From Candidatus Zixiibacteriota bacterium (GTDB taxonomy: Bacteria > RBG-13-66-14 > B26-G2 > WVWN01): DNA of 64,000 bases. The stretch is taken from contig WVWN01000078.1 in the NCBI GenBank assembly GCA_011773985.1, positions 39,151 to 103,150 of the forward strand, written 5' to 3'. The notes under the pieces were generated by a model. The model had not been told where the DNA came from, searched no databases, and saw only the letters and a program-made list of their open reading frames with translations. Positions 1 through 64,000 of the stretch are shown here, one piece after another. The translations under genes were made by a program, and so were the position numbers. Each line of letters opens with the position of its first letter. Position 1 is the first letter of the stretch.

Positions 1-459
1 GGCGCGCGTATACGTCCCGCAGTTTTTGGTACATGAAAAAGTGAGTCAGCTCGTGGTTTATGACTTGGCGGAACCGCGGGTAAGAACCGTCAAAAGGGAT
101 GACGACGCGGTGTTTGAGGAGCTCGGTGAAGCCGGCTACGCCCTCGGGTAAAATGTACGGGAGTACGTTCGTTTCCTGGAACTCGCTATGGGAACCGTAG
201 ATTATAAGGGGGACCCTTTTTTGGGGCATATAGGCCAGGCGTAGCGAGAGGCGGCCCCACGCCTCTTCCGCCAATACGACGGCGCGTTGGGCCAATTCGC
301 GCTCGGCCTCGTAAAAATATAAGTCGACGTGGTCGCCTTTGATGACGCGCCACTCGTGTTCGTAATACTGGACTTTGTTTTTACCGAAGTAAGTATAGGC
401 CCCGGCCGCGGAGGCGATTAACGTAAGCGCGGTTACTCTGATTAAAGTTTTACGCATTT
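1..459 (-). CDS. secreted zinc metallopeptidase-like protein, partial (runs off window start)
   Basis: Reverse-complement translation from ATG at 459: MRKTLIRVTALTLIASAAGA... (signal peptide), then ...FRQVINHELTHFFMYQ carrying an HExxH zinc-binding motif. The 3' end lies beyond coordinate 1. Not in the ORF track because it is truncated. Confidence 0.5.
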
Positions 460-475
460 CGGGTCACGGCCGTCG

Positions 476-1420
476 TTATGGGGTCCGGCGGCTCCCCGGT
501 GGTCCTGACGCCGGGCTTTTTCGCGCCAGCGCCGCGGCGCCTATCACGCCCGCTCGTTCGCCGAGGAGAGCGCCGCGTATCGCGAGGTGGGCGAGCGACG
601 CCGGCAGTGCCGACCGCTTCATCCGCTCGAGCGCGCGTTCGCTTAACGCCGGCCAGGCGCGCGCGACCCCTCCTCCGATGACCAACGTGCCCGGATTCAG
701 GAGGTTCACCGCGGCCGCGAGCGCTACGCCCAGGTACGCGGCCGCCTCCTCCAAAACGTCGGCGGACCCGCGGTCGCCCGCTTCGGCGGCCCGCACGACC
801 GCATCAACGTCGTCGAAGGTGGCCTTCCCGCGGCAACGCGCCGAGGCGCGCCGGACGATAGCCGGGCCTCCCGCGTAGGCCTCGACGCAACCCCGCTGGC
901 CGCAACCACAACGTTCGCCAGCTTGGGCGACGACCGGTACGTGGCCTATCTCCGCGGCGAAGCCGTCGGCGCCGTGGAAAATGTCGCCGTCAACAATCAA
1001 GCCGCCCCCCACGCCCGTCCCGACGAATACCGCGCATAGCGGCTCGCGTGCCATGGGGGTGGCCAAGTATTCGCCGAAGGCCGCGGCGTTGACGTCGTTC
1101 TCTACCACCGCGGGCACGCTAAATTCTTCCTGTAATATGGCTCCCAGCGGGACGTTTTCGAAGCCCAGGTTGGGAGAGGTTACTAGGATGCCCGTTCGCA
1201 AGTCGACGTGGGCCGCGACGGCTACGCCTATGGCGGCGCACGGGTAACGTTCTAAGGCCGGCGCGGCGGCTTCGATTATCCGCCGCAAAACGCCTTCGAA
1301 GCCGGCTTCGGGATTTGTGGGAAACCGTTTTTCCCGGGCGACGTGGTTTTGGGCATCGACTACTGCGAGCGAAGTGGTGGTCCCGCCGATGTCGATACCC
1401 AACGTATAACGCGCCGGCAT
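476..1420 (-). CDS. ROK family sugar kinase (glucokinase / N-acetylglucosamine kinase-like)
   Basis: N-terminal LGIDIGGTTTSLAVVD ATP-binding motif and a CGCGQRGCVEAY zinc-cysteine motif typical of the ROK family. 314 aa. Confidence 0.8.
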   Translation of the reverse strand: MPARYTLGIDIGGTTTSLAVVDAQNHVAREKRFPTNPEAGFEGVLRRIIEAAAPALERYPCAAIGVAVAAHVDLRTGILVTSPNLGFENVPLGAILQEEFSVPAVVENDVNAAAFGEYLATPMAREPLCAVFVGTGVGGGLIVDGDIFHGADGFAAEIGHVPVVAQAGERCGCGQRGCVEAYAGGPAIVRRASARCRGKATFDDVDAVVRAAEAGDRGSADVLEEAAAYLGVALAAAVNLLNPGTLVIGGGVARAWPALSERALERMKRSALPASLAHLAIRGALLGERAGVIGAAALARKSPASGPPGSRRTP

Positions 1421-1447
1421 GAATTAACCCTTACGCCCGGCGCGGCA

Positions 1448-1738
1448 TTAGAAACGCGATTCGTCGATCAACTTGATGATGCTCGACGTTTTCCGCTCGA
1501 CGCGTTCCTGTTCGCGTTTCCTTTGCTCGAGGTTCCGGAAGTAATCTTCGGCTATGTTCAAAGCGGTCAGTATCGCGACCTTCTCCGTGGAGATGAGGTT
1601 GTTGTTCTCCGATATTTCCCACATTTTATCGTCTACGAACTTCGCGATGCGTCGGACCTCGTCGGGGTTGCGGTCGCTCGTAATCGAATATTCGACGCCG
1701 AAGATGGTCACTTTGGTAGTTTGTTTGCCTTGAGCCAT
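1448..1738 (-). CDS. zapA: cell division protein ZapA
   Basis: 96 aa with a TIFGVEYSI...NPDEVRRIAKFVDDKM core typical of ZapA. Sits downstream of pheST, as in many bacteria. Confidence 0.7.
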   Translation of the reverse strand: MAQGKQTTKVTIFGVEYSITSDRNPDEVRRIAKFVDDKMWEISENNNLISTEKVAILTALNIAEDYFRNLEQRKREQERVERKTSSIIKLIDESRF

Positions 1739-1788
1739 ATCGACCCCCGATAGTTACGGCGGGCGCCCCGGCCGCTGAACCTATCGTC

Positions 1789-2100
1789 CTAGGACATAAG
1801 TTCGGCTTGGCCGCTTTCGCTTCTTCCCATCTCTTTTTCGAATGTTTCCAACTTGGCGAGTATTTGTTCCACGCGCGCGCGGGCCTCTTCCTGTTTTTTA
1901 CGCAGTGCTTCGTTTTCGGTCGCGAGCTGTCGATACTCGTTGATTTTCCTCACGAGTTTATCCTTCTCCTGCTCGGCGGCGTCCAATTCTTTTACTTTTT
2001 GCGCGATTTCCTCCTCCAAGCGGTCCTTCTCTTCCTTGTGCTTGCGGATTGTCTGGACCAGGAGCATCACTTTTTCTTCGAGGCTGGCAAGGTTGTCCAT
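1789..2100 (-). CDS. coiled-coil protein, ZapB-like
   Basis: 103 aa, almost entirely heptad-repeat E/K/L-rich coiled coil (LEEKVMLLVQTIRKHKEEKDRLEEEIAQK...). Lies immediately upstream of zapA on the same strand. Confidence 0.4.
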   Translation of the reverse strand: MDNLASLEEKVMLLVQTIRKHKEEKDRLEEEIAQKVKELDAAEQEKDKLVRKINEYRQLATENEALRKKQEEARARVEQILAKLETFEKEMGRSESGQAELMS

Positions 2101-2112
2101 GGCCCTCGCTCC

Positions 2113-4116
2113 TTAGTTTTGATGTTGACTGCGCAAAGTCGCGCCGAATTTTGCCGCGAGCATTTTTATCGTCTCTTCCCGGGCGTCGTTGACCTCTTCG
2201 TCGGTCAACGTCCGGTCGTCGGCCTGGTAGCGAATCCGAACGCCCAGGCTTTTTCGCCGCGCGGGGATGCTCTCGCCGGCGAAGACGTCGAAGACGGCGA
2301 CGTCGCGTACGAGGTCGTTCGATTCGCGGATGGCCGCGACGATGTCCGCGCCGGCCTTGTCCTCGTCGAGGACCAACGCCAGGTCGCGGACGACCGAGGG
2401 GAAGCGGGAAATAGGGCGGTAGCGGCGCGCGGTCGCGGTGAGCGCGCGTAGCGGGCTTACGTCGAGTTCGGTTACGTGGGCGGCGCCGAACGGCTCGACG
2501 GCGGCTTGGCGGTAGGCACCTGTCGCCGGGCCGACGCGGAAGTTCGTCCCTTCCCATTCCGTACTCGCGCCGAGGACTCGGCCGAGCGCTTCAAGGGTGC
2601 CCTTGACGAAGAAGAAATTTGCCTCCCCGGGCCGCCGCGACCAGTGGCGGGGTTCGGCTTCGCCCGCGGCGAGGAGGCCGAGGTGGAGATGCTCGGCTAC
2701 GGTACCGCCTTTGTCCGCCGTGAAGACGTTGCCGATTTCGAAAATCAGTACCGACGGCGCGCCGAGGCGGCCGTTGCGCATCGCCACGTCGGCCAGGTTG
2801 GGCCAGAGCGCCACGCGAAGGTGCGAAAACTGGCTTACGGTCGGGTTGGCGACGGCGACGGCTTCGCAGGGGTCCAGGCCGCAGGCGGCGAGTTGCTCCG
2901 GGTTCGTAAAGGTCGGCGTGTATACCTCGGTGAAGCCGGCCGCCGTGAGGACCTCGCGCATTTTCCGCTCGAGTTCCTCGCGCGGGGCGCGGGCGGGAGG
3001 CGGGAGGCGTCCGCCGGGTAGCGTAGCTTCGACGTTATCGTAGCCGTAGGCGCGGGCGATCTCTTCGACTACGTCAATCTCGGAATTTACGTCGCGCCGA
3101 TAGGGGGGCGCGGATATGACGAGGTTTTCCATACGGTCGAGGCCGACGTCGAAGTAGAGGCGCCTGAGAAGGACGGCCATATCCTCGCCTGTTAGGCTCG
3201 TGCCCATAAGCATATTGGCGCGCGCGGGCCTTAGGACAACCGCCGGCCGCGGCCATTCGGTTTGGCCCTTGTCCGCAGGCGGGGCCAGCACCGTTCCCCC
3301 GGCGAGCTCGGCTAAGAGGGCCGCGGCCCGGTTCGCCGCCTCCAGGGTTGCGGTCGGGTCCGTGCCCCGTTCGAACCTGTACGAGGATTCGGTAGATAGG
3401 CCGTAGCGCCGCGCCGTCCGGCGAACGTTGGCCGGGTCGAAGTAGGCACTCTCGATAACGACGGCTTGGGTGGAAGAAGACACCTCGCTGTCTCGGCCGC
3501 CCATGACGCCCGCGAGCGCTACCGGCCCCTCTGCGTCGGCTATGACGAGGTCTTCCGACGATAGCGTTAGTTCCTCGTCGTTAATGAGGACGAGCTTTTC
3601 TCCCGCTCCGGCGCGCCGAATGACGAGTTTGCGCCCCCGGAGTTTGGCCAGATCGAACGCGTGGAGCGGCTGGCCCATTTCCAAGTTGACGAAGTTCGTG
3701 ATGTCGACGACGTTATTTAGTGAGCGAACGCCGACCGCCTCCAGCCGTTGGGCGAGCCATGGCAGCGACGTTCCCACGTCTAGGTTGGTTACGATTCGCG
3801 CCGAGTAACGGGGGCACAAATCCTGGTCGACGAGGTCCACTTCGACGGAAAGTTCCTTGGGTATGTTTACTTCCTTTATGTAGACGGGCGGGAGCGTGAG
3901 CGGCGCAAGCGTGAGGGAAGAGATTTCGCGCGCAAGCCCTATCATGGATAAGCAGTCGCTGCGCACCGGGACCACGTCGACGTCGAAGATTACGTCGTCG
4001 TCGACGCGCGAGAGCAATTCCACCTCGAGGCCGACCATCGTCAGTTGCTCGGCCAACCTGTCGGCGGGGACGGTTGCGGGGCAATAATCGCGGAGCCATT
4101 TTAGGCTGTATTTCAT
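2113..4116 (-). CDS. pheT: phenylalanine--tRNA ligase beta subunit (short form without the N-terminal OB-fold tRNA-binding domain)
   Basis: B1 N-terminus (MKYSLKWLRDY...MVGLEVE), B3/B4 and B5 regions, and a C-terminal anticodon-binding-like domain. 667 aa versus roughly 790 aa typical. The B1 segment runs directly into the B3-like region. Immediately downstream of pheS. Confidence 0.85.
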   Translation of the reverse strand: MKYSLKWLRDYCPATVPADRLAEQLTMVGLEVELLSRVDDDVIFDVDVVPVRSDCLSMIGLAREISSLTLAPLTLPPVYIKEVNIPKELSVEVDLVDQDLCPRYSARIVTNLDVGTSLPWLAQRLEAVGVRSLNNVVDITNFVNLEMGQPLHAFDLAKLRGRKLVIRRAGAGEKLVLINDEELTLSSEDLVIADAEGPVALAGVMGGRDSEVSSSTQAVVIESAYFDPANVRRTARRYGLSTESSYRFERGTDPTATLEAANRAAALLAELAGGTVLAPPADKGQTEWPRPAVVLRPARANMLMGTSLTGEDMAVLLRRLYFDVGLDRMENLVISAPPYRRDVNSEIDVVEEIARAYGYDNVEATLPGGRLPPPARAPREELERKMREVLTAAGFTEVYTPTFTNPEQLAACGLDPCEAVAVANPTVSQFSHLRVALWPNLADVAMRNGRLGAPSVLIFEIGNVFTADKGGTVAEHLHLGLLAAGEAEPRHWSRRPGEANFFFVKGTLEALGRVLGASTEWEGTNFRVGPATGAYRQAAVEPFGAAHVTELDVSPLRALTATARRYRPISRFPSVVRDLALVLDEDKAGADIVAAIRESNDLVRDVAVFDVFAGESIPARRKSLGVRIRYQADDRTLTDEEVNDAREETIKMLAAKFGATLRSQHQN

Positions 4117-4120
4117 CGAT

Positions 4121-5155
4121 TTAAAATTGTTGTAGAAACGCGAAGTCGTTCTCGTAGAAAAGGCGGATGTCGTTGACGCCGTATTTCAGCATGGCGATTC
4201 GTTCGACGCCCATGCCGAACGCGTAGCCGACCCAACGTTCCGGGTCGTAGCCGACGTTGCGGAAGACGCTCGGATGGACCATGCCGGCGCCCGCGATTTC
4301 GAGCCAGCCTTTGCCGCCGCAGGTCGGGCACCCCACGCCGTCGCAGACGGCGCACGATACGTCGACCTCCGCGGAGGGCTCGGTAAAGGGGAAGAAGTGC
4401 GGGCGAAAGCGCATTTTCGTTCCCGGGCCGAAGACGTATTCGGCGAAGGCGGCGAGCGTTCCCTTGAGGTCGCCCAAGGATACGTTGTCGTCAACGAGCA
4501 GGCCCTCTACTTGGTGGAATACGGGGTAGTGGGAGGCGTCCACCGCGTCGGCTCGGTAGCAGCGGCCCGGGACGATTACGCGCAGGGGCGGTTCCTGCGA
4601 TAACATCACGCGTACCTGGACGGGCGACGTGTGGGTGCGAAGGAGCCACTCGTCGTTTATATATAACGTATCCTGAGCATCGCGGCTCGGGTGGTCGGGC
4701 GGGAAGTTTAGCGCGCCGAAGTTATGGAATTCATCTTCGACTTCCGGGCCGTCCGCTATAGAGAAGCCCAAGGCCGTGAAGAACGCGGCTATCTCGTAAT
4801 AGGTCTTGGTAATGGGGTGGAGCGAACCTATCGCCGGCGTGATACCCGGGAGCGTATAATCGATGCGGCCTTTGCCGGCCTCAGCCTTTTTTTCGGCGAA
4901 CTGCCGCTGTATTCGCCCGTAGCGGCCCTCGAGTTCAGCGCGTAACTCGTTGAGCGCTCGGCCCGCCGCGGGCTTTTCCGCTTCCGGGAGCGAGGAAAGG
5001 CTTTTGCTGAGCCGGCTCAGCGCCGATTTCCGGCCGAGGAATTTTACGCGCCACCGCTCCAGCTCTTTTTCGTCGGCGACGGACGCCGCGGCTTCTCCGG
5101 CGGCCTTTTTCAACGCCGTAGTTTCGGCCAACAGTTTTCGCGTCTCGTCCGTCAC
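4121..5155 (-). CDS. pheS: phenylalanine--tRNA ligase alpha subunit
   Basis: Class II aaRS motifs (FPPDHPSRDAQDTLY, HPVFHQVEGL, GYAFGMGVERIAML). The six-frame ORF (412 aa) begins with out-of-frame R-rich overlap. The likely true start is the GTG at 5155..5153, in the GTGA that overlaps the upstream S4 gene's stop, giving about 344 aa beginning (M)TDETRKLLAE. Confidence 0.85.
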   Translation of the reverse strand: MTDETRKLLAETTALKKAAGEAAASVADEKELERWRVKFLGRKSALSRLSKSLSSLPEAEKPAAGRALNELRAELEGRYGRIQRQFAEKKAEAGKGRIDYTLPGITPAIGSLHPITKTYYEIAAFFTALGFSIADGPEVEDEFHNFGALNFPPDHPSRDAQDTLYINDEWLLRTHTSPVQVRVMLSQEPPLRVIVPGRCYRADAVDASHYPVFHQVEGLLVDDNVSLGDLKGTLAAFAEYVFGPGTKMRFRPHFFPFTEPSAEVDVSCAVCDGVGCPTCGGKGWLEIAGAGMVHPSVFRNVGYDPERWVGYAFGMGVERIAMLKYGVNDIRLFYENDFAFLQQF

Positions 5156-5448
5156 TTTAATATATCCGTCCGTTCGTCCGCCAAGACTTCGTATAGCGCG
5201 GGGGCCTGGGCCTTGGGGACCGATTTGGCCGTCGGGACTTCTTCCACCCTTACGACGAGCCGCCGATTCGGTAACGTCACTTCGACGGTTTCGCCTATGC
5301 GGACGTCGTGGGCCGGTTTCACGCTTTTGCCGTCGACCTTGACGTGCCCTGCGTCGCAAATCTCTTTGGCTCGCGTGCGCTGTTTCACCAGCCGCGCGAC
5401 CACCAGGAATTTATCGAGCCGCATCGCCGACGGTTGCGAATATAACAT
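5152..5448 (-). CDS. S4-domain RNA-binding protein (Hsp15/HslR-like)
   Basis: MRLDKFLVVARLVKQRTRAKEICDAGHVKVDGKSVKPAHDVRIGETVEV is the classic S4 alpha-L RNA-binding fold of Hsp15-like proteins. 98 aa. Its stop overlaps the pheS GTG start. Confidence 0.7.
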   Translation of the reverse strand: MLYSQPSAMRLDKFLVVARLVKQRTRAKEICDAGHVKVDGKSVKPAHDVRIGETVEVTLPNRRLVVRVEEVPTAKSVPKAQAPALYEVLADERTDILK

Positions 5449-5532
5449 TATATATCGATATTTGTCAAAAGAAAACCGACGTTGTATTGCGAAACTACTT
5501 TAGGGGCGATTTTATCGCGGGGGGGCATAGCG

Positions 5533-5561
5533 GAATTTTTATTGCGGCCTTAAGCGTTGAA
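5533..5561 (+). promoter_or_regulatory. candidate sigma70-like promoter upstream of the sucC-like gene
   Basis: TTGCGG (5533-5538), 17-nt spacer, TATAAT (5556-5561), in the divergent intergenic region about 75 nt upstream of the GTG start at 5637. Confidence 0.35.
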
Positions 5562-5636
5562 ATCTTATAATGCCCGCCTAACGTCCCACCCCGGTGGGAA
5601 TGAAACGGCTCCAATCTTAAAAATACCCGACGAGCT

Positions 5637-7184
5637 GTGGCGCGACTTTACGAATACCAGGGCAAAGCGCTATTGCGACGGGCGGGCGTAAAGGTCCCGC
5701 GCGGGCGGCCGGCGTACTCCCCGGCCGAGGTCGCGGCCGTCGCCTACGAAATCGGCGCCCCGGTCGTGCTCAAGGCCCAGGTCTTCGTTACGGCGCGGGC
5801 CGCGGCCGGCGGCATCCAATTCGCCGATAACGCCATGGCTGCGGAGCGGGTCGCGGGCCGCGAGATGTTCGGCCGCACGATAAAGGGCCAACGTTGCGAC
5901 GTCGTCCTGGTGGAGGAGAGACTCGACATCGCGCGCGAGATGTACGTCGCGGTCGTCGTCGACAACGACGCTCGCAAACCGCTCGTCATCTTCTCTTCCG
6001 TCGGCGGCTCGGGCGTCGAAGAGATCGCCGCGGCGCACCCGGAGGCGTTGGTCAAAAGAGACGTCGAGTCGGCGCGCGGCCTGTACGGCTACGAGGCGCG
6101 CGAGCTGGCGCGGCGCGCGGGCCTTAAAGGCCGGGAGCTGGTCGGCGTCGCGGACGCGTTGACGAAACTTTGGCGGGTCGCCCGGGACGCCGAGGCACGT
6201 GCCGTGGAGATAAACCCGTTGGTAATTACGGCCGGGGGCGAGGTGGTGGCCGCGGACTGCCGTATAACGGCGGACGACTACGCCGTCTTCCGGCACCCGG
6301 AGCTGGCCGTCGCGGTCGCGCGCGAGTTCGACCGGCCGCCGACGGAGCTCGACCTCATCGCGTATAACGCCGAGAAGGACGACTACCGCGGCACGTTCTA
6401 TTTCGTGCAGCTCGAGGAAGGTTTTGGCCGCGAAGGCCGCTATATCGGCTTCCACGGCGCGGGCGGCGGCGGCTCGATGATGTCGATGGACGCGGCGCTC
6501 GCGGAAGGGTTCAATATCGCGAACTTCTGCGACACCTCCGGCAATCCGCCGGCGAGCAAGGTCTACCGCGCGGCGCGCATAATTCTCGCTCAAAAGGGCC
6601 TGGTGGGATACTTCGGCTCGGGCTCGGGCGTCGCGAGTCAGGAGCAGTTCCACTCCGCGCGCGGCCTGGTGAAGGCTTTCCGCGAAGTTTGGCTTAATGT
6701 CCCCTGCGTCGAGCGCCTGGGCGGCAACCGGGAAGAACGGGCGATTCAAATATTGACCGAATATACGAAGGACCTTCCGGCGCCGCTCGAGTGCTACGGC
6801 AAGGACACCTCGGCCCGATATTGCGCCCGGCGGCTGCGCGAGCTCGTGGACGGCTACGACTACGACGCTGCCCGCGAGAAGCCGCCAGAGACGCCGCGCG
6901 ATTCCTCCTATTCTTTTAAGACCGTTACCGGCGGTACCGTCTCCTACGATTACGCGAGGTGCGACGGTTGCCAAACCAAGGTGTGCGTTAATGAGTGCGT
7001 GCCGGGGATACTCGAGCTCGACGGCGGCCGGCCGGTCCTCAACGTCAGCGAGGAGGAGGCGGCGCGGGGGCGCTGCACCGAATGCCTGGCGTGCGAGGTC
7101 GAGTGCCACGCCCGCGGCAACGGCGGCGGCAAAATAACGCTACCCATCCCGGGTTTGGGGGAGTATTTGACTAAGACGGCGTGA
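5637..7184 (+). CDS. succinyl-CoA-synthetase-beta-like ATP-grasp subunit with a C-terminal 2x[4Fe-4S] ferredoxin domain (candidate citryl-CoA synthetase large subunit)
   Basis: N-terminal (M)ARLYEYQGKALLRRAGV and AVEINPLVIT match SucC. Ligase-CoA region GFHGAGGGGSMMSMDAALAEGFNIANFCDTSGN. An extra ~120-aa C-terminus carries CDGCQTKVCVNECVP and CTECLACEVEC cysteine clusters. GTG start. Confidence 0.7.
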   Translation: MARLYEYQGKALLRRAGVKVPRGRPAYSPAEVAAVAYEIGAPVVLKAQVFVTARAAAGGIQFADNAMAAERVAGREMFGRTIKGQRCDVVLVEERLDIAREMYVAVVVDNDARKPLVIFSSVGGSGVEEIAAAHPEALVKRDVESARGLYGYEARELARRAGLKGRELVGVADALTKLWRVARDAEARAVEINPLVITAGGEVVAADCRITADDYAVFRHPELAVAVAREFDRPPTELDLIAYNAEKDDYRGTFYFVQLEEGFGREGRYIGFHGAGGGGSMMSMDAALAEGFNIANFCDTSGNPPASKVYRAARIILAQKGLVGYFGSGSGVASQEQFHSARGLVKAFREVWLNVPCVERLGGNREERAIQILTEYTKDLPAPLECYGKDTSARYCARRLRELVDGYDYDAAREKPPETPRDSSYSFKTVTGGTVSYDYARCDGCQTKVCVNECVPGILELDGGRPVLNVSEEEAARGRCTECLACEVECHARGNGGGKITLPIPGLGEYLTKTA

Positions 7185-7185
7185 T

Positions 7186-8094
7186 ATGTCGATATTGATA
7201 AATTCCGGGGATAAAGTCATCGTCGCCGGCATCACCGGCCGCGAGGGGCGCGCGCGGACGCGCCTAATGAAGGGCTACGGCACCAACGTCGTCGCCGGCG
7301 TTTCGCCCGGCCACGGCGGCGAGGAGGTCGAGGGCGTCCCGGTCTTCGACACCGTGGGCGCCGCGGTCGAGGCGGTGGGCGAGATTTACGCGTCGGTTGT
7401 CTTCGTGCCGGGGCCCGCGGTGAAGGAGGCGGCGCTCGAGGCGTTCGACGCCGGCGTAAAGCTCGCGGTGCTCGTCCCGGACCGCGTGCCCATATGGGAC
7501 GTGCTCGCGATAGATGCCGCGGCGCGGGAGGCCGGCGCCCGATACGTCGGCCCGAACACGCTGGGGGTGTTGTCGGTCGGCGAGGCGGTACTGGGGATGG
7601 TCGGCGGGAGCGCGGAATCGGCGCGGGAATGGTTCAAACCCGGGCCGGTAGGGATATCTTCTCGCTCGGGCGGGATTACGGCGTCGCTGGCCTACTACCT
7701 CGGCCGGGCCGGCGTCGGTGCGACCACGCTCGTCCACGTCGGCGGCGACGCCGTCGTCGGCACGCCCCACCAGGACGTCGTTCGGTTATTCCAGGAGGAC
7801 GCCGATACCAAGGCCGTCGTGTTGTTCGGTGAGATAGGGAGCAGCCAGGAGGAAAAGGTGGCGGAGCTTGTCGCCGAAGGCGTAGTTACTAAGCCGGTGG
7901 TGGCGTTCATAGGCGGCAAGGCCGCGAGGGAGGGGACGCGTTTCTCGCACGCCGGCGCGATCGTCGAGGCCGGCCGCGGGACGTACGAGGGCAAAGTGAA
8001 GGCTTTGCGCGAGGCGGGCGCTGTCGTTGTAGACGATTACGATAAGGTCGCGGAACGTACGTTGGGAGTTTTAAAAGACTTGGGCGAGGTATGA
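7186..8094 (+). CDS. succinyl-CoA-synthetase-alpha-like CoA-binding subunit (candidate citryl-CoA synthetase small subunit)
   Basis: MSILINSGDKVIVAGITGREG CoA-binding N-terminus, GISSRSGGITAS, and a phosphohistidine loop FSHAGAIV. 302 aa. Starts 2 nt after the beta-like gene's stop. Confidence 0.8.
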   Translation: MSILINSGDKVIVAGITGREGRARTRLMKGYGTNVVAGVSPGHGGEEVEGVPVFDTVGAAVEAVGEIYASVVFVPGPAVKEAALEAFDAGVKLAVLVPDRVPIWDVLAIDAAAREAGARYVGPNTLGVLSVGEAVLGMVGGSAESAREWFKPGPVGISSRSGGITASLAYYLGRAGVGATTLVHVGGDAVVGTPHQDVVRLFQEDADTKAVVLFGEIGSSQEEKVAELVAEGVVTKPVVAFIGGKAAREGTRFSHAGAIVEAGRGTYEGKVKALREAGAVVVDDYDKVAERTLGVLKDLGEV

Positions 8095-9545
8095 GCGACG
8101 AAGAGCGAGGAGGCGGTTTGACCAGTAAGCCGGCGTCGCCGGCGTTCGCCAAACTACGGCCCCGTCCCGACATGCGGGCATCTGTGTGCGAGGGCCTCTT
8201 CGGCCAGATGTTCTTAAACCTCGCCGGGGCCTGGTCGGCGTTCGTCACGGCGCTGGCGTTGAGCCTGGGGGCCGGCAGCCGGTCTTTCGGCCTGATCTTC
8301 GCCGCGGGGCCGGTGGTGGCGTTTTCGCAAGCGCTGGGGCCGGTGCTGCTGCCCCTTTTCGGCGGCTCGCGGCGGCGGCTTGTCGTCGCGGCCAGCGCGG
8401 GCGCGCGCGGCATAATTTTCCTCATCCCGGCGGTAGTGCTTTGGCTCGAGCCGGATGCGGCGCTCGCCCTCTTTATCGCTTGTTTCCTGGCCTCGCAGGT
8501 TTTAACCGGCGCCATGATGAGCGTGTGGACGAGTTGGATCGGCGCCATCGTCCCGGAGCGCATCCGCGGCCGCTTTCTCGGTAAGCGGACGCAACTGATG
8601 ATGGCGCTTGGGCTCGTCGTCGCTTTCGCGGCCAGCGTTTTTAAGGACCTCTCCGTGCCGGGGCGTGAAACGGGCCTGACGGGGTTTTTTCGCCGCCTGT
8701 TCGGCATCGCTGGCGGCCTGTGGGGCGCGGGGGGAGAACGGTACGCCTACTTTATAATATTCGCCTTTGCCGGCGCCGCGGGCCTCGCATCCACTCTCCT
8801 GTTGTTGCGACAACGCGACCGGCCGGCCCCTGCCGTACGCTTTTCGCTCCGCTCGTTGGCCGAGCCGCTCCGCGACCGCCGCTTTCGTCACCTGATATAT
8901 TTCTTCGGATGGTGGTGGTTCGCGGCGTCATTCGGCGCGCCGTTTTGGCAACCGTTCTACCTCGAAGTGTTACGCATGTCCCTAACCGCGGTTCAGATCT
9001 ACAACTCGCTTTTGATAATCGCGATGGCGGCGACCGCGGCTTTGTGGGGCCGTCTGTTAGACCGCTTCGGCAACAAGCCGGTCTTCCGAGGGCTGATATT
9101 CTTGGCGACGGCGAACTCGTTCGTTTACGTTTTCATGCGGCCGGACCTTTACTGGTGGGTTTGGCTGGAGGCCGTCACGTCGGGCGCGATGTGGGGTGGG
9201 GCTATGGTCGCGACGATAAACTTTATCATCCGCCTAAGCCCGGAAGCCAAACGGGATAGCTATGTCGCCCTGTACGCCGTCGTTGCCGGCGCGTGCGGCC
9301 TAGTCGCGACCGTCGGCTCCGGTCAGTTCGTGGCGATGCTGCCGCGCTACGTCTCGCTCGCCGGGTGGCAGCTTCTGAATATGAAGGTAGCGTTCCTCAT
9401 AACCACGGCTTTTCGCCTCGTTTCGCACGTTCCTATGTATTTAGTAAAAGAACCTCGGGCGGTGCCCTTCCGTCACATGATGCGCGCGGTGGCGGCGGAC
9501 GTGCGGCTGTGGTTTTTGCGATTCCGACCCGGCCCCGGCAAATGA
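8091..9545 (+). CDS. MFS-type membrane transporter
   Basis: 484 aa with about 12 predicted hydrophobic helices. ATGA overlap with the preceding sucD-like gene suggests co-transcription. Confidence 0.55.
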   Translation: MSDEERGGGLTSKPASPAFAKLRPRPDMRASVCEGLFGQMFLNLAGAWSAFVTALALSLGAGSRSFGLIFAAGPVVAFSQALGPVLLPLFGGSRRRLVVAASAGARGIIFLIPAVVLWLEPDAALALFIACFLASQVLTGAMMSVWTSWIGAIVPERIRGRFLGKRTQLMMALGLVVAFAASVFKDLSVPGRETGLTGFFRRLFGIAGGLWGAGGERYAYFIIFAFAGAAGLASTLLLLRQRDRPAPAVRFSLRSLAEPLRDRRFRHLIYFFGWWWFAASFGAPFWQPFYLEVLRMSLTAVQIYNSLLIIAMAATAALWGRLLDRFGNKPVFRGLIFLATANSFVYVFMRPDLYWWVWLEAVTSGAMWGGAMVATINFIIRLSPEAKRDSYVALYAVVAGACGLVATVGSGQFVAMLPRYVSLAGWQLLNMKVAFLITTAFRLVSHVPMYLVKEPRAVPFRHMMRAVAADVRLWFLRFRPGPGK

Positions 9546-9549
9546 TGTT

Positions 9550-9969
9550 ATGAAAGAGGGAGAACGGAAGATAAAGGTCCTCTTCGTTTGCACCGGCAAC
9601 TCCTGCCGCTCGCAGATGGCCGAGGGTTGGGCGAACCACTTGGGCGCGGGCCTCGTCGAGGCATACTCGGCGGGCGTATACCCCGTCGGCGTCGCGCCCC
9701 TTACGGTGAAGGTCATGGCCGAAGCCGGCGTGGATATTTCGCATCAGCGCGCCAAGGCCGTCGACGAGTTCCTCGGCGAAGAGTTTGACTACGTAATTAC
9801 ACTATGCGATAATGTACGGGAGTTGTGTCCGTACTTCCCGGATGCGGCCAAACGTTTCCACTGGCCTGTAAAAGACGCGTTCGGCCTGGACCTCGACGCG
9901 TACCGCCGCGCCCGCGACGAAATCCGCGCCCGGGTGGAGGCCTTTTTAAACGAAATCAACGGCCCGTAA
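9550..9969 (+). CDS. arsC: arsenate reductase (thioredoxin-coupled, LMW-PTP family) / low-molecular-weight phosphotyrosine phosphatase
   Basis: VLFVCTGNSCRSQMAEG CX5R P-loop plus a downstream TLCDNVRELCPYFP cysteine pair typical of Bacillus-type ArsC. 139 aa. Confidence 0.65.
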   Translation: MKEGERKIKVLFVCTGNSCRSQMAEGWANHLGAGLVEAYSAGVYPVGVAPLTVKVMAEAGVDISHQRAKAVDEFLGEEFDYVITLCDNVRELCPYFPDAAKRFHWPVKDAFGLDLDAYRRARDEIRARVEAFLNEINGP

Positions 9970-9991
9970 GTAACCGCCGGGCAAGAGGTGG

Positions 9992-10339
9992 ATGACGGCC
10001 GAGGCGCCCAAGATAACGCGGCAGCGCGAGCTCGAGGCCGAAATCAACTTCCTTATTCCGCGCCTCGTGATGTTGGGGGCTAAGTTCGTCGTCGTGCACG
10101 GCGCCGTCGCCCGGGGGACGGCTCGAGCCAATTCGAAGTTAAATCTGATCGTCGTCGCCGCGAGCGATCTCCCCTTCAAAGAGCGCCAGAAGTATTTCCG
10201 CGAAAAGCTCAAGGGCCGCGAGCCCCTCGAGATAGTGGTATACACGCTCCCGGAGTTCAACCGCGCCAAGGAAGAGAGCACCCTCGTTAAGCACGCGATG
10301 CGCGAAGGCCGCGTCGTCTACTCGCCCGAGCGGGGGTGA
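9992..10339 (+). CDS. minimal nucleotidyltransferase-fold protein with a degenerate catalytic motif
   Basis: HGAVARGTARANSKLNLIVV aligns to the Pol-beta NTase G[SA]xxRG...hDhDh signature, but both catalytic Asp are replaced (S-K-L-N-L). No HEPN partner is adjacent. Confidence 0.4.
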   Translation: MTAEAPKITRQRELEAEINFLIPRLVMLGAKFVVVHGAVARGTARANSKLNLIVVAASDLPFKERQKYFREKLKGREPLEIVVYTLPEFNRAKEESTLVKHAMREGRVVYSPERG

Positions 10340-10374
10340 ATATTCGCCGGTTTCATATTACGTAGGAGCGGCGT

Positions 10375-11151
10375 ATGGCCGATAAGTGGTTCACAAGCAT
10401 AACGGACGTTGGGCCCAACAAAATACGCCTCAGCGGCTACCCCATCGGAGAGCTGATGGGCCGCAAGAGCTTCGCCGAGGTCGTGTGGCTCACGCTGCGC
10501 GGCGAGCTGCCGTCCGAGGCCGAGGGGAAGCTCCTCGATGCGGTCTTGGTGTCGTCGGTGGATCACGGCGTAACGCCGCCGTCCACGTTGGCCGCACGTA
10601 CGGCGGCCTCCACGGGCGCGCCGGTGAACGCGGCGCTCGCCTCGGGCGTCCTCGCCGTCAACCGCTTCCACGGCGGCGCGGTGGAGGGGTGTATGGCGGC
10701 TCTCGCCGAGGCAGTGGCCCATATGAAGGAGAAAGACGTCTCGCGTGAGGAGGCTGCGGCGGCGACAATCGGACGTTACGGCGAAGGTGGGCGTCGCGTA
10801 GAGGGTTTCGGCCACCGCCTCCACGACGACGACCCGCGGGCGGCGCGGCTATTCGCGTTGGCGGAGGAGCTGGGCCTAGCGGCCGAAGGTATCCCGATGG
10901 CCCGGGCTTTCGAAACCGCGCTTCGGAACCTTGCGGGTAAGGGGCTGCCATTGAACGTCGACGGCGCCATCGGCGCGTGCCTTTTCGACTTGGGTTTCGA
11001 GCCGCATACTGCCAACGCGTTTTTCATTCTGGCGCGAATGCCCGGGTGGCTTGCGCACGTCGTCGAGGAGCAGACGCGCGAGCGGCCCATGCGGCGCATT
11101 GAGCCGTCGGCGTGGGCGTACGACGGCCCGGGCGAGAGACATTTGACTTAG
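10375..11151 (+). CDS. citryl-CoA lyase-like protein (stand-alone C-terminal half of citrate synthase)
   Basis: 258 aa that align to the C-terminal catalytic half of citrate synthase: HGGAVEGCMAAL, GFGHRLHDDDPRAARLF, LPLNVDGAIGACLFDLGF...ARMPGWLAHVVEE. It lacks the N-terminal ~170 residues, as in Hydrogenobacter Ccl (~259 aa). Confidence 0.65.
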   Translation: MADKWFTSITDVGPNKIRLSGYPIGELMGRKSFAEVVWLTLRGELPSEAEGKLLDAVLVSSVDHGVTPPSTLAARTAASTGAPVNAALASGVLAVNRFHGGAVEGCMAALAEAVAHMKEKDVSREEAAAATIGRYGEGGRRVEGFGHRLHDDDPRAARLFALAEELGLAAEGIPMARAFETALRNLAGKGLPLNVDGAIGACLFDLGFEPHTANAFFILARMPGWLAHVVEEQTRERPMRRIEPSAWAYDGPGERHLT

Positions 11152-11164
11152 CTCGAGGTTCAAT

Positions 11165-11698
11165 ATGGAAGATAGAATTAAAGAGTTGTTGCCCGAGTTG
11201 GCAGATATCGAGGAGGGGGCGCTACGCGATAAAGTAGTCGCGGTGTACAAGGCAGCGCTCGAGCGCGGCGGCTGGCAACCGGAAGATATGGCACGCCTCC
11301 CGTCCACGCTTTTAATAGATCCGCCGCCCGCCACGTACGTCGAGCACACGCGCGCCGTCACGCGGTGTGCCGTCGCCGCGGCGGAGGCGATGGCGGCAGT
11401 ATACGGTTCCCGGGTGAATATAAACCGCGACCACCTGGTCGCCGCGGGCCTTCTTCACGACGTCGGCAAGCTCTTGGAGTATCGCGAGGAGGGCGGCAAA
11501 TTCGTCAAGTCGGAGCTGGGCCGGATGCTCCGGCACCCGTTGTCTGGTGCCGCGCTCTGCTACGGGTTCGGCCTTCCCCCGGAAGTAACCCACGTCGTCG
11601 CGACGCACGCCCGCGAGGGCGAGGGCGCCCGGGCGACGCCGGAGGCGATAATAATTCACCACGCCGACTTCATCAACTTTGAGCCGTTTAAATTGTGA
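11165..11698 (+). CDS. HD-domain phosphohydrolase
   Basis: HTRAVTRCAV...AGLLHDVGK conserved H...HD metal-binding residues. 177 aa. Confidence 0.6.
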   Translation: MEDRIKELLPELADIEEGALRDKVVAVYKAALERGGWQPEDMARLPSTLLIDPPPATYVEHTRAVTRCAVAAAEAMAAVYGSRVNINRDHLVAAGLLHDVGKLLEYREEGGKFVKSELGRMLRHPLSGAALCYGFGLPPEVTHVVATHAREGEGARATPEAIIIHHADFINFEPFKL

Positions 11699-12963
11699 AG
11701 AGTGGCAACGCGCAAACGTTCGCCGAAAAGATATTTTCGCGTAAGACGGGCCGGCCGGTGGCCGCCGGTGAAATAGTCGTGCTCGAGCCCGACCGTCTCC
11801 TCTCCCACGACAACGCCGCGGCCATCGCGAAGACCTTCGCGGAATTCGGCCTGAAACGGATTGTGGACCCGGCTAAGGCCGTCATCGTCTTGGACCACTG
11901 CGTCCCGGCGGCCTCGGAAAAATATGCCAAGAACCATCTAGAGATCCGTGAGTTTGTGGAAGAGAACGATATCGAGAACTTCTTCGACGTCGGCGAGGGG
12001 GTGTGCCACCAGGTCTTCGCAGAACAGGGGTTCGCGCTGCCGGGCGAACTTATTCTGGGCGCCGACAGCCACACGACGTCGTACGGCGCTTTCGGTGCGT
12101 TCGCCGCGGGCATAGGTCGGACCGAGATGGCGGCGCTCTACGCTACCGGTAAATTATGGCTTATGTGCCCGGCGTCGCTAAGGATTGAGGTAGCGGGCCA
12201 GTTCGGCGCGGACGTTTACCCTAAAGATTTGATTTTATACATAATAGGCGACCAGGGCGCCGACGGCGCGCTGTACAAGTCGGTGGAGTTCGCCGGGCCG
12301 ACGGTGGCGGCGGCGTCGCTGTCGGGGCGGATGACGCTCTGCAATATGGCCGCGGAGATAGGCGCCAAGAACGCGTACGCCGCCCCGGACGAAAAGACGC
12401 GGGCCTTCCTCGACGGCCGCGCGCGTCGTGAGTACGACGAGGTCTTCCCGGACGACGGCGCCGCGTACGAGCGAACGCTCTCGTACGACGTCGCCGGCCT
12501 CGAGCCCCAAGTAGCGGCCCCCCACCGCGTAGACAACGTCGTCCACGTAACGGAGTTGGTGGGTACGCGCGTGGACCAGGTCGTCGTCGGGACCTGCACC
12601 AACGGCCGCGTCGACGATTTAGTGGTGGGGGCGAATATCCTGCGGAACCGGCAGGTGGCACCGGGCGTGCGCGTCCTCGTCTTTCCGGCGAGCCGGGCGG
12701 TTTACCTCGAGGCCCTGGGGATCGGCGCGCTGGCGACGTTGGCCGAGGCGGGTTGCGTAATTATGAACCCGGGTTGCGGGCCGTGCCTCGGCGCCCACGA
12801 GGGAATCCTGGCCGCGGGCGAGGTTTGCCTCTCGACCGCGAACCGCAACTTCCGCGGCCGCATGGGCTCGACGGAAGCCGAGATTTATTTATGCTCGCCG
12901 GCGACCGCGGCGGCTTCGGCTTTATGCGGAAGGATTACCGACCCCCGGACGGTGAGGGCGTGA
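11695..12963 (+). CDS. aconitase-family large subunit (3-isopropylmalate dehydratase / homoaconitase LeuC-like, 420-aa type)
   Basis: ILGADSHTTSYGAFGAFAAGIG, VVGTCTNGRVDD and NPGCGPCLGAHEG Fe-S cysteine ligands. 422 aa. Confidence 0.8.
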   Translation: MKSGNAQTFAEKIFSRKTGRPVAAGEIVVLEPDRLLSHDNAAAIAKTFAEFGLKRIVDPAKAVIVLDHCVPAASEKYAKNHLEIREFVEENDIENFFDVGEGVCHQVFAEQGFALPGELILGADSHTTSYGAFGAFAAGIGRTEMAALYATGKLWLMCPASLRIEVAGQFGADVYPKDLILYIIGDQGADGALYKSVEFAGPTVAAASLSGRMTLCNMAAEIGAKNAYAAPDEKTRAFLDGRARREYDEVFPDDGAAYERTLSYDVAGLEPQVAAPHRVDNVVHVTELVGTRVDQVVVGTCTNGRVDDLVVGANILRNRQVAPGVRVLVFPASRAVYLEALGIGALATLAEAGCVIMNPGCGPCLGAHEGILAAGEVCLSTANRNFRGRMGSTEAEIYLCSPATAAASALCGRITDPRTVRA

Positions 12964-12967
12964 GCGT

Positions 12968-13096
12968 ATGGAGTCGTTAGTGTTTATAATCGTAATCATC
13001 TTGTTGGTCCTGGCTATTTTGCTCGTCGTCGCGCTCGCCGCCATAATGCTGGCGACGTGGCTATCGTCGCGGGGTAAGCGAGATGATAAGAGGTAA
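12968..13096 (+). CDS. tiny hydrophobic ORF between the aconitase-family subunit genes (possibly spurious)
   Basis: ATG at 12968 to TAA at 13094-13096, 42 codons: MESLVFIIVIILLVLAILLVVALAAIMLATWLSSRGKRDDKR. One predicted transmembrane helix plus a basic tail. It exactly fills the LeuC-LeuD-like gap and overlaps the LeuD-like start. Confidence 0.2.
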   Translation: MESLVFIIVIILLVLAILLVVALAAIMLATWLSSRGKRDDKR

Positions 13097-13577
13097 GGTT
13101 TGGAAGTACGGCGACGACGTCAACACCGACGTCATCTTCCCGGGGCGTTACACGTATACGATAACGGACCCGGGCGAAATCGCCTCCCACGCTCTCGAGG
13201 ACTTGGACCCGACGTTCGCGAAGAACGTTAGGCCAGGGGATATCGTCGTAGCCGGCAAAAACTTCGGCTGCGGCTCGAGCCGCGAGCAGGCCGCGCTGTG
13301 CCTGAAGTACGCGGGCGTGGCCGCGGTGGTCGCGGCATCGTTCGCGCGCATCTTCTTCCGCAACGCCATCAACGGCGGCCTGCCGACCGTAACCGCGCCC
13401 GAAGCCATAGCACGTATAAACGCCGGCGACGAGATAAGCATCGATTTCGAGGCGGGCGAATTGACGGCGGCGGACGGCTCGAGTTACGAGTTCGCGCGGC
13501 TACCGGCGGAGGTTGTCGGCATTCTCGAGGCGGGTGGCCTGGTGCCGTGGGTCAAAAAGGAGTTGGGAGCGAAATGA
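13083..13577 (+). CDS. aconitase-family small subunit (LeuD-like)
   Basis: MIRGKVWKYGDDVNTDVIFPGRY and GKNFGCGSSREQAA swivel-domain motifs. 164 aa. Confidence 0.8.
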   Translation: MIRGKVWKYGDDVNTDVIFPGRYTYTITDPGEIASHALEDLDPTFAKNVRPGDIVVAGKNFGCGSSREQAALCLKYAGVAAVVAASFARIFFRNAINGGLPTVTAPEAIARINAGDEISIDFEAGELTAADGSSYEFARLPAEVVGILEAGGLVPWVKKELGAK

Positions 13578-14035
13578 AGCGTTACGCGATCACACTCGCT
13601 GTGTGTGCCGTCGTAGCGGCGGCGTGCCAGAGGGTTGGGGACGCGGCCGGCGCCCCGGAGGCGGGCCGGCCCGTGCGGTTGATATTCCCGGAAGCGGCGC
13701 GCGCGGAGACGTTACTTAAATCGTCCGGCATCCGCATCGAGAACCGCAACGACCTCATACGCGAATTCCCGGAGGGATGTGTGTGGCACGCCGTCTACAG
13801 CAGTACCGGCGCCGAAGTCATCCTCGAGGCGTACGCATTCGCGGACGACGGCCGCGCGCGGGAGTACGGCGCCGAGCGCAACGGCGAACTGCTGGCGATG
13901 GATATCCTGCGGGAATTCGCCGTCGCGACCAACGGGCCGCTCGTCCTCGTGGCGTACTACGACCCGACGGAGGACGCCGCCGCCAAGAGGGATGCGTTGG
14001 AGAAGTTCGTCGAGGCGTTTTCGGGCGAGGGGTAA
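13574..14035 (+). CDS. putative lipoprotein / secreted hypothetical protein
   Basis: ATG at 13574 overlaps the LeuD-like stop (ATGA). MKRYAITLAVCAVVAAACQ signal peptide with a lipobox-like AAAC. The six-frame ORF extends upstream in-frame through leuD (an artefact). Confidence 0.45.
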   Translation: MKRYAITLAVCAVVAAACQRVGDAAGAPEAGRPVRLIFPEAARAETLLKSSGIRIENRNDLIREFPEGCVWHAVYSSTGAEVILEAYAFADDGRAREYGAERNGELLAMDILREFAVATNGPLVLVAYYDPTEDAAAKRDALEKFVEAFSGEG

Positions 14036-14203
14036 CTTTCCCCGAATGAAAGAATGGCCGTGACGTAAGGTATTTTATCGAATGCGGCTGGTGTTGCTTT
14101 TTTGGGTGGGGTATGGTATTATAATTAAAGAGAGCCAGTTTTAAATTCGCGTTACGATTAAACTCGCCCTAAAAGCAAAGTGATTTCGAAGAGAGGAGTG
14201 GTC

Positions 14204-14947
14204 GTGTTGAAAAAAGTGTTCTTAATCGCGATGGCGGTACTCGCGGCGTCCTCGTGGGCGGCGACGCGCGGCGTGCTCGTCGAGCACTTCGGTTGGACCG
14301 GTTGAGGTTCGTGTCCGGCCGCGGAAAGCGACTTTAGCCGGCTGATAGATAGTTATCCCCGCACGGTCTTATGCCCGATCCAGTGGATGTTCTACGTTTC
14401 CCCCCACGTGAGCCAACGCTTCTCCACTTACTACGGTCAAACGTACGTACCCAACCACTTCACAGACGGCGTCCTCAACCGCATCGGTTCCGGGAATTAC
14501 AGCAACTACGTTGCCGATTATAATACCCGGCGCGTCATCTCCGCGCCTTTGACGGTAACGATTCCGGAGCGTAAGCTGGGGTCCAGTACTGCGTACGCCA
14601 AAGTTCGCGTGGCGCTCGAGGAGAACCTCCCCGCCGGCCATACCATCTACGTCGGCCTGTGGGAGGATAAAGTCGTAGTGGGTGGTACGTACGGGACCAC
14701 GCCGGTCCGCGTCATGGAACGCGACCTAGCGACGACCAGCCTCACCATCGCCAGCAAAGGCCAGACGCAGAATTTCGAGCATACGTTTACGCTTCAAGGT
14801 TCGTGGAAGCGCGCCGACCTCGGCTTGACCGCCTGGGTGCAAGGTCCCAACACCGGACGCGAAGTACACAACGCCGCAACGGTAAAGTTATCCGGCTCCA
14901 GCGTTTCGCCTTCGTCGTTGGGGCGGGTCAAGGCGCTCTTCAATTAA
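14204..14947 (+). CDS. secreted protein of the SLG[RK]V[KR]ALF C-terminal-tail family, interrupted by an in-frame TGA (pseudogene or recoding site)
   Basis: Strong RBS GAGAGGAG (14191-14198), then a GTG at 14204 opening a 33-codon signal peptide (V)LKKVFLIAMAVLAASSWAATRGVLVEHFGWTG. In-frame TGA at 14303-14305. The same frame continues through ORF 14387..14947, ending ...SPSSLGRVKALFN. Hairpin terminator follows. Confidence 0.5.
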
Positions 14948-14972
14948 GTAACTCCCACCCTAACGACTATTA

Positions 14973-14997
14973 AGCCCGCCGTAACGGCGGGCTTTTT
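14973..14997 (+). terminator. rho-independent terminator
   Basis: AGCCCGCCGTAACGGCGGGCT hairpin followed by TTTTT, 25 nt after the stop at 14947. Confidence 0.6.
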
Positions 14998-15014
14998 GCC
15001 TTAAGCGAGAAGAC

Positions 15015-15815
15015 TTAAGCGTGCGCGTCAACGGCAGCTTCACCGCGTACGGTTACGATAACGTCCTCGAAAGGTATGTCCTTGCCGGACGCCTTGAGCG
15101 CGTCTTTCGCCACCTGCACTAAGCCGAAGCAACAGGGCACTTCCATATGTAAAACCGTGACTTTGCGTACGTCGTTCGTACGTAGGATCGCCGCTAGCTT
15201 GTCGCGGTATAACGCGGCGTCGTCGAATTTGGGACAACCGATGACCACAGCTTTGCCGCGGAGGAAGTCGGGGTGGAAGGCGGCGTAGGCCAAAGGCGCG
15301 CAATCGGCGGCGATCAACAACTCGGCGTCGGCGAAGTACGGGGCGTTGGGGCTTGCGAGGTATAGCTTAACGGGCCACTGGCGGAGTTCCGATTTCAACT
15401 TCCCGTCGAAGGTTGCCTCGGCCTCGACGCATTCTTCGTCGTCCCCCGCCCTAAAATCCATAGTCCGCGCGCCCGGGCAGCTGAGGGTGTGGCTGCCGGC
15501 GCCATGGCTTGCGGCCGGCGTTCGCTCGGCGGCGTGCCCGTGGCGGTGCACGCCCCCTTCACGGCCGAGTTCTTTCAGGTGTTCTTCCACCGCGCCGGCG
15601 TCGAACTCTTCCGCGGAGCGCTCCTCGATGGTTATGGCGTCTTGCGGGCACTCCCCCAGGCAGGCGCCCAAGCCGTCGCAATAAGTTTCGCTTACAAGGC
15701 GCGCCTTGCCGTCGACGATTCGAATGGCCCCTTCGGCGCACGACGGGACGCACAAGCCACAGCCGTCGCACAGTCCTTCGTCGATCTTAACGATTTTGCG
15801 CGTAACCTTAGCCAT
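15015..15815 (-). CDS. 4Fe-4S dicluster ferredoxin-domain protein with a Cys-rich C-terminal domain
   Basis: N-terminal CDGCGLCVPSC and CDGLGACLGECP cluster motifs. C-terminal ADCAPLAYAAF...VIGCPKFDD...MEVPCCFG. Downstream of crp/fnr on the same strand. Confidence 0.55.
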   Translation of the reverse strand: MAKVTRKIVKIDEGLCDGCGLCVPSCAEGAIRIVDGKARLVSETYCDGLGACLGECPQDAITIEERSAEEFDAGAVEEHLKELGREGGVHRHGHAAERTPAASHGAGSHTLSCPGARTMDFRAGDDEECVEAEATFDGKLKSELRQWPVKLYLASPNAPYFADAELLIAADCAPLAYAAFHPDFLRGKAVVIGCPKFDDAALYRDKLAAILRTNDVRKVTVLHMEVPCCFGLVQVAKDALKASGKDIPFEDVIVTVRGEAAVDAHA

Positions 15816-15934
15816 TTCGGGCCTCCTATTTAGCGTTAGATTATTCTTTTTTCTTCAAGCTAAGTATAATAATTTGCGGACAAAAAAACCTTGACTTACG
15901 TCAAGGCTCTTAGTTTTTTTGGCGGGGCCCCCGG

Positions 15935-16627
15935 CTAGTCGTCTTGGCTACCGGCTATAAGGCGGAGCGAGGGTTTGTCCAAGATAATTAGCCGCTGGCC
16001 CTCGGATGCGACTAGGCCCGCGTCGGCGAAGCGACGCAGCGCGCGGCTCAGCGTCTCGGGGATGGTCCCCAACGCCGCGGCGAGCGACGTTTTGGTCACG
16101 TCCAAAGCGACGTATTCGCCTCCTTCCGCGTCGGCCCGCGCGTGTTCCAGAAGGTAGGAGGCGAGCCGCGCCGGCACGTCTTTAAGGGTAAGCTTCTCGA
16201 GGACCGCGCTAATCTGGTTAAGACGTACCGACAGGGCGGCTACAATGTTCAGCGCCAAGTTCGGTTCGTTTTTTACGAGCGCGACGAACTCGCGGCGCGG
16301 CACCTCGACCGCGGCGGCGTCGTCGAGGGCCTGCGCGGTGGCGGGGTACGGGACGCCCGCCAGCGCCGCGGCCTCGCCGACCAGGTCCCCTTCCCTCATG
16401 ATTTTTATAATTAACTCGCGGCCGTCGATCGATTCTTTGAAGACCTTAACCTGCCCCGACGCGATGACGTAGAAAGCCGCGGCGTCGTCGCCCTCGCGGA
16501 AAAGCGCCTCTCCCTTCTCGAGCTCGCGGAAGACGCAGCGTTCGGCGACGCGGCCCACGTCGGCGGAGGCGAAATCTTTGAAGAGCGGCGACGCACGCAA
16601 TGCGGCGATCATGGCGGCTTCGGCCAT
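15935..16627 (-). CDS. Crp/Fnr family transcriptional regulator
   Basis: cNMP-binding beta-roll (FREGDDAAAFYVIASGQVKVF) plus a C-terminal HTH (TKTSLAAALGTIPETLSRALRRF). 230 aa. Confidence 0.8.
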   Translation of the reverse strand: MAEAAMIAALRASPLFKDFASADVGRVAERCVFRELEKGEALFREGDDAAAFYVIASGQVKVFKESIDGRELIIKIMREGDLVGEAAALAGVPYPATAQALDDAAAVEVPRREFVALVKNEPNLALNIVAALSVRLNQISAVLEKLTLKDVPARLASYLLEHARADAEGGEYVALDVTKTSLAAALGTIPETLSRALRRFADAGLVASEGQRLIILDKPSLRLIAGSQDD

Positions 16628-16723
16628 ATCGATAACCTCGCCGGATTTGAAAATTATTGAGAACCGGCCTATTTTAGTTTAATATATAATTATAATTTAA
16701 GGCAAGTCGCGAAGCGAGGTCCT

Positions 16724-17842
16724 ATAAACAAATATCGCATAGCGTGGCTGCCGGGCGACGGCATAGGCCGCGACGTTACAGAGGGGGCGCGCTTAGTCCT
16801 GGAGCGCCTCGCGCTCGACGCCGAATACGTCCCCGGCGACGTCGGTTGGGAGTTCTGGTGCCGGGAGGGCAACCCGCTGCCCGAGCGCACGAAGGACCTT
16901 ATGCGCAGGACCGATTGCGCGCTCTTCGGCGCCATCACCTCCAAACCCAAGGACGAGGCCGCACGCGAGCTCACGCCCGAGCTCCAGGGCAAGGGTTTCG
17001 TCTATTACTCGCCCATCGTCCGCCTGCGGCAAGAGTTTGACCTTTACGTAAATATGCGGCCGTGCAAGGCTTACGCCGGCAACCCCCTCAACTACCGCGA
17101 CGACGTCGACCTCGTCGTCTTCCGCGAGAACACCGAGGGCCTTTACGCGGGCGTGGAGTGGTCTCCCGTGCCGGCGGCGGTGTACGATTGCCTAATGGCC
17201 AACCACAAGAAGATGGCCGCGTTCGCGGGCGTCCCCCTTGGCGAGCTCGCCATCTCGACGCGCATAATGACGAAGCGCGCGTGCGAGCGTATAGTCCGCG
17301 CCGCGTTCGAGTACGCGGGAAAGAAGGGGCGTAAGTCCGTAACGGTGGTGGAGAAGCCTAACGTACTGCGCGAGACCGGCGGCCTTATGGTCCGCACCGC
17401 CCGCGAGGTCGCCCAGGACTACCCGGGCGTCGAGCTGTGGGAGACCAATATAGACGCGATGGCGATGTGGCTTGTCAAGAACCCGCAGGACTACGACATC
17501 CTGGTGGCGGAGAACATGTTCGGCGACATCATCTCGGACGAGGCGGCGCAGCTCGTCGGCGGCCTGGGCTTCGCTTGCGCCGGTAACATCGGCGACGACT
17601 ACGCCGTCTTCGAGCCCACGCACGGCTCGGCGCCCAAGTACGCGGGCCAATACAAAGTCAACCCGACGGCGATGCTGCTCGCAACGAGGATGATGCTCGA
17701 GTACCTGGGCGAGGAGGATAAGGCTGCGGCTTTGGAAAACGCCGTCGCCGCCGTCATCGCGGAAGGGAAGGTCCGCACGTACGATATGGGCGGCAAAAAC
17801 TCCACGCTCGAGATGGCGGAGGCAGTCGCCGCGCGGGTTTGA
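16724..17842 (+). CDS. icd: isocitrate dehydrogenase (NADP), prokaryotic homodimeric type; 5' end uncertain
   Basis: IAWLPGDGIGRDV N-terminus, LVVFRENTEGLYAGVEW and HGSAPKYAGQYKVNPTAMLLATRMMLEYLG match Icd rather than LeuB. There is no ATG/GTG/TTG in frame between the upstream stop (16658-16660) and the conserved N-terminus at 16739. SD-like GAGGT at 16715-16719. The first in-frame ATG (16901) lies inside the Rossmann domain. Confidence 0.75.
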   Translation: MNKYRIAWLPGDGIGRDVTEGARLVLERLALDAEYVPGDVGWEFWCREGNPLPERTKDLMRRTDCALFGAITSKPKDEAARELTPELQGKGFVYYSPIVRLRQEFDLYVNMRPCKAYAGNPLNYRDDVDLVVFRENTEGLYAGVEWSPVPAAVYDCLMANHKKMAAFAGVPLGELAISTRIMTKRACERIVRAAFEYAGKKGRKSVTVVEKPNVLRETGGLMVRTAREVAQDYPGVELWETNIDAMAMWLVKNPQDYDILVAENMFGDIISDEAAQLVGGLGFACAGNIGDDYAVFEPTHGSAPKYAGQYKVNPTAMLLATRMMLEYLGEEDKAAALENAVAAVIAEGKVRTYDMGGKNSTLEMAEAVAARV

Positions 17843-17910
17843 AATTTAACCCGTCAGGTGCTTCGTCGTAATTTAATCCCGTTCTTTAATGATATCTTTA
17901 GGCTAGAATT

Positions 17911-18810
17911 ATGAAACCAAAGAACCTCCCGGCGCTCGGGCCGCCGGCCATCCAGGTCGACAAGGCCAAGTGTACCGCGTGCAACGTCTGTGTCGAGGCG
18001 TGCCCGCAGGACGTCTACGAGCTGGACGAGTTCGCCGTCGCGGCGTACCCGGAGCGGTGCATAAGCTGCGGCCACTGCGTCGCGCTCTGCCCGGAGGACG
18101 CCGTCGAGCACGAGGCGTACCCGGAGGGCAGGGTAAAGGCCCTCGGCGCGCGCAAGGTGCCTACCGCGGCGGCGCTGGAGACGCTCTTGCGCGCGCGTCG
18201 CTCGGTGCGCGTATTCAAAGATAAGGCCGTTCCGCGCGAGGTGGTGGAGGAGCTTGTCTGCCGGGCGCTCTCGTCGTACCCCAGCGCTCATAACCTCCGG
18301 CCGGTCCGCGTGCTGGCGCTCGTGAACGAGAAGGTTATCAAAAAGGTACGCGACGCGACCGTAGAGTGGTACCGGGCGTCGGCCCGCCGCCTCGAGAACC
18401 CCATCCTCCGCACGATCTACGGCGCGTTGGCGGTAAAGGAGGATAGGTTGGGGGCGTACGCGTTGGTGGATGATATGAAGCGGCTGGTCGAGGCGCACGA
18501 CGCTGGCCGCGACGACCTCTTCCACGACGCGCCGGCGGTCCTCGTCCTCCACGCGCCGGTGGCGACGGTCATGCCGCGGGAGACGGCTTACTACGCCGCG
18601 GCCCAGCTCGTGATGATGGCGGCGGCGATGGGCCTCGGGACGTGCTTCGTCGGTTGGCTCACCGCGGCCGCGGCCCGCAACGAGGAAATCCGGGAGGCGT
18701 TGGGTTTGCCGGAGGAAAGCGGCGTCTTCGCTTCGTTGGCCCTCGGTTATCCGAAATATAAATACCGCCGCGCTATAGGCCGGGACGCCCCCGAGGTCGA
18801 GTGGCGTTGA
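17911..18810 (+). CDS. ferredoxin (2x[4Fe-4S]) - nitroreductase fusion protein
   Basis: N-terminal CTACNVCVEACP and CISCGHCVALCP. C-terminal nitroreductase-family fold (RRSVRVFKDKAVPRE...). 299 aa. Confidence 0.6.
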   Translation: MKPKNLPALGPPAIQVDKAKCTACNVCVEACPQDVYELDEFAVAAYPERCISCGHCVALCPEDAVEHEAYPEGRVKALGARKVPTAAALETLLRARRSVRVFKDKAVPREVVEELVCRALSSYPSAHNLRPVRVLALVNEKVIKKVRDATVEWYRASARRLENPILRTIYGALAVKEDRLGAYALVDDMKRLVEAHDAGRDDLFHDAPAVLVLHAPVATVMPRETAYYAAAQLVMMAAAMGLGTCFVGWLTAAAARNEEIREALGLPEESGVFASLALGYPKYKYRRAIGRDAPEVEWR

Positions 18811-18852
18811 GGTCATCCTTTATAATGGAGGATCAATAGAGCGAGGTACGCG

Positions 18853-19206
18853 ATGAGAACTGTGGTACTTCTGGTTTCAACGTGCGCCCTCGCCGCGGCG
18901 GCCTTCGGCGACGTCGTCGGCGAGTACCAGGGTAGTGGTACCAACCCGGGCGGCCAGGGCTCGTACACCTGCGACGTTGCGATAACGAAGTCGGGCGACG
19001 TCTACGCGGTCCAATGGTTCTTCGACGGCGAGCTCGGCTACGAGGGCGTCGGCATCGTGAAGGACGACCTCTTCTGCGTCGGCTACACCTCCTCCGGTTC
19101 CTACGGCGTCGTCGTTTACGAGGTCAAGGCGGACGGCTCGCTCGACGGGACGTGGACCGGCGCCGGGGCCACTAACGTGGGCACGGAGAAACTTAAGAGG
19201 AAATAA
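18853..19206 (+). CDS. small secreted hypothetical protein
   Basis: MRTVVLLVSTCALAAAAFG signal peptide. Gly/Tyr-rich beta-type body. 117 aa. Confidence 0.4.
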   Translation: MRTVVLLVSTCALAAAAFGDVVGEYQGSGTNPGGQGSYTCDVAITKSGDVYAVQWFFDGELGYEGVGIVKDDLFCVGYTSSGSYGVVVYEVKADGSLDGTWTGAGATNVGTEKLKRK

Positions 19207-19229
19207 AGGAACCTTTCCGGCGGTGAACC

Positions 19230-20477
19230 GTGGCCACGATCGTAGAAAAGATAATCGCGGCCCACTCCGCGGACGACGTCTACGCCGGCGCGACGGTCTG
19301 GCTCGAGCTTGACGTCCGCGCGGCGCGGGACTTCGGCGGCGCGAGCGTCGTGAAAAATTTCGAGAAGCACTACCCAGGCCAAAAGGTGGCCGAAGCCGGC
19401 AAGACGTTCTTCACCTTCGACTGCGTCGTCCCCGCGAACAACATCCCCTACGCCAATAACCAGCAGCTGTGCCGCGAGTTCGCGGCGCGACAGGGCGTCA
19501 AAGTTTTCGACGTCGACGCCGGCATCGGCTCGCACGTCTTGATGGAGGAAGGGCTCGCCCGCCCGGGCCAGACCGTCGTCAACACCGACAGCCATATGAA
19601 TGTGGTCGGCGCGATCGGCTGCCTCGGCCAGGGCATGGGCGACGCAGATGTTGCTTTTGCCTTCCGCGCAGGCTGGACCTGGCTCGAAGTTCCGCCGTCG
19701 GTCAAAGTAGTATTAAACGGTAAATTCAAATGGCCCACGACGGCGAAGGACCTGGCGCTCGCGCTGTTGCGCGAGTTCGGCTCGAGCCGGTTGCTGGGCA
19801 AGGCGGTGGAATTGTACGGCCCGGCCGCCGAACGCCTTTCTCTCGAGGAAAGGATTACGGTGGCGTCAATGGCGACGGAGATGGGCGCGGTCGGAATCTT
19901 TATGCCGCCGAGCGACGAGGTACTCGAGTGGTGCGGCGGCGCCGCCGGCGCCGAGGTGGAAGGGGTTTACGCCGACGAGGACGCGTCGTACGAGGCGACG
20001 TACGAGCTCGACGTCGACGGCCTCGAGCCGCTGGTGGCGTGTCCGCCGTCCCCGGCTAACGTGAAAAGCGCCAGCGATGTCGCAGGGAGGGAGATCGGCT
20101 CGGCCTTCTTCGGCTCGTGTACCAACGGCCGCCTGGAAGATTTCCGGGCCACGGCGCGCGTGATGTCTGGGCGGCCGGCGGCGGACGGCGTCGTGGCGTA
20201 CGCCGTCCCGGCGACGCGCCGCGTATACGGCGCGATGTTGGCTGAGGGCCTGGCCGCGGAGCTCTTCAGCGCCGGGTTCGTAGTATCCAACGCCGGCTGC
20301 GGCGGCTGCGCTCAGGGCCAGATAGGTATGACTGGCAAAGGTGAAGTCCAGGTCTCGACCTCCAATCGCAACTTCCCCGGCAAACAGGGCGCCGGCGAAA
20401 CGTACTTATGTTCGCCCGCGACGGCCGCGGCGTCGGCTATTATGGGACGCATTACGGACCCGCGGGAGGTAGCCTGA
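19230..20477 (+). CDS. aconitase-family large subunit, second paralog (LeuC/homoaconitase/small aconitase-like)
   Basis: VVNTDSHMNVVGAIG, FGSCTNGRLED and SNAGCGGCAQG cluster ligands. 415 aa. Clearly diverged from the 11695 paralog. Confidence 0.75.
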   Translation: MATIVEKIIAAHSADDVYAGATVWLELDVRAARDFGGASVVKNFEKHYPGQKVAEAGKTFFTFDCVVPANNIPYANNQQLCREFAARQGVKVFDVDAGIGSHVLMEEGLARPGQTVVNTDSHMNVVGAIGCLGQGMGDADVAFAFRAGWTWLEVPPSVKVVLNGKFKWPTTAKDLALALLREFGSSRLLGKAVELYGPAAERLSLEERITVASMATEMGAVGIFMPPSDEVLEWCGGAAGAEVEGVYADEDASYEATYELDVDGLEPLVACPPSPANVKSASDVAGREIGSAFFGSCTNGRLEDFRATARVMSGRPAADGVVAYAVPATRRVYGAMLAEGLAAELFSAGFVVSNAGCGGCAQGQIGMTGKGEVQVSTSNRNFPGKQGAGETYLCSPATAAASAIMGRITDPREVA

Positions 20478-21013
20478 TGGCGGCGAGGCCTTTTGTACTC
20501 GAAGGCCCGGTTTGGCCCATTGTAGGAGCGTTAGGGACTTTTCTGAACGACGTAGACACGGACCAAATCTATCACAACGCCCACCTCGCCGTTACCGACG
20601 TTGACGAGATGGGCCAATACGCTTTCGGCAACCTCGCGGGCTGGGAGGATTTCCCGAAGAAAGCGAAGCCGGGCGACATACTCGCGGTGGGCGCGAACTT
20701 CGGCGCGGGCTCGAGCCGTCAGCATGCGGTGGATTGCTTCCGCGCGCTGGGCGTCGCCGGCGTCGTCGGCTTATCCTTCGGCGCTATCTACAAGCGGAAC
20801 GCGACCAATGCCGGCTGGCCGCTTATGGAATGCCCGCGACTGGCCGAGCTCGAGCTGGCGCCGGGCGACGTTTTGAGGATGAACCTGGAGACGGGCAAGG
20901 TGGCGAACGTAACGAAGGGCAAAGCGGTACCGGCGCGGCCGTTCTCGCGCGTCCAAAAGGATATTTACTCTGCGGGGGGCCTACTCGCGTACGGCGCGAA
21001 ACTCGCCAGCTGA
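20477..21013 (+). CDS. aconitase-family small subunit, second paralog (LeuD-like)
   Basis: ATG at 20477 overlaps the large-subunit stop (TGATG). MAARPFVLEGPVWPIVGALGTFLNDVDTDQIYH and GANFGAGSSRQHAV. About 178 aa. The six-frame ORF begins upstream (20408), out of context. Confidence 0.75.
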   Translation: MAARPFVLEGPVWPIVGALGTFLNDVDTDQIYHNAHLAVTDVDEMGQYAFGNLAGWEDFPKKAKPGDILAVGANFGAGSSRQHAVDCFRALGVAGVVGLSFGAIYKRNATNAGWPLMECPRLAELELAPGDVLRMNLETGKVANVTKGKAVPARPFSRVQKDIYSAGGLLAYGAKLAS

Positions 21014-21023
21014 GGCGAAGTGC

Positions 21024-22166
21024 TCACGAAACCGCTTTCGTGAATTTAAGGCCCCTGGCCTCCAACGCCGCGACGAATGGCTCCGGCTCGAGCGCTACTT
21101 CTGGCGGGTAAGCGCCGGCTTTTTTTATTACCCCTTGAGCCAACATAGCCGCGGCGACGGCGACCGGGAAGCCGGTCGTCCGTTGCATCGCCGTTAAGGC
21201 GCTCGCGGCGTCGGCGTAGTCGACGAGCTCGTACGTGGCGACCCTATTCTCGCCGCGGGCCTTTCCTGCGGCCCGGCAAAGGACGAGGACGACGTCGTCG
21301 TTGCCCTCGGGCAGGGCGGAGGCGAGCCGTTCGGCGAGCACCTCGTGGGGTCTGCGTCGCACGCCGCCCGCCGAGATTGCTTCGCCGCTCGCGAGGCCGA
21401 GGTCGAAGAGGAGTTTCACTGCGGCGCAGTGGCCCGGGTACCTGATGGTTTTGTAATCCAATTCCCGCACGCGCCCGCGGTACGTATACGGGAGGGTGGA
21501 GGCGCCGCCGGAGGTATGGAACGCTTCTACGCGCCCTACGGGCGGGAAATCGAACTCCTCGACGCCGGTGAGCGGCGGTACGGTCGCGACGTCGCCGTCT
21601 TTCAATATGAGGCACGGCTCGGCGTATTCGTTAATCAAACCTTGTACCGAAAATAGGAGGGCGTAGTTGAGTGGCGGCTGCGGCTCGCGCGGCAGGCCGC
21701 CGATGCGTATGTGTACTTCCCAAACCTCGTCGAAGGATGATATCAACCTTGCCGCAAGAACGTTCGTAATCCCCGGCGCAAGGCCCATATCGGGAATTAT
21801 CGTTACGCCCGCCGCCCGGGCCTCGTCGTCGAGCGCGAGCTCCGCGCGAACGACGTCGGTATTGCCGCCCATGTCGACGAAATGGGAGCCGGCAGCTACG
21901 GCGGCGCGCGCGAGCGTAGGATTATGTCGGTACGGCGTCGCGGCGACGCATACGTCGTGTCCGGCGATGAGTTCTCGGGTGGCCGCTTCGTCGACGGCGT
22001 CGATGGCCGCGGCTCGAGCTAAGCGGCCGCCACGCTTAGCGCAAAGTCTCTGGGCTCGCGCGACGCGTTCGTCGGCGACGGTTATCGCGTCGAAAGTTCG
22101 GTGGGTGACGAAGTCGTATAGAACGGCCTCGGCCATGCGGCCGGCGCCGATTATTACGGCCTTCAT
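21024..22166 (-). CDS. saccharopine dehydrogenase NAD(P)-binding family protein
   Basis: MKAVIIGAGRMAEAV Rossmann start, preceded by AGGAGG 6 nt upstream. Sacchrp_dh-like C-terminal domain. The six-frame ORF includes 21 extra upstream codons. Confidence 0.6.
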   Translation of the reverse strand: MKAVIIGAGRMAEAVLYDFVTHRTFDAITVADERVARAQRLCAKRGGRLARAAAIDAVDEAATRELIAGHDVCVAATPYRHNPTLARAAVAAGSHFVDMGGNTDVVRAELALDDEARAAGVTIIPDMGLAPGITNVLAARLISSFDEVWEVHIRIGGLPREPQPPLNYALLFSVQGLINEYAEPCLILKDGDVATVPPLTGVEEFDFPPVGRVEAFHTSGGASTLPYTYRGRVRELDYKTIRYPGHCAAVKLLFDLGLASGEAISAGGVRRRPHEVLAERLASALPEGNDDVVLVLCRAAGKARGENRVATYELVDYADAASALTAMQRTTGFPVAVAAAMLAQGVIKKAGAYPPEVALEPEPFVAALEARGLKFTKAVS

Positions 22167-22464
22167 TCCTGGCCTCCTGTTAACACCGCAATAATTATCC
22201 GAGTTAAATTTACCAAGCGGCGCTGTCAAGGGTTTGCTTTGTTAATTAAGCCGCCAAGGGCGCTGGAGTTGTAGTCGCTATCGAATCCTCGGGCCGAGGC
22301 CGAGAACAACGATTTTGAGGTCGGCCGAGTACTTACGGGAAAAGCGCCACGGCCGGAGGGCTTATCGCCGCCGCTATGGCCGATCGGGGGACGTGAGTTG
22401 TCGATGTTTTAAATGTGAAGGGGGGCTGGCTCCGAGCCGGCTTTCGACGGGAGGAAATGGGGTA

Positions 22465-23907
22465 TCACTTCCAGTGGCCGCTGATGAACTCCTCGACCTC
22501 TGGAAGGCCCCCTTGGAGGATTAGGTAGCCGTTGGTGGGCTCGCGGTCGGTAATCTCGCCGGCGACGGGGGTGAGCATTATCCTCCTGACCTCGTCAAGG
22601 TCGTCGGTCCGACCGAGGGCCCAACAAAGCTTAACGTACGCGACCTCCGGCAGCATGTTCTGGGCGGGGATGACGCCGAGGCGTTGCATGTCGCGGCCGG
22701 TCTCGTAGACATCCATGTGGACGTAACCCCATAGCGTTTGGACCGTCATATACACAGCGACGCGGGCCTCCTGGGCGCGCTTGAGTGCCGGGTAGCACGG
22801 CTTGTTGACGTGGCCGAGGCCCGTCCCGGCAATGACGATGCCGCGATAGCCCAGGTCGACGAGCGCGTCGAGGATGTCCGGATACATATTCGGGTAATAA
22901 TATATCAACGCCACGCGCTCCTCGAAGGCGGTGTTGAGTACGCATTTGCGGTCGCCGGGGCGGCGCCGGGCGTAATCGTCGCGCAGGGGCGCGATACGCT
23001 CGCGGTTTACGGTCGCGAGCGGGACGTCGCCGATTGTGCGGAACGTTGAGCGGTAGGAGGAGTGCATCTTGCGGACGCGGGTGCCGCGGTGGAGGAGGCC
23101 GTACAGGTCCGAGGTGGGCCCGAACATACACACCATAACCTCGGCTATATCCGATTCCGCCGCGGCTTTAGCGGCGTGGATGAGGTTGAGCGCGGCGTCG
23201 GAGGAGGGGCGGTCGCTGGAGCGCTGGCTCCCGACGAGGACGACGGGGACGGGCGATTTCTGGACCATAAACGAGAGGACCGCGGCGGTGTGGTGCATGG
23301 TATCGGTGCCGTGGCCCACGACGATGCCGTCGACGCCCTTTTCGATCTCGCGGGCGATGGCCTTCGCGAGCACTACGTACTCTTGGGCCCCCATATTTTC
23401 AGAGAAGACGCCAAAGAGCTTCTCGGTTTCTAGATTACAGATGTCGGCGAGTTCCGGGACCGCGCCGTACAACTCGCCGGGCGTGAAGGCCGGAATGACG
23501 GCGCCGGTGCGGTAGTCGAGGCGGGAGGCGATGGTGCCGCCGGTTCCCAGGAGTTTGACGAACGGCCGGCCTTCCTTGAAGGGGAATTCCTTTTCCGGTA
23601 TCTTGTAGTGGGCGACGGCGTACCCGGTCTCTTTTATATCGGTTATAGCGTCGACGGCCACGCCGACATTATAACCGGAGGCGATCTTGATGACTATGTG
23701 CTGGTCGTCGCCGGACTCGGCGCGGGGGAGAACCCGTCCCTCGAAGCGGCCCCGGCTCGAGTCGATGAGGACATCGCTCCAGACTTTGACGCCGAATTTT
23801 TTTAGGCATTCGAGGGCGGCACCGCGGTAACCTTTGTGGAGATCTTGTGCCGGGGCCTTTGGAGCCTTTTTCCGTACCGTATTTTTATTTCGGGGCGGGC
23901 GAGCCAT
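22465..23907 (-). CDS. gatD: glutamyl-tRNA(Gln) amidotransferase subunit D, archaeal-type (asparaginase family)
   Basis: GatD-specific N-terminal domain (EGRVLPRAESGDDQHIVIKIASGYNVGVAVDAITDI), followed by the asparaginase fold LLGTGGTIAS...GIVVGHGTDTM. 480 aa. Confidence 0.65.
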   Translation of the reverse strand: MARPPRNKNTVRKKAPKAPAQDLHKGYRGAALECLKKFGVKVWSDVLIDSSRGRFEGRVLPRAESGDDQHIVIKIASGYNVGVAVDAITDIKETGYAVAHYKIPEKEFPFKEGRPFVKLLGTGGTIASRLDYRTGAVIPAFTPGELYGAVPELADICNLETEKLFGVFSENMGAQEYVVLAKAIAREIEKGVDGIVVGHGTDTMHHTAAVLSFMVQKSPVPVVLVGSQRSSDRPSSDAALNLIHAAKAAAESDIAEVMVCMFGPTSDLYGLLHRGTRVRKMHSSYRSTFRTIGDVPLATVNRERIAPLRDDYARRRPGDRKCVLNTAFEERVALIYYYPNMYPDILDALVDLGYRGIVIAGTGLGHVNKPCYPALKRAQEARVAVYMTVQTLWGYVHMDVYETGRDMQRLGVIPAQNMLPEVAYVKLCWALGRTDDLDEVRRIMLTPVAGEITDREPTNGYLILQGGLPEVEEFISGHWK

Positions 23908-24000
23908 CGCGGAATTATAAATTAATATTGAGCTGTAATGTTAATTTTTTTATAATATCGGAGAGGCTGAAGGTTTTGCGAAGCGGCGAGGTGTATCGTA

Positions 24001-25428
24001 TTGTCGGTACTCCGTAGATTTTACGAGCGGGAATCGTTCTGCGACCTCTTCCGAGCTTTCGTAATGAACCGGCGGGTCCGCGCCGCGGCGGTCCCGTTCA
24101 TCGAGAAGTTGTTGTATAAGAAGGTGGTGGAGGAAGATACTATCGGCCGGTCCCCGGGAATCCAACGCGATAAATACTATATGATGGTGGCCATCCTCCA
24201 TAGCGTAGACCGCGGCTTGAGGCGGGGAGCGTTTTCCAAACACGTAGTAAACCGCCTGTTCAAGGTTTTCGTCGAGAACGTTCTTTTAAACGAAAGTCCT
24301 CGCCGCGTAAAGGAGAAGACCGGCCGGTGGCCGCCGTTCTTCGTAACTATAAGCCCGACGCAACGTTGTAATTTGAATTGCCAGGGTTGTTATGCGGCGT
24401 CGCGCCCGGGCGCAGTGGCGCAGCTCGAGTACGACGTCGTGGCCGAGGTGCTCTCGCAAAAGCGCCGCTTGTGGGGTTCCTTCTTCACGGTGATTTCCGG
24501 GGGCGAGCCTTTTTTATGGAACGATGGCGGGAAGGGCATATTCGACCTCGCCGCGGATTTCCCGGACGAGTTCTTTATTCTGTTCACCAACGGCACCTTA
24601 ATCGGGGCCGACGTTGCGCGGCGGCTTGAGGAGCTCGGGAATATAACGCCTGCCATTTCACTCGAGGGGTTCGCAGCCGAAACGGACCGCCGCCGCGGCC
24701 GGGGCGTTTTCGATAAAATTTTGGCGGCCTTCGAGGAGCTGCGCGGCGCCGGCGTGCCTTTCGGAATTTCGGTTACGGTCATCCGCGACAACGCGGAAGT
24801 CGTTATGGGGCGTGAGTTCTCCGATTTCTTTTTCCGGGAGCAGGGGGCGATATACGGTTGGATTTTCCAGTATATGCCGATCGGCCGGGCGCCTGCGCTG
24901 GAGTTGATGGTGACGCCGGAACAACGGCTGAGGATGTACCGCCGCTTGGTTGAGATGATAAGGGACGAACGGTTGCTCGCGGTCGATTTCTGGAACTCCG
25001 GGCCGGTTACGAACGGTTGCATGGCCGCCGGGCGGCCGTTCGGATACCTCCATATAGACTGGCACGGCAACGCCACGCCCTGCGTGTTCGTGCCGTACAC
25101 GGCCGGGAACGTGCGCGATATATTCGCGCGGGGCGGCGACCTCAACGAGGTTCTCGAGTCGGGTTTGTTCGCGGATATCCGGCGATGGCAGAACGAATAC
25201 GGGTACGACCACGGCTGCGGGAGGAGCGGCGATTGGATCGCGCCGTGCGTGAACCGCGACCACTACCGAGTCCTGAGGGAGGCTATCGAGCTTAGCGGGG
25301 CGAAGCCCATCGACGATTCGGCCGCCGCGGCGCTCGCGGACGAAGAATACGCGCGGGGCCTCGCCGCTTACGGCGACGACTTCCGCACCCTCGCCGACGA
25401 CGTCTGGGAGCGGGAGTATCTAAGTTAA
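24001..25428 (+). CDS. radical SAM enzyme with an N-terminal helical extension and a Cys-rich C-terminal (SPASM-like) region
   Basis: ISPTQRCNLNCQGCYAAS (CX3CX2C) about 115 aa from the N-terminus, ISGGEPFL, and C-terminal Cys residues (NGCMAAGRPF...GNATPCVF...HGCGRSGDWIAPC). Paralog at 41133..42563. Confidence 0.7.
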   Translation: MSVLRRFYERESFCDLFRAFVMNRRVRAAAVPFIEKLLYKKVVEEDTIGRSPGIQRDKYYMMVAILHSVDRGLRRGAFSKHVVNRLFKVFVENVLLNESPRRVKEKTGRWPPFFVTISPTQRCNLNCQGCYAASRPGAVAQLEYDVVAEVLSQKRRLWGSFFTVISGGEPFLWNDGGKGIFDLAADFPDEFFILFTNGTLIGADVARRLEELGNITPAISLEGFAAETDRRRGRGVFDKILAAFEELRGAGVPFGISVTVIRDNAEVVMGREFSDFFFREQGAIYGWIFQYMPIGRAPALELMVTPEQRLRMYRRLVEMIRDERLLAVDFWNSGPVTNGCMAAGRPFGYLHIDWHGNATPCVFVPYTAGNVRDIFARGGDLNEVLESGLFADIRRWQNEYGYDHGCGRSGDWIAPCVNRDHYRVLREAIELSGAKPIDDSAAAALADEEYARGLAAYGDDFRTLADDVWEREYLS

Positions 25429-25446
25429 CGCGGCTGGTACGGGGTT

Positions 25447-26286
25447 CTAAGGCGGGGGCGATAACCGATATTTCGTGAGTAGGACGAAGAGCGCCGTCGT
25501 GGGGTCGGGGTGCGATTCGTCGCGGGCGACGTAAGGCCAGCCGCCGTCGTCGTTTTGTGTTTCCGCTAAGAGTTTAAGGCATTCTTGAACGTCGGCGTCG
25601 GGCGCGCGCCGGCCGAGGGCGAGGAGGGCCGGCAGCGGGTTTTCGACGGGATTACGCCACCGGCCTTTCTGCCGTGCGAATGCCCCCGGCAGGCCGGCGA
25701 AGACGTCGTGATTGGGAGCTACGCCCGCGGCGAGTAGGCCTGAGACCACGGCGGGAATCGCCCACAAATCGGTTCGGTCGGGGTAGTCTTTGGCAATTTG
25801 GCCCGGCCAGCCCCCGTCCTTGTTCCGCGTGCGCAATAGAAGGGAGCGCGCGCGATTTGTATTTTCGTTGAAGCCGCCCACCGCCGAAAGCGCCACTATC
25901 GCGTCGCCCGTTATCCACGTTACCGAATTTCGCGCGGAAAACCATTCCCACTCGGGTTTGAGGTTGGCGGCTAACGCGGGATTCTCGGAGAAGCCGCCGT
26001 CGGGTCGCTGCATCGCGGCAAGCCAGCTCGCCCCTTTCTTCGCGGCTTCCGCCGCCTCCGCCCGCGCGAGCAATTCCACGCGCCGGGCCGTTACCGGGAC
26101 GCTGCCTAGTTCGCTTTTAGCGCCGGTGCCTACGAACGAACCGTCGTCATTTTGGACCGCGGTTACTTCGGCGGCGAGGTCGGCCTTCGCTCGCGGTACT
26201 GCGCCGCCGGCTAAGCTGAGCTCGAGGTAATGATGGGCCTTCCCGGCCGCGACGACGTACGCCGCCGCCCTCGCAAGCGATTCCAT
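25447..26286 (-). CDS. prenyltransferase/squalene-oxidase repeat (terpene-cyclase-like alpha/alpha toroid) mini-protein
   Basis: Four QW-like repeats (QNDDGSF, QRPDGGF, RNKDGGWPGQ, QNDDGGWPY) in 279 aa. Starts 18 nt downstream of the gatE stop on the same strand. Confidence 0.55.
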   Translation of the reverse strand: MESLARAAAYVVAAGKAHHYLELSLAGGAVPRAKADLAAEVTAVQNDDGSFVGTGAKSELGSVPVTARRVELLARAEAAEAAKKGASWLAAMQRPDGGFSENPALAANLKPEWEWFSARNSVTWITGDAIVALSAVGGFNENTNRARSLLLRTRNKDGGWPGQIAKDYPDRTDLWAIPAVVSGLLAAGVAPNHDVFAGLPGAFARQKGRWRNPVENPLPALLALGRRAPDADVQECLKLLAETQNDDGGWPYVARDESHPDPTTALFVLLTKYRLSPPP

Positions 26287-26304
26287 CTTCCCTTCCTCTC
26301 CAGG

Positions 26305-28254
26305 TTATCGTTCTTTCGCCTTGGGCAGGAATTTCTCGGTGACGATTTCGGCGAGTTCGGCGCCGGGGACGAGCCCCCGCAACTCGGCCATGAGCTCGCC
26401 CATGGCGTAGCGTTTCATCGCCGCGGGGCCGTTGGGGAACCGGCGCACCTTGATCTTACGTTCCACTTTCTTCGCTATTTCGGGAAGCCGTGCTGTTACC
26501 TTGCCGCGGTGCGTCAGGTCGTTGAGGATGCTGCGCAGCGGCGCGCCGTGGGACAGATACGCCTCGAGCGCCGCGGTTAAGGCCTCCCGCGAAATCTTTC
26601 CCCGGCCGTAAAGGCTGAACGTCCTTTCGACGTCGCTTGGGGCGAGGTCGTCTACCGCCCAGCCGCGGCGGCGCCATCCTTTCATCTTGTGCGTTAACGT
26701 CGTCGCTGCGAACTTCGGCTCGACGCCGTGTTCTTCGACGACTTTTTCGAACGTTTCGGCCCAGCGGGACGCGGCGAGGGGCGCGACGCAATCCTCCGGG
26801 ACACCCCACTCGCGGTAGCGGCCTTCGCGGGTCCATATAGGCTCGGGGAGTTCGCTCGCCAACGCCGCGACCCGCTCTTCGGGAATTTTAATCGGCGGCC
26901 GGTCCGTATCGGGGTACATGCGGTCCGGCCCGGGCAGGATTCGTTCGAAGCCCGTCGTGCCGTCGGCTAGGGCCTGGCGCGTCTCCGACGGTACTCCTAT
27001 CGTCGCCTCGTGGGCGCGGAGGACGATCTCGTCGGCGCCCAGGCGCGCGTCCTCGGCCGGGCCCCAAACCAGGACGACGACGTCGCGGTCCCGCGCCTTG
27101 AGTTTACGGCGGAGGCGGCGCCACGTCTCGTCGCCGAGTTGGCGCGAGGAGGTTTCGTCGTCGAAGACGTTTGGCAGGCGATCGAGGCACGCGACTACGC
27201 GTACGCGATCCGAAATTTCGTCGACGAAGCTTTTGGTCTCCTGGGTACGCGCGCCGAGGATGCCGCGAAAACCGCGGAGCGCCACCGCGTACGCGTGGCC
27301 GCCTTCTTTCGCGGCCGCGGCGGGCAGATTTTGCCTGTCGCCCGTTGCCGCCGCGGATACGTCTACCACGACGGCGCGAAACGAGCTCTCCGTTATCCCC
27401 CGGCGTTTGAGTTCCGCGTGAATGTCGAGGAGCGCTCGTTGGCGCATGGCCTCGTTGTGGACGAGGCGGGGTATGGCTTTTAAGCGGGGGACGCCCTTGA
27501 TCTCCGCGCGGGTACCGCCCGCGACGGATACGTTTACGTCCTCGCGCGCGGCGCCGATGCCGGTGCGGACGAGGCCGGTGGAACGGGTGAGCCGCCGTAA
27601 GAGCTGCCCGACCTCGGCGATTTCGGCCGGCGTCTCCATATCCGGGTGCGTTACCGTCTCGACGAGCGGCATCCCCAGGCGGTCGGTAAGATATATCCGG
27701 TAGTGCCCTTCGTCGCCCACCTCGCGGCAGGAATCCTCCTCGACGGCGAGCTGTTTTATGCCGATGCGCCTTCCCCGGAAGGGGACATAACCCTCGACGC
27801 CGACGATCGCGGTCCGTTGGAACCCGGTGGGGATGGACCCGTCCAAGTATTGTTTGCGGATGATGTGCATCTCGGAGACGATGTTGCAATTCAACAACAG
27901 CGCGATTTTCAAGCCAATGTCGATCGATTCCTCGTCCATATCGAAGGGCGGCGTATCGTCCATCTCGTACGTGCAGCACGTCTCCTGCTTGGTCCGGTAG
28001 ATGATGTTTTTACGGGTCTTAAACTCCATGAGGGCGGTGCCGTCGTACTCGCCCATTTCGGACAAAGTGGGCCGCATGTGGCGAAGTATTTCGGCGTCGT
28101 AATCGTAGGAATAAATGCCCGCCGGGCAACGGCAGAAGAGCTTCGAAGTGGTCAGGAGTTGTTGGTGGATTTCGAGGCCGCCGCGGAAACCCATCGCGCG
28201 GTAATCGTCGTCCGTAAGGGAACCGAAGGGTCGTACGTTGGTTATGGTGGGCAT
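26305..28254 (-). CDS. gatE: glutamyl-tRNA(Gln) amidotransferase subunit E, archaeal-type (GatB/GatE family)
   Basis: GLEIHQQLLTTSKLFCRCP signature. 649 aa, the GatE size with an AspRS-like insertion (GatB is about 480 aa). C-terminal GatB/YqeY-like helical tail. Confidence 0.65.
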   Translation of the reverse strand: MPTITNVRPFGSLTDDDYRAMGFRGGLEIHQQLLTTSKLFCRCPAGIYSYDYDAEILRHMRPTLSEMGEYDGTALMEFKTRKNIIYRTKQETCCTYEMDDTPPFDMDEESIDIGLKIALLLNCNIVSEMHIIRKQYLDGSIPTGFQRTAIVGVEGYVPFRGRRIGIKQLAVEEDSCREVGDEGHYRIYLTDRLGMPLVETVTHPDMETPAEIAEVGQLLRRLTRSTGLVRTGIGAAREDVNVSVAGGTRAEIKGVPRLKAIPRLVHNEAMRQRALLDIHAELKRRGITESSFRAVVVDVSAAATGDRQNLPAAAAKEGGHAYAVALRGFRGILGARTQETKSFVDEISDRVRVVACLDRLPNVFDDETSSRQLGDETWRRLRRKLKARDRDVVVLVWGPAEDARLGADEIVLRAHEATIGVPSETRQALADGTTGFERILPGPDRMYPDTDRPPIKIPEERVAALASELPEPIWTREGRYREWGVPEDCVAPLAASRWAETFEKVVEEHGVEPKFAATTLTHKMKGWRRRGWAVDDLAPSDVERTFSLYGRGKISREALTAALEAYLSHGAPLRSILNDLTHRGKVTARLPEIAKKVERKIKVRRFPNGPAAMKRYAMGELMAELRGLVPGAELAEIVTEKFLPKAKER

Positions 28255-28345
28255 GGTTTTTATAGGCTGGGGGACCCAAAATGCCCTATTAGAAATTTAT
28301 ATCATAACGGCCCCACGCGATAAAGGTTTTTCCGTTAGTAGGCGG

Positions 28346-28373
28346 TTTCAAAAATCCGGCCGCCGAGGGCCGG
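28346..28373 (-). terminator. rho-independent terminator (minus strand) after the 28406..28999 gene
   Basis: On the minus strand, CCGGCCCTCGGCGGCCGG hairpin followed by ATTTTTGAAA. Confidence 0.45.
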
Positions 28374-28405
28374 GCGAGAGTACGGACGTCCGGTTTGTGT
28401 CGCAT

Positions 28406-28999
28406 TTAGGGACGGCCGCGTTGGCGAAAATCTTGGAAGTAATATTCCCGCGAAGGCGTTAATTCTTCTGGCTTAAGGCGATACTTTTTGGGGGCGTTCA
28501 AGATTCGGCGGTGGACTTCGGCTATGAGGTCGTTGCGTATTTCTTTTTGTTCGGTGAGCACGTCGACGATGGGCGCTTTCGACTCGGCCTTTCCCTCCAA
28601 TACGTCGACGATGTGGGCATCCGCGGCGAGGGAGCTTACGGTGGCGTCGATAATTTCGAGCCGGAGTTGCTCGCCCCACTTCGTATCGGGAACGTAGGCT
28701 GTACAGAAGTCGACCGTGGCTTTGGCCGCGGGTACGGTTTGCCGGTTGATGGCGTTTTCCAACCCCGCGGGGTCGGCGGCAAAGCCCCCCGCTTCGACCA
28801 GCTCGTCCAGATCTTGGCGCGCTTTTACGAATTCTTCGAAGAGAGTTGCGCACTCCGCGAGCCACACCGCGGTGGGCACGGTCCCGTCCTTTTTAGGTTT
28901 TATGACGCCCTTGGGCAGGGGGCCGCTTTCGCCCAGGGCGAGGCCGCTTAGGGCGGCGAGGATCGAAACCGTTGCTAAACCGTGAACTAACCTACTCAT
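28406..28999 (-). CDS. secreted hypothetical protein
   Basis: MSRLVHGLATVSILAALSGLALG signal peptide. 197 aa, helical. No recognisable motif. Confidence 0.4.
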   Translation of the reverse strand: MSRLVHGLATVSILAALSGLALGESGPLPKGVIKPKKDGTVPTAVWLAECATLFEEFVKARQDLDELVEAGGFAADPAGLENAINRQTVPAAKATVDFCTAYVPDTKWGEQLRLEIIDATVSSLAADAHIVDVLEGKAESKAPIVDVLTEQKEIRNDLIAEVHRRILNAPKKYRLKPEELTPSREYYFQDFRQRGRP

Positions 29000-29007
29000 C
29001 GCCGAGA

Positions 29008-30234
29008 CTACCCTCCCGACGGGCCGCCTTGTCGCGCCGCTTCCTCCGCGGCTTTGTTGAGAATCGCTTTTGCGGTCGGGTTACCCGGGTCGAGCATCAG
29101 TATGTCCGCGCAGTGTTTGGTGGCGGCTTTGAAATCGCCGGCTTCGAGCAGGTACCGCGCGAGGTGCAGGCGCGCCGGTATATTTTGGCGGTCGATCTTA
29201 CTTAAGGTGGTATTGAAAATCTTCCTCGCGAAGATCTCGTCGGACTCCAGCCCGCGGGCGGTGTAAGCGAGCGCGACCATGTTGTTGACCGACGAAAGGT
29301 AGTCGCGCAGGTAGTTTTGTTCCGGTTTACTGAATTGCAGGGCGAAGTTCATGATGGCGGACCCCAAACGGATTATCCGATCCGCGGCGTCGCGCGATTC
29401 GTCCTTACCCGTTACGTCCATCAACCAGAACCTCATGACCAGCAAGTATAGCCAAAAAAGGTCGCGCCGTAGGTGCGCGGTTTGGACGAGTTCCAGCACG
29501 CGGTCGATGGTTCGTTTTTTAAGCGCTTCCGGGAGGAAGACGAAGACTTCGTGGTCGAGGAACGACACAACTTCGAAAATAGCTATGGTTATTGCCGAGT
29601 CCTTCAGCTTTTGTTGCCTATCGGAGGAGAACTTGATCGCGAAGTTCTTGTGCTGCTCGAGTATCGAACGCACGTTCCCGCTTAAGAACAACTTGTAGAT
29701 CTGTCCCGCCCGCGAGAAACCCTCGACTTTTTTGCCGATATTTATGGCGAAACCGTCGATACGGGGGATGGTGTCGCGGCTGCGTAAGCGCCAGTCTTTG
29801 GTTTCGCGAATTACTTTGCCCGTGTGTATACCTATGCCGACATCGAAGACCAGGCCCTTGTCCTCGAACGCGGCGTGGTTGAAGTCCGACGTGAGCCAGA
29901 CCAGTTTCATCTTTAGGGCGAGTTGCAACGCCGAGCGGACGTCGTAGTCCGTATTTTCGCAGTAGAAAAATACCCGGACTTCGTCGCCCTCGATATCCCA
30001 TTCGTAGTTTTCGCCCGTCCGGATGTCTACGCCGCGGCCGGACATGCTTTCGCGCGGGGTGTAGCGATATCGCAGGACGTGGTCTACGATGACGTCGAAC
30101 ATCAGCGACTGGTATTCGGTAAGCATCCGGTTATAGGTAGCGGCGTCCTGCACCCCCGAGATCCCGGTGGAGTTTATGATGTCCACGAAGAGGACCGTGG
30201 CCCGGATTTCGTCGCTTTTCGCTTCTTCCGCCAT
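29008..30234 (-). CDS. class III adenylate/guanylate cyclase domain protein with a C-terminal helical repeat (TPR-like) region
   Basis: ATVLFVDIINSTGIS (FxDIxxFT-type metal-binding Asp) and GDEVRVFFY second Asp. About 200 aa of alpha-helical repeat follow, with a TPR-like end (ARYLLEAGDFKAATKHCADILMLDPGNPTA). Confidence 0.6.
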   Translation of the reverse strand: MAEEAKSDEIRATVLFVDIINSTGISGVQDAATYNRMLTEYQSLMFDVIVDHVLRYRYTPRESMSGRGVDIRTGENYEWDIEGDEVRVFFYCENTDYDVRSALQLALKMKLVWLTSDFNHAAFEDKGLVFDVGIGIHTGKVIRETKDWRLRSRDTIPRIDGFAINIGKKVEGFSRAGQIYKLFLSGNVRSILEQHKNFAIKFSSDRQQKLKDSAITIAIFEVVSFLDHEVFVFLPEALKKRTIDRVLELVQTAHLRRDLFWLYLLVMRFWLMDVTGKDESRDAADRIIRLGSAIMNFALQFSKPEQNYLRDYLSSVNNMVALAYTARGLESDEIFARKIFNTTLSKIDRQNIPARLHLARYLLEAGDFKAATKHCADILMLDPGNPTAKAILNKAAEEAARQGGPSGG

Positions 30235-30240
30235 CCCTCT

Positions 30241-30879
30241 TTAAATTTGAAGGCTTTTACGTTTCTCGCGGATGAAGTCTTCCAAGTAGGACACACGCTC
30301 CGCGAGGCTGGCGTCTATGACTTCGCGGAAGTGTTGCTCGTCGGAGACGAACGCGTCGAACTCCTCTTTTAGGTGCCGCAGTAACTTTTCGATCTCTTCG
30401 CGGCTGTTCTCCAAGACCTTCACTCGCTCGTGAAGCACGGCCGCCTTTTTATCGAATACCTGTTTAGACTCGTTCAGTGTAGCCGCCATCGTCTCGAGTT
30501 GCGCGTTGAATTTGGATATAACGCTGTTAACGTTTTCTCGCAACGCCTCGTTTTCGCGGGAGCTCTTTTTGTTGGCCGCGGTTACCTGCTCGCGCATGGT
30601 GCGGGTTAAACGTTCTATGTCCGCGAACGATTTATCCAAGGCCCCGCGGTGTTTTACCGCCTGTTCCTCCTGGGCGGCCAGCCGCCGCTCCACCGTTGCC
30701 ACGATGCCGCCTAGCTTGACGCGGACCGTCAAGTATAAAAACGCCGTGGCACCCGCGGCGAACGCGGCCACTATTAGCACCGGGTAAGGTTCGACGAGGT
30801 AAAACGCCGCTAGCGCTACGACGGCCGCCAAGAGGAGGACCACGACGAAGAGCGCGTCAAAAATACGAAAAGCCATCAC
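30241..30879 (-). CDS. membrane-anchored coiled-coil protein
   Basis: Two N-terminal transmembrane helices (FDALFVVVLLLAAVVALAAFYLV..., LIVAAFAAGATAFLYL) followed by about 150 aa of coiled coil. Ends 6 nt before the cyclase gene's start on the same strand. Confidence 0.45.
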   Translation of the reverse strand: MMAFRIFDALFVVVLLLAAVVALAAFYLVEPYPVLIVAAFAAGATAFLYLTVRVKLGGIVATVERRLAAQEEQAVKHRGALDKSFADIERLTRTMREQVTAANKKSSRENEALRENVNSVISKFNAQLETMAATLNESKQVFDKKAAVLHERVKVLENSREEIEKLLRHLKEEFDAFVSDEQHFREVIDASLAERVSYLEDFIREKRKSLQI

Positions 30880-31049
30880 TTCCGTCCCGCGTTAAATTCG
30901 CGTAGCATTATTTTCCTTCTCATTAAATTTTATCACAACCCGATTATTTGGTCAACAAGGCTTTATTTGGCTATCTTAAATTCATAGCCTCGACACGGCG
31001 TATCTCGTCAATTCCCCGCTTGGGGCGGGTTTCGGTTGATATAGCCGGT

Positions 31050-31790
31050 TTAACGGCGTTCGCGGTTCCGCCACTCCTCCCACCAGAACCGGCTCATCTC
31101 GGCCAATATTTTTAGGATGATGCCCGGCTTGGCGAGCGTCGAGCGGCCCGCGCGCCGGGGGAAGTAGCGGACCGCCATCTCCACTACCCGCATCCCGGCC
31201 AGCTTCGCCCGCGCCAAGAGCTCGGCGTCGATGAAGGACCCCTCGGACGTTAGGTTGAACTTCCGGATAGCCTTTTTCGTGAATAACTTATAGGAAAAGT
31301 TTACGTCGCGGACGGCGAGGCCGAACACGGCGTTTACGAGTCGATTGTACACAACGGAGTAGATCGTGCGCCACCAACTTTCGCCCCGGTCCGTCCGGTA
31401 GCCGGTTACGCCGTCGGCGCCGTCGCGCACCATTAATTCCACGCCGCGGGGGATGTCGCGGAAGTCGATGGGCAGGTCCGCGTCGGTGTAGAAGACTAGC
31501 TCTTTGGTCGCGGCGTCGAAACCGGTACGGAGGGTTATCCCGAGTTTGTAATTGCGGTCGTGGTGGATCACGCTCACCTCAGCGTATTTCACCGCCAATT
31601 CATCGGCAAGCTCGGGGGTTCGGTCGCTCGAGCCGTCGTCCACGATGACGATCTCGAAATCGTCGAAGTGCCTACGCAATACTTCCCGCGCGCGTTCCAC
31701 CGACGTCGCGATGTTCGCTTCTTCGTTGAACGTGGGAAATATTAAGCTGAGGGTTGGCTTGTAGTTTTCGAGCCGGTTTGGCGTTATCAT
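31050..31790 (-). CDS. family 2 glycosyltransferase (dolichyl/polyprenyl-phosphate sugar synthase-like)
   Basis: LSLIFPTFNEEANI, VIVDDGSSDRT and YTDADL GT-A DxD-type motifs. 246 aa. Confidence 0.7.
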   Translation of the reverse strand: MITPNRLENYKPTLSLIFPTFNEEANIATSVERAREVLRRHFDDFEIVIVDDGSSDRTPELADELAVKYAEVSVIHHDRNYKLGITLRTGFDAATKELVFYTDADLPIDFRDIPRGVELMVRDGADGVTGYRTDRGESWWRTIYSVVYNRLVNAVFGLAVRDVNFSYKLFTKKAIRKFNLTSEGSFIDAELLARAKLAGMRVVEMAVRYFPRRAGRSTLAKPGIILKILAEMSRFWWEEWRNRERR

Positions 31791-31834
31791 TTTGAAGTAG
31801 ATTCGGCGCGAGTTCGGCCGAGCGGCCCCCGGCC

Positions 31835-32932
31835 TTACGTCATACTTCGGGCCAGGTGGTGTATTTGCGGTAAGAGTTCGGCCGCGGCGCGAATTGGTAC
31901 GGGTTCGATGATGACCCGTCCTATGCCGCGCGGCAAGGCCACGTAGATTTCGGCGCCGGGCGCCTTTTTGTCCGCGACCAGCGCCTCGAGGGTTTTGGTC
32001 AAATTCATGGCGGGAAGAAACGTGGGGAGGTTGAACCGCCTGAGGAGGGCCGCCAAGCGTATCACCGTCTCGGTATCGATTTCCCCCCGCAGCTCGGCGA
32101 GGAGGGCGGTGTACACCATCCCGATAGCCAACGCCTCCCCCCTGTTGAGGGCGAAGCGGCTCGCGCTTTCGAAGGCGCGCCCGAAGGTATGCCCGAATTT
32201 TAGGAGGTATCTTTCGCCGCGGTCCCCTCCGTCCGCGCTTAGGACCGCGGCTTTATAAGACAGGCCGCGTTCGATGACGTCGTCGAGCGCGGGCGCCGCC
32301 CGGAGTAGGCCCGCCGCGTTATTCTCCAGGAACGAGAAGAGCTCCTCGCCCTCGAGCACGGCGTACTTGACCGCTTCCGCAAGGCCGGCGGCGAGGTACT
32401 TGGCGGGTAAGGTTGTCAACAGCTCGCCGTCGACAATTACGGCGGCCGGTTGGTAGATGGTCCCGACCTGGTTTTTAACGCCGTCGAAATCCACTCCCAC
32501 TTCGCCGCCCAGGCAAGATTCGATTTGGGCGAGGAGCGTCGTTGGTACGACACCCCAGCGCACGCCGCGTTTGAAAGTGGCCGCGGCGAAGCCGGCGACC
32601 TCGCTCACGCTTCGGCCGCCAAAAGCGACTACGAGGTCCGAGCGGGTAAAGGCCGCGGCCGCGAATTCGCCGTAGAGGCCTGCGAGGTACTCGACGCGTT
32701 TCGCTTCGTCCCCCGGGGCTACCGTCGCCGATCTCACGTCGAAGTCGGCTTCGGCGAGAGCCGGTGCGAGTGCCTTGAGGTAGAGCGGTCGGATATGCTC
32801 GTCCGTCACGATCAAAGCCCGGCCCGCGTCGGGGGCCGCGCGGCGGAAGATTTTGCCAGCGCGCGCGAGGGCGCCGCGCTCGCCGTGAACGCGATACGTG
32901 CCGCCCCTATGTTTAACTTCTATTTCGAACAC
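31835..32932 (-). CDS. 3-dehydroquinate synthase family protein (AroB-like; the second metal-binding His is replaced)
   Basis: VAFGGRSVSEVAGFAAATFKRGVRWGVVPTTLLAQIESCLGGEVGV and KNQVGTIYQP match AroB. The HTFGHA motif reads HTFGRA here. 365 aa. Confidence 0.6.
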   Translation of the reverse strand: MFEIEVKHRGGTYRVHGERGALARAGKIFRRAAPDAGRALIVTDEHIRPLYLKALAPALAEADFDVRSATVAPGDEAKRVEYLAGLYGEFAAAAFTRSDLVVAFGGRSVSEVAGFAAATFKRGVRWGVVPTTLLAQIESCLGGEVGVDFDGVKNQVGTIYQPAAVIVDGELLTTLPAKYLAAGLAEAVKYAVLEGEELFSFLENNAAGLLRAAPALDDVIERGLSYKAAVLSADGGDRGERYLLKFGHTFGRAFESASRFALNRGEALAIGMVYTALLAELRGEIDTETVIRLAALLRRFNLPTFLPAMNLTKTLEALVADKKAPGAEIYVALPRGIGRVIIEPVPIRAAAELLPQIHHLARSMT

Positions 32933-33024
32933 CGTCGACGCCTCTTAGGTTAAAAATACCACAACCGGCGGTTATACGGCAAGATATTCTTGACGTAACA
33001 AAAACGAAGGCTTATAATCGGGGC

Positions 33025-34623
33025 GTGAAAGTGCTAACGCCGGAGCAGATGAGAGAAGTAGACCGCCGCGCCATCCGGGAGTTGGGCGTACCGTCGTCGG
33101 TCTTGATGGACCGGGCGGGGGCCGCGGTGGCCAAAGTCGCCGCAGAGCTAACGGAAGGCGAACTGGTTGTGGTCGCGGCCGGTACCGGGAACAACGGCGG
33201 CGACGGCTTCGTAGCCGCGAGGTATTTGAGGGATGGCGGCCTCGACGTCGCCGTGCACTTGCTCGCGCCGCCGGAGCGACTAAAGGGAGACGCCCTTTTA
33301 AATTACGAGCTGTTCGTGAAGTGCGGCGGCCGGGTAGAGGGGTACGGACGCCGGAGGTTCGTCCGGGATGTTGCGCAAGCGGGCGCCGTCCTCGACGCCA
33401 TGTTGGGGACCGGCGGCCGCGGCGGCCTCTCGGGCGCTTTCCGGGAGGCGGCGGAAATACTGGGCGGCGCCGGCTCGCCGGTTGTCGCGGTGGACGTACC
33501 CTCGGGCGTTGACGCCGCGACGGGCGCCGTCCCGGACGTGGCCGTGGCCGCGGACGCCACGGTAACGTTCGGTTTGCCCAAATTGGGAATCCTGCATTAC
33601 CCGGCGCGCGCGTACGCCGGCGAAATACACGTCGCTGATATCGGGTTTCCGAGGTGCGCCCTCGAAGAGTTATCGTTCGAGCCCTCGGGCGAGAAGCCGG
33701 GCTACGTGGCGCGGGTGCCCGCCGTAGGCGAGGTGGCGGCGCTGCTGCCGCCCCGCCCCCGAAATTTGCACAAGGGCGCCGCGGGCCGGGTTTACATCCT
33801 CGCCGGCTCGCGCGGCATGGGCGGCGCCGCGGTTCTCGCGGGCCAGGCGTGTATGCGCTCGGGAGCGGGGCTGGTGGAAGTGGGCCTGCCGGCCGAGCTC
33901 GACGTTATATTCAGCGCCGCGGCGTTGGAATCCTTATCGCATCCCCTGCCGCAAACGGACGACGGCGCGCTCGCGGCCGACGGCGCGGCGGCGGTCGTCG
34001 GGAAATTCGCCGCGGCGGACGCCGTCGCAATAGGCCCGGGGCTCGGCCGTGCGGCCGCTACCGGGGCCTTGCTCGCGGAAGTGGCGGAACGCGTAAAATT
34101 GCCCGTCGTCGTGGACGCGGACGGTTTATATCTCTTCGGCCTGAAGGGCTTTACGCGGCGGCGGCTGAAGGGCGTACTGACGCCTCACCCCGGCGAGATG
34201 GCCACGCTGTTCGGCGTAAGCGTCGACGACGTGCAACGGGACCGGCTCCGGTGGGCGCGGGAACTGGCCGAGCGGGCCGGGATGGCGGTCGTCTTGAAAG
34301 GTTACCTGAGCGTAGTCGCGGCGCCGGGCGAGGAGACGTGGTTGAATCCCACGGGCAACCCGGGCCTGGCCAGCGGCGGCACGGGCGACGTCCTGACGGG
34401 CGCCGTCGCCGCGCTGCTCGCGGGCGGTTGTTCGCCGGCGGCCGCGGCGCGGGCGGGCGCGTACGTTCACGGCTTAGCCGCGGACGTCGCCGCGGAGGCG
34501 TCGGGCGAGCGGTCGCTCGTGGCGAGCGACGTCCTCGAGGCGCTGCCGGCGGCGTTTAAATTAATAGAAGAGGGCGCGGACGAAGGCGACCCGGGCCTGG
34601 ACAATTTATTCGCGTCGTATTAG
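33025..34623 (+). CDS. nnr: bifunctional NAD(P)H-hydrate repair enzyme Nnr (epimerase + ADP-dependent dehydratase)
   Basis: YjeF N-terminal domain (VVVAAGTGNNGGDGFVAARYL) plus a C-terminal carbohydrate-kinase-like domain (GPGLG, GGTGDVLTG). 532 aa. Confidence 0.8.
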   Translation: MKVLTPEQMREVDRRAIRELGVPSSVLMDRAGAAVAKVAAELTEGELVVVAAGTGNNGGDGFVAARYLRDGGLDVAVHLLAPPERLKGDALLNYELFVKCGGRVEGYGRRRFVRDVAQAGAVLDAMLGTGGRGGLSGAFREAAEILGGAGSPVVAVDVPSGVDAATGAVPDVAVAADATVTFGLPKLGILHYPARAYAGEIHVADIGFPRCALEELSFEPSGEKPGYVARVPAVGEVAALLPPRPRNLHKGAAGRVYILAGSRGMGGAAVLAGQACMRSGAGLVEVGLPAELDVIFSAAALESLSHPLPQTDDGALAADGAAAVVGKFAAADAVAIGPGLGRAAATGALLAEVAERVKLPVVVDADGLYLFGLKGFTRRRLKGVLTPHPGEMATLFGVSVDDVQRDRLRWARELAERAGMAVVLKGYLSVVAAPGEETWLNPTGNPGLASGGTGDVLTGAVAALLAGGCSPAAAARAGAYVHGLAADVAAEASGERSLVASDVLEALPAAFKLIEEGADEGDPGLDNLFASY

Positions 34624-34674
34624 CGGACGGCCCTCCCGGCGCCGTTGACGTTGCAAAACGTAGGAGGAAACGTA

Positions 34675-35181
34675 ATGACGAGAGTTATTTTTCTAATTTT
34701 ACTTTGCGCGGCGGTCGCGTCGGCGGCTTGGGCCGGGCGCTTGGGTATAGGTCTCGGCGTGGCGTTGTACAAGCCGCCGGAGGAAGGTTCGTCGTACACG
34801 CCGTTGTTCTCGGCGCACGGTTATTACTGGGTGAACAAACACGTCGTGCCCTCGCTCGAGGTCGGCTACTCGCGTTATAAGATTAGCGGTACGACCTACA
34901 ATTACGTGCCGGTTATCCCGCGCGTCACGTACCACTTCGTGCTGTCGAAAATTTTCGACCCCTACGCGGGCTTAGGCGTTGTGTACGCCCGGAAATGGTG
35001 GGACGGCGTACTTAGCGGGGAATCCGATACGTGGGGCTTCGCGGCCTCGACCGGCTTCAACCTGGCGGCATCCGAGAAATTCGGCATAGGCCTTGGCGTC
35101 GAATATGTCGTACCCGACATCGGCGATTTCAAATCGGCCTATCCCGCGTTCAAGTTCGGCCTGGGCGCGGGCGGTTTCTGA
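34675..35181 (+). CDS. small outer-membrane beta-barrel protein (OmpW/OmpA-beta-barrel-like)
   Basis: MTRVIFLILLCAAVASAAWA signal peptide, alternating hydrophobic beta-strands, C-terminal ...GLGAGGF ending in Phe. The six-frame ORF starts 10 codons upstream. Confidence 0.55.
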   Translation: MTRVIFLILLCAAVASAAWAGRLGIGLGVALYKPPEEGSSYTPLFSAHGYYWVNKHVVPSLEVGYSRYKISGTTYNYVPVIPRVTYHFVLSKIFDPYAGLGVVYARKWWDGVLSGESDTWGFAASTGFNLAASEKFGIGLGVEYVVPDIGDFKSAYPAFKFGLGAGGF

Positions 35182-35187
35182 CGGCGC

Positions 35188-35490
35188 GTGGCTTTCATAC
35201 GCTTTAAAGGGCCGTACGCGTATCTGGTCGAGAACGAACGCTGCAAGGCCGGCGATAAAAGTTACGTGCGGCAGCGCGTCCTCTATTACTTGGGTCGCGA
35301 GCCGACGATCGACGATGGCGTCATCGCGGAAGTCGAGCGGCGTTTTCCGGAAATAGCGATAGATTGGCAGGCGCTCAGGGAAGAAGTCCCGGCGGCGCGT
35401 CCCGGCGGGAGAACGTTGCGCAGGCGGCTGAAGGACCGCGAGAAACGTAAGCGCGAAAAGCGCGAGGACGATTGGCTCGATTGGGACTGA
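35188..35490 (+). CDS. hypothetical protein with a basic/acidic tail
   Basis: 100-aa ORF 7 nt after the OMP stop. C-terminal RRRLKDREKRKREKREDDWLDWD. No known motif. Confidence 0.3.
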   Translation: MAFIRFKGPYAYLVENERCKAGDKSYVRQRVLYYLGREPTIDDGVIAEVERRFPEIAIDWQALREEVPAARPGGRTLRRRLKDREKRKREKREDDWLDWD

Positions 35491-35709
35491 ACGGCAAGGG
35501 CGCGGCGTCAAGGAGGGGGAGCGTGCCGTGGTAAATAGTCGAGGTTCTCGGTTGTGACGCCGGCCTCGCGGCCGGCATTCTCACGCGGGGGCGTGTCGGG
35601 AAGCGGCGGGCGGGCGAATTATATACGACGTTTATGCTTATGTACGGCTATGTTATAATTAACCCGGCGGCGTTAAGCCGTAACGATTGCATATTAAGGC
35701 AGGGGTGAT

Positions 35710-36231
35710 ATGGGCGAAAACAAGAAGATGGCGTTGGTATTGTGCGCGGGGGAATTGGACCGCGCGTTAGCGTGTATGAATATCGCCGTGGGCGGCGCGT
35801 CGATGGGGATGGCCGTGACCGTCTTCTGTACGTTCTTCGGTCTGAACGCGATCAGGAGAGACGGCGTCGCGCCGCGGCCCAAGCCGGAAGAGGAGCCGAA
35901 GCGCGTGGGCCTTTTCGGCGCGCGGGCGCTACGTCGGGCTTTCGCGCGCCTCAACCCGGGCGGCGGCAAGTACATGAACCCGAGCCGTTTCTCGTTTGGG
36001 GGGCTCGGGCGGCGTTTTATGGCGCACCTCATGCGCGACGCGCGCATGGCGAACCTCGACGAGCTTATCGAGCTCGGCTCGGGCTTGGGCGTCAAGTTCG
36101 TCGCGTGCACGACGTCGTTGGACGCGCTGGGCATCCCGAGAGATAACCTCAGGCCCGAGGTAAAGGAATTCGCCGGCGTCGCGTCTTTTTTGGCCGAGGC
36201 GTTGGAGAGCGACGTACAGCTCTTCATATAG
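35710..36231 (+). CDS. DsrE/DsrF-like sulfur-relay family protein
   Basis: MALVLCAGELDRALACMNIAVGGASMGMAVTVFCTFFGLNA and C-terminal KFVACTTSLDALG match the DsrE/DsrF/DsrH-like fold with conserved Cys. 173 aa. Confidence 0.55.
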   Translation: MGENKKMALVLCAGELDRALACMNIAVGGASMGMAVTVFCTFFGLNAIRRDGVAPRPKPEEEPKRVGLFGARALRRAFARLNPGGGKYMNPSRFSFGGLGRRFMAHLMRDARMANLDELIELGSGLGVKFVACTTSLDALGIPRDNLRPEVKEFAGVASFLAEALESDVQLFI

Positions 36232-36275
36232 GCCGGGGTTACGGCGGGACATTCGGCCGCGAAAGGGGGTCGTTT

Positions 36276-36512
36276 ATGGGGAACAAAATAGTGGATTGTA
36301 TCGGCCTTTACTGCCCCGTGCCTATCGCCCGGGCCGCGGAGGAGGTAAGGAAGGTTGCCGAGGGCGAGACGGTTACGGTTTTGGCGGACGACCCGGGCGT
36401 GGAGAACGATTTTCCGAACTGGTGCCGCGTTACGGGTCACGAGTTGGTCTCGTTGGAGAAAGTCGAGGAGGGGTACAGAATAGTTATAAGAAAGAGGTCA
36501 CCGGGAACGTAA
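36276..36512 (+). CDS. tusA: TusA-like sulfurtransferase
   Basis: 78 aa. DCIGLYCPVPIARAAEEV carries the TusA/SirA CPxP active-site motif. Confidence 0.75.
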   Translation: MGNKIVDCIGLYCPVPIARAAEEVRKVAEGETVTVLADDPGVENDFPNWCRVTGHELVSLEKVEEGYRIVIRKRSPGT

Positions 36513-36569
36513 GTTGCGCGGGGCGAACGCCGTGCGGGCGGCGAAGCGTCACAGGGATTAAACGCTGCG

Positions 36570-37310
36570 CTATTTAAGTTCCGGCGACGCGTCCGGGTCG
36601 AAGGGGTTGGTCCGGAGGGCGAGCGAGAAGAGGTATGGGTAGGTGCGTTGGAGGTGCTCCATGTATTTGAGCCATTCGGCGATGGTTCGGACGTACGCTC
36701 TTTGGACGTCGCCCGCGAGATGTTCGTAATCGGCGGCCGCTAAACCGTACACCGTGTCGCGTTGGGCTAGCTCTTCGGTGAGGTGGGTAACGGCCCACAG
36801 GAGGTTCGTAAAGGACTCGTGCTCGAGTAGGTTGGGGTTTTCCAGGAGACGGAGGAGGAATTCCCTTTTGGCCAGGAGGAAGTCGCGAAGGTCGTCGAGT
36901 GCTTCGGGTTTGACCTCTATGCTGTAATCGTATTCGGCCATACGTTTACCCGCGTGGAGGAAGTCGCGGCGCGTCCATTCGTTGTTTAGGAGCAGGTTTT
37001 GGCGAACTTCGTCGAAGTCTTCGTCGAGGGCGATAAAGCTTTTCAAGAGGTCGGTACCTACTTCGCTGAAGAAGGCGCCGATGACCATGTTCAGTTTATT
37101 TAGAAGGGAGCGTTTCTCGCGAAGGCTCAGCAGGCGGTGGATGATCAACGTAACGAGCAAGACCTCTATCGGTACGAATGCGACGTCGCCCACGAGGTAG
37201 ATAAAAATATGGTGCACGTCCCGGAAAACCAAGAAGTGAACCGCGTAAATCAAGGCCGATAAAGCGACCAAGGCGAACGCCAAATAAGCTAGCCAGTTTG
37301 CGCGCTTCAT
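36570..37310 (-). CDS. hypothetical membrane protein
   Basis: Two N-terminal transmembrane helices, then a soluble helical domain. 246 aa. No motif recognised. Confidence 0.4.
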   Translation of the reverse strand: MKRANWLAYLAFALVALSALIYAVHFLVFRDVHHIFIYLVGDVAFVPIEVLLVTLIIHRLLSLREKRSLLNKLNMVIGAFFSEVGTDLLKSFIALDEDFDEVRQNLLLNNEWTRRDFLHAGKRMAEYDYSIEVKPEALDDLRDFLLAKREFLLRLLENPNLLEHESFTNLLWAVTHLTEELAQRDTVYGLAAADYEHLAGDVQRAYVRTIAEWLKYMEHLQRTYPYLFSLALRTNPFDPDASPELK

Positions 37311-37486
37311 AATAATCGAACCTCGTTTTTAGTGGTTTTTAGATGGGAACTATAATATAATATTTTGGGTTGGAATGGTTCAAGATAAAGAGGGGGGGGA
37401 GTAAGCGGGCCAGGAAGATACGGTTGTTACCTGGTCTTTTCGTTTAGCCGGCCGACGCAGTTTCGGCCGAGGCCGGTGAGATTTAT

Positions 37487-38233
37487 ATGAGGAGATTCTT
37501 CGCATACTGGTTGGTGGCTACGGCGGCCGCGGCCGGGGCGACGCAGACCACGCCCGAGGCCGCGGCTTTTTTCAACGACGGCGTCGAGAAGGCAAACGCC
37601 GGCGAATATAAGGCGGCCTTGAACGCGTTCGAAGAGAGCCTCGCAGAAGACCCCAACCTCGTCGAAGCCCACGAGTGGATCGCGCACATACTTATCCTAC
37701 AAGGGGATTACGAGGGGGCGATCGCGCGGTACCAGCGCATCGTCGCGCGCAACCCCTCGACAGATTCCAAAGTGAGCCTCGGCCTCGCGTACCTGCGCGT
37801 GGGCGACGTGGATATGGCCGTCAAGACGCTGTCGAACGCGGTGGCGGCGGACCCGAATCATTACAAAGGGTGGAATAACCTTTCCATGGCTTACCTGCGG
37901 TTGGGCAAGCTTGCCGACGCGCGAAGGGCGGCACAGAAAGCGCTGGCGCTTAACCCGAACTTCGCGTCGGCTTACGTCAACCTCGGCAACGTCCAACTCC
38001 GCGAGGGTGACGCGGGAGGTGCGGTAGCGTCTTACGAGAAGGCGTTCGAGTTGGACGCGGACCAGGTCGACGCTTATTACGGTTTGGCGGAAGCCTATAA
38101 TTACCTGGGTGAGGAGAAAACGGCGGGCGATTATTATCTGAAGTACCTCAAGCGCGGGGGCGACCCGGCGCGGCGGGCGGCCGCGGTGGAATGGCTCTGG
38201 GAGCACGGCCGCGGGGCGGAGGTGCCGAGGTAG
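37487..38233 (+). CDS. secreted TPR-repeat protein
   Basis: Signal peptide MRRFFAYWLVATAAAAGA. Six TPR-like repeats (A..YN.G.AY...G....A...Y..AL.L.P). Confidence 0.6.
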   Translation: MRRFFAYWLVATAAAAGATQTTPEAAAFFNDGVEKANAGEYKAALNAFEESLAEDPNLVEAHEWIAHILILQGDYEGAIARYQRIVARNPSTDSKVSLGLAYLRVGDVDMAVKTLSNAVAADPNHYKGWNNLSMAYLRLGKLADARRAAQKALALNPNFASAYVNLGNVQLREGDAGGAVASYEKAFELDADQVDAYYGLAEAYNYLGEEKTAGDYYLKYLKRGGDPARRAAAVEWLWEHGRGAEVPR

Positions 38234-39015
38234 TGCCTCGCCCGGGCCGCCGGGGAAGGCTGCCCTTCGAGATTATCGCCGGGCGCAACAGCGTGAGGGC
38301 GGCGCTCGAGGCAAGGAGGCGTGAGGTGGCAACGGTCGTTTTGGACCGGAGTGCCGGGGGCGTGCCCGTCGACGAAATCCGGCGGCTCGCGGGCGAGGCG
38401 GGCGCGAGGTTGAACGTGGCCTCGAGCCGGGACTTGACGAAGTTAGTGGGGGGAGATTTCCACCAGGGCGTCGCGGCTTACGTCGCGAGGATACCGACGC
38501 CTACGTGGGAAGAGCTTGCGGCCGCGGCGCGCGCGGGGCGGCCGCTAGTCGTGCTCGACCACGTGGAGGATCCCCGCAACCTGGGCGCCGTGGTGCGGGC
38601 GGCTGCGGCGTTGGGGGCGGGCGGCGTTTTCTTCCCGCCCCGTCGCCAGGTGGGGATTACGCCCGCGGTGGCGAAGGTGGCGGAGGGCGGTTTGGAATAC
38701 GTACCGACGCTACCCGTTAGCAACGTCGGCGGATTTCTGGGGCAAGTGAAGGACGCCGGTATCTGGCGTTACGGTTTGGAAGCGGACGGCGAAGCGCAGA
38801 TGGGAGAGCTCGACTTCGACGAAGGCGCGGCATTCGTCTTCGGCGGCGAGGGCACCGGTCTGAGCCTTGCCGCGCGGCGCGAGTGTGACGCGGTCGTGGC
38901 CATCACGCTCGCGAGTGACGTATCTTCGCTAAACGTGGCCGCCGCGGCGGCCGTAACCCTTTACGAGTTTCGGCGGCAACACCCGCTCGCCGAAGCCGTA
39001 GACCGAAGGGGGTAA
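38191..39015 (+). CDS. rlmB: 23S rRNA (guanosine-2'-O-)-methyltransferase RlmB (SpoU/TrmH family)
   Basis: N-terminal substrate-binding domain (IAGRNSVRAALEA), SPOUT motifs LVVLDHVEDPRNLGAVVRAAAALGA and FVFGGEGTGLS. The start is either ATG 38191 (overlapping the TPR gene) or in-frame GTG 38233. Confidence 0.75.
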   Translation: MALGARPRGGGAEVVPRPGRRGRLPFEIIAGRNSVRAALEARRREVATVVLDRSAGGVPVDEIRRLAGEAGARLNVASSRDLTKLVGGDFHQGVAAYVARIPTPTWEELAAAARAGRPLVVLDHVEDPRNLGAVVRAAAALGAGGVFFPPRRQVGITPAVAKVAEGGLEYVPTLPVSNVGGFLGQVKDAGIWRYGLEADGEAQMGELDFDEGAAFVFGGEGTGLSLAARRECDAVVAITLASDVSSLNVAAAAAVTLYEFRRQHPLAEAVDRRG

Positions 39016-39019
39016 AGAT

Positions 39020-39403
39020 TTGAAGAGGAGAGCGTTTTTGGTCGGCTTGTCGTTAATCGGCGCCGCCGTCGCCCTCGTGGCGTTGAGTTGCGGCCCTTCA
39101 GGAAAGTTCGGGAAGCCGATGACCACTGGGGAGAAAACAGCCATCGACGAAATACGTGACGACCCGGGGCTCTTCGACGGTAAGACGGTTGCGGTAGAGG
39201 GCCAGGTAGCTACCGTCGACGACGACGGCCGCGGCTTCCAATTGGATAATGGTTACGGCGTTTTACTCTACGTGAAGGTGGTCGGCGATTTCAAAGTAGC
39301 GCGAGGCGCCAAATACCACCTCGCGACGGCCGAAGGTAAGGTCGCGGTCGATAAAAAGACCGAGGAACCACGGCTGATGGCTACCGGCGTCGAGGTTAAA
39401 TAG
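39020..39403 (+). CDS. lipoprotein, hypothetical
   Basis: MKRRAFLVGLSLIGAAVALVALSCG signal peptide with lipobox L-S-C. 127 aa. Terminator-like hairpin follows. Confidence 0.5.
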   Translation: MKRRAFLVGLSLIGAAVALVALSCGPSGKFGKPMTTGEKTAIDEIRDDPGLFDGKTVAVEGQVATVDDDGRGFQLDNGYGVLLYVKVVGDFKVARGAKYHLATAEGKVAVDKKTEEPRLMATGVEVK

Positions 39404-39492
39404 GTTACTTTTACCGCGGAGCCGGCAGCGGCCCCGAGCCGTGCGCCGGCTTTTTCATTTGCGGGGCAATGGCGTTGTGATAATATCGTACA

Positions 39493-40131
39493 GTGCGCCT
39501 TCTATCGGAAATCATCCGCAATAAATACCTTTTGGCGCTGGCGGTATTCCTGGGCGCGCTCTTCGGCGCGAGCTTCCTCTTGCCGCCGACGGCGCGGGCC
39601 CTCGCCCGTTTCTTCGCGTATATGTCCTTGGCCTCGAACACCATACCGCTGCCGGCGACGCCCGTGATTATATACGCAGGGCGGGAATACCCCTGGCTTG
39701 CGGTGGCCCTTTTGGGCGCCGCGGCGACGTCCCTCGCCAACCTCCTCGACTACGAAATCTTCTCGAGCGTCTTCAAGACTAAGCTACTGCGTAAGATTAA
39801 GGAGAGCGAACATTCTCAGGCCAGCATCAGAGCCTTTTCGCGGGTCGCGTTTTTGGCGCTCGTAGCCGTTAACGTCGTGCTGTTTACGTGGGACCTGGTG
39901 CGGTTGGTCGCGATCGCGGCTAAGTACCCGCGCGTAAAATACGTCGCGGCGACGTTTACCGGCCGAACCGTACGATACGCGGTTCTGGCCGCGGCGGGCG
40001 AGTTCTTCGAGCCGCCGCTGTGGGCGATATTGGTAGTCGCGGTGTTATTGGCCGTGCCGGCATTGGTCTCGTGGCTCCGCGATAGAACGCGGAGAAAGGG
40101 CGAGGCGCAGAAAGAAGGACCCCGGGGTTAA
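39493..40131 (+). CDS. DedA/VTT(TVP38)-family membrane protein
   Basis: SNTIPLPATPVIIYAG resembles the DedA-family re-entrant loop motif. Four or five transmembrane segments. 212 aa. Confidence 0.45.
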   Translation: MRLLSEIIRNKYLLALAVFLGALFGASFLLPPTARALARFFAYMSLASNTIPLPATPVIIYAGREYPWLAVALLGAAATSLANLLDYEIFSSVFKTKLLRKIKESEHSQASIRAFSRVAFLALVAVNVVLFTWDLVRLVAIAAKYPRVKYVAATFTGRTVRYAVLAAAGEFFEPPLWAILVVAVLLAVPALVSWLRDRTRRKGEAQKEGPRG

Positions 40132-40168
40132 ATGCCGGCTTTCCATTTTCCGGCGAAGAGAACCCTCG

Positions 40169-40870
40169 TTATTCGAAAAGGGCTTTCACCTTTCCTAACG
40201 AGGCAGGTGTAACGGCCGTTTCACCGAACGCCAGTTTGTATACGTGTTCGGTTCGGCCGGATACCACCCGGATATACCCGCCGCCGCAGGCGCAACCGGA
40301 TAGCCCGGGCGAGGGCGCCGAAGCGACGATCGAACCCCGCTTCGTCATCTTGTGCAAGTAGCCCGTACCGTACCCGCCCGCGTAAAGGTAGCCGGCGTCG
40401 TAGCCGAGGCAGGTTATCATGAAAGGGACCCGGAAGGAGGCGACCGAGTCCCCGTAAATATCATACTTGTAAAGTAGATAGGGGTACTCGAAGCCGTTTT
40501 CGCAACCCAGAAGTATTGGCCGTCCCAGGTCAACGCCCAAAAATAGTCGGCGGGGGTGACCATGGTTACGTAACTGCCCGTCGTCGTCCGGGTATAAAAA
40601 GCGTTAGGCATGTGTCGCCTGAGACGACGTACGCGTCTCGACAAGTCAGGCCCGCGGGCTCGTAATAAGGAGGGTATTTGCCGATAGTGAAAGAGAATAC
40701 GACGCTTCCGTTGCGCGGCTCGAGCCGGTATAGGGTGTCGGGTTCGTAGTTAAGGCACCATAAGTACGCGCCGTCCCAGCCCAAACCTGTGGGGCCGGTG
40801 CAAGGCGCCGGGAAGGAGGATATTATGCTGCCGAAGGTCCCCCACGTTGCGGCTGCGGTCACAAGGAAGC
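40169..40870 (-). pseudogene. frameshifted gene for a secreted beta-propeller-repeat protein of the SLG[RK]V[KR]ALF tail family
   Basis: Three consecutive overlapping minus-strand ORFs in different frames (40566..40862, 40417..40644, 40169..40540). They carry a repeated G-x-[WY]DG-x-Y-[LF]-[WY] unit (GLGWDGAYLWCL, ALTWDGQYFWVA, LGYDAGYLYAGG) and end ...TPASLGKVKALFE. GGAGG RBS and GTG at about 40881-40898 open a 14-codon signal-like peptide that stops out of frame. Confidence 0.5.
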
Positions 40871-41132
40871 GGCTAGTACCTGTAGGGTAAATGTCCTAAC
40901 CACCTTTTAAACCTCCTCGTTTTTTCCCCTTACGTTGTATATTATAACGGTGTTTTTACCGTAACGCAAATTATCCACTCTAGCCATAGTGGTCGGCGGG
41001 CTTTTATTTTAATACCCCCTTAAGGCGTTTGTCGTTGATTTCGGCAGGAGATTTATATATACTAACCCCGTAAACGACTAATACGGCGCGCCTGCGCGCG
41101 CACGGAAGGTTTTATACGTTTCAGGAGGAACC

Positions 41133-42563
41133 ATGGGCTTTAAAGAAAAAGTCCGGGAGTTCGCGCTCGAGCAGACGATTAACCGGATGGCGAATCTTGT
41201 GTCCAAGGGCGACCCGGACAAAAATTTAAAGCGGATTATAAAGCTCGGCGAGAAGATAACCAGCGATCCACTGTGGGTGGACGCCATCCAGGGTTTCAAG
41301 TACCGCCTCGAAATCAACCACCCGTTGATGGAGATCGCGCGGCGTTTCATGAAGGAGTTTAACCCCAACGTGCGCCGGCGCCTTCTCACCAACCTCGTCG
41401 TCAAGGAAGCCCTCGTCGGCGCCGACAAACGCCATAAGATCGAAGAGAAGATCGGTTTCTACCCGCCGACGCTGCTCGTCATCTCGCCGACGATGCGTTG
41501 CAATATAACCTGCACCGGCTGCTACGCGGCGCAGTACCCCAAGAAGTACGAAATGGAGGCCGAGCTAATCGACCGCATCTTCACCGAGGCCAAAGAAATC
41601 GGCATCTACTTCATCGTCATCTCCGGCGGCGAGCCGCTCTTCCACCCCGACATGATGGACCTCATCGAGAAACATTCGGACGCAGCGTTCTTGATGTACA
41701 CCAACGGCACGCTGATAGACGAGAGGATGGCGAAGCGCATCGCCGAGGCCGGGAATCTGGTGCCTTGCATAAGCCTCGAGGGCCTTAAAGAGGAAACGGA
41801 TAAAAGGCGCGGCGAGGGCGTCTTCGAGAAGTGTTCCGAGGCGTTCGATCACATGAGGAAGGAAGGCGTTTGCTTCGGCTTCAGCGCCACCTGCACCCGC
41901 TACAACCTCGACGCCATAACGAGCCCGGAGTTCGTAGATTTCGTGGAACGGAAAGGGTGCACGCTGGGATGGTACTTCATATATATTCCCATAGGCCGCG
42001 AACCGGATACGTCGCTCATACCGACGCCGGCGCAGCGGTACACGCTGGGGGCGCGCATCCGCCGCATCCGCGAGACGCGTAACGTTTTCGCCGCGGACTT
42101 CTGGAACGACGGCCCTCACGTCGACGGCTGCATCATGGGCGGGAAACGCTACTTCCACGTCAACGTCCACGGCGACGTCGAGCCGTGCGTCTTCGCCCAA
42201 TTCACGGTGGACAACGTACGCGACAAGCCGTTAGTGGAGTGCCTCCGCAGCGACTTTTTCCGCCAGTTTAGAAACCGCCAACCGTTTAGCAAGGACCTGC
42301 GGCGGCCTTGCGCCATCATCGACAACCCGTCGGTGCTCCGCGATTGCGTCAAATTGGGCCACGCCCGGCCCTCGTATCCCGAAAACGTTGGGCTCGTCAC
42401 GGAGCTTGCGGAAGACCTGGACGCCTACGCCGCGAAGTTCGAGGCGGAAGTGGACGAATACGGCAAGAAGTACGACGGCGACCCGTATTGCGAGTTCGGC
42501 CAGCTCGAGCAGACGGGATGGGTACCGCCGTCCAAGGATACGGAGAGGATAAAGGCGACGTAA
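41133..42563 (+). CDS. radical SAM enzyme, paralog of 24001..25428
   Basis: LVISPTMRCNITCTGCYAAQ (CX3CX2C), ISGGEPLF, and a C-terminal Cys-rich region (DGCIMGGKRY...GDVEPCVF...RRPCAIIDNP). Same domain order and N-terminal helical extension as the 24001 gene. AGGAGG RBS. Confidence 0.7.
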   Translation: MGFKEKVREFALEQTINRMANLVSKGDPDKNLKRIIKLGEKITSDPLWVDAIQGFKYRLEINHPLMEIARRFMKEFNPNVRRRLLTNLVVKEALVGADKRHKIEEKIGFYPPTLLVISPTMRCNITCTGCYAAQYPKKYEMEAELIDRIFTEAKEIGIYFIVISGGEPLFHPDMMDLIEKHSDAAFLMYTNGTLIDERMAKRIAEAGNLVPCISLEGLKEETDKRRGEGVFEKCSEAFDHMRKEGVCFGFSATCTRYNLDAITSPEFVDFVERKGCTLGWYFIYIPIGREPDTSLIPTPAQRYTLGARIRRIRETRNVFAADFWNDGPHVDGCIMGGKRYFHVNVHGDVEPCVFAQFTVDNVRDKPLVECLRSDFFRQFRNRQPFSKDLRRPCAIIDNPSVLRDCVKLGHARPSYPENVGLVTELAEDLDAYAAKFEAEVDEYGKKYDGDPYCEFGQLEQTGWVPPSKDTERIKAT

Positions 42564-42705
42564 CCCCCGGTATTATGACGGGCGATGGGCGGACCCCGAC
42601 TTCGGTCGGGGCGGTTTTATTTTTGGGAAACCTTGATTTTAGGGAGGTGTTTGTTATACTTTCCGAGGGGCGGTCAACGCGGGATACGGCGACGCAGGAG
42701 GAAAG

Positions 42706-44388
42706 ATGCGTACGATTAATATGATGTTGGTTATCCTTTTCGTCGGGGCGGCATATGCTGCGGCCCAGGAAGGGTCGGAGTTGGCCCGGCCGGCGGTGAC
42801 CTTTATACCTTTCGCGGACGATTCGCCTGTCGGGGAGGAACTCCCACCGCTCCCCGGTGCCCCGTTCGACGTAGAGGCGCCGATGCCGTGGCTCGCCGAC
42901 GGTATTCCCGGCCTATTGGAGCTCGCGCTTGAGCGCGGGGCCGCGGCAAATCTCGTGTCCCGGACGGACCTCGCGCTATCGCTCAAGAAGCGCCGCAACG
43001 TGGGACTCGCGGCGGATACGCCGTTCGAGGTTGTCGCGGAGGTTGCCGAGCGCGAAGGCGCGAGGTACGTCGTGGGCGGTTCTTTTACCAAGGAAAAAAA
43101 GGACCTCTCCTTAACGGTGAAGGTCTGGGAAATAGGCGCCGAAGTGGCGGCGGTCCCGGAGGTCGAGGGCCCGGAGGAATATAAGGCCGAGATGGACCGG
43201 CTCGAGGCGGAGCTGGAAAAAATGGTCGGGGAGCTGAGGGAAGTCGTGGGCGCCCCCGGCCTAAGCGCGGAGGAGAAAGAGGTCCGTGCGGCGGCGATCG
43301 AAGCCGAGTTGACGGAAAAGGCTTTACGCATGGCGGAACTTGCCAAAGAGCAGTTTAAAATCCGACCTCCGAAAACCATAGAGATAGATCCCAGGCTCGA
43401 GGAAGGATTCCATGCTCTCGTCGAGGAACTGGAGGTTGTTTTAGCGGATGCGGCGCTAAGCTGGGATGAGAAGGAAGCCCGCGCGGCGGAAATCCGCTTC
43501 GCGATGGACGAGATGGTTGGTCAGATAATGGAACGCTTGGCCGTTATCCCTAAAGGGGAGTACGAGGAATTTAGCGGCGGGACCGGCGATGTATTTTCTC
43601 TCGTGAACGAGGCGGCGAAGTTCGTACTCGAGGCGACGGGCGCGGGCGAAGAAGCGATTCTTATCCCGCGACCGCCGATTGCGAATATGGAGGCGTTCAA
43701 GTGGTTCGCCAAGGGCGCGGCCAGTCCCTATACCGGCGAACAGATCAGCTTTTTCTTAAGCGCGACGGAAAAGGACGCGAATTTCGCGGGGGCCCATTTG
43801 CGTTTGGCTAAAGCGTACCGCGGGGAGAAAAATTACGAAGACGCGAAAGCCTCGTACGAGAAAGTTCGTGAGTTGGCGGACTATTATCCGTCGGCCCCTT
43901 ACGGCTTGGCTTTAATATCGCGCGCGCTCGAGCCGGAGAACGCCGACGCGGCAGTAGCTTTGCTCGACGAGGCGCTGGCCATAGACCCTTCGTACGCGCC
44001 GGTATACGAAGCGCGGGGCGCCGTGTACTTCGCGGCCCAAGATTACGAGAAAGCGCGCGAGGCTTACGAGACGTTTATCGCGATCTGGCCTACGAGTAAA
44101 GACGGCTATTACGCGCTGGGAAACACGCTTTGGCTCATAGGTAAGGATAGCCCGCAGTGGAAATCCCTTCTCCGCGCCGCTATCCAATCCTACGAGAAAT
44201 CGTTGTCCGTAGACCCCGACTTCGCAGCCTGCCACTATAACCTGGCGTCGGTTTATAAAATCTTCGAAGACGTCGAGAAGGCTATTTACCACTACCGTCG
44301 TTACGTCGAGCTCGAGCCGGATTCCCCCCGGCGCGCCGAGATCGAGGAAACGATCGCCGATTGGGAGGAAAAGTACAGGTTGAAGTAA
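42706..44388 (+). CDS. secreted protein with C-terminal TPR repeats
   Basis: Signal peptide MRTINMMLVILFVGAAYAAAQ. C-terminal third is TPR (AHLRLAKAYRGEKNYEDA..., HYNLASVYKIFEDVEKA). 560 aa. Confidence 0.55.
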   Translation: MRTINMMLVILFVGAAYAAAQEGSELARPAVTFIPFADDSPVGEELPPLPGAPFDVEAPMPWLADGIPGLLELALERGAAANLVSRTDLALSLKKRRNVGLAADTPFEVVAEVAEREGARYVVGGSFTKEKKDLSLTVKVWEIGAEVAAVPEVEGPEEYKAEMDRLEAELEKMVGELREVVGAPGLSAEEKEVRAAAIEAELTEKALRMAELAKEQFKIRPPKTIEIDPRLEEGFHALVEELEVVLADAALSWDEKEARAAEIRFAMDEMVGQIMERLAVIPKGEYEEFSGGTGDVFSLVNEAAKFVLEATGAGEEAILIPRPPIANMEAFKWFAKGAASPYTGEQISFFLSATEKDANFAGAHLRLAKAYRGEKNYEDAKASYEKVRELADYYPSAPYGLALISRALEPENADAAVALLDEALAIDPSYAPVYEARGAVYFAAQDYEKAREAYETFIAIWPTSKDGYYALGNTLWLIGKDSPQWKSLLRAAIQSYEKSLSVDPDFAACHYNLASVYKIFEDVEKAIYHYRRYVELEPDSPRRAEIEETIADWEEKYRLK

Positions 44389-44408
44389 CGGCCGTGTGCT
44401 TGAGTCGT

Positions 44409-44442
44409 AAAAAATCGGGGCCCTGGCGGGCCCCTTTCATTT
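44409..44442. terminator. bidirectional rho-independent terminator between convergent genes
   Basis: AAAAAT-GGGGCCCTGGCGGGCCCC-TTTCATTT: a perfect 7-bp GC stem with U-tracts on both strands, between the stops at 44388 (+) and 44460 (-). Confidence 0.6.
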
Positions 44443-44459
44443 ACCTGTTCCGAACAGCT

Positions 44460-46379
44460 TCAGCGCACAAGGACTACGGTCCTCGTTGACGGGGGGGCGG
44501 TTTTGCCGACGCGAAGGCACGCGACGTATACGCCGCTCGCTACCGGCGCGCCCCCGGCGTCGGTTCCGTCCCACTCCGCGACGTATTTTCCGGGCGTTTT
44601 GGCCTCGTTGACGAGGTAGCGGATTAGTTTGCCCGATATATCGTAAACGGCGATCGAGGTCGCGGGCGCGTCGCCGTTAACGGGCGCCACTTCGTACGCG
44701 ATATTGACTTGGGTTACGAACGGGTTGGGGTAGCACCGGGTTATGGCACTCCTGGGTTTGGCCGCGCCGCCCACAGCCCGGACCGCTTTCGGGCCGTAGG
44801 TCCGGACGCGCCCCGAGGAAAGGCGCTCCTCGAGTTTGTAATAGTAGATCGTGCCGTCGTTTACCTTATCGTCGCGGTAGCTGTAGGAGGCCGTCGGTTG
44901 TTCTTCGACGTACGCTATTTCGTAATAGATGGTACTTCCGCTCACGTGATCCCTTATTCCTTTAAAGATAGCCCAGCCCGATCGCTCCGGGGTAGGTTCG
45001 GCTTTCCACCGGATAATAATGGCGCCGCCCTGTACGGCCAGGGTGAAAGGTTGGCGGTCGGCGGCCGGCGCCAGGTATTTACCCGTACGCCAGTGGTTGC
45101 CGCCGAACATGGGCCAGGGGTTGGCGGACGGCTCGTACGCCGCCTCGGTGCGGATCGCCTCGAGGCATCCATTTTGGGCGCCCACGACGACATCCAGGAA
45201 GCCGTCTTCGTCCACGTCCGTTGCCGCGGGCGTGGAGGTAATGCCGGTGCCCGACAGTTTGACGGGGAACCCGCCGGTCGGAGCCCCGTTTTTTTCATAG
45301 GATAAAAGCGTACCGTCGTACGTCACGAGTAATATTTCGGGGAGGCCGTCGCCGTCTGCGTCGACCATCAGGGGGGCCGCGGCTACGGTTTGCCTTAATT
45401 GTTTCGGGAAACCTGGCCTTGATATGCCATCGGCGTCGAAGACGCCGATCGTCGCCCCTTCGATATATCTGGCCCCGCCCACGAAAACCAACGCCAGTTT
45501 GCCCCGGCCGTCTACGTCGCCCACGGCCGCGGGAACGGTTATGGGTTTAGCCCCAAATGATTGCGGCCACCCCGGGCGGAAGGTGCCGTCGGCGTCGACT
45601 ACGTAAGCCAGGCCCGTGGTAGTACCCGCCAGGACCTCGGTTCGCCCGTCGCCGTCTACGTCGGCCAGTACGGGCGCCCCGGCGACCTGTCCGTCGAGCG
45701 CGACGGGCCAACCGGTGGCTTCCGCCCCCGACGTATTGAAGGCGTAAATTTTACGATCTGAGGCTACCACGACTTCCGGCTGTTGGTCGCCGTCGAGGTC
45801 GCCCACCGCGGGGAAGCCGTGTGAAGGCTCTTCGAGCGTAGCGGGCCAACCGCCGATGGCCGTTCCGTTACCGTGGAAGCCGTAGAGGGCGGCGCCAGCG
45901 GTGGCGAATACTTCCAGGCCGCGGTAGTTCGTAAAGTCCTGGACCGCGACCCCGCCCGAGCCCGCGGCGCCGAGTTCCTTCGGCCACCCCGGCACGGGTA
46001 TCCCGTCGTGGCCGAAGGCGTAAAGTTTGCCGTCGCCGGAGGCGAATAGCACCTCCAATTTTCTATCGCCGTCGAGGTCCGCGAGGGCGGGCGAGGAACA
46101 CTCGCCGTGCTGTGCGCCAGTCGAGGCGGGAAAGCCCGAAAGCGGCCTCCCGTTGGCGTCGAGCAAGTAGAGTTTTCCGTCCCAAGTGGCGATCGCGATT
46201 TCGCGACGGCCGTCGCCGTCAACGTCGGCGACCGCGGGCGACGAGTCGTGGCACGGGCCGACGTTGACGGGCCAGCCCTGGATGTATTGCGGCTCGGCGG
46301 CCGTGGCGAATGGCGCGGCGACCGCCAAGCCCACCGCGCTTAAAATTGTCATATTTGTTATATGTTTAGATCTTCCCAC
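44460..46379 (-). CDS. FG-GAP/VCBS repeat beta-propeller protein with a T9SS C-terminal sorting domain (Por_Secre_tail type)
   Basis: Signal peptide. At least 7 FG-GAP repeats (ADVDGDGRREIAIATWDGKLYLLDANG, GDLDGDQQPEVVVASDRKIYAF...). C-terminus CYPNPFVTQVNIAYEV...IAVYDISGKLIRYLVNE...GKYVAEWDGTDAGGAPVASGVYVACLRVG...VVLVR matches the T9SS CTD consensus. Confidence 0.75.
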   Translation of the reverse strand: MGRSKHITNMTILSAVGLAVAAPFATAAEPQYIQGWPVNVGPCHDSSPAVADVDGDGRREIAIATWDGKLYLLDANGRPLSGFPASTGAQHGECSSPALADLDGDRKLEVLFASGDGKLYAFGHDGIPVPGWPKELGAAGSGGVAVQDFTNYRGLEVFATAGAALYGFHGNGTAIGGWPATLEEPSHGFPAVGDLDGDQQPEVVVASDRKIYAFNTSGAEATGWPVALDGQVAGAPVLADVDGDGRTEVLAGTTTGLAYVVDADGTFRPGWPQSFGAKPITVPAAVGDVDGRGKLALVFVGGARYIEGATIGVFDADGISRPGFPKQLRQTVAAAPLMVDADGDGLPEILLVTYDGTLLSYEKNGAPTGGFPVKLSGTGITSTPAATDVDEDGFLDVVVGAQNGCLEAIRTEAAYEPSANPWPMFGGNHWRTGKYLAPAADRQPFTLAVQGGAIIIRWKAEPTPERSGWAIFKGIRDHVSGSTIYYEIAYVEEQPTASYSYRDDKVNDGTIYYYKLEERLSSGRVRTYGPKAVRAVGGAAKPRSAITRCYPNPFVTQVNIAYEVAPVNGDAPATSIAVYDISGKLIRYLVNEAKTPGKYVAEWDGTDAGGAPVASGVYVACLRVGKTAPPSTRTVVLVR

Positions 46380-46396
46380 GTATAAGCCAGATTATA

Positions 46397-47755
46397 CTAA
46401 AAGGACGCCTCGATTTCCAGCTTTAATTCGTTCGCGCGATGCTCCTCGAATTCCGTCGTGCGCAGGTCGTAGCTTGGGTCCCACAACCCCCGCGTATAAG
46501 TAATGTCTATTTTGACGCCTTCCTTCGGAGCGTAGGATAGGTGGGGGAGGGCCGCGACGCTCAAGGATTTGTTCTCCCGGACCCTGGTGACCGGGTCGTC
46601 GGGGACCCGGCGGCCGGGGTTGATGTAGCGGCCTCCTACGCCGAAGAACAGTTTTTCCGTAAAGAAAAATTCGGGCTCGCCGAAGAGGAGGAGGTAGTCG
46701 TTAGTGTCTACGTCGTCGCCGAACGTACTCTCGTAGTTGGCGCGCCACACTTCGTACAGGACGGCGCCGCGGAACCACAAGCGCGGCCCGATCAAACGTA
46801 AGCCGAAGTCGGGGTAAACCTGGAAGAGCATGCCGCCCGTAGGATTTCGCAAGCTTTCGTCGTCTGCGAACCGATGATACGCTACTACGCCGTAGAAGTC
46901 CATAATCGAGAATTCCCGGGAGGTTTCTACGCCCGCGTGTATCGAATCCCCAAGGTTGCCCAAAGTGCCTCGCGGTTCCGGCGCGAGCGTCTTCTCGCGC
47001 CAATATAAATTTCGCCAGAACTTGGGAAGCGCCGGCGCGTAGTGCGTATCCCACAACGATTTCAGGTCGTACTTCATCCCTTCCGACGCGAAGAATAACC
47101 CGAAACCGCCGGCCCGGCAGCTCGCCGCGGCTATGGCCTGGTGCTCGAGGCCGGCGCCAACGTCGAGCGAAGCGGTAACCGACCCGAATTCGCGGCCGGC
47201 GCGTATGCCGAAGGGGTCGAGGTAGGCCACGAAAGAAACCGGGTCGATGCGGTTGACGAGATTGTTGTAGTACCCGCCGTGGCCGTAGCGGATGTCGAAG
47301 CCGCCGAGCGTGACGTCGGTACCGCGCCAGAGGTCCTTCAATTCGACGTTCACTTGCTCGAGGGAGCCGTAGACATATTTGGTTTCCGCGTGTTCGGCTA
47401 GGTGATATACGCCTGCCTCGCTCTCAAAGAGCGCGTAGCGATAGAACTTCGACTGTTTTCGGTCGTCGAAGGTGAAGAGGAGGTTCGCGGCCACGTTGTC
47501 GTCGAAGGTCGCGCGTATGCCTACGTCGGCCTCGAGACGGAAGTCGTAAACGGGGTCGCCATCCCTAACGATAGTACTCGAGGGACTCTCGGTCGGAGGG
47601 GGCTCCGGCGTCAACTCCGGCCCTACGGAACCGTCTCCGAAGTCGTCCGTGATTGCGCCGTAGATGCGGCCGTATACGTCGACGTCTGCGGCGGAACCGG
47701 CCGTTGCGGCCGCGAGGATCAAAACCGCGGTGGTTGCGCTTCGAGCGTCCATCAT
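46397..47755 (-). CDS. predicted outer-membrane beta-barrel protein, hypothetical
   Basis: Signal peptide MMDARSATTAVLILAAATAGSAA. 452 aa of amphipathic beta-strands rich in Y/F/G/D, ending in ...LEIEASF (C-terminal Phe, beta-signal-like). Confidence 0.45.
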   Translation of the reverse strand: MMDARSATTAVLILAAATAGSAADVDVYGRIYGAITDDFGDGSVGPELTPEPPPTESPSSTIVRDGDPVYDFRLEADVGIRATFDDNVAANLLFTFDDRKQSKFYRYALFESEAGVYHLAEHAETKYVYGSLEQVNVELKDLWRGTDVTLGGFDIRYGHGGYYNNLVNRIDPVSFVAYLDPFGIRAGREFGSVTASLDVGAGLEHQAIAAASCRAGGFGLFFASEGMKYDLKSLWDTHYAPALPKFWRNLYWREKTLAPEPRGTLGNLGDSIHAGVETSREFSIMDFYGVVAYHRFADDESLRNPTGGMLFQVYPDFGLRLIGPRLWFRGAVLYEVWRANYESTFGDDVDTNDYLLLFGEPEFFFTEKLFFGVGGRYINPGRRVPDDPVTRVRENKSLSVAALPHLSYAPKEGVKIDITYTRGLWDPSYDLRTTEFEEHRANELKLEIEASF

Positions 47756-47766
47756 ACGTTACTCCT

Positions 47767-48312
47767 TTATGATTTTTCCTGGAACGATTCCAATGCGCTG
47801 CGGAAACTTTCGAAAGCATCGTCGTCGTACAATACGAAAACGACGCGTTTGAGCCGTGCCTTTTCGCGCTCGCTAAGGTGCTCGAGCGTCGCCCGAAGCA
47901 TAGCTTCGGCCGCCACGCCGTAGGGTACCCGGCCAACGCCGGTCCCCAGCGCCGGAAATGCGATGGATTTCAGGCCGACGGACTCGGCGTTCGCCAGCGC
48001 GGCCTTCGTCGCCCGCCCTATAACCCCGGCGTCGGTCTTGCGGTCTTCTGCCATTACGGCGGCGTGGATGACGAACTTTGCCGGCAATAGGCCCGCCCGG
48101 GTGCGCGCAACTTTCCCCAGGCCGACGGGCGCTTTCTCGAGCGCCTCGCGCTGAACCGTCGTTCCGGCTCGCTTTGCTATGGCCCCGGCGACGCCCGCGC
48201 CCATAACGAGCGAGGTGTTGGCGGCGTTCACGATCGCGTCGCCCTGCCAGCGGGTAATGTCACCTTTTTCGATTTCGATAATTACGTCGCCGACAAGCAG
48301 CTCGTCGCCCAT
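47767..48312 (-). CDS. macro domain (ADP-ribose-binding / O-acetyl-ADP-ribose deacetylase-like) protein
   Basis: IVNAANTSLVMGAGVAGAI and SIAFPALGTGVG macro-domain motifs. 181 aa. Confidence 0.75.
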   Translation of the reverse strand: MGDELLVGDVIIEIEKGDITRWQGDAIVNAANTSLVMGAGVAGAIAKRAGTTVQREALEKAPVGLGKVARTRAGLLPAKFVIHAAVMAEDRKTDAGVIGRATKAALANAESVGLKSIAFPALGTGVGRVPYGVAAEAMLRATLEHLSEREKARLKRVVFVLYDDDAFESFRSALESFQEKS

Positions 48313-48354
48313 TGTTTTACCCCTGATTAGTCGCGCCGTTGGCGGCCACGTTAC

Positions 48355-49650
48355 TCAGAAACAGGCGGTCACGAAAGCGTACGCCTTATCGTAAATTAAG
48401 TACTGCCCCCAGTCGCGGCTATCCAGGTCGACGCCCGAGGCCATTTTAAAAGCGTAGTTCTCGCCGAATTTGTATTCCAACGAAATTGGTATGCGGTTCT
48501 GCGTTTTTTCCCGGTCCAAAGTTTCGCGGGAGCCGGTATCGAGATTAATTTTTTCGATGTTTATAAATTCGCCCATGTAGCCGGTCTCGAGGTAGAGCTC
48601 GCGCCAAGTCCGGAGGCGCCAAAGGAGGTGATAGATCAATTCCGTTTTTTCGTAAAGATAACTTTCCCGCGGCTGATAGGTAAAGTTGAAGCGCCGGGTT
48701 TGGCGGCGGCGCTCGAGGCCGCCGCGGAAGCGGTGCCGTCCCGGCCGTTGGTAGTACGCGCCGCAGCCGTGGGAGCCGAGCGTCAGGCGTCCGTCGTAAT
48801 CTTCCTCCAGGGGAACCGCGCCCAGGGGCGGTTCCGTAAGTCGCCGTGTCTCTTCCCATTCGCTGGCCGCGCCGCGGTAGTACGCCTCCAGGTTAGCGGG
48901 CAGCTTCTTGATTAACGTAGCGGCGCCGTACCGTTCCGCGTAGCGCCGCGCCCAGTTGGGCCGTTGGCCGTAAAAATAGGTGTAGTATTTCGTCGACGGC
49001 GTTCTCCAAAAACCCTCGCCCGTGACGCTGAAACCGAGGGGGAAGGACCAGGCTGCGGCCACTTCGTAGCGCCGGGGGCTTTGCGCGAACATCTCTTCGT
49101 AACCCTCGTCGTACTTGGAACGTCTGAAGGAGTAGTTGTTGTCGAAGTCGATGGCCGTGTACCCGACTTCGAGGAAACGGTCGCGGCCGTAGTCGAATTT
49201 GACGGTTGCGCCGGCGTCGCTGTAACGCTTCCAGAACGTCGGCTGCGTACGCAAGCCCAACTTGAACCAACGCCAAAGGCGAAACTCGAGCTCGAATTCA
49301 TTTAGTTGACGCTCTTCCCACAACGGCTCGAGGCCGTCGTAGCGGTCGTAGCGGTAGAGGAAGCGAAACCAGTCCGTGAAGGGCGCGGCGAACTTGACGT
49401 CTTGGCTAAGGAACCATTGCCGTACGTTAAGGCTGCCCATGGCGAGGCGGACGCCGATGTCGTTTTCGGCCCAGACGCGCTCCCAATCGCGGTCGTACGA
49501 GAGCTGGACCAAGTCCATTGCGTATTCGGCGTCGAACTCCTCTTCGGTGTCGTACGGCCCCGGTATGTATAGGCCCGCGGCGGAACCGGCGCCGCAGGTT
49601 ACGGCAAGCGCCCCCGTCACGCATTTCAAGTATTTCGGTAATTCGGGCAT
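48355..49650 (-). CDS. predicted outer-membrane beta-barrel protein, hypothetical (second one)
   Basis: N-terminal signal-like segment. 431 aa, W/Y/F/R-rich amphipathic strands, C-terminal ...AYAFVTACF ending in Phe. Confidence 0.4.
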   Translation of the reverse strand: MPELPKYLKCVTGALAVTCGAGSAAGLYIPGPYDTEEEFDAEYAMDLVQLSYDRDWERVWAENDIGVRLAMGSLNVRQWFLSQDVKFAAPFTDWFRFLYRYDRYDGLEPLWEERQLNEFELEFRLWRWFKLGLRTQPTFWKRYSDAGATVKFDYGRDRFLEVGYTAIDFDNNYSFRRSKYDEGYEEMFAQSPRRYEVAAAWSFPLGFSVTGEGFWRTPSTKYYTYFYGQRPNWARRYAERYGAATLIKKLPANLEAYYRGAASEWEETRRLTEPPLGAVPLEEDYDGRLTLGSHGCGAYYQRPGRHRFRGGLERRRQTRRFNFTYQPRESYLYEKTELIYHLLWRLRTWRELYLETGYMGEFINIEKINLDTGSRETLDREKTQNRIPISLEYKFGENYAFKMASGVDLDSRDWGQYLIYDKAYAFVTACF

Positions 49651-49725
49651 ATGCCAGAAAGCCCCCTGCTCCGGGGGCGCGTAATAGTAGCCGATACCCG
49701 CGCCGCTGTCAACCTAAATTCTCGA

Positions 49726-50532
49726 CTATAAGCGTCCGGGCAAAACGGCGCCGTGGCCGCTTAATCTTAGGCCCAAGGCTGCGGCCGCGCACGCTATCAA
49801 CGCCGCCGGTACGGCCCAATCCCACCGCGTCGGCGGTTCCGTGCCATAAGGCGTGGGCCGGCGCGTTGCCCGATACCCCCTGAGCTCGAGCGAGGTCGCG
49901 AGCTGGTCGGCCGAGCGCAGGCTATAGAGAAAAACCGGCACGACCAGCGGCAACGCGCGCCGTGCTTGCGACAGGAAGTTCGAGCCGAACTCGAGGCCGC
50001 GGGCGCGTTGAGCCTCGAGCGCCCGGGCGCTCGTCTCGAACATCACGGGGAGAAGGCGGAAGGCCAGCGTGAGCGTGACGGTGGCGCCGGGCGGGAGACG
50101 GAACGATTGTAGCGCGCGGCCGAACTCCTCGGGCGTGGTCACGGCGAGGAACGCGAGCCCCGCGAAGAGCATCCCGACAATGCGTAAACCTACGGCCAGG
50201 CCGTACAGGACGCCGAGGTCCGTTGCGCGATAAATGGAGAATCGCGCTACAACCCGCCCTGCGTCGATGAAGGGCGGCCACATCACGACGCTTAGGAGGA
50301 CGAACGCCGCGGCGAGGGGCGCCATACGGCGAAGGGCCCTTCCCGCGCGGCAGAAGAATACCACGGCAAAGGTGACGGCTGCGGCCAAGGCGGCCACGTA
50401 CGCGGGATGGTTGAACGTCGTCAGTAACGCCAATACGACCGCGAGCAGCGTTAAACGCGCCGCGGGGTGTAGGTTTTTCAGGAGCGGTTCTTTCATGGCC
50501 GATTTTGAACGCCGTCGTTCTGCAACGCGCAC
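49726..50532 (-). CDS. ECF-type ABC transporter transmembrane (T) component / CbiQ-like permease
   Basis: 268 aa with five or six transmembrane segments (LHPAARLTLLAVVLALL...). Overlaps the downstream duplicated ATPase gene by 40 nt. Confidence 0.6.
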   Translation of the reverse strand: MRVAERRRSKSAMKEPLLKNLHPAARLTLLAVVLALLTTFNHPAYVAALAAAVTFAVVFFCRAGRALRRMAPLAAAFVLLSVVMWPPFIDAGRVVARFSIYRATDLGVLYGLAVGLRIVGMLFAGLAFLAVTTPEEFGRALQSFRLPPGATVTLTLAFRLLPVMFETSARALEAQRARGLEFGSNFLSQARRALPLVVPVFLYSLRSADQLATSLELRGYRATRRPTPYGTEPPTRWDWAVPAALIACAAAALGLRLSGHGAVLPGRL

Positions 50533-52151
50533 GCAAGTTCTTCGCCCGTAACGGCGTCGAGGCCCAGTTCGCGCGCGAGGCGTGCGGCCAGGGGCGGCTC
50601 GAGCCCGGCGCGGGACAGGAGTTCGGCGTCGGCGAGTATACGCCGGGGCTTGCCCTCCGCGAGAACGCGGCCGCCGGCCACGACGGCGACGCGGCGCGCG
50701 TAGCGCGCGGCGACGTCCATAGCGTGGGTTATAAAAATTACCGTGGTGCCGCGACGGTTGAGCGCTACCACCGCCTCCATTAGCGAGGCGACTTCGGCCC
50801 GGTCTAGGCCGGTGGTGGGTTCGTCCATCACGAGGAGTTCGGGTTCCATCGCGAGGACCGAGGCCAGCGCGACGCGCTGGCGGTCCCCCTTGGGCATGGC
50901 GAACGGGTCCTCTTCTTCGAGGCCTATAAGGCCTACGGCGGCCATCGCCCCGGCGACGCGGCGGCCTATCTCTTCCGCGGGCAGGCCGAGCTGTCGCGGG
51001 CCGAAGGCGATTTCCTCGCGAACGGTGGCGCGAAATATCTGATGGTCCGGGTTCTGGAACAGGTAGCCGACGGTTTGCGCGCGGCGTTTCGCCGGCAGAG
51101 AGCGCGGCGCGCGTCCCCGGATGCGCACCGTGCCCGCCGAGGGCTCGAGGAGGCCCGCGACGGCCTTGGCGAACGTCGTTTTGCCGCCGCCGTTCTCGCC
51201 GACAAGCGCGATAAAGTCGCCCTCGTATATAGTGAGGTCGAAGTCGGCGAGCGCGGTTACGCCGCCAGGGTACGTAAAAGTTAGTGCGTCGGCCACGACG
51301 GTTGGCGGGCCCGGGACGGCGTATGCGGCCTCATTTTCGTACGCCCGTTTTTTTATTTTAACTGAGGGGCGCAAGCGATAATCGGAGCCGCGTCGTTCGA
51401 AGAAGTCCAAGTAGGGTAACGGCGCGACGCCCGCACGCGCGGTGAGCTCCGCGTCAGCCAGTGTTTCGTGGGGTGCGCCGTATGCGACGAGTTCGCCTTG
51501 GCCGAGCAGCGCCACTTCGTCCAGCCCGAGCGCCTGCGTGGCGTCGTTGTCGGCCGCGACCGCGGTCCGGCCACGCTCCCCGAGCTCGCCTACGATCCTT
51601 TTTAGGGCGGCTTTGCCAGCCGGGTCGAGGTCGGTCGTGGCCTCGTCGAACAATAGAAGTTGGGCGTCGGCCGCGAGCGCTGCCGCGACGGCGAGCCGTT
51701 GTTTTTGGCCGCCGGAAAGGCTCTCGACGCGCCGGCCGCGAAGGGCGTCGAGGCCGCAGGCGGCGAGCGCGCCTTCTACGCGGGCGGGTATTTCGGGCGC
51801 GGGTACGCCCAAATACCGCGGCCCGAAGGCGACTTCGTCTTCGACCGTCGTCGCAACGAGCGCGGCGTCGAAGTCCTCGAAGACGAAGGCCACCGTCCCG
51901 GCGACGTCGCGCGGTTTTAAGCCGGCGAGCGATTCGCCGAGTACGCGGACGGCGCCGCTCAGCGTACCCCTCTTTACCGCGGGCACGACTGCTGCGAGCG
52001 CCGCGAGTAGCGTGGATTTCCCGGCGCCGGAGTGGCCCAAGACGCCCAGCGTACGGCCTTCGTCGAGCACGAGGTTGAAGTGGGAAAGAGCCGGCCGGGG
52101 CCGGCCTTGATAGGTGAATGTTAAGTTGGCTACCTCGAAAGCTTCAGCCAC
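50493..52151 (-). CDS. ECF/ABC transporter ATP-binding protein with duplicated ATPase domains (EcfA1-EcfA2 fusion, CbiO-like)
   Basis: Two Walker A motifs (GHSGAGKSTLL, GENGGGKTTFA), two LSGGQ signatures (LSGGQKQRLAVA and a degenerate LALA) and two Walker B motifs (LLLFDEAT, LLVMDEPT). 552 aa. Confidence 0.8.
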   Translation of the reverse strand: MAEAFEVANLTFTYQGRPRPALSHFNLVLDEGRTLGVLGHSGAGKSTLLAALAAVVPAVKRGTLSGAVRVLGESLAGLKPRDVAGTVAFVFEDFDAALVATTVEDEVAFGPRYLGVPAPEIPARVEGALAACGLDALRGRRVESLSGGQKQRLAVAAALAADAQLLLFDEATTDLDPAGKAALKRIVGELGERGRTAVAADNDATQALGLDEVALLGQGELVAYGAPHETLADAELTARAGVAPLPYLDFFERRGSDYRLRPSVKIKKRAYENEAAYAVPGPPTVVADALTFTYPGGVTALADFDLTIYEGDFIALVGENGGGKTTFAKAVAGLLEPSAGTVRIRGRAPRSLPAKRRAQTVGYLFQNPDHQIFRATVREEIAFGPRQLGLPAEEIGRRVAGAMAAVGLIGLEEEDPFAMPKGDRQRVALASVLAMEPELLVMDEPTTGLDRAEVASLMEAVVALNRRGTTVIFITHAMDVAARYARRVAVVAGGRVLAEGKPRRILADAELLSRAGLEPPLAARLARELGLDAVTGEELACALQNDGVQNRP

Positions 52152-52189
52152 GGGCGGGTGACAGTTATGGCGGACGGTTTTTCGGCCCG

Positions 52190-52648
52190 TTAGATATTTG
52201 CCGCCACCGCCTCGAGCGCGTCGGCGTATTTGGAAACAGCTTGTTCGTAGAGGTCGAGGGCTCGCGTTACTTTATCTTTGTGGGTAAATTCCGCGTCGAA
52301 GTGGGAGGCCAGCTCGAGCGCGGCCTGGGCGCCGAATTCCGCGCTGGCCATAAGGTCTTTTTGGGCGTTTATGGCCTCCGCCGGCGGCACCCGTTGCTCC
52401 AGGAAGTGATAGGCGTCGGCGAGCTCCGCGGCGCGATCTTCGCAATCGCGCGAGTAATCTTTGCCCGACGACGCTTTGGCGAACAAGTCGCCCAGCTTGT
52501 CGAGCTGTTTACCGATTCTTTTGGCCGCGCCGCCGAAGTCGGCGTAATATTGCGCGTCCGCCTCCGATATCTCGGCGGCAGCCGACGCCGCTAATACCGC
52601 GAGAGCGGCCACGGCGATGATACATTTTAATTTAAGAATAATTCCCAC
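52190..52648 (-). CDS. secreted helical hypothetical protein
   Basis: Signal peptide MGIILKLKCIIAVAALAVLAASAAA. 152 aa. Confidence 0.4.
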   Translation of the reverse strand: MGIILKLKCIIAVAALAVLAASAAAEISEADAQYYADFGGAAKRIGKQLDKLGDLFAKASSGKDYSRDCEDRAAELADAYHFLEQRVPPAEAINAQKDLMASAEFGAQAALELASHFDAEFTHKDKVTRALDLYEQAVSKYADALEAVAANI

Positions 52649-53276
52649 CCCCCTTTTCTTCGACTTGGGTTATTGTTTGTTCCGCCTCGTTTATCTCGAG
52701 ATCTGCAAAGGTCGCGGGCGCTTTTTTCTTGAGTTCTTTCAAAATTGCGATGGCGAGCTGGCGTATCTCCCACTGGGCGGCGGCGTGCCCGCGGAGCGCG
52801 ATGATGTGGCGCCACTCGCGGAAGTTGGCGGTCACGACGACCTCGGTGGCGGTGGCGTTCGGCAGGACGAAGCGCGCGTCCTCGGGGGCGACGCCGGCCT
52901 CGAGAAGTTTGTCGTACGCTCCGCGGGCTTCTTCTAAGGCTTTGCGAAAGACGTCCAGCACTTCCGTGTTGGCCGCTATCGCCGGGGGCGTGACGTACGC
53001 GAGGCCGTCTTCCTTCACGTACCGTTGGCTACGCTGCGAGTAGGAGGCGAGGCGGTGGCGTACGAGCTGGTGGGTGAGGGCGCGCGAGACGCCCTTGACG
53101 CGGAAGGTCGCGGAGGCGTGCTCGAGGACCGAGAGGTGGCCGCGGCGTATTAGCATGCGGATGAACTTGGCCGCGGAGTCGGCGGCGGCGCGGCCGCCGG
53201 TGTCGTAGCAGGTGCGCCCCGCGGCCTCGATTAGCCGCTCGGCGTCCGGCGTGACCGTAAGTAATTCGACTTCCAG
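52632..53276 (-). CDS. thyX: FAD-dependent thymidylate synthase ThyX (apparent CTG start)
   Basis: ThyX signature RHRLASYSQRSQRY. The frame stays open upstream of the first ATG (53156) through conserved N-terminal residues LEVELLTVTPDAERLIEAAGRTCYD. AAGGAG RBS 6 nt upstream of an in-frame CTG (53276-53274). No ATG/GTG/TTG is available. About 214 aa. Confidence 0.7.
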   Translation of the reverse strand: MEVELLTVTPDAERLIEAAGRTCYDTGGRAAADSAAKFIRMLIRRGHLSVLEHASATFRVKGVSRALTHQLVRHRLASYSQRSQRYVKEDGLAYVTPPAIAANTEVLDVFRKALEEARGAYDKLLEAGVAPEDARFVLPNATATEVVVTANFREWRHIIALRGHAAAQWEIRQLAIAILKELKKKAPATFADLEINEAEQTITQVEEKGGGNYS

Positions 53277-53331
53277 CGTTGACTCCTTGACAGGCGAGGG
53301 GTTTTCGCTTATAATTAATTAAAAATTAATC

Positions 53332-53404
53332 GGGGCAGTAGCTCAGCTGGAAGAGCGCATCCCTCGCACGGATGAGGTCGTCGGTTCGAATCCGATCTGC
53401 TCCA
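53332..53404 (+). tRNA. tRNA-Ala (anticodon CGC)
   Basis: 73-nt cloverleaf: acceptor GGGGCAG/CTGCTCC with the G3:U70 Ala identity pair, D-arm GCTC-AGCTGGAA-GAGC, anticodon arm CATCC-CTCGCAC-GGATG (anticodon CGC, A37), T-arm GTCGG-TTCGAAT-CCGAT, discriminator A. CCA is not encoded. Confidence 0.85.
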
Positions 53405-53407
53405 AGC

Positions 53408-53439
53408 GCCGGGCCGTAAGGTCCGGCATTTTTCTTTTT
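53408..53439 (+). terminator. rho-independent terminator after the tRNA
   Basis: GCCGGGCCGTAAGGTCCGGC hairpin followed by ATTTTTCTTTTT. Confidence 0.6.
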
Positions 53440-53554
53440 AAATTTTAACACTTTTTCCGGGTTCCGGCAACGGCGATTGCGCCGGGCGGTTACGGCCGAG
53501 GCGTTTGGGGTTTTTTGGAGAGGAGGCGAAGTGGCAGGCCTTACACGTCTCCTT

Positions 53555-54727
53555 TTAGGTTAATACCGCGCCCACCAGCCGGTGCAGCAGCGAGCGGCGC
53601 AGCTCGACGGCGTCGTAGGCGCAGGCCTCGTGGCAGCAGTAGCACCGGATGCAGAGCTTCTCGTCGACGTACGATTTGTCGTTTATAACGCTTATCGCGC
53701 CGACGGGGCAGCTCTCGCGGCACAGCGCGCAGCCGGTGCAGCGCTCGCGTCGCACGCGCGGCTGGACCGAGAGGCCGTCGCGAAGGAGGTTCGTCATAAA
53801 ACGTTGGAAGGGCCCGGCGTTCGCGAAGCCGCCTTCCTCGATAATCGTCGGCGGCCACTTCCAATCTTTAATTAAAAGAGTCTCGAGAGTCGGCCCGACG
53901 ACGTTCAAGTCTTCCGGACGATTGGGTTTTTCGTCTCGGCGCGCGGCCACCCGTACCACCGGGTGCCGTTCCGGCGCGAGGCCCGTTATCGCGCCCGCGG
54001 CGACGTCCAACGCGAGGGCGGAGGGGCTGGCCATTATAAGGCCCACCTTTCTCGCGTCGCCAAGGCCGGGGCCGTTGCCCTCCATTGCCAACACCGCCTC
54101 CATAACGTTGAGAACCGGTTTAACGAAGAAAGCGACGTCGAGGAGGACGTCGGCGAAGTTGTCCACCGTCCGCATCCGCGCGTGGTAACCGGGTTTGTCG
54201 AAACCCGGGAGGACGCCGAACAGGTTTTTGACCGCCCCGGTCAAAATAGTGAAGGCGTGGGTTTTGAGTTTACACAGATTAATTACCGCGTCCGCCTCGA
54301 GGACCGGCGTTATCACGTTAAACCTTTTCGCTACCCGCGCGTCCTCGACGCGTACCGTTTGCGACGACGTGTCGTAATTCAGCTCGAGGCCTACTTCGTC
54401 CGCGAGGTTGAGGTAGCCGGACCGGCGGTAACACTTCTCAAGGGTCCTTTTGGTATAGGGGAGGCCCGAGCCCGGGCTGTCGGCTAGGAGGGGAGTTGCG
54501 CCCGCGGCCCGGGTCGCTCGCGCCACGGCCTTGACGACCGAGGGATGAGTAGTCACGGTTTGTTCCGGCCGGGCGCCCCTGAGCAGGTTTACCTTGAGGA
54601 CGACGCGCCGGCCGGGTTCGAGTAGTTTGCGGAAGCCCCCGAGCTGGCGGAAGGCTTCCTCGAGCGCGACGGCGACGTCCGCGTCGTCGTACGAAGGGCA
54701 ACGTGCGATAACGACCTTATTGTTCAT
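53555..54727 (-). CDS. DUF362-domain protein with a C-terminal 2x[4Fe-4S] ferredoxin domain
   Basis: DUF362-like core (VVLKVNLL...THPSVVKAVA...). C-terminal CTGCALCRESCP and CIRCYCCHEAC. 390 aa. Confidence 0.6.
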   Translation of the reverse strand: MNNKVVIARCPSYDDADVAVALEEAFRQLGGFRKLLEPGRRVVLKVNLLRGARPEQTVTTHPSVVKAVARATRAAGATPLLADSPGSGLPYTKRTLEKCYRRSGYLNLADEVGLELNYDTSSQTVRVEDARVAKRFNVITPVLEADAVINLCKLKTHAFTILTGAVKNLFGVLPGFDKPGYHARMRTVDNFADVLLDVAFFVKPVLNVMEAVLAMEGNGPGLGDARKVGLIMASPSALALDVAAGAITGLAPERHPVVRVAARRDEKPNRPEDLNVVGPTLETLLIKDWKWPPTIIEEGGFANAGPFQRFMTNLLRDGLSVQPRVRRERCTGCALCRESCPVGAISVINDKSYVDEKLCIRCYCCHEACAYDAVELRRSLLHRLVGAVLT

Positions 54728-55280
54728 CGCCCGCGGGTTTTACTATTTCGTCAAATCGGAGGGAGGCGAGAGAGGCACGCGGCCGCGCCGCCGGATCTTC
54801 CGCGGGATAACCCAGCGTCATCAGGCATACCAGGGCGTAGCCGTCGGGGACCGACAGCACGGCGCGGACCGCCTCCTCGTCGTAGTTGTTTATCCAGCAA
54901 GTCCCGAGGCCTTCGGCGGTGGCGGCGAGCGTGACATAGGCTGCGGCGATGGCGACATTGTAACGAACGTACATGTCCCAGGTCCAACTGCCGCGGGTCC
55001 GCGCGTCTGGCGCGGGCGCGCCCTCGAACGCGAGGTAACCGAGGAAAGCGAGGGTAACCGGTGCCTGGGCTATGAAGTGGTTGTGGGGTGCCGCGGCCGC
55101 GGCCAATGCCCGCCGGCGGCTGCCGTCGCGGACGACGACGAAGCGCCAGGGTTGGCGGTTGTGCCCCGAGGGAGCGAGCCGTCCCGCGTTTAGGATCCGT
55201 TGCAGGGCGTCTTCGGGTACTGTATCTGGGCGGTATTTCCGAACAGAACGGCGCCCGGTAATCGCGTCGTAAACGTCCAC
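54717..55280 (-). CDS. nitroreductase family protein
   Basis: ITGRRSVRKYRPDTVPEDALQRILNAGRLAPSGHNRQPW is the nitroreductase FMN-binding N-terminus. 187 aa. Confidence 0.7.
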   Translation of the reverse strand: MDVYDAITGRRSVRKYRPDTVPEDALQRILNAGRLAPSGHNRQPWRFVVVRDGSRRRALAAAAAPHNHFIAQAPVTLAFLGYLAFEGAPAPDARTRGSWTWDMYVRYNVAIAAAYVTLAATAEGLGTCWINNYDEEAVRAVLSVPDGYALVCLMTLGYPAEDPAARPRASLASLRFDEIVKPAGDEQ

Positions 55281-55449
55281 GGTGGGTTTACCTCGTTTAT
55301 TTTTCGCTATTATAGGGTTAAAATGGCCTTAAGTAAAGGCCGCGGGCCGTTAAGATTTAGCTTGATATTTTTCGTACGATAATATATAAAGAAGGTAGTT
55401 GGCGTCACGCCCTCGACATTCGCAGGGGTTAAGATAAGGAGGTATCACG

Positions 55450-56100
55450 ATGAGAAACGTGCTGATGTTGTTGTCGGCGCTCGTCATAACCGCGGCGGCG
55501 GTCGCGGTCGCGACGGGGAACGAACACGAGGTAGGCGGCCCGCCTGCTAAGGGGCACAAAATCCCATTCTGGTCGGAGAAGCCGGCGATGCGATTTCAAT
55601 GTATGTGGCTACAATCTGAGATAGGCGAAAAGGGTCGCGTCGTCAAGATCGAGTTCAGTTTTAAACAGTACGTGGGGACGCCGCCGTCCACGTTTACGGG
55701 CTGCAAGATACGCTTGTGCCATACCACGGTCAATAAAATCGCGGCCAATTTTAAAAGTAATTACGGCGGAAAGTCGCCGGTCGAAGTCTTCAGCGGCAAG
55801 TTTGTGGTACCCGCGGGCCTTAAGGAGAACGACTGGGTCATGGTGGTTGCGCCGAAGGCTTTCACTTTCAACAATACGAACAATTTGTTGATGGAGGTGG
55901 TCTGGACCGGCGCGAGCGGTGCCGCGGAGGACCGCTTCTGGATAGCAGATGCGGACCAACCCGGACGGGTTAGGGCGTTCAGCGCTACGGCCGTAACCGG
56001 TACGGTTTTGGCGAACCAGGGCCAGGTGGCCAGGATCACGATCGGTAGCCCGGCGGTCGAGCCTAATAGTCTGGGCAGGGTCAGGGCTCTTTTCAGATAA
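55450..56100 (+). CDS. secreted protein of the SLG[RK]V[KR]ALF C-terminal-tail family (intact member)
   Basis: Signal peptide MRNVLMLLSALVITAAAVAVATG. Beta-rich body. C-terminus ...AVEPNSLGRVRALFR. Followed by a strong terminator. Confidence 0.55.
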   Translation: MRNVLMLLSALVITAAAVAVATGNEHEVGGPPAKGHKIPFWSEKPAMRFQCMWLQSEIGEKGRVVKIEFSFKQYVGTPPSTFTGCKIRLCHTTVNKIAANFKSNYGGKSPVEVFSGKFVVPAGLKENDWVMVVAPKAFTFNNTNNLLMEVVWTGASGAAEDRFWIADADQPGRVRAFSATAVTGTVLANQGQVARITIGSPAVEPNSLGRVRALFR

Positions 56101-56123
56101 TGACGCGCCCTAAGAAACTCAAA

Positions 56124-56158
56124 ACGCCCCTCGGCCGAGGGGCGTTTTCCGTTTTATT
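56124..56158 (+). terminator. rho-independent terminator
   Basis: ACGCCCCTCGGCCGAGGGGCGT perfect hairpin followed by TTTCCGTTTTATTT. Confidence 0.7.
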
Positions 56159-56195
56159 TCACGGCCGAGCGGTTACCTTCGCCTTGGGTTCGGTT

Positions 56196-57165
56196 TTACC
56201 GTCGGCCCGAGTTCGGTCGACGTCCCCGGCCCAATAATAGGCGCCCGCGCCGTTCGCGCGGGCCTGCGGCTATGAGGCCCCACGCTAGGCTGACGGGAAC
56301 GAGGGTCATACCGGCGAAAGGTGAATAATGGGTTAAGCCGCCGAAACGCCGGATGACGGCGCTAAAACGGCTCACGAGGTCCGAGATTGGCCAACCCGCT
56401 TCCGGCGGGTTCCGTACGTAAGGTACTGCCACCGCGCTCACCTGGACGGCAGTGCCGAATTCGACTAAGTTCCAAATTAACCACGGCGCCGCCAGTACTA
56501 CGCCCGTTATAACGAACGGTGCGAAGAGTCGTATTTTGCGTCGCCGGTATAAATAGTAGAAGGCTACTATGCCGACGGCGAGCGTATAGTAGATCGTGTC
56601 GCTCCGCGCGAGATTCGTTAAAGCACGTAGAGCTCCCAGCAGCGCGATATCGCCGAGACGCCAACGGTCCTGTTCTAATACGCGAGTGAGTTGCCAGGTC
56701 ACGAGTGCGACCAGCGTTAGGCCCAAGGCTACCTCGAGGCCGCACACGGCGCGCGCGATGACCGTGGGCGCGGCGGCGTAACAAGCCGCGCCGAGTAACG
56801 CGCCGCCCCGCGAGTCCGAAAGTAAAAGGCCGACGCGATAGATAATATGGGTGGTTACCACGTCGAGCAGACCGTTAGATATTATGACTATCCTTATCGG
56901 AAGGTCGGGGTCCACCCCTTTGAGCCAGAACACCGGCGTAGTCAGGTACGCCTATAACGGGTGGAAGCCGTTGGTCAGGTTAATTCCGTCCAACGTAGGG
57001 CCGAGGCCGGGGCCTATGTTCGTCGCGATCTGGAAATAGTAATACGAATCGTCGGGGATAATATGTTGGATGAGGATTTTTTAGGACAGGAACGCGACCG
57101 CTAGGCGAGGCAGCGCGCCTAAAGCCAAAATCGCGGTTAAGACGGCTTTGCCGGATTTCGTTCCC
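56196..57165 (-). pseudogene. membrane glycosyltransferase-like gene (DDSYYY...NGFHPL motif) interrupted by three in-frame stop codons
   Basis: One continuous minus-strand frame reads ...KAVLTAILALGALPRLAVAFLS-TAA-KILIQHIIPDDSYYYFQIATNIGPGLGPTLDGINLTNGFHPL-TAG-AYLTTPVFWLKGVD..., continuing as listed ORF 56196..56933 (multi-transmembrane). A further in-frame TAG lies upstream at about 57164. Confidence 0.5.
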
Positions 57166-57244
57166 TGGTTCGTCTAGCCGGCCCAGGGCGCGGTCCCAGG
57201 TTCCGGTGCCGCTCTCGGCGCGGGCGAACCCGCCGTTAACCGGC

Positions 57245-57775
57245 CTAAAACGCCACCAAGTCCTGGAACCATTCTTTTCCCCGGACCGAGGCGAAATCGG
57301 CGTCAGTCGCGGCTTTCGGTTTGGCTTTGGGGTCGAGCTCGAGCGCGCGGCGGAGATGCGCCTCGCACTCTTTTTCGTTACCTTCCAACGCCCAGTAGCA
57401 GGCGAAATTGTAGTGGGTCAAGTGCTCCTCGGGCGCGAGTTCGACACCGCGTCGGTGATTTTCGAGCGCCTCCCCGGAGCGGCCCGCGCGGTGGAGGGCC
57501 GAGCCTTTCGCGGTGTAGGCCAACGCGAAGTCAGGTTTTTTTCTTATGACCTCTTCGCAGACGGCGACGGCTTCCTCGGCGCGGCCGAGCATCGTTAGGG
57601 CGTTCGCCTTCGCGGTATGAATGCGCGGGTATTCTGGGTCCGCGGCGATGGCCTCCTCAAAAGCAGCCAAGGCTTCTTCGAAACGGTTGGCGTTGAATAG
57701 TTGGCGGCCGCGCTGGAAGTGGACCTGGGCGCGAAGGTGGGCCGTGTCTTTGGGTTTTTCCGCTTCCCCTTTCAT
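57245..57775 (-). CDS. small TPR-like protein (tandem paralog 1)
   Basis: Likely start MKGEAEKPKD at ATG 57775 (ATGA overlap with the upstream paralog's stop). TPR-like repeats. Shared motif YNFACYWALEGNEKECEAHLRRALELDP...WFQDLVAF. Confidence 0.5.
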   Translation of the reverse strand: MKGEAEKPKDTAHLRAQVHFQRGRQLFNANRFEEALAAFEEAIAADPEYPRIHTAKANALTMLGRAEEAVAVCEEVIRKKPDFALAYTAKGSALHRAGRSGEALENHRRGVELAPEEHLTHYNFACYWALEGNEKECEAHLRRALELDPKAKPKAATDADFASVRGKEWFQDLVAF

Positions 57776-58305
57776 TTGAGAGCCACCAATTTTTGGAACC
57801 ACGGTTTTTCGCGAAAGGGAACGAAGTCCTCGTCGACGGTGGCCGTGGCCTTGGATTGAGGGTCGAGCTCGAGCGCGCGGCTTAGGTATCGGCGGCACTT
57901 CTCTTCGTCGCCCTCGACGGCCCAGAAGCAGGCGAAGTTATAGTAGATGCGCGGTTCGTCCGGCGAGAGAGCGATCGCCCGGCCGAAGTCGGCTTCGGCC
58001 TCCGCCCGCCGTCCCAGGTCTTGAAATATCGAGGCGCGGGCCGCGTAGGCGAGCCCGGCATGCGCGTCGCCCGCGATGGCGCGCGCCGCGGAGGCTAAGG
58101 CTTCGTTGGGGCGTCCTAGCCGTTTCAACGCGTACGCGCGAGCGATTTCCGCACGTAGGAAACTCTCGTCTTGGCGGAGGGATTCGTCGAATGCGGCGAG
58201 CGCTTCGGCGAACTTGCGGTTTCGGAAGAGCGCCCGGCCGCGTTCGAAATGCACTTCGGCGCGGAAGCGTTTTAGCTCCTCCCGTTCGGCGTTAGAACGT
58301 CCCAA
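57772..58305 (-). CDS. small TPR-like protein (tandem paralog 2)
   Basis: 177 aa. Same architecture and motifs as 57245..57775 (YYNFACFWAVEGDEEKCRRYLSRALELDP...WFQKLVALK). Confidence 0.5.
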   Translation of the reverse strand: MGRSNAEREELKRFRAEVHFERGRALFRNRKFAEALAAFDESLRQDESFLRAEIARAYALKRLGRPNEALASAARAIAGDAHAGLAYAARASIFQDLGRRAEAEADFGRAIALSPDEPRIYYNFACFWAVEGDEEKCRRYLSRALELDPQSKATATVDEDFVPFREKPWFQKLVALK

Positions 58306-58948
58306 GCGCCTCCCTTTCGCCCGATGGTAAGGTCACTACGCTGGGATGTTTACGTACTTAACCGCGGCGGCTCCGGCCGTGTTAACGTCATTCGCACCCG
58401 GCGCCCAGTTCGCGCTATGACGGCACGTCCCACCACGGGCCCGGTCCGAAGGGGACTTCGGCGTCGTGTCCGGACGTTTGGCCGGGTCGGCGGCAAGGGC
58501 ACCGGCGAGATTCCGGGCGACGATGACGCCGTCCTCGGACTGCGCGGCTAAGGCGCCGCACGCCGCGTCGCCCGTCTTGCCCCGGAGCGGGCCCGCTTCG
58601 GCCGAGATTTTTGTGAATTGGTGGGCTATTTCGCCGACCGCCTGTTGCAGCTCGTCGCGGGCCGAATTTCCCGCCGAGTTTTTTAAAGGTAGCCGTTAAT
58701 ATTTTCCGTAACTGCGAACGGGTCGGCGCGGTAGCCCACGGCCGGGCTGACCGCGGGCGGCCCTTTAGGGCCGCCGTCAGCGACTATCGCGGTATAGGCA
58801 CAAAGCCCTAATAGCGCAAGAGGAGCGCATTGGACGGCCGTCGCGCCGCCGCGTAACCCTTGATCATATCTTATAATAACCTATAATTTGCCGCGTTCGC
58901 AACTAAAAAGGCGAACTCTATCCGGGTTCTTGTTTTCGCGGATAATTT

Positions 58949-59962
58949 TTGTTAGCATTAATTTTGAGTTTCGGATGGCCTACTTTGAAGGTTTTGGTGA
59001 CAGGGGCAAACGGTTTTATCGGCAGCCATCTCGTCGAGGCGCTTCTCGAGCGGGGCGATGAGGTACGCTGTCTATTACGACCGACGAGTAACCGCCGTTG
59101 GCTCGAGGGCCTGGATTACGAAGAGGTCGCAGGGGCCCTCGACGATGGGGGGTCTTTGGCCCGCGCCGTGGCGGGCGTGGACGTGGTCTATCATAGCGCG
59201 GGCGTGACCAAGGCGCGCAAGGCCGATATGTTATACAGGGTCAACGCGGAAGGGACCGCGAACCTTGCGGACGCCTGCCTCGGGCGGGAGACGCCGCCGC
59301 TCTTCGTATACGTCTCAAGCCAGGCCGCCGCGGGCCCCTGTCGCGCGGGGGACGCGCTTCGCGAAACGGAGGCGTGCGACCCCGTTAGCCATTACGGCCG
59401 AAGCAAACTCGAGGGCGAGCGCGCTTTGGGAAAACGCGCCGCCCAGATACCTTTCGTGATCCTTCGGCCTTCGGCCATCTACGGCCCGCGCGATACGGAG
59501 ATGTATTTGTTTTTCAAATTTATAAAAAGAGGTATCGAGCCGACGTTAGGGTGGGACGAGCGGTACGTGAGCCTTTGCTACATAAGCGACCTGGTGGACG
59601 CGTTGCTCCTGGCGGGCCGAGTGGAGAAGGCCCGGGGCGAAGTATACTTCATAGCTCACGACGAGGTATGGGATTGGCGCGGGATATCGAGGCAGGCCGC
59701 GGCGGCTTTGGGGGTTAGAACCTTCCCGGTCCGCATACCCAAGGTGGTACTCTTCGGCGCGGCGACGGTGGCGGAACTGGCCGCGACGTTGTCGGGGAAG
59801 GTTGCCACCCTTAACCGCGAGCGTGCCCGCATTATGTGCGAGGAGCTCTGGGTGTGCGACGTAAGCAAGGCGAGAGACGAGTTAAATTTTGCGCCCCGCG
59901 TGGGATTCGCCGAGGGCGCGAAGTTGACGACGGCGTGGTACCGCGAACAAGGGTGGTTGTGA
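58949..59962 (+). CDS. NAD-dependent epimerase/dehydratase (SDR) family protein; candidate ceramide/3-ketosphinganine reductase (CerR-like)
   Basis: KVLVTGANGFIGSHLVEAL Rossmann motif. Extended-SDR layout, about 325 aa. Start uncertain: TTG at 58949, TTG at 58985 (giving LKVLVTG) or GTG at 58997. Ends 4 nt before the spt-like gene. Confidence 0.6.
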   Translation: MLALILSFGWPTLKVLVTGANGFIGSHLVEALLERGDEVRCLLRPTSNRRWLEGLDYEEVAGALDDGGSLARAVAGVDVVYHSAGVTKARKADMLYRVNAEGTANLADACLGRETPPLFVYVSSQAAAGPCRAGDALRETEACDPVSHYGRSKLEGERALGKRAAQIPFVILRPSAIYGPRDTEMYLFFKFIKRGIEPTLGWDERYVSLCYISDLVDALLLAGRVEKARGEVYFIAHDEVWDWRGISRQAAAALGVRTFPVRIPKVVLFGAATVAELAATLSGKVATLNRERARIMCEELWVCDVSKARDELNFAPRVGFAEGAKLTTAWYREQGWL

Positions 59963-59966
59963 GAAT

Positions 59967-61190
59967 ATGACCGAGTTACGATCTGGTCGGCCCGATATTT
60001 TCGAGAAGTGCGAGAAATTTACGGCGGCGAAAGCCGCGATGGCCGCCGGGGTCTATCCTTACTTTCACGTCATCGAGTCGGGGCAGGACCCCGAGGTTAT
60101 GGTCGAGGGGCGCCGGATGATCATGGTGGGGTCGAACAATTATCTGGGTTTGACCTCCCACCCCAAGCTTAAAGAGGCGGCGATCAAAGCGACGCAGGAG
60201 TTCGGCGTCGGTTGCGTTGGCTCGAGGTTCTTGAACGGTACGCTCACCGTACATATCGAGCTGGAGCGCCGGCTAGCGAAGTTCTGTCGTAAGGAAGCGG
60301 CGCTCGTCTTTTCCACCGGTATGCAAACGAACTTGGGCGCGATATCCGCCTTGGCCGGTAAACGCGACGTCATCGTGACCGACAAGTACGACCACGCCAG
60401 CATCATCGACGGTTGCCGGTTGAGCTTCGGCCATATGAAGCGTTTCCGCCATAACGACATGCACGACCTGGAGCGCGTTCTCCAGTCCCCCGCCGACGGC
60501 GGCGGCGCCATTATCGCCGTGGACGGCGTTTTCAGCATGGAGGGCGACGTTTGCAATTTGCCCGCCATCGTCGAGCTGGCGAAGAAGTACGGGGCCCGCG
60601 TCCTGGTAGACGACGCCCACGGCATCGGCGTACTCGGCTCGCGCGGCGCGGGCGTAGCCGACCATTTCGGCCTTGAGGATGCCGTAGACATAATCATCGG
60701 CACGTTCAGCAAGTCCTTCGCCTGCGTCGGCGGCTTCGTCGCTTCCTCCGAGACCGTGTGTCACTATCTCAAACATTTCGCGCGTTCGATGATATTCTCC
60801 GCCAGCCTGCCGCCGGCCAACGTGGCCTCCGTCACCGCGGCGCTGGACATCATCGAGAACGAGCCCGAGCGGCGCGAGCGCCTGAAAGAGGTAGCCGAGA
60901 AGATGCGCCGCGGCCTGCAGGGCCTCGGCTACGATACCGGCGAGAGCACGACGCCCATTATCCCGGTCATCGTAGGCGACGACCTCACGGCGCGGACGAT
61001 GTGGCGGAAGCTCTTCGACGCCGGGATATTCACGACGCCCATAATGACGCCCGCGGTCCCGGAGAACCGCGCGCTCATCCGCCTTAGTTGTATGGCGACC
61101 CATACCGACGAGCACGTCGAGAGGGTTGTCGAGGCGTTCGAGAAGGCCGGCCGCGAGATGGGCATCATCGGGGGGTGGTCCCTGGCGTGA
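59967..61190 (+). CDS. serine palmitoyltransferase-like alpha-oxoamine synthase (PLP-dependent)
   Basis: GSNNYLGL, HASIIDG, and PLP-lysine motif GTFSKSFACVGGF (the Spt-type GTFSKS, distinct from BioF GTLSKA and Kbl GTLGKA). 407 aa. Confidence 0.75.
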   Translation: MTELRSGRPDIFEKCEKFTAAKAAMAAGVYPYFHVIESGQDPEVMVEGRRMIMVGSNNYLGLTSHPKLKEAAIKATQEFGVGCVGSRFLNGTLTVHIELERRLAKFCRKEAALVFSTGMQTNLGAISALAGKRDVIVTDKYDHASIIDGCRLSFGHMKRFRHNDMHDLERVLQSPADGGGAIIAVDGVFSMEGDVCNLPAIVELAKKYGARVLVDDAHGIGVLGSRGAGVADHFGLEDAVDIIIGTFSKSFACVGGFVASSETVCHYLKHFARSMIFSASLPPANVASVTAALDIIENEPERRERLKEVAEKMRRGLQGLGYDTGESTTPIIPVIVGDDLTARTMWRKLFDAGIFTTPIMTPAVPENRALIRLSCMATHTDEHVERVVEAFEKAGREMGIIGGWSLA

Positions 61191-62299
61191 TCACGGTCGA
61201 CGAGGTTACGTCGAAAAGGGCCCTGGCGGATTTTGTAGATTTCCCGTACCGTTTATATCGCGACGACGCCAATTGGGTCCCGCCGCTCAAGCGCGACGTG
61301 CGGTTTACCTTCGGCCGCCGGAATCCGTTCTGGCACCACGCCGAGCGGGCGCTTTTTATCGCCCGGCGGGAAGGCGGCGTCGTGGGTCGCGTGGCCGCGA
61401 TAAAGGACTACGAGTACGTAGAATTCGCGGGCGAGCCGTGCGGTTACTTCGGCTTCTTCGAGGCCGAGAACGACGGGGACGTCGCGGCCGCGCTCTGGGA
61501 TGCCGCGGGGGCCTGGCTCCGTTCCAAAGAATTAACGGCCATGCGTGGCCCGATGAACCCGTCGACCAACGAGGAGTGCGCGTTCCTGGTGGAGGGGTTC
61601 GACCGGCCCCCCTTCATTATGATGACCCACAACCCGCCGTACTACGCGGCGCTCGCGGAGGGGTACGGCTTTCGGAAGGCGCGGGACTTGTTTGCGTTTT
61701 TGGCGTCGGTATCGCCCGCGCGGCTCGAGCGCCTCGAGCGCCTCGCGGCCCGCACGCAGGCGCGCAACCCCGGCCTCGCCGTCCGCCACGTCAACGTCGC
61801 CGATTTCGCGCGCGAGGTCCAGCTCGTCCGCGAGATTTACAATCGGGCCTGGGAGGACAACTGGGGCTTCGTGCCGGCGACGCGTGAGGAGTTCGAGAGT
61901 ACGGCGAAGCGGCTCAAGTCGCTCGTAGTCCCGGAGCTGGTTCCCATAGTTACGGTCGACGGCGACCCTGCGGGTTTCATCTTTACGGTCCCCAATTACA
62001 ACGAGGTCCTGATAAAGATGGGCGGGAGCTTGGGTCCGGTGAGCCTCTTCAAATTCTTAAAGGGTAAGCGCAAGATAAGGAGCTGCCGTCTTATGTTGTT
62101 CGGCATCTGCCCGGAGTACCGCAAGCGCGGCGTCGACGCGGTGCTCATAACGTCAAACCTCCGGGCCACGCTCGCGTTGGGCTACGAGAAAGCCGAATGC
62201 TCGTGGGTGCTCGAGGACAACGAGCTCACGAAGCGCGCCGCGGCGATGATGGGTGCGCGGCCGTACAAGAGGTATAGGATTTACGAGAAGAAGATTTAG
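61186..62299 (+). CDS. GNAT-fold N-acyltransferase, candidate bacterial ceramide synthase (bCerS-like)
   Basis: Likely GTG start at 61186 inside the GTGA that overlaps the spt-like stop. About 370 aa. C-terminal GNAT acyl-CoA motif LFGICPEYRKRGVDAVL. The six-frame ORF starts 33 codons upstream with R-rich out-of-context residues. Confidence 0.5.
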
Positions 62300-62352
62300 C
62301 CTCGGCAGGGCGGTTTCGCCGGATAGGAGACGGCGGCCGGGGGCCGCCGATT

Positions 62353-63327
62353 TTATTCTAAACCGTACTCGCCGAATTTTCGTTTCCAAAACTCCGCCCA
62401 CTCCTCTACGATTTCCCATTCAATAGGCAACCGGTAATCGTCTATATTCGCGTCTACTTCGTCGCGCGTCACGATATCTTCCGGATAAATTATACCGGAC
62501 CGCCAGTACATCGGGACTATTATATTTCTGCGGCCGTCAGTGAATTCGTAGCCTTGCTTTTTCGAGCAAAATATGAACCCTACGTACTCGAAGTCGTCAG
62601 ACCCCTCGTTATTGGACGCTACGTGTACCCCCGTAGGCCCCGAGAACTCGCAAGGCCCCGGCCCCTTGCGGCCGAACTTCCCTAAAAAACTCCCGGCCCG
62701 CGTAAAATATTGGACGTCGCACCTCATATAGTCTATGACGTAGACGTTTCCGCTCGGCGCGGTTGCGACGCCTTCCGGGAACCTGAATTGGCCGTCGCCG
62801 CCGCCGTACGTTCCCCATTTATTGAGAAAGCTGCCGTCCTTCGAGAATCGCTGGATACGATAATTAAAAGAATCGGCTACGTAAACGCCGTAATCGGGCG
62901 ATATTGCGATACTGAACGGATATTTGAACTCGCCGTCGCCGGCCCCACTCTTTCCCCATTTCCCCAAAAACGAGCCGTCGGCCGTAAAGTACTGTACGCG
63001 GTTATTCACCTTTTCGGTGACGTATATCGTCGAGTCGGGCCCGGCGGCAATTCCTACCGGCTCGTTGAACTGGCCGTCGCCGCTCCCCAGCGTGCCCCAC
63101 TGGCCTAAGTATTCGCCGGTCAACGCAAAGTACTGGACGCGGTTATTCCCCCAGTCCACTACGTAAACCCTGCCGTTCGGCGCCACGGTAACATCGTAAG
63201 GACCTTCGAATTGGCCGTTACCCGGCCCCCGCGTTCCCCACTTATACCAATAAACGTACGTATCACCGTACGCGGCGGAGAAAACAAAAACCCCCACGCC
63301 GGCCCACCGGGCCAACCTGGGTAGCAT
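62353..63327 (-). CDS. secreted NHL-repeat beta-propeller protein
   Basis: Signal peptide MLPRLARWAGVGVFVFSAAYG (start at internal ATG 63327). Five or more NHL repeats with a recurring NNRVQYF / NYRIQRF motif. Unknown about 90-aa C-terminal domain. Confidence 0.65.
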   Translation of the reverse strand: MLPRLARWAGVGVFVFSAAYGDTYVYWYKWGTRGPGNGQFEGPYDVTVAPNGRVYVVDWGNNRVQYFALTGEYLGQWGTLGSGDGQFNEPVGIAAGPDSTIYVTEKVNNRVQYFTADGSFLGKWGKSGAGDGEFKYPFSIAISPDYGVYVADSFNYRIQRFSKDGSFLNKWGTYGGGDGQFRFPEGVATAPSGNVYVIDYMRCDVQYFTRAGSFLGKFGRKGPGPCEFSGPTGVHVASNNEGSDDFEYVGFIFCSKKQGYEFTDGRRNIIVPMYWRSGIIYPEDIVTRDEVDANIDDYRLPIEWEIVEEWAEFWKRKFGEYGLE

Positions 63328-63385
63328 ACTGGTGCGCCGGCGGCTCGAGCCGCCGCGGCCTTCGCTCCCTTTACCCCTTTTCACA

Positions 63386-63514
63386 CTAAGCCGAGTTATT
63401 CCCTCGCCCCGGGTTGACGCCGTAGTTGCGGTAGAATTCGTACATGAAGTCGTGGACTTCCGCCGGCTTCGGGAACGTCGTGGAGGCGTTGTCGAGATAA
63501 ACTATTTCGGTCAC
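63386..63514 (-). pseudogene. remnant of a cysteine desulfurase (IscS/NifS/SufS-type) N-terminus
   Basis: GTG at 63514 opens (M)TEIVYLDNASTTFPKPAEVHDFMYEFYRNYGVNPGRGNNSA, then stops after 42 codons. YLDNA[AS]TT...P..V is the conserved aminotransferase class V N-terminus. No continuation in any frame. Confidence 0.4.
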
Positions 63515-63699
63515 GTAATTATCCTACGGCGATTATTTTGGGGAAACGGATAGCGGTCCGGCCGCGGCTCCGTATCGACCGCGGAGGCGCGTTCTTAGTC
63601 TATTTATCCATATACTTTTACGGGGGCCCTAAAAGGCGACGTTGTCATCGCGGCGGCGTTCGGTATCCCGTATCTCCTAATGGAATACGCCGCCCTTAA

Positions 63700-64000
63700 T
63701 TATATACAGAACGCCATCCTGTAAAGCTCCGTGGAGAAGTACCTCTCGCCGCGGTCGGGCAAGACCGTGACGACCCTCTTGCCCGGGCCGAGCCGTTTGG
63801 CCTCCCTTTGTGCGGCGATGACGTTCGCCCCGGAGGAGATCCCGACGAGGAGGCCCAGGCGGGCCGTCAGCTCGCGGGCCATTTCGAGGGCGTCGTCCGA
63901 GGTCGTGGTCTCAATGGCGTCGATGAGGGCCGTGTTTATGAGGTTGGGGACAAAGCCGTCGCCCAAACCCTGGATTTTGTGTTTGCCGGGTTCGCCGCCC
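63700..64000 (-). CDS. cysK: cysteine synthase (O-acetylserine sulfhydrylase) family, C-terminal part; the gene continues beyond the window
   Basis: ...LVGISSGANVIAAQREAKRLGPGKRVVTVLPDRGERYFSTELY matches the CysK/CysM C-terminal PLP-domain end. The ORF is open to the window edge. Confidence 0.6.
   Translation of the reverse strand, partial: GGEPGKHKIQGLGDGFVPNLINTALIDAIETTTSDDALEMARELTARLGLLVGISSGANVIAAQREAKRLGPGKRVVTVLPDRGERYFSTELYRMAFCI

Follow-up and report, generated by a model that had tools for sequence, protein, structure and literature searches.

The gatD and gatE genes in the 64,000-nucleotide stretch of DNA from a Zixibacteria-labelled bacterium analysed here (hereafter the window) probably encode a catalytically competent GatDE heterodimer, which would have been acquired through an ancient transfer from archaea and would now function in a hybrid pathway. 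Reviews published up to 2022 describe GatDE as an archaea-only enzyme. The window genes are part of a large bacterial branch of this family that is as yet undescribed. Both gene names are already found in GenBank (GatD: NIT37039.1; GatE: NIT37042.1), and as such the annotation itself is not new.

Identification of GatD and GatE

The two subunits are encoded on the same strand:
22465..23907 (-): gatD, 480 aa; predicted glutaminase (asparaginase-fold) subunit of GatDE
26305..28254 (-): gatE, 649 aa; predicted kinase/amidotransferase (tRNA-binding) subunit of the Glu-tRNA(Gln) amidotransferase GatDE

The translated gatD product exceeds the thresholds of two GatD models, the NCBI curated equivalog TIGR02153 (gatD_arch; Bitscore: 510.5; cut-off: 324) and NF003217 (Bitscore: 507; cut-off: 310). 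The original prediction placed a GatD-specific domain ahead of the asparaginase fold, and residues 44-92 match GatD_N (PF18195; Bitscore: 46.3; cut-off: 25.7), with the string GDDQHIVIKIASGYNVGV located inside this domain, followed by Asparaginase and Asparaginase_C domains (PF00710 and PF17763). The catalytic motifs TGGT, HGTDT, SQRSSDRPSSDA and RKMH are all intact. The protein shares with type I L-asparaginases (AnsA) the catalytic residues and both asparaginase domains, N- and C-terminal, in full, and the asparaginase subfamily model TIGR00519 is also passed (Bitscore: 383.7; cut-off: 260.5). The window protein differs from AnsA, however, in its additional GatD_N domain, its higher scores against the GatD equivalogs and the presence of a GatE partner gene, while in direct comparison solved asparaginases score ~143 bits and solved GatD ~403 bits. 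We thus identify this ORF as GatD rather than a plain type I asparaginase.

The 649 amino acid product of the second ORF is likewise identified as GatE, as was first proposed on the basis of its GLEIHQQL...KLFCRCP signature (residues 26-44). It passes the curated NCBI equivalog models for GatE, NF003107 (Bitscore: 520.3; cut-off: 456) and TIGR00134 (gatE_arch; Bitscore: 453.8; cut-off: 319.6), whereas all six GatB models score far below their cut-offs (best: 152 versus 338). The 277-position PF02934 model is stretched across residues 26-462, implying a GatE-type insertion, and the tail domain (PF02637) occupies residues 501-641. The Mg2+ ligands H30, E172 and E199 are retained and correspond to H15, E157 and E184 of Methanothermobacter thermautotrophicus GatE, mutation of which abolishes activity.

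Both window proteins align collinearly and over their full length with the solved GatDE structures of M. thermautotrophicus (2D6F) and Pyrococcus abyssi (1ZQ1), sharing ~49% (GatD) and 33-34% (GatE) amino acid identity with these orthologs. The same two subunits are present, comprising GatD_N and the asparaginase fold in GatD and the cradle, AspRS-like insertion and YqeY-like tail in GatE, with the same catalytic and Mg2+-binding residues. The bacterial host, the separation of the genes by two unrelated genes and the lack of a detectable GAD match (PF02938) in the GatE insertion domain in our domain search distinguish the window pair from its archaeal counterparts. The bacterial amidotransferase GatCAB works by the same overall chemistry, in which a tRNA-dependent phosphorylation precedes amidation and the ammonia is tunnelled, and GatE and GatB are paralogues with the cradle and YqeY-like domains in common. 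GatDE differs from GatCAB, however, in that its glutaminase is the asparaginase-fold GatD and not the amidase-fold GatA, in that there is no GatC, and in the GatE insertion domain, which is missing from GatB.

Bacterial context and layout of the locus

The window contains genes which serve as markers of the host domain:
2113..5359 (-): pheT and pheS, bacterial type
44460..46379 (-): FG-GAP repeat protein; FG-GAP_3 and FlgD_ig; T9SS type A sorting domain at the C-terminus

The PheT protein contains B3_4, B5, tRNA_synthFbeta and FDX-ACB domains, and PheS contains Phe_tRNA-synt_N and tRNA-synt_2d domains. In locus L019, which covers the same region in a second assembly, zapA (PF05164) and a zapB-like gene adjoin pheST, while residues 550-626 of the FG-GAP protein match the sorting domain model TIGR04183 (Bitscore: 24.5; cut-off: 23), and the bacterial character originally ascribed to these neighbours is hence borne out. 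For the outer-membrane beta-barrel that was also named originally, the sole supporting feature is a weak Omp28-like match at 14387-14947.

The window forms part of a metagenome-assembled genome, and mis-assembly could in principle occur in such a genome. An artefact, whether an archaeal, chimeric or mis-binned contig or the misreading of an ordinary bacterial AnsA and GatB, is nevertheless extremely improbable. Gene order across both flanks of the locus is repeated in L001, L017 and L019, three assemblies obtained independently from other samples. The GC content is even along the window, and the GC3 of gatD and gatE (0.79-0.80) lies among that of their neighbours (0.64-0.86). Furthermore, a closed Zixibacteria chromosome carries homologous gatE-gatD genes, and such pairs also occur on bacterial contigs as long as 2.7 and 4.3 Mb; genes for LpxR, an ECF sigma factor or tmRNA lie close to these pairs. 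Together with the profile scores and the GatD_N domain, this synteny, composition and set of homologues already refute the artefact reading; this is a non-chimeric contig of bacterial origin.

Several further features surround and separate the two genes:
21024..22229 (-): saccharopine-dehydrogenase-family gene downstream of gatD; PF16653 and PF03435
23908..24000: 93-bp intergenic region flanked by the divergently oriented gatD and radical SAM genes
24001..25428 (+): radical SAM/SPASM-domain enzyme, 475 aa; PF04055, 73.7 bits; weak SPASM match
25447..26286 (-): squalene-hopene-cyclase/prenyltransferase-repeat (alpha/alpha-toroid; SHC-like) protein, 279 aa; PF13243, 37 bits (cut-off 26.1)
28356..28373 (-): terminator-like GC hairpin with T-run, in the gap separating gatE from its upstream gene; CCGGCC-CTCGGC-GGCCGG then ATTTTT
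28406..30879 (-): three upstream genes (197, 408 and 212 aa), conserved together with gatE in the window lineage

As first noted, gatE and gatD are not adjacent, with the radical SAM and SHC-like genes intervening. The latter follows gatE after 18 bp in the same orientation, and the two are probably co-transcribed, in line with the coupling originally suggested. True cyclase models score far below their cut-offs on the SHC-like protein. Orthologs of this gene are also found between gatE and gatD in L001 (71% amino acid identity) and L017 (59%), and it is retained in all three lineages of the window's subclade. None of the other bacterial gatE-gatD pairs has it, which marks it as a lineage-specific insertion. 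The radical SAM protein reaches no NCBIfam equivalog; its gene occupies the same position in L017 (69% identity) and is missing from L001, and a paralogue is located at 41133-42563 of the window.

Given the divergent layout, gatD would require its own promoter at 23908-24000. A promoter-like site (TTGAGC-17-TATAAT; 10/12) is present on the + strand at 23928-23956, one of four such sites in the region, a count not above the shuffled expectation of 2.7, which makes the site weak evidence. The hairpin at 28356-28373 is only a hint that gatE may open its own transcription unit, as the overall number of terminator-like sites (17) does not exceed the shuffled expectation (14.6). The three upstream proteins gave no confident family match in profile searches, yet the order hyp408-hyp197-gatE is conserved in L001 (79% and 85% identity) and L017 (73% and 57%). 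On the other flank, the saccharopine-dehydrogenase-family gene has an ortholog in L017 (60% identity), and in both loci it is followed by genes for aconitase subunits, nitroreductase/ferredoxin, Iso_dh and Crp. From these gene orders, this flank is taken to anchor the gatD-gatE locus in bacterial synteny. By the same comparisons, the split layout is the derived state and adjacent gatE-gatD the ancestral bacterial one, the pair in the window lineage having presumably been separated by insertion of the SHC-like gene and the opposite-strand radical SAM gene.

Origin of the bacterial GatDE clade

Neighbour-joining trees on corrected identity distances group the window proteins within monophyletic bacterial clades (bootstrap: 99/100 for GatD and 100/100 for GatE), which include members of the Zixibacteria, Ignavibacteria and relatives, Rhodothermaceae, Aminicenantes, Phycisphaerae and Chloroflexota, as well as the closed chromosome. 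Outside the clade, all labelled sequences are archaeal. When the GatD tree is rooted with two Thermococcales asparaginases, the bacterial GatD proteins are nested 4-16 nodes deep inside archaeal GatD in all 60 replicates. In most replicates their sister group includes a Sigynarchaeota sequence (locus L020) and a second archaeal locus (L021), which has fibrillarin, Nop5 and L37ae genes nearby and encodes a GatD fused to an archease domain. Both of these Asgard-like loci carry gatE followed directly by gatD, the same order as in most bacterial loci, and share ~49% (P0161) to 53% (P0190) GatD and 30-33% GatE identity with the window. A conserved C-terminal GatD tail of ~24 residues, common to the bacterial clade including the window protein, is partly similar in the sister sequences P0160 and P0161 and missing from the M. 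thermautotrophicus and P. abyssi proteins. A natural GatE-GatD fusion (P0158) is also found within the bacterial clade.

The phylogeny supports the horizontal acquisition originally proposed, although not as an event specific to this lineage. As this locus belongs to a large multi-phylum bacterial clade, the archaeal transfer was probably ancient, with later spread among bacteria. We suggest that the gatE-gatD pair moved once from an archaeon, with Asgard-like archaea as its nearest sampled relatives, into a bacterium and subsequently spread across several bacterial phyla. The alternative is vertical descent, since Sheppard and Soll proposed that GatDE was present in the last universal ancestor, from which a few phyla would have kept it while others lost it. 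The depth and monophyly of the clade and its distribution over several phyla would fit such descent. GatE, for which archaeal sampling in the trees is thin, is also no closer to the Asgard-like sequences than to Euryarchaeota (30-33% identity in either case) and is approximately equidistant (30-35%) from every archaeal group sampled. The rooted GatD tree, however, never places the bacterial clade as sister to all archaeal GatD (0/60 replicates) but beside the Asgard-like sequences, with which the C-terminal tail and gene order are also held in common. Phyla are furthermore intermixed within the clade (Chloroflexota with Kapaibacteria, Rhodothermaceae with Melioribacteraceae), in better agreement with transfer between bacteria, and the 68-73% identity of bacterial GatD proteins across phyla is too high for lineages that separated as early as the domains did. 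Vertical descent is consequently very unlikely.

Predicted pathway and possible alternative roles

The GatDE mechanism has been established for the archaeal enzyme, and the conserved residues and architecture suggest that the window enzyme functions likewise. A GatD dimer would bind two GatE subunits, of which the cradle, insertion and YqeY-like tail domains would hold Glu-tRNA(Gln). With ATP and Mg2+, GatE would phosphorylate the gamma-carboxyl of the tRNA-bound glutamate, while GatD would hydrolyse glutamine or asparagine at its asparaginase-type Thr/Thr-Asp-Lys site. The ammonia released would pass through an internal tunnel to GatE, where the intermediate would be amidated to Gln-tRNA(Gln).

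None of gltX, tRNA-Gln, glnS or gatCAB is found in the 64-kb window and 10 kb beyond one of its ends. In the related Zixibacteria loci L013 and L014, gatE is located between tRNA-Glu(CUC) and gltX, followed by tRNA-Gln(CUG). The GatE proteins showing this linkage are mainly those of a 'type B' subclade (43-45% identity to the window GatE) and not of the window's own type. The gltX product is of bacterial type (TIGR00464; Bitscore: about 545), and the tRNA-Gln is likewise bacterial, with a U1-A72 pair, whereas archaeal GatDE is reported to read A1-U72. Recognition by the bacterial GatDE would therefore have to differ from that in archaea. The likely tRNA identity set is rather that of GatCAB, namely U1-A72 and a tRNA-Gln D-loop (7 nt) shorter than that of tRNA-Glu (8 nt), as counted by eye from related bacterial tRNA sequences. 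Of the archaeal-style route to Gln-tRNA originally envisaged, GatDE itself stands, while an entirely archaeal route is unlikely. Judging from these relatives, GatDE would act downstream of a bacterial-type, presumably non-discriminating GluRS on a bacterial-type U1-A72 tRNA-Gln, which points to a bacterial/archaeal hybrid pathway rather than a copy of the archaeal one.

A different role for these true GatDE homologues is unlikely, though less so than vertical descent. Gln-tRNA for translation would then be supplied mainly by GatCAB or GlnRS, with GatDE redundant, nearing loss or recruited to a different function, for example tRNA binding or regulation, or a tRNA-dependent amidation linked to its radical SAM and terpene-cyclase-like neighbours. 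This finds support in the syntenic sister lineage L017 (P0168), where the catalytic residues of GatD and GatE alike have been lost (GatD: TGGT to FGGA, HGTDT to HARAT, RKMH to RQLH; GatE: GLEIH to AVVIR, EED to GED). Both L017 genes nonetheless remain full-length ORFs and are far more diverged from the window (35% and 43% identity) than their neighbours (57-73%), and an AsnA gene adjoins the dead gatD. Similarly, P0156, the best-scoring GatD representative (62% identity), has degenerate GatD motifs, and catalysis is thus dispensable in at least some close lineages of the window's own subclade. Retention of the SHC-like gene in three lineages would fit a linked function; however, its absence from other bacterial pairs, and the absence of the opposite-strand radical SAM gene from L001, indicate that neither is a conserved partner. 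The gltX and tRNA-Gln context elsewhere in the bacterial clade fits the canonical role in Gln-tRNA synthesis, which we favour for the window pair. None of the catalytic and Mg2+-binding residues has been lost from its two proteins, and their identity to those of L001 (78% for GatE and 91% for GatD) argues for an active enzyme under purifying selection.

Identity of the GatD and GatE proteins

The two minus-strand ORFs predicted to encode an archaeal-type Glu-tRNA(Gln) amidotransferase are both present in the window at exactly the coordinates originally assigned to them, and they lie apart with a radical SAM gene in between, as had also been described.

The gatE-gatD region of the window and the domains of its GatD protein
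22465-23907, minus strand: gatD, 480 amino acids
24001-25428, plus strand: radical SAM/SPASM (rSAM) gene, between the SHC-like gene and gatD
25447-26286, minus strand: squalene-hopene-cyclase-repeat (SHC-like) gene, oriented like gatE and 18 bp downstream of it
26305-28254, minus strand: gatE, 649 amino acids
GatD residues 44-92: GatD_N domain (PF18195; Bitscore: 46.3; cut-off: 25.7)
GatD residues 117-305: asparaginase domain (PF00710), downstream of GatD_N
GatD residues 331-444: asparaginase C-terminal domain (PF17763)

The translated gatD product exceeds the cut-offs of two GatD equivalog HMMs (TIGR02153; Bitscore: 510.5; cut-off: 324, and NF003217; Bitscore: 507.3; cut-off: 310), and the GatD-specific domain said to precede the asparaginase fold is recovered as the PF18195 match. 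In the motifs GTGGTIAS, GHGTDTM and RVRKMHSS its catalytic residues, the Thr nucleophile and the Thr-Asp/Lys triad, coincide with those of the solved archaeal GatDs, and TGGT, HGTDT, SQRSSDRPSSDA and RKMH are all retained. This motif test is a discriminating one, since the motifs have been lost in the GatD of a related locus, L017 (cluster representative P0168), and partly in a second representative, P0156. In a tree with two solved type I asparaginases as outgroup, the window GatD falls within the GatD radiation, apart from the free asparaginases, and it aligns end to end with the GatDs of the solved archaeal complexes of Methanothermobacter thermautotrophicus (2D6F) and Pyrococcus abyssi (1ZQ1) at 49% amino acid identity. 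The bacterial GatDs further carry a C-terminal tail of ~24 residues (REPxxGYLIxQGGxPExxxF; residues 457-480 in the window protein, nucleotides 22465-22539), which is kept across the bacterial clade, including its catalytically dead members, is partly recognisable in the representatives P0160 and P0161, and has no counterpart in the two solved euryarchaeal GatDs.

The gatE product likewise passes the GatE equivalogs (NF003107; Bitscore: 520.3; cut-off: 456, and TIGR00134; Bitscore: 453.8; cut-off: 319.55), while all six GatB models score far below cut-off (best: 152.1 against 338), with matches confined to residues ~102-284, a part of the cradle. The 649 amino acid protein was therefore correctly called a GatE rather than a GatB, the latter (of GatCAB) being ~480 amino acids long and lacking the insertion domain. 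The match to the 277-position GatB_N model (PF02934) is stretched over residues 26-462, indicating the large insertion typical of GatE relative to GatB; residues 285-400 are collinear with the P. abyssi and M. thermautotrophicus GatE proteins, and the insertion fits in size and position. Within the cradle domain, H30, E172 and E199 align without gaps with the Mg2+ ligands His15, Glu157 and Glu184 of M. thermautotrophicus GatE, and the REDVNVS motif is retained. A YqeY-like tail is found at residues 501-641 (PF02637; Bitscore: 31.4; cut-off: 27). The GAD model (PF02938) for the AspRS-like insertion domain, which matches some other bacterial GatEs, gives no match at E<=1e-3 in this protein. Aligned end to end with 2D6F and 1ZQ1, the window GatE is 33-34% identical. 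An identity of the two ORFs as a plain AnsA asparaginase and a GatB is ruled out by the HMM cut-offs and the domain architecture, and at the sequence level the proteins show the defining features of GatD and GatE that were tested, with the exception of the GAD Pfam match.

Genomic context and gene order

The contig derives from a GenBank MAG annotated as 'candidate division Zixibacteria bacterium' (152 kb contig, GTN49_ tags), in which the GatD (NIT37039.1) and GatE (NIT37042.1) proteins are already named as such. The bacterial neighbourhood noted from the sequence is evident: pheT and pheS encode a bacterial PheRS architecture (PheT with an FDX-ACB domain, PheS with an N-terminal coiled-coil domain), zapA adjoins pheST, a T9SS type A sorting domain is encoded, and further genes code for Crp, an MFS transporter and a DHQ synthase. 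The comparison of base composition, proposed as a check on chimerism, showed an even GC content across the window, with GC3 values of 0.80 (gatD) and 0.79 (gatE), similar to those of the adjoining genes. Three independent assemblies from other samples cover the same region. L001 has the order hyp408-hyp197-gatE-SHC-like-gatD, where hyp408 and hyp197 are genes of unknown function; L017 holds the entire block, namely the upstream hypotheticals, gatE, the SHC-like and rSAM genes, gatD, saccharopine dehydrogenase, aconitase, Iso_dh and Crp; and L019 represents the pheST-zapA side. A chimeric or archaeal contig is excluded by the even composition, the bacterial markers and the identical junctions in these independent assemblies.

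Direct gatE-then-gatD order is observed in eight related loci (L002, L003, L004, L009, L011, L012, L016 and L023). The SHC-like insertion is restricted to the subclade comprising the window, L001 and L017, and the additional rSAM gene to the window and L017; the split layout is therefore derived. That the rSAM and SHC-like genes cooperate functionally with GatDE, for instance in making a natural product by a tRNA-dependent route, is not supported, as both are missing from all other bacterial gatE-gatD pairs, and the rSAM gene lies on the opposite strand and is missing from the closest relative, L001. Promoter and terminator scans of the window returned site counts no higher than those of shuffled controls, and operon boundaries were therefore drawn from spacing alone.

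A second radical SAM/SPASM gene (41133-42563, plus strand; 476 amino acids), followed by a gene for a TPR protein, is a paralogue of the one between gatE and gatD, its product sharing ~35% identity with the L017 orthologue of the latter. Elsewhere in the window (5637-12963 and 16901-21013), an ATP-grasp_2 protein, a CoA-ligase protein and a short citrate-synthase C-terminal-domain protein are encoded, which resemble a citryl-CoA synthetase/lyase set, along with two aconitase-family large/small subunit pairs and one isocitrate/isopropylmalate dehydrogenase; these genes may constitute a carbon module of the reductive TCA or a related type. A serine-palmitoyltransferase-like gene (59967-61190, plus strand; NF047600; Bitscore: 532.7, under the cut-off of 640) and the adjoining HpnA-like SDR epimerase/reductase gene (58949-59962, plus strand) hint at sphingolipid-type lipid synthesis.

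Distribution and phylogeny of bacterial GatDE

GatDE has been presented as an archaeal signature protein and is still described as confined to archaea in reviews of 2021 and 2022. No paper reporting a bacterial GatDE was found in the searchable literature, which leaves out most subscription journals. Among the best 120 database matches to the window GatE (52-80% amino acid identity), every one with a named organism is bacterial, the names being Aminicenantes, Kapaibacterium, Phycisphaerae, Chloroflexota and 'bacterium'. With one genome scanned for each species, 14 loci were recovered, all in bacterial MAGs, with hosts among the Zixibacteria (including the closed 3.74 Mb chromosome CP070742.1), Ignavibacteria, Melioribacteraceae, Rhodothermaceae and Phycisphaerae. 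Bacterial contigs measuring 232 kb, 2.67 Mb and 4.3 Mb carry more copies, close to genes for PEP-CTERM, LpxR, tmRNA and an ECF sigma factor. The bacterial host and its relatives contradict an archaea-only distribution and leave the family assignment unaffected. The bacterial clade is large and coherent, and its members are already named GatD and GatE by the automated annotation of GenBank.

GatD homologues were sought exhaustively among 1.84 billion 50%-identity cluster representatives, of which 474 passed E<=1e-30; the top 150 of these were considered, and a neighbour-joining tree was built from 130 full-length sequences. The window GatD, the labelled bacterial loci and the representatives P0156, P0157, P0158 and P0168 form one clade (bootstrap: 99/100), outside of which all labelled or context-checked sequences are archaeal (Sigynarchaeota, Nitrososphaerota, Thermococcus, Bathyarchaeia and Nanoarchaeota, with two more loci adjoining archaeal informational genes). 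Under the asparaginase rooting, monophyly of the bacterial clade is recovered in 59/60 replicates; the clade is nested 4-16 nodes deep, and in no replicate is it sister to all archaeal GatD. Its usual sister consists of P0162, P0190, P0161 and P0160, where P0161 is labelled Sigynarchaeota and a member of the P0190 cluster is encoded among fibrillarin, Nop5 and L37ae genes. In these Asgard-like loci (P0161 and the P0190 cluster) gatE and gatD are adjacent, in the same order as in the bacterial loci. On the archaeal contig with the fibrillarin, Nop5 and L37ae genes (L021:8001-9821; P0314), GatD is 606 amino acids long with a C-terminal archease domain (PF01951), and gatD overlaps the end of gatE, which encodes 715 amino acids.

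In the GatE tree the bacterial proteins are also monophyletic (100/100), so that both window proteins, for which a phylogeny had been proposed as a check, are placed in the bacterial GatD and GatE clades. A 'type B' GatE subclade (L005, L008, L010, L013 and L014; bootstrap: 100%), with the motif RLSMPLLEVITA, is sister to the remaining bacterial GatEs; no gatD was found downstream of the type B gatE within 10 kb (L010, L013 and L014) or ~4 kb (L005), the L008 locus spanning just 2.2 kb. The archaeal GatE profile search yielded only Thermococcales and Methanobacteriales sequences, and two Asgard-like GatEs were also compared. The bacterial GatEs are 30-35% identical to every archaeal group sampled, the Asgard-like pair being no nearer than the Euryarchaeota, and GatE therefore does not identify the donor. 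A 100/100 split uniting bacteria and Asgard-like GatEs is trivial, because with three groups it equals euryarchaeal monophyly.

The nesting of bacterial within archaeal GatD in the rooted tree upholds the proposed horizontal acquisition, albeit of one clade rather than a lone locus. Bacterial GatDs are 68-73% identical across phyla, which are intermixed within the clade. We infer one ancient transfer of the gatE-gatD pair from an archaeon to a bacterium, probably followed by transfers among bacterial phyla. The direction of transfer is well supported by these distance trees with limited outgroups, while an Asgard-like donor is only suggested.

Several bacterial loci show peculiarities of their own. 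The P0158 protein (943 amino acids; Logan contig of 12.8 kb), which belongs to the bacterial clade, joins the cradle and insertion domains of GatE, without the YqeY-like tail, in a natural fusion to an entire GatD with an intact catalytic site. In Rhodothermaceae, an aspartate ammonia-lyase extended at its N terminus by a cNMP-binding-like region is encoded directly upstream of gatE-gatD (L003:7966-9861), and other nitrogen- or amide-metabolism genes near bacterial gatE-gatD code for a GlnA-like protein (L009:15215-16720) and AsnA (L017:9524-10657 and L022:824-1954). On the 4.3 Mb contig (L022:11833-13318), the gatD downstream of gatE seems cut to 266 amino acids and is overlapped by an antisense ORF call, reflecting either a long-read-error frameshift or real decay.

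Partner tRNAs and a catalytically degenerate sister lineage

Archaeal GatDE is an alpha2-beta2 tetramer in which GatE phosphorylates tRNA-bound glutamate, with Mg2+ on His15, Glu157 and Glu184 (residues as numbered in M. thermautotrophicus), GatD is a glutaminase of the asparaginase type with Thr as the nucleophile and a Thr-Lys-Asp triad, an ammonia tunnel of 40 Å joins the two sites, and tRNA-Gln is read via the A1-U72 pair and the D-loop (2008 NAR review). As the Mg2+ ligands of GatE and the motifs of GatD are intact, the window pair is judged to be catalytically competent, and the canonical reaction is its most likely activity; the enzyme chemistry of bacterial GatDE is expected to be ordinary.

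Neither gltX, glnS, gatCAB nor tRNA-Gln was found in the 64-kb window and 10 kb beyond one end, the only tRNA gene in the window being that for tRNA-Ala(CGC). Related genomes are informative. In L013:6927-16257 and L014:6801-15105 (closed chromosome CP070742.1), both from Zixibacteria, tRNA-Glu(CUC), gatE, gltX and tRNA-Gln(CUG) lie within ~9 kb, and the gltX products are of the bacterial type (TIGR00464; Bitscore: ~545; cut-off: 290) rather than the archaeal one (TIGR00463; Bitscore: ~150; cut-off: 402). A tRNA-Gln or tRNA-Glu gene is also found near gatE in L002:9765-9841, L005:4943-5016 and L006:4889-4963, and 7/10 tRNA genes in ~180 kb of gatE flanks (14 loci) are for Glu or Gln. The tRNA-Gln(CUG) beside gatE in L005, L013 and L014 is of the bacterial type, with U1-A72 and G73, and its D-loop, counted by eye, has 7 nt against 8 nt in the adjoining tRNA-Glu. 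This corresponds to the identity set of bacterial GatCAB, namely U1-A72 and the D-loop (2008 NAR review). In these related genomes the system thus differs from archaeal GatDE, which acts on A1-U72 tRNA-Gln and is partnered by an archaeal-type GluRS.

The bacterial gltX and the U1-A72 tRNA-Gln of the relatives therefore make a hybrid pathway most likely, in which a bacterial GluRS and a bacterial tRNA-Gln are combined with an archaeal-type amidotransferase, the linkage being observed mainly at type B GatE and not at the type found in the window. The archaeal-style Gln-tRNA route first proposed accordingly stands as far as the amidotransferase is concerned, but probably not for its tRNA-Gln and GluRS, which in the relatives are bacterial. 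GatE would need an altered recognition of the first base pair to accept U1-A72 tRNA-Gln, and this change may relate to the long stem branch of the bacterial GatEs.

Synteny between the L017 locus (L017:3671-9413; Logan SRR27730043 contig; GatD P0306/P0168) and the window extends to both flanks. The L017 gatE and gatD are still full-length ORFs, although they have changed far faster than the surrounding genes (identities of 35% and 43% versus 57-73%), but catalytic and Mg2+-binding residues have been lost from both products: TGGT is replaced by FGGA, HGTDT by HARAT and RKMH by RQLH in GatD, and GLEIH by AVVIR, EED by GED and DVNVS by DIRLA in GatE. The P0156 GatD is degenerate at the catalytic motifs as well, and an AsnA gene lies directly downstream of the dead L017 gatD. 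The L017 proteins may be a pseudoenzyme pair, and the residue losses indicate that some genomes of the window's subclade can do without GatDE catalysis, which would imply another Gln-tRNA route in those genomes and possibly a new, non-catalytic role. The window copies themselves show no such losses and closely resemble their L001 counterparts (GatD: 91%; GatE: 78%). Mainly on account of the dead L017 and P0156 proteins, we nevertheless consider canonical GatDE function in the window's organism to be at best fairly probable.

A joint reading of these observations, which is possible although we consider it rather unlikely, would have a bacterial GatDE branch, spanning at least six phylum-level lineages, take over Gln-tRNA(Gln) synthesis from GatCAB, with GatE re-tuned to U1-A72 tRNA-Gln and bacterial GluRS and, in some genomes, placed in a gatE-gltX-tRNA-Gln/tRNA-Glu cluster; both subunits would then have become catalytically dead in one or more sublineages near the window and been kept there for a new non-enzymatic function.

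The bacterial GatDE proteins represent a real and fairly widespread exception to a textbook statement, with clear experimental handles, and the clade contains natural test cases in its intact enzymes, its GatE-GatD fusion and its doubly dead pair. They bear on the debate over the amidotransferases of the last universal ancestor and, as an archaeal-type enzyme here seems to be combined with a tRNA-Gln and a GluRS of bacterial type, on the co-evolution of tRNA identity elements with the enzymes that read them. They also bear on why archaea retain two amidotransferases and bacteria one, the reason for which was called open in a 2008 review.

The tRNA-Glu(CUC) genes at L006:4889-4963, L013:6927-6999 and L014:6801-6875 have a G1·U72 wobble atop the acceptor stem and an A73 discriminator base; the corresponding positions in E. 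coli tRNA-Glu are G1-C72 and G73.

Follow-up and report, generated by a model that had tools for sequence, protein, structure and literature searches.

The 64,000-nucleotide stretch of DNA analysed here (the window) encodes three exported proteins with unrelated bodies that end in the same short peptide. This tail is probably, though by no means certainly, an undescribed, lineage-specific C-terminal sorting or anchoring tag that lacks a transmembrane segment. The first-pass annotation had proposed an undescribed sorting or recognition tag on unrelated secreted proteins, and the proposal is supported. The tail recurs on hundreds of other proteins, and the three proteins of the window are not full-length homologs. 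We infer its function from the enrichment of signal peptides among the carriers, the conservation and predicted disorder of the tail, and its exchange with other anchors.

A common tail on three proteins of the window

A six-frame scan placed the tail at the C-terminal end of all three proteins, at the positions given in the first-pass annotation. P_A ends in AVEPNSLGRVRALFR (56053-56097, forward strand), directly followed by the stop codon at 56098-56100. P_B ends in SVSPSSLGRVKALFN (14900-14944, forward strand) and P_C in AVTPASLGKVKALFE (40172-40216, reverse strand), each again followed by a stop. One form of the peptide is PAVEPTSLGRVKALFR. The core G[RK][VIL][KR][AS][LM][FY] occurs at only these three sites in the six frames of the window, always one residue before a stop codon. 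Similarly, a degenerate DNA pattern that includes the stop gave three matches in the window, compared with 0.00 expected from 100 dinucleotide-preserving shuffles.

The tail had been described as 9-10 residues long, and this length has to be revised. The alignment of 24 P_A homologues gave the consensus [AG]-V-x-P-[TA]-S-L-G-[RK]-[VI]-[KR]-A-L-[FY]-x-COOH, a conserved unit of about 15 residues that starts at [AG]-V-x-P. Among more than 200 paralogues, G-8 is invariant, and V-14, P-12, and S-10 are nearly so. Phe or Tyr is found at position -2 in 213 of 215 tails, and the last residue is variable, mostly charged or polar (R, K, N, E). The basic residues, at -7, -5, and often -1, are interleaved with hydrophobic ones and form no Arg run. 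Only about seven residues (R-V-K-A-L-F-x) separate S-L-G from the stop, and no hydrophobic segment follows the motif, in agreement with the earlier remark that the tail has no transmembrane segment after it.

The three bodies are indeed unrelated. With signal peptides and tails removed, the best BLASTP match in a three-sequence database had an E-value of 0.63; with the tails left on, the tails were the sole significant matches. The DNA had also been said to have diverged while the peptide was kept, and the window copies differ at 16-21 of 45 nucleotides against 5 of 15 amino acids. The description of all three as signal-peptide proteins was correct for the open reading frame at 55450, where the signal peptide is in frame as annotated, and incorrect for the other two frames as delimited, where the signal peptide (P_B) or a signal-peptide-like start (P_C) lies upstream.

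The carrier genes and two comparison genes

P_A (55450-56100, forward strand; NCBI GTN49_11335, "hypothetical protein") is a 216-aa exported jelly-roll protein, with a signal peptide encoded at 55450-55512 and a folded body that extends to about residue 200. A PDB fold search with P_A returned weak jelly-roll/PHR-like matches only. PMT_2 (GT-C) genes are conserved beside P_A orthologues, an observation that bears on the P_A body family alone. PMT_2 was set aside as a general reader of the tail, its linkage being confined to this family.

P_B (14204-14947, forward strand) is an Omp28-like thioredoxin-fold protein. The annotated frame at 14387-14947 covers only the downstream part of the gene, which begins at about 14204, encodes a signal peptide at 14207-14260 (MKKVFLIAMAVLAASSWA), and is interrupted by an in-frame TGA at 14303-14305. 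This TGA lies in GWTG-U-GSCP, a UxxC redox motif, and is a probable selenocysteine codon. The NCBIfam model NF045500 (Omp28_seleno) matches P_B with an E-value of 1e-12, which is below the family cutoff, and the Pfam Omp28 match reaches residue 239 of 255. A homologue search found relatives of the same lineage only, all cut at the TGA and all with the tail; in 56 of 56 clusters, the protein had been called only from downstream of the TGA. Because the signal peptide lies upstream of the in-frame TGA, P_B is probably a selenoprotein, as judged from its sequence. The RNA fold 3′ of the TGA was no more stable than shuffles (z -0.15), and an Rfam search of the window returned one tRNA and nothing else, so a SECIS element of P_B is unsupported.

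P_C (40169-40909, reverse strand) is a repeat/propeller-type protein whose frame is broken about three times (frames 0, 2, 1, 0). The annotated frame at 40169-40540 is its last, C-terminal fragment, and about three frame changes lead back to a signal-peptide-like start near 40909. The N-terminal repeats lie in other frames, and tblastn with intact relatives matched frames 2 and 3. Either P_C is a pseudogene or the frame breaks are assembly indels.

Two further genes serve as comparisons. The first, at 44460-46379 (reverse strand), encodes a 639-aa FG-GAP protein with a C-terminal T9SS type A/FlgD_ig domain (at about 44463-44732). The T9SS sorting domain (CTD) attributed to this protein was recovered with TIGR04183 at 24.5 bits, above the cutoff of 23. 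The second, at 62353-63384 (reverse strand), encodes an NHL-repeat paralogue with a signal-peptide-like N-terminus and no tail.

Spread of the tail and its carriers

A search of 5.8 billion proteins with a profile built from three tandem copies of the tail gave more than 8000 candidates that had words in common with the query, of which 106 were listed at E ≤ 10. The motif stops exactly one residue short of the C-terminus in more than 100 of these 106. What precedes the tail differs among the matches, for example "NHRIQYF" in NHL proteins, "SPCRGAGEGGKDMGAK" in a beta-helix protein, "YRNLMLRVVV", and "ATNYIYRY".

In addition, the degenerate DNA pattern with its stop was scanned over one genome per GTDB species, a collection for which a handful of chance matches is expected by calculation rather than shuffling. 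At least 103 stretches were found and, among the matches listed, all came from nine MAGs: the closed Candidatus Coatesbacteria bin961 chromosome (CP070633.1), two labelled "Zixiibacteriota", and six unclassified. BamA is 65-79% identical among three of the nine, which argues that the tail MAGs form one clade despite their labels.

A relaxed motif, for which no stop was required, was found 223 times in 769 kb of collected loci from about ten related MAGs. In 220 of the 223 cases a single residue separates it from a stop, and 86 of these had not been pre-selected by the stop-containing scan pattern. On the bin961 chromosome, we counted at least 40 carriers in 120 kb (15 blocks of 8 kb), a count that leaves aside a few further blocks of the chromosome. 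The three copies in the 64-kb window extrapolate to more than 100 carriers per genome. The first-pass annotation had raised two doubts, that the tail might have no further C-terminal occurrences and that the three proteins might be full-length homologs. Hundreds of occurrences were found, on at least 15 unrelated body families, and there is no similarity among the three outside the tail.

The carriers are 85-372 aa long (median 254). The expected enrichment in signal peptides was found, with a signal-peptide-like N-terminus in 173 of 194 complete carriers by a simple heuristic; 18 of the 173 appear only after read-through of a conserved in-frame TGA. The bodies fall into at least 15 unrelated single-linkage clusters with different Pfam folds. 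These include the NHL propeller, a DUF6923-like propeller (the P_C type), the P_A jelly-roll, the right-handed beta-helix, Omp28/thioredoxin, YCF48-BNR, and Vgb-lyase-like folds, as well as several bodies without a Pfam match. The NHL/propeller family is the largest, with more than half of the carriers, often in tandem arrays. NCBI names the carriers "hypothetical protein" or by their body fold only.

Selection on the peptide and predicted structure of the tail

The DNA that encodes the tail is unique in 215 of 219 cases. Identity between tail DNAs is 0.76 at codon positions 1 and 2 and 0.46 at position 3. For Ser-10, TCN as well as AGY codons are used, and Arg and Leu likewise draw on both of their codon families. 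Since synonymous codons vary freely while the residues stay, the codon comparison shows that selection acts on the peptide. In both the P_A and the P_B family, conservation of the tail exceeds that of 98-100% of body windows of equal length. Between homologues with less than 45% identity, the tails are 0.70-0.75 identical versus 0.34-0.36 for the bodies.

In the AlphaFold2 model of P_A, a beta-sandwich with pLDDT 94-98 ends at about residue 200, and the tail has pLDDT values below 50 with a weak helix at residues 207-215. For the P_B family, the mean pLDDT is 78, with core blocks at 88-96 and a body that ends at about residue 170; the tail is modelled as coil (pLDDT 28-38). In both proteins, the tail is thus a low-confidence segment beyond the folded body and lies outside the fold. 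It is a predicted disordered appendage to folded bodies.

Exchange with other anchors

The P_A family profile (1489 representatives) includes the same domain in several contexts. Proteins that consist of the P_A domain alone with the tail are 210-218 aa long. Those in which the domain is joined to a T9SS type A CTD are 271-330 aa long; four of these (P0262, P0282, P0298, and P0302) are above the TIGR04183 cutoff, with scores of 29-36 bits for P0262, P0282, and P0298. Three tandem copies of the domain without a tail were also found, and some giant membrane proteins contain it too. The classical CTD is used side by side with the tail, as illustrated by the protein encoded at 44460-46379 (reverse strand) of the window and by several CTD proteins of the TIGR04183 type in tail MAGs. 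Four complete CTD proteins from tail-lineage loci and the window are 551-649 aa long (the L075 frame being trimmed to its signal peptide), and tail cargo is small in comparison (85-372 aa).

A second kind of exchange involves lipoproteins. By a simple lipobox heuristic, lipoprotein-type signal peptides were detected in 8 of 15 complete tail-less paralogues from the same loci versus 6 of 172 tail carriers (Fisher p=5e-7). In one lipoprotein (L024), a TAG stop immediately precedes an intact remnant of the tail-coding sequence. It is mainly this pattern of anchor choice, CTD or lipoprotein, which argues that the tail localises or anchors proteins rather than serving in their folding or degradation.

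Comparison with known sorting signals

Neither the protein ends nor the tails taken alone match any Pfam or NCBIfam model (June 2026), even at E ≤ 10. Full-text searches of a literature library on Coatesbacteria, on C-terminal sorting in Zixibacteria, and for the motif strings returned no description of the tail. In its logic, the tail would be a kind of C-terminal protein-sorting signal, and it has none of the defining architectures of such signals. Its separation from PEP-CTERM/LPXTG signals, the T9SS CTD, and the BAM beta-signal, already made in the first-pass annotation, is borne out by model searches, by length, and by comparison of C-termini.

Like the tail, the T9SS CTD occupies the very C-terminus of Sec-exported proteins in FCB-type bacteria, and within the same genomes both are shared by many unrelated families of cargo. 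Moreover, the same P_A-type domain carries either one or the other, and PorV-family genes adjoin some tail genes. The CTD, however, is a 70-100-aa, seven-stranded beta-sandwich whose folded shape is recognised by the translocon (PMC10994853), a shape that a 15-mer cannot imitate. The tail has 15 residues, is predicted to be disordered, and does not match TIGR04183, TIGR04131, PF18962, or PF13860. Export of CTD proteins depends on SprA and PorV, with removal of the CTD by PorU; for the tail, the leads in this direction come from gene neighbourhoods.

The tripartite LPXTG, PEP-CTERM, GlyGly-CTERM, PGF-CTERM, and MYXO-CTERM signals (Haft, bioRxiv 10.1101/2023.06.07.544157) are also short C-terminal motifs of restricted lineages, carried in a genome by dozens of unrelated exported proteins. 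Unlike these, the tail has no transmembrane helix and apparently no terminal Arg cluster, and no CTERM model matches it at E ≤ 10. It has no means of staying in the inner membrane, where an intramembrane sortase would act on it. The V-x-P-[TA]-S-L part of the tail recalls the V-P-E-P-[ST]-[ST]-L of PEP-CTERM.

Lipoprotein anchoring through SPase II appears to be what tail-less members of the same families use in place of the tail; this anchor is N-terminal, consists of lipid, and is chemically unrelated to the tail. An analogy in mode of action alone is offered by two eukaryotic systems, PTS1 with PEX5 and EEVD with TPR proteins, where a very short signal fixed at the free C-terminus of folded, unrelated proteins is read by a receptor. 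They belong to another kingdom and other compartments and have no sequence relation to the tail. The PorV-like candidate described below has a fused TPR domain, which might bind the tail.

Genes near the tail genes and a candidate reader

No machinery gene that consistently adjoins the tail genes was found in the collected loci. A 17-member neighbour family with DUF2723/GT-C-like members was rejected, as it resulted from single-linkage chaining of TPR proteins and carried no machinery signal.

The lead is a set of PorV-type neighbours. In eight loci (L004, L005, L006, and five from metagenomes), two genes come after an NHL tail gene in the same orientation, the first for a stand-alone FlgD_ig/CTD-like protein of about 120 aa and the second for a PorV/PorQ-TPR fusion. 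The fusion protein (L004:1443-3218) is about 590 aa long; its N-terminal half matches the PorV/PorQ family with an E-value of 5e-19, below the cutoff, and its C-terminal half is TPR. A metagenome scan for relatives of the fusion yielded five close ones, at 72-92% identity, and with loci this similar, the synteny may reflect kinship only. At L034, three tail genes precede a 366-aa paralogue with the shared TPR end. No further PorV-like genes were detected in the loci by phmmer.

In addition, a lineage with 39% GC encodes a P_A homologue with a variant tail (ending in IEPTSLGNIRTLFH) located 82 nt downstream of genes for a PorU-type sortase and PorV2, in the same orientation. The sortase scores 407 bits against NF033707 (cutoff 420) and matches the PorU2 N-terminal model; PorV2 scores 112 bits against PorV_fam (cutoff 90). 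This PorU2/PorV2 adjacency is a single orthologous context. Two P_A homologues with a CTD have no PorU or PorV neighbour in either context.

We propose that the carriers would cross the inner membrane by means of their N-terminal Sec signal peptide, fold in the periplasm, and expose the flexible 15-residue peptide. A dedicated envelope receptor or processing enzyme would probably then read the peptide together with the free carboxyl end, possibly with cleavage. The invariance of G-8 and near-invariance of V-14, P-12, and S-10 point to specific recognition by a protein, and the offset to the stop, fixed at one residue, suggests that the carboxyl end is read as well. Carriers would thereby reach the outer membrane or the cell surface, or be retained there, a role that the T9SS CTD or N-terminal lipidation would fill on related proteins.

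The likeliest reader would be a PorV/PorQ-family outer-membrane protein or its partners, that is, an attachment route related to T9SS. A reader of this kind is plausible, though we give it low confidence; recognition of the CTD by its folded shape in the T9SS translocon speaks against such a route for a 15-residue peptide. In its fullest form, which is doubtful, a PTS1-like peptide would be captured by a PorV/PorQ barrel, fused to TPR in some genomes and accompanied by PorU2/PorV2 in others, and the protein would be brought to the cell surface or tethered there. Such a new sorting route would amount to a miniature, domain-free alternative to the CTD for more than 100 small proteins per genome (by extrapolation), several secreted selenoprotein families among them.

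Alternative explanations

The tail might instead fold into a short cationic amphipathic helix that lies on a membrane leaflet or LPS without any receptor, as do the C-terminal anchors of PBP5/6 or MinD. The helix predicted at residues 207-215 of P_A, the presence of L, V, L, and F next to R/K, and the near-exclusivity with lipoprotein signals would all fit such an anchor. The amphipathic helix suggested in the first-pass annotation was not supported, however, as 44% of shuffles reach its helical hydrophobic moment of 0.45; only 12.5% reach the strand moment of 0.72, with V/A/F opposite R/K/R. The helix also has pLDDT values below 50, the P_B tail is modelled as coil, and ten residues are very short for a monomeric anchor. 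Membrane-targeting helices keep a pattern rather than exact residues, and the tail is stricter: G-8, V-14, P-12, and S-10 are conserved without adding amphipathicity. We regard this in-plane anchor as unlikely. A signal for a periplasmic C-terminal peptidase or PDZ protein of the Prc/CtpA/DegS type, used for maturation or turnover, is quite unlikely. The fixed distance to the carboxyl end and the hydrophobic and aromatic residues near it resemble PDZ ligands, and cleavage might take place at the conserved P-[TA]-S-L-G. The last residue, on the other hand, is variable and mostly charged or polar, which is not the case in classical PDZ ligands, and it is difficult to see why more than 100 structural or enzymatic proteins per genome, stable by their looks, should each carry a degron. 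That T9SS CTDs and lipoprotein signals can replace the tail speaks for localisation instead.

The same alternation of V, A, and F with R, K, and R, a pattern of amphipathic beta-strands, together with the aromatic residue near the end, recalls a BAM/Omp85-type beta-signal, which would target the carriers to outer-membrane insertion. BamA and OMP-like proteins of the lineage, however, end in F-COOH (...FGHSF, ...FGHAF, ...EIEASF), whereas in the tail a polar or basic residue comes after the aromatic one, which occupies position -2. The carriers are also soluble folds (propellers, beta-helix, thioredoxin fold) and not barrels. On both grounds, the tail is not a BAM beta-signal in our reading, and targeting of this kind is very improbable. 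Finally, the tail could be no signal at all, and reflect family conservation or a translated DNA repeat such as a terminator, a recombination site, or a mobile cassette. The predominance of the NHL/propeller family and its tandem arrangement would be in line with this. We consider it scarcely credible and in effect refuted, given the unrelated body clusters (at least 15) and window bodies, the uniqueness of nearly all tail DNAs and the TCN/AGY serine codons, and a reading frame and stop offset kept in 220 of 223 copies. A sorting or anchoring tag remains our preferred reading.

Implications

The C-terminal sorting signals LPXTG, PEP-CTERM, and the T9SS CTD, among others, each led to the discovery of a dedicated envelope machine. 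To our knowledge, all known bacterial signals of this type are either tripartite, including a membrane helix, or consist of a complete folded domain. A tag of 15 residues that lacks a transmembrane segment, if true, would imply a different recognition principle, in a candidate phylum that is almost wholly unstudied. The tail would help to predict the surface and envelope proteome of these organisms and to seek the receptor by phylogenetic profiling. In addition, many carriers appear to be selenoproteins that gene callers cut at the UGA, and their mis-annotation could be corrected.

Gene neighbourhoods of the tail proteins

The genes surrounding P_A, the jelly-roll tail protein (55450–56100, + strand), are retained around its orthologues down to 53% identity (window positions 54717–63000; external loci L114 and L115). 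These include genes for a nitroreductase, a DUF362 Fe-S protein, PMT_2 (GT-C) glycosyltransferases, an NAD-epimerase/dehydratase, an aminotransferase and an acetyltransferase, and the neighbourhood resembles an amino-sugar or glycan-modification cluster. In a metagenomic lineage of 39% GC (L112/L113, 3353–10645), a P_A homologue terminating in the variant tail IEPTSLGNIRTLFH is preceded, in this order, by a GT4 glycosyltransferase, a PorU2-type sortase (1429 aa) and PorV2 (320 aa), in an apparent operon.

Members of the PorV/PorQ family were also found in a recurrent gene pair. Its first gene encodes a free-standing FlgD_ig/T9SS-CTD-like protein (about 120 aa), and its second a PorV/PorQ-family barrel that carries a fused TPR domain (about 280 aa) (L004, 826–3221; L005, 1831–4078; L006, 5035–7267; and L107–L111). 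This fusion preceded by a stand-alone CTD-like protein is not known to have been described.

In the window, two proteins of 452 aa (46397–47755, − strand) and 431 aa (48355–49650, − strand) terminate in F-COOH and resemble outer-membrane proteins; neither matched a Pfam or NCBIfam family. Their genes adjoin that of the FG-GAP protein bearing a T9SS CTD (44460–46379, − strand), an arrangement repeated in L115. A radical SAM/SPASM-domain gene (41133–42563, + strand) lies between P_C, the repeat/propeller-type tail gene, and the gene of a 560-aa TPR protein (42706–44388). The window's sole Rfam or ARAGORN match is a tRNA-Ala(CGC) at 53332–53404 (+ strand).

Disrupted reading frames and unusual tail carriers

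Reading P_C itself requires about three changes of frame (0, 2, 1, 0; 40420–40909, − strand), and the PMT_2 glycosyltransferase downstream of P_A is split into three separate ORFs (56196–58305, − strand). Pseudogenes or indel errors may be present in this MAG. An NHL lipoprotein in L024 (− strand, reverse-complement coordinates to about 3788) stops at a TAG after QYFKRRD, with an intact in-frame AVAPASLGRVKALFR and its stop codon directly 3′. The tail of this lipobox-bearing paralogue appears to have been disabled through a nonsense codon. A propeller gene with the tail was also observed on a contig of 44 kb with a viral classification (L001; IMG/VR UViG_3300032046_000059, 5894–5941). Possible explanations are a prophage, a copy carried by a phage, or an error in the contig's classification.

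In-frame TGA codons among tail carriers

P_B, the exported Omp28-like thioredoxin-fold tail protein (about 14204–14947, + strand), contains an in-frame TGA at 14303–14305 within a UxxC motif (GWTG-U-GSCP), and is probably a secreted selenoprotein. In this MAG, as in 56/56 homologue clusters, the annotations of NCBI and the other gene callers start past the TGA, leaving just a 186-aa downstream part. At the end of the tail genes, TGA is under-used, being the true stop in 25 of 220.

A conserved in-frame TGA adjoining a Cys was found in two more tail-bearing families, one of beta-helix proteins (L010, L021, L026 and L079) and one of P_A-like proteins (L011, L028, L030, L032, L047, L064, L066, L093 and L102). 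The contexts in these families are NYMYFCPG-U-GGG(T/S)W, and PF.GC-U-G or CGT-U-G, the latter two located about 25–30 residues past the signal peptide. Both may represent new families of exported selenoproteins.

Follow-up and report, generated by a model that had tools for sequence, protein, structure and literature searches.

A predicted ceramide-synthesis operon, cerR-spt-bcerS, in a Zixibacteria-like bacterium

Genes and signals of the locus

In the window, by which we mean the whole 64-kb stretch of DNA analysed here, the ORF list places three same-strand ORFs on the plus strand in the region 58949-62299. The features of the locus are as follows.

58860..58887, plus strand, sigma-70-like promoter candidate, TTGATC-16-TATAAT (consensus scan, 10/12 matches; pattern match alone)
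58942..58966, plus strand, AT-rich motif ATAATTTTTGTTAGCATTAATTTTG directly 5' of the gene 1 start (eye comparison of the window with the related loci L010 and L011)
58985..59962, plus strand, cerR-like gene (gene 1), extended SDR of 325 aa (Pfam, homologues, gene linkage)
59967..61190, plus strand, spt-like gene (gene 2), PLP-dependent alpha-oxoamine synthase of 407 aa (NCBIfam, PDB matches, active site, tree)
61187..62299, plus strand, bcerS-like gene (gene 3), tandem-GNAT N-acyltransferase of the YghO/CC_1154 family, 370 aa (homologues, AlphaFold2, linkage)
62331..62359, plus strand, intrinsic-terminator-like hairpin of eight G-C pairs followed by ATTTTATTCT (consensus scan)

The first-pass annotation of this DNA had described the same three genes, and these stand with two revised starts: gene 3 begins at GTG 61187, position 61186 being out of frame by one base, and gene 1 is likelier to begin at 58985 than at 58949. 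Genes 1 and 2 are separated by 4 nt (59963-59966) and genes 2 and 3 overlap by 4 nt (letters GTGA), both as described. The longest ORF of gene 1 spans 58949..59962; its relatives have in-frame stops upstream and a start equivalent to TTG 58985 (MKVLVTGANGFIG), and Prodigal, run on the source contig, placed the start at GTG 58997. TTG 58985 is most likely the start of gene 1.

The unit is bounded upstream by a divergent TPR gene and downstream by a convergent NHL-repeat gene that ends at 62353. The terminator-like hairpin, GC-rich and followed by a T-tract, is located between the operon stop at 62299 and the NHL-repeat gene. The AT-rich motif has similar counterparts upstream in the two closest relatives (L010 and L011) and may be a promoter or leader element. 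Rfam gave no match across 57500-63000. The GC content of the window is ~0.62-0.64, high as originally remarked. Recent horizontal acquisition was rejected, as the operon has the same GC content as the window, and two related MAGs show synteny across the operon and the flank upstream of it. As to the T9SS first ascribed to this lineage, the one feature seen in the window was an FG-GAP protein with a FlgD_ig-like C-terminal domain. A cysK-like PALP gene is present ~1.3 kb downstream of the operon on the opposite strand.

The three predicted enzymes

The PLP motif that had been pointed out in the middle gene, GTFSKSFACVGGF, is present. The best NCBIfam model for gene 2 is NF047600 SerpalmtaseCFB (532.7 bits against a cut-off of 640), which is named for CFB (Bacteroidetes), a group outside which this lineage falls; gene 2 also scores highly on TIGR00858 bioF (406 bits) and PRK06939 Kbl (400 bits). 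In the PDB, the top match is S. multivorum SPT (SmSPT) with 406 bits, followed by BioF/KBL with 313 bits and cysteate acyltransferases with 264 and 244 bits. The identity of gene 2 is 47% to the crystallised SmSPT over 385 ungapped residues, 52% to Parabacteroides Spt, 38-42% to rhodobacterial Spt, and 41-44% to Kbl and BioF sequences validated by gene context. The pairwise distances from gene 2 to rhodobacterial Spt and to Kbl/BioF are equally large.

The active-site residues N57, S86, H143, S190, D215, H218, T246, S248, K249, and S278 of gene 2 are conserved, the PLP-binding Lys among them, and correspond to Asn52, Ser81, His138, Ser185, Asp210, His213, Thr241, Ser243, Lys244, and Ser273 in the SmSPT-serine complex (PMC10196870); because such residues are widespread among alpha-oxoamine synthases, this conservation is necessary, not sufficient, for Spt. 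Phe114 and Met271 of SmSPT, which touch ligands via main-chain atoms (PMC10196870), are replaced by Met and Ile. Ala279 of gene 2 aligns with SmSPT Ala274, at the position that discriminates SulA (Lys281) from Spt (Ala) (PMC9304779). In a neighbour-joining tree of 74 sequences with 200 bootstraps, a bootstrap of 97.5% separates context-validated Kbl/BioF from every bCerS-linked sequence and known Spt; branching inside the Spt clade is poorly resolved. Clustering with BioF/Kbl or with cysteate acyltransferases had been named as the outcome that would speak against an Spt. Gene 2 grouped with neither, as judged from the tree for the former and from the PDB scores and Ala279 for the latter, and is predicted to encode a serine palmitoyltransferase.

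Gene 3 has no Pfam or NCBIfam match, and a PDB sequence search with it returned a single marginal match (7Q3A, E 0.09). Its product is identical to a called protein on GCA_012975005.1, and 370 aa is the length of nearly all homologues listed. It is collinear over ~370 aa with E. coli YghO (37.8% identity, E 1.3e-83) and with Sphingomonas aca (34% identity, E 1.5e-72), an N-acetyltransferase gene located five genes after spt, and it aligns end to end with the GNATs of the Rubrobacter and Streptomyces clusters (40-42% identity). YghO, Swit_3908, and DRN02_007910 are orthologues of Caulobacter CC_1154 (aca/cerS) (PMC9386255), and the order epi-acpR-spt-x-lptF-lptG-x-aca at locus L001 agrees with the same report. 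The link to Caulobacter was made via synteny and the orthologues tabulated in the literature for E. coli and Sphingomonas; the sequences compared were the E. coli, Klebsiella, and Sphingomonas orthologues.

The AlphaFold2 model of gene 3 (pLDDT 88.7, pTM 0.88) has tandem GNATs as its best Foldseek matches (E 6e-16 to 5e-10, TM ~0.6), and the C-terminal repeat carries a CoA-pyrophosphate-type motif, YRKRG. The predicted two-repeat architecture matches those of 2WPW (a clavulanate-pathway tandem GNAT), 5KF1 (C. acetobutylicum glucosamine N-acetyltransferase), 7Q3A (MAB_4324), and the mycothiol synthase MshD. However, these solved proteins are only 11-15% identical to gene 3 and transfer short acyl groups to unrelated acceptors, and no bCerS-family structure was among the PDB matches from the sequence and Foldseek searches. 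The N-terminal stretch of ~200 aa, which the first-pass annotation had taken for a domain of unknown function, is the first repeat of the predicted tandem-GNAT fold and is conserved throughout the family; a special extra domain in this protein was accordingly rejected. Gene 3 falls in the bCerS/YghO family and not with unrelated N-acyl amino acid synthases, the grouping that would have told against the original reading, and it is predicted to be a ceramide synthase of the bCerS family.

Gene 1 matches the Pfam families Epimerase (2.7e-34) and 3Beta_HSD. Its top NCBIfam models, all sub-threshold, are HpnA followed by OleD and SdmB, and this HpnA-first fingerprint is shared by E. coli epi and Sphingomonas CerR. 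Gene 1 is 30% identical to E. coli epi (E 1.5e-36) and to the Sphingomonas protein in the CerR position (E 7.7e-28), and 36-39% identical to the cluster reductases of Aureispira, Rubrobacter, and Streptomyces. The TGxxGFxG motif (G7-x-x-G10-x-x-G13), S111/S112, and Y137xxxK141 each reach 90% conservation or more in a set of 51 spt-linked homologues, and the Ser/Tyr/Lys triad is intact. From the conserved start, the Rossmann motif occupies residues 6-13 with no N-terminal extension, suggesting that gene 1 lacks an N-terminal signal peptide. Caulobacter CerR is reported to be periplasmic, and the accessible portion of that paper names no export signal for it (PMC11087976).

A BT_0972-type reductase (Tsc10/FVT1-like) acts on the same 3-keto group that gene 1 is predicted to reduce, with NADPH as reductant (PMC9278070). 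However, BT_0972 is a classical SDR of ~31 kDa with a GxxxGxG motif, whereas gene 1 is an extended SDR with GxxGxxG and belongs to the Epimerase/3Beta_HSD Pfam families, and the BT_0972/Tsc10 type was rejected for gene 1. We predict that gene 1 encodes a CerR-like, NAD(P)H-dependent 3-keto reductase; this assignment is based mainly on conserved gene linkage, as 30% identity between extended SDRs is unspecific alone.

Gene linkage and relation to known ceramide systems

Conservation of the cluster was assessed in the best-matching 80 species-representative genomes with a bCerS homologue, one locus each. An spt gene is located within 7 kb of the bCerS homologue in 62 of the 80 loci, and in 60 of these 62 the two are neighbouring members of the trio. 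The reductase varies in position and is missing from 19 of the 62. All three genes are found in 43 loci, and 22 have the identical order cerR-spt-bcerS, the most frequent of the orders in Nitrospirota, Acidobacteriota, Elusimicrobiota, and Zixibacteria MAGs. Myxococcus and Bdellovibrionales, both known to produce sphingolipids, are among the 80, and tight operons of the trio also occur on Rubrobacter and Streptomyces replicons. One metagenomic protein, P0144, is a predicted natural Spt-bCerS fusion. P0249 and P0121 are further candidate fusion proteins. A tight operon without an ACP had been pointed out; such an arrangement is nothing special, as the same order recurs in more than a quarter of the sampled loci, and PMC11334938 had previously described the three genes as clustered. 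Published work covers the enzymes, their clustering, and how widely they are spread among phyla, and the operon itself is frequent across numerous bacterial phyla.

The earlier proposal of a bacterial ceramide pathway operon is supported, in that each of the three proteins is homologous over its full length to the product of a genetically defined proteobacterial ceramide gene. In Caulobacter crescentus, the pathway comprises Spt (CC_1162/CCNA_01220), bCerS (CC_1154/CCNA_01212), and CerR (CC_1164/CCNA_01222). Caulobacter, E. coli BL21, and Sphingomonas use the same families of alpha-oxoamine synthase, YghO-type tandem GNAT, and extended SDR, and the E. coli and Sphingomonas orthologues align over their full length with the three proteins of the window. 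In alpha-, beta-, and gamma-Proteobacteria, however, Spt works with a dedicated AcpR loaded by AasR, both encoded within the cluster, with cerS transcribed as a unit of its own (PMC9386255, PMC11324152), whereas the window has neither acpR nor aasR and its bcerS is translationally coupled to spt.

The lack of an ACP in view, as first remarked, holds for the entire 64 kb. The Pfam listings for the window contain no acyl carrier protein or AMP-ligase domain, tblastn searches for AcpR and AasR found no homologue either in the window or at the 80 loci, and the 680-bp upstream spacer has no ACP-like small ORF. In view of this absence, the window is not a member of the rhodobacterial five-gene variant (AasR-CerR-AcpR-Spt plus CerS).

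The closest subgroup to gene 2 is the Bacteroidetes/delta-proteobacterial Spt (SmSPT, PDB 3A2B/8GUH; Bacteroides BT_0870 type), with which it shares the conserved active site and the lack of an ACP partner; enzymes of this subgroup use acyl-CoA (PMC10196870). In Bacteroidota the trio is reportedly scattered (PMC11334938), in contrast to the single operon of the window, and the Parabacteroides locus that we examined has spt alone. In Actinomycetota (Rubrobacter radiotolerans plasmid 1 and a plasmid of Streptomyces sp. NBC_01001), the trio is tightly packed without an ACP, as in the window, with identities of 45-52% for Spt, 40-42% for bCerS, and 38-39% for the reductase. The order there is spt-bcerS-reductase, as opposed to reductase-spt-bcerS in the window.

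Predicted pathway and alternative readings

We estimate a probability of about 85% that the genes are transcribed together as a single cerR-spt-bcerS unit encoding a predicted dihydroceramide pathway. Spt (gene 2) would convert L-serine and a long-chain acyl thioester to 3-ketosphinganine. The thioester would most likely be acyl-CoA, considering that a dedicated ACP and acyl-ACP synthetase are absent and that gene 2 falls in the Bacteroidetes/delta-proteobacterial Spt subgroup. bCerS (gene 3), whose gene start overlaps the spt stop, would N-acylate the long-chain base, and CerR (gene 1) would reduce the 3-keto group with NAD(P)H. With the substrates and cofactor proposed here, the Zixibacteria-like MAG would be a sphingolipid producer in which acylation may precede reduction. 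Points that count against this reading are the NCBIfam score of gene 2 below the cut-off, its pairwise distances, the poor resolution of the Spt clade, the low specificity of the gene 1 identity, the indirect link to Caulobacter, and the reported periplasmic location of Caulobacter CerR.

Acylation followed by reduction was proposed for Caulobacter, and the literature on this order is split (PMC11087976, PMC11324152, PMC10191378). This division leaves room for the eukaryote-like order proposed by Olea-Ozuna et al., in which CerR would reduce 3-ketosphinganine to sphinganine before bCerS acylates it; gene 1 also comes first in the operon and has no visible export signal, so that the whole three-step pathway could be cytoplasmic. 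Circumstantial evidence points in the opposite direction. It is Spt and bCerS whose adjacency is conserved, with translational coupling here and an apparent fusion in P0144, and the variable position of the reductase and its absence from 19 of the 62 loci would suit a direct hand-over of 3-ketosphinganine to bCerS. We therefore regard the eukaryote-like order as rather unlikely. Tentatively, and at somewhat less than even odds, we propose that the Spt-bCerS pair, not the trio, is the conserved functional core outside Proteobacteria, with 3-ketosphinganine passed directly between the two enzymes and reduction occurring last.

The identity of the amino acid also bears on the product. Bacterial Spts take alanine and glycine with low efficiency (PMC10196870), which would yield 1-deoxy(methyl)ceramides. 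Anoxic waters are rich in 1-deoxyceramides, which have been attributed to bacteria with 'Spt-like' proteins (PMC11334938); cysteate would lead to capnine/sulfonolipid, and the lineage is within the FCB group and has the cysK-like gene downstream of the operon. However, a convergent gene stands between the cysK-like gene and the operon, and every SmSPT side chain that contacts serine and PLP is conserved in gene 2. The sulfonolipid pathway was rejected because of Ala279 at the SulA Lys281 position and the low scores to cysteate acyltransferases compared with SPT. A sphingolipid-like lipid built on an amino acid other than serine is improbable on these grounds. The bioF and Kbl model scores and the identity of gene 2 to these enzymes would also be in keeping with a housekeeping Kbl or BioF that has epimerase-family and GNAT neighbours by coincidence. 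Nevertheless, no tdh or bio genes were found nearby, the trio is conserved across many phyla, and the tree separates Kbl/BioF from the bCerS-linked sequences; we rejected this identity on the tree and gene context and consider its chance to be very small.

The operon of the window leaves the known picture of bacterial ceramide synthesis unchanged, the same gene order recurring in many genomes. If expressed, it would add an uncultured Zixibacteria-like lineage to the predicted ceramide makers; our literature search found no paper tying the Zixibacteria phylum to sphingolipids. If the Spt-bCerS pair is indeed the functional core, the disputed acylate-then-reduce order of Caulobacter would extend to many phyla, and Zixibacteria-like bacteria would be ACP-independent ceramide producers. 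An additional lineage of predicted ceramide makers would bear on the source of the bacterial (deoxy)ceramides that anoxic waters and sediments contain. Being compact and free of an ACP, the operon would also be a handy three-gene cassette for heterologous ceramide production and could be used to probe the disputed order of acylation and reduction.

Structure and boundaries of the operon

The three same-strand ORFs that the first-pass annotation had read as a ceramide operon, namely cerR-like gene 1, spt-like gene 2 and bcerS-like gene 3, are present in the window. Genes 1 and 2 were confirmed to be 4 nt apart, and genes 2 and 3 to overlap by 4 nt (GTGA). Gene 2 and two sites that are pattern matches only are as follows:

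59967..61190, + strand: gene 2 (spt-like), 407 aa, contains GTFSKSFACVGGF
58860-58887: sigma-70-like site, pattern match only
62331-62359: GC-rich hairpin and T-tract, pattern match only

Two starts were revised. The ORF of gene 3 is real, but the proposed start at 61186 is off by one base; the GTG at 61187 is correct and yields a product of 370 aa, a length that almost every listed homologue shares. The product matches exactly a called protein of GCA_012975005.1, the public MAG assembly whose contig JABAOC010002846.1 includes the window. Position 58949 does open the longest ORF of gene 1, but its closest relatives have in-frame stops there and start at the equivalent of TTG 58985, where the start region, from comparison with these relatives, is MKVLVTGANGFIG.

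The operon is flanked by a divergent TPR gene on one side and a convergent NHL-repeat gene on the other. An Rfam search of the operon region gave no match, and no ACP-like ORF was found in the 680-bp upstream spacer. An AT-rich motif lies 20-45 nt 5' of the cerR start codon (window 58942-58966, ATAATTTTTGTTAGCATTAATTTTG), and similar motifs precede cerR in the two closest relatives, L010 and L011 (TTTCTGTTAAAATATA and TTTTTGTTAAAATTAA); it may serve as a promoter or a leader. L011 comes from a Zixibacteria MAG, the closest named relative. Just downstream of its operon, and convergent with it, lies another bCerS-family gene, a divergent paralogue (8292-9401, - strand of the locus; 28% identity over the full length), in the place of the NHL-repeat gene of the window.

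Assignment of the three proteins

The top NCBIfam model for gene 2 is the Bacteroidetes-type serine palmitoyltransferase, at 532.7 bits (below the cut-off of 640; runner-up model, 438). Its top PDB match is the Sphingobacterium multivorum enzyme (SmSPT; 406 bits), with which it shares 47% identity across 385 residues without gaps, and all side chains described for the SmSPT-serine complex (PMC10196870) are kept in the alignment. Lower PDB scores were obtained for a BioF/KBL enzyme (313) and Sphingomonas Spts (287-303). Membership of the Kbl/BioF group is contradicted by a neighbor-joining tree of 74 sequences, comprising bCerS-linked homologues, SmSPT, Spts of Parabacteroides, Sphingomonas and Klebsiella, and Kbl and BioF proteins validated through their tdh and bioA/bioD neighbors: Kbl and BioF were split from all other sequences with 97.5% bootstrap support, with branching within the Spt clade poorly resolved. 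Cysteate acyltransferases score 264 and 244 bits in the PDB, and a single residue reportedly tells them from Spts: SulA has Lys281 where Spt has Ala (PMC9304779). Gene 2 has Ala279 at this position and is probably not of the cysteate-acyltransferase type. An alpha-oxoamine synthase on a Priestia megaterium (Bacillota) plasmid (L091, 4998-6212) is 52.6% identical to gene 2, as near as the Bacteroidota Spts; its neighbors are methyltransferase and acyltransferase genes, with no bCerS or CerR gene close by.

Gene 3 matched no Pfam or NCBIfam model, yet its family of proteins of approximately 370 aa is large: a word-indexed search gave more than 4,388 matches, and an exhaustive one gave 1,528 representatives of 50%-identity clusters (E ≤ 1e-30). 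Among annotated plasmid records, tblastn matched it to E. coli yghO (37.5% identity, full length) and to a Sphingomonas parapaucimobilis N-acetyltransferase. Homologues from different phyla align collinearly over residues 1-370, which places the N-terminal half within the family. The AlphaFold2 model (pLDDT 88.7) contains a pair of GNAT-like repeats, and the PDB folds that match it best are the tandem GNATs 2WPW, 5KF1, 7Q3A and MshD. The predicted fold and the collinearity therefore identify the N-terminal portion, previously described as a domain of unknown function, as the first GNAT repeat. Around gene 3 residues 308-316, bCerS homologues from outside the Proteobacteria carry a CoA-pyrophosphate-type motif (EY-RKRG-I/V). 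In the Klebsiella YghO-like protein and in Sphingomonas aca, R-x-R-G is missing and three residues are inserted; this may reflect a difference in acyl-donor binding between the two subfamilies. Three predicted family members are composite: P0144 (780 aa) pairs a bCerS half with an Spt-like one that shares 53% identity with gene 2; P0249 (940 aa) joins bCerS to an AMP-binding (acyl-AMP ligase-like) enzyme; and P0121 (784 aa) contains two bCerS copies. Each may be either a genuine fusion or a frameshift artefact.

With Pfam matches to Epimerase and 3Beta_HSD, gene 1 is an extended SDR, and we rejected its assignment to the BT_0972/Tsc10 type because those reductases are classical SDRs (PMC9278070). 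Its identity is 30% with the proteins at the epi/CerR position in E. coli and Sphingomonas and 36-39% with the cluster reductases of Aureispira, Rubrobacter and Streptomyces, and it has in common with all of these a sub-threshold NCBIfam fingerprint in which HpnA ranks first and the lipid ketoreductases OleD and SdmB are among the next. Across 51 spt-linked homologues, TGxxGFxG, S111/S112 and Y137xxxK141 are each conserved at 90% or more. Gene 1 is a putative CerR orthologue, chiefly on account of its linkage to the other trio genes.

Gene linkage across genomes

One genome per GTDB species was scanned, and at least 598 loci were found to contain a bCerS relative; the best 80 of them were analyzed. 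An spt gene lies within 7 kb in 62 of these best 80 and is the neighboring trio member of bcerS in 60 of the 62; the trio is complete in 43 of the 80. The order of the window, cerR-spt-bcerS, occurs in 22 of the 80 (Zixibacteria, Nitrospirota, Elusimicrobiota, Acidobacteriota and Desulfuromonadaceae), spt-bcerS-cerR in nine (Myxococcus, Bdellovibrionales, Gemmatimonadota and Eisenbacteria), and cerR-bcerS-spt in six (Acidobacteriota such as Bryobacterales). The observation that no acyl-carrier protein is in view holds for the 64-kb window, in which no homologue of AcpR (dedicated ACP) or AasR (acyl-ACP synthetase) was found and no Pfam listing contains an ACP or AMP-ligase domain. AcpR/AasR homologues were likewise found at none of the best 80 loci, and the trio also forms tight operons without ACP on replicons of Rubrobacter and Streptomyces. 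A compact, ACP-less operon is not special, given the 22 loci sharing its order.

In E. coli and Klebsiella, FAAL, epimerase, ACP and AOS (alpha-oxoamine synthase) genes are divergent from yghO; E. coli K-12 reportedly has no intact cluster at its yghO locus. The Sphingomonas neighborhood containing the gene 3 relative (NAD(P)H-binding protein, ACP, aminotransferase, ATP-binding protein, lptF, lptG, desaturase, N-acetyltransferase) is the sphingolipid cluster described in the literature. In PMC9386255, the genes given as aca/cerS are CC_1154, yghO (ECD_02850), Swit_3908 and DRN02_007910; between spt and the last of these the distance is five genes. The full five-gene sphingolipid-type cluster (FAAL, epimerase, ACP, AOS and yghO) adjoins glcC in E. 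coli record L095, together with lptF/lptG paralogues. The same cluster is present on a conjugative IncFIB plasmid of Klebsiella michiganensis (L009), so it can be plasmid-borne.

Host lineage and proposed ceramide route

The nearest named relative among the best 80 of at least 598 loci is a Candidatus Zixiibacteriota MAG, whose three operon proteins are 78-89% identical. The genes 5' of the operon (ThyX, DUF362, nitroreductase and TPR) are syntenic, at 50-78% identity, and the GC content of the operon equals that of the window; nothing favors a recent transfer. Elsewhere, this otherwise bacterial-looking, Zixibacteria-like genome encodes an archaeal-type Glu-tRNA(Gln) amidotransferase pair: a GatD-like gene (22465-23907, - strand; GatD_N and asparaginase domains) and a GatE-like gene (26305-28254, - strand; GatB_N, 649 aa). 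An ATP-citrate-lyase-like set on the + strand (5637-8094, 10375-11151 and 11695-12963), with ATP-grasp_2 and citrate-binding, CoA-binding/CoA-ligase and citrate-synthase C-terminal domains and an aconitase, hints at a reductive TCA cycle.

The best-supported reading is that the operon would follow the known bacterial ceramide route, in line with the first-pass annotation; the Spt, bCerS and CerR homologies, the conserved catalytic motifs and the cross-phylum linkage agree. From homology we infer all catalytic roles: Spt would condense serine with acyl-CoA to 3-ketosphinganine, bCerS would N-acylate the long-chain base, and CerR would reduce the 3-keto group. Acyl-CoA is the probable Spt substrate because of the Spt subgroup and the absence of AcpR/AasR (PMC9386255). 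Whether bCerS or CerR acts first is disputed in published work (PMC11087976, PMC11324152). We lean towards acylation before reduction on circumstantial grounds: the near-invariant Spt-bCerS adjacency, the coupling of these genes here and the predicted fusion protein. The annotation as a ceramide operon is correct and describes a known system, here in a host lineage that the papers searched do not treat specifically.
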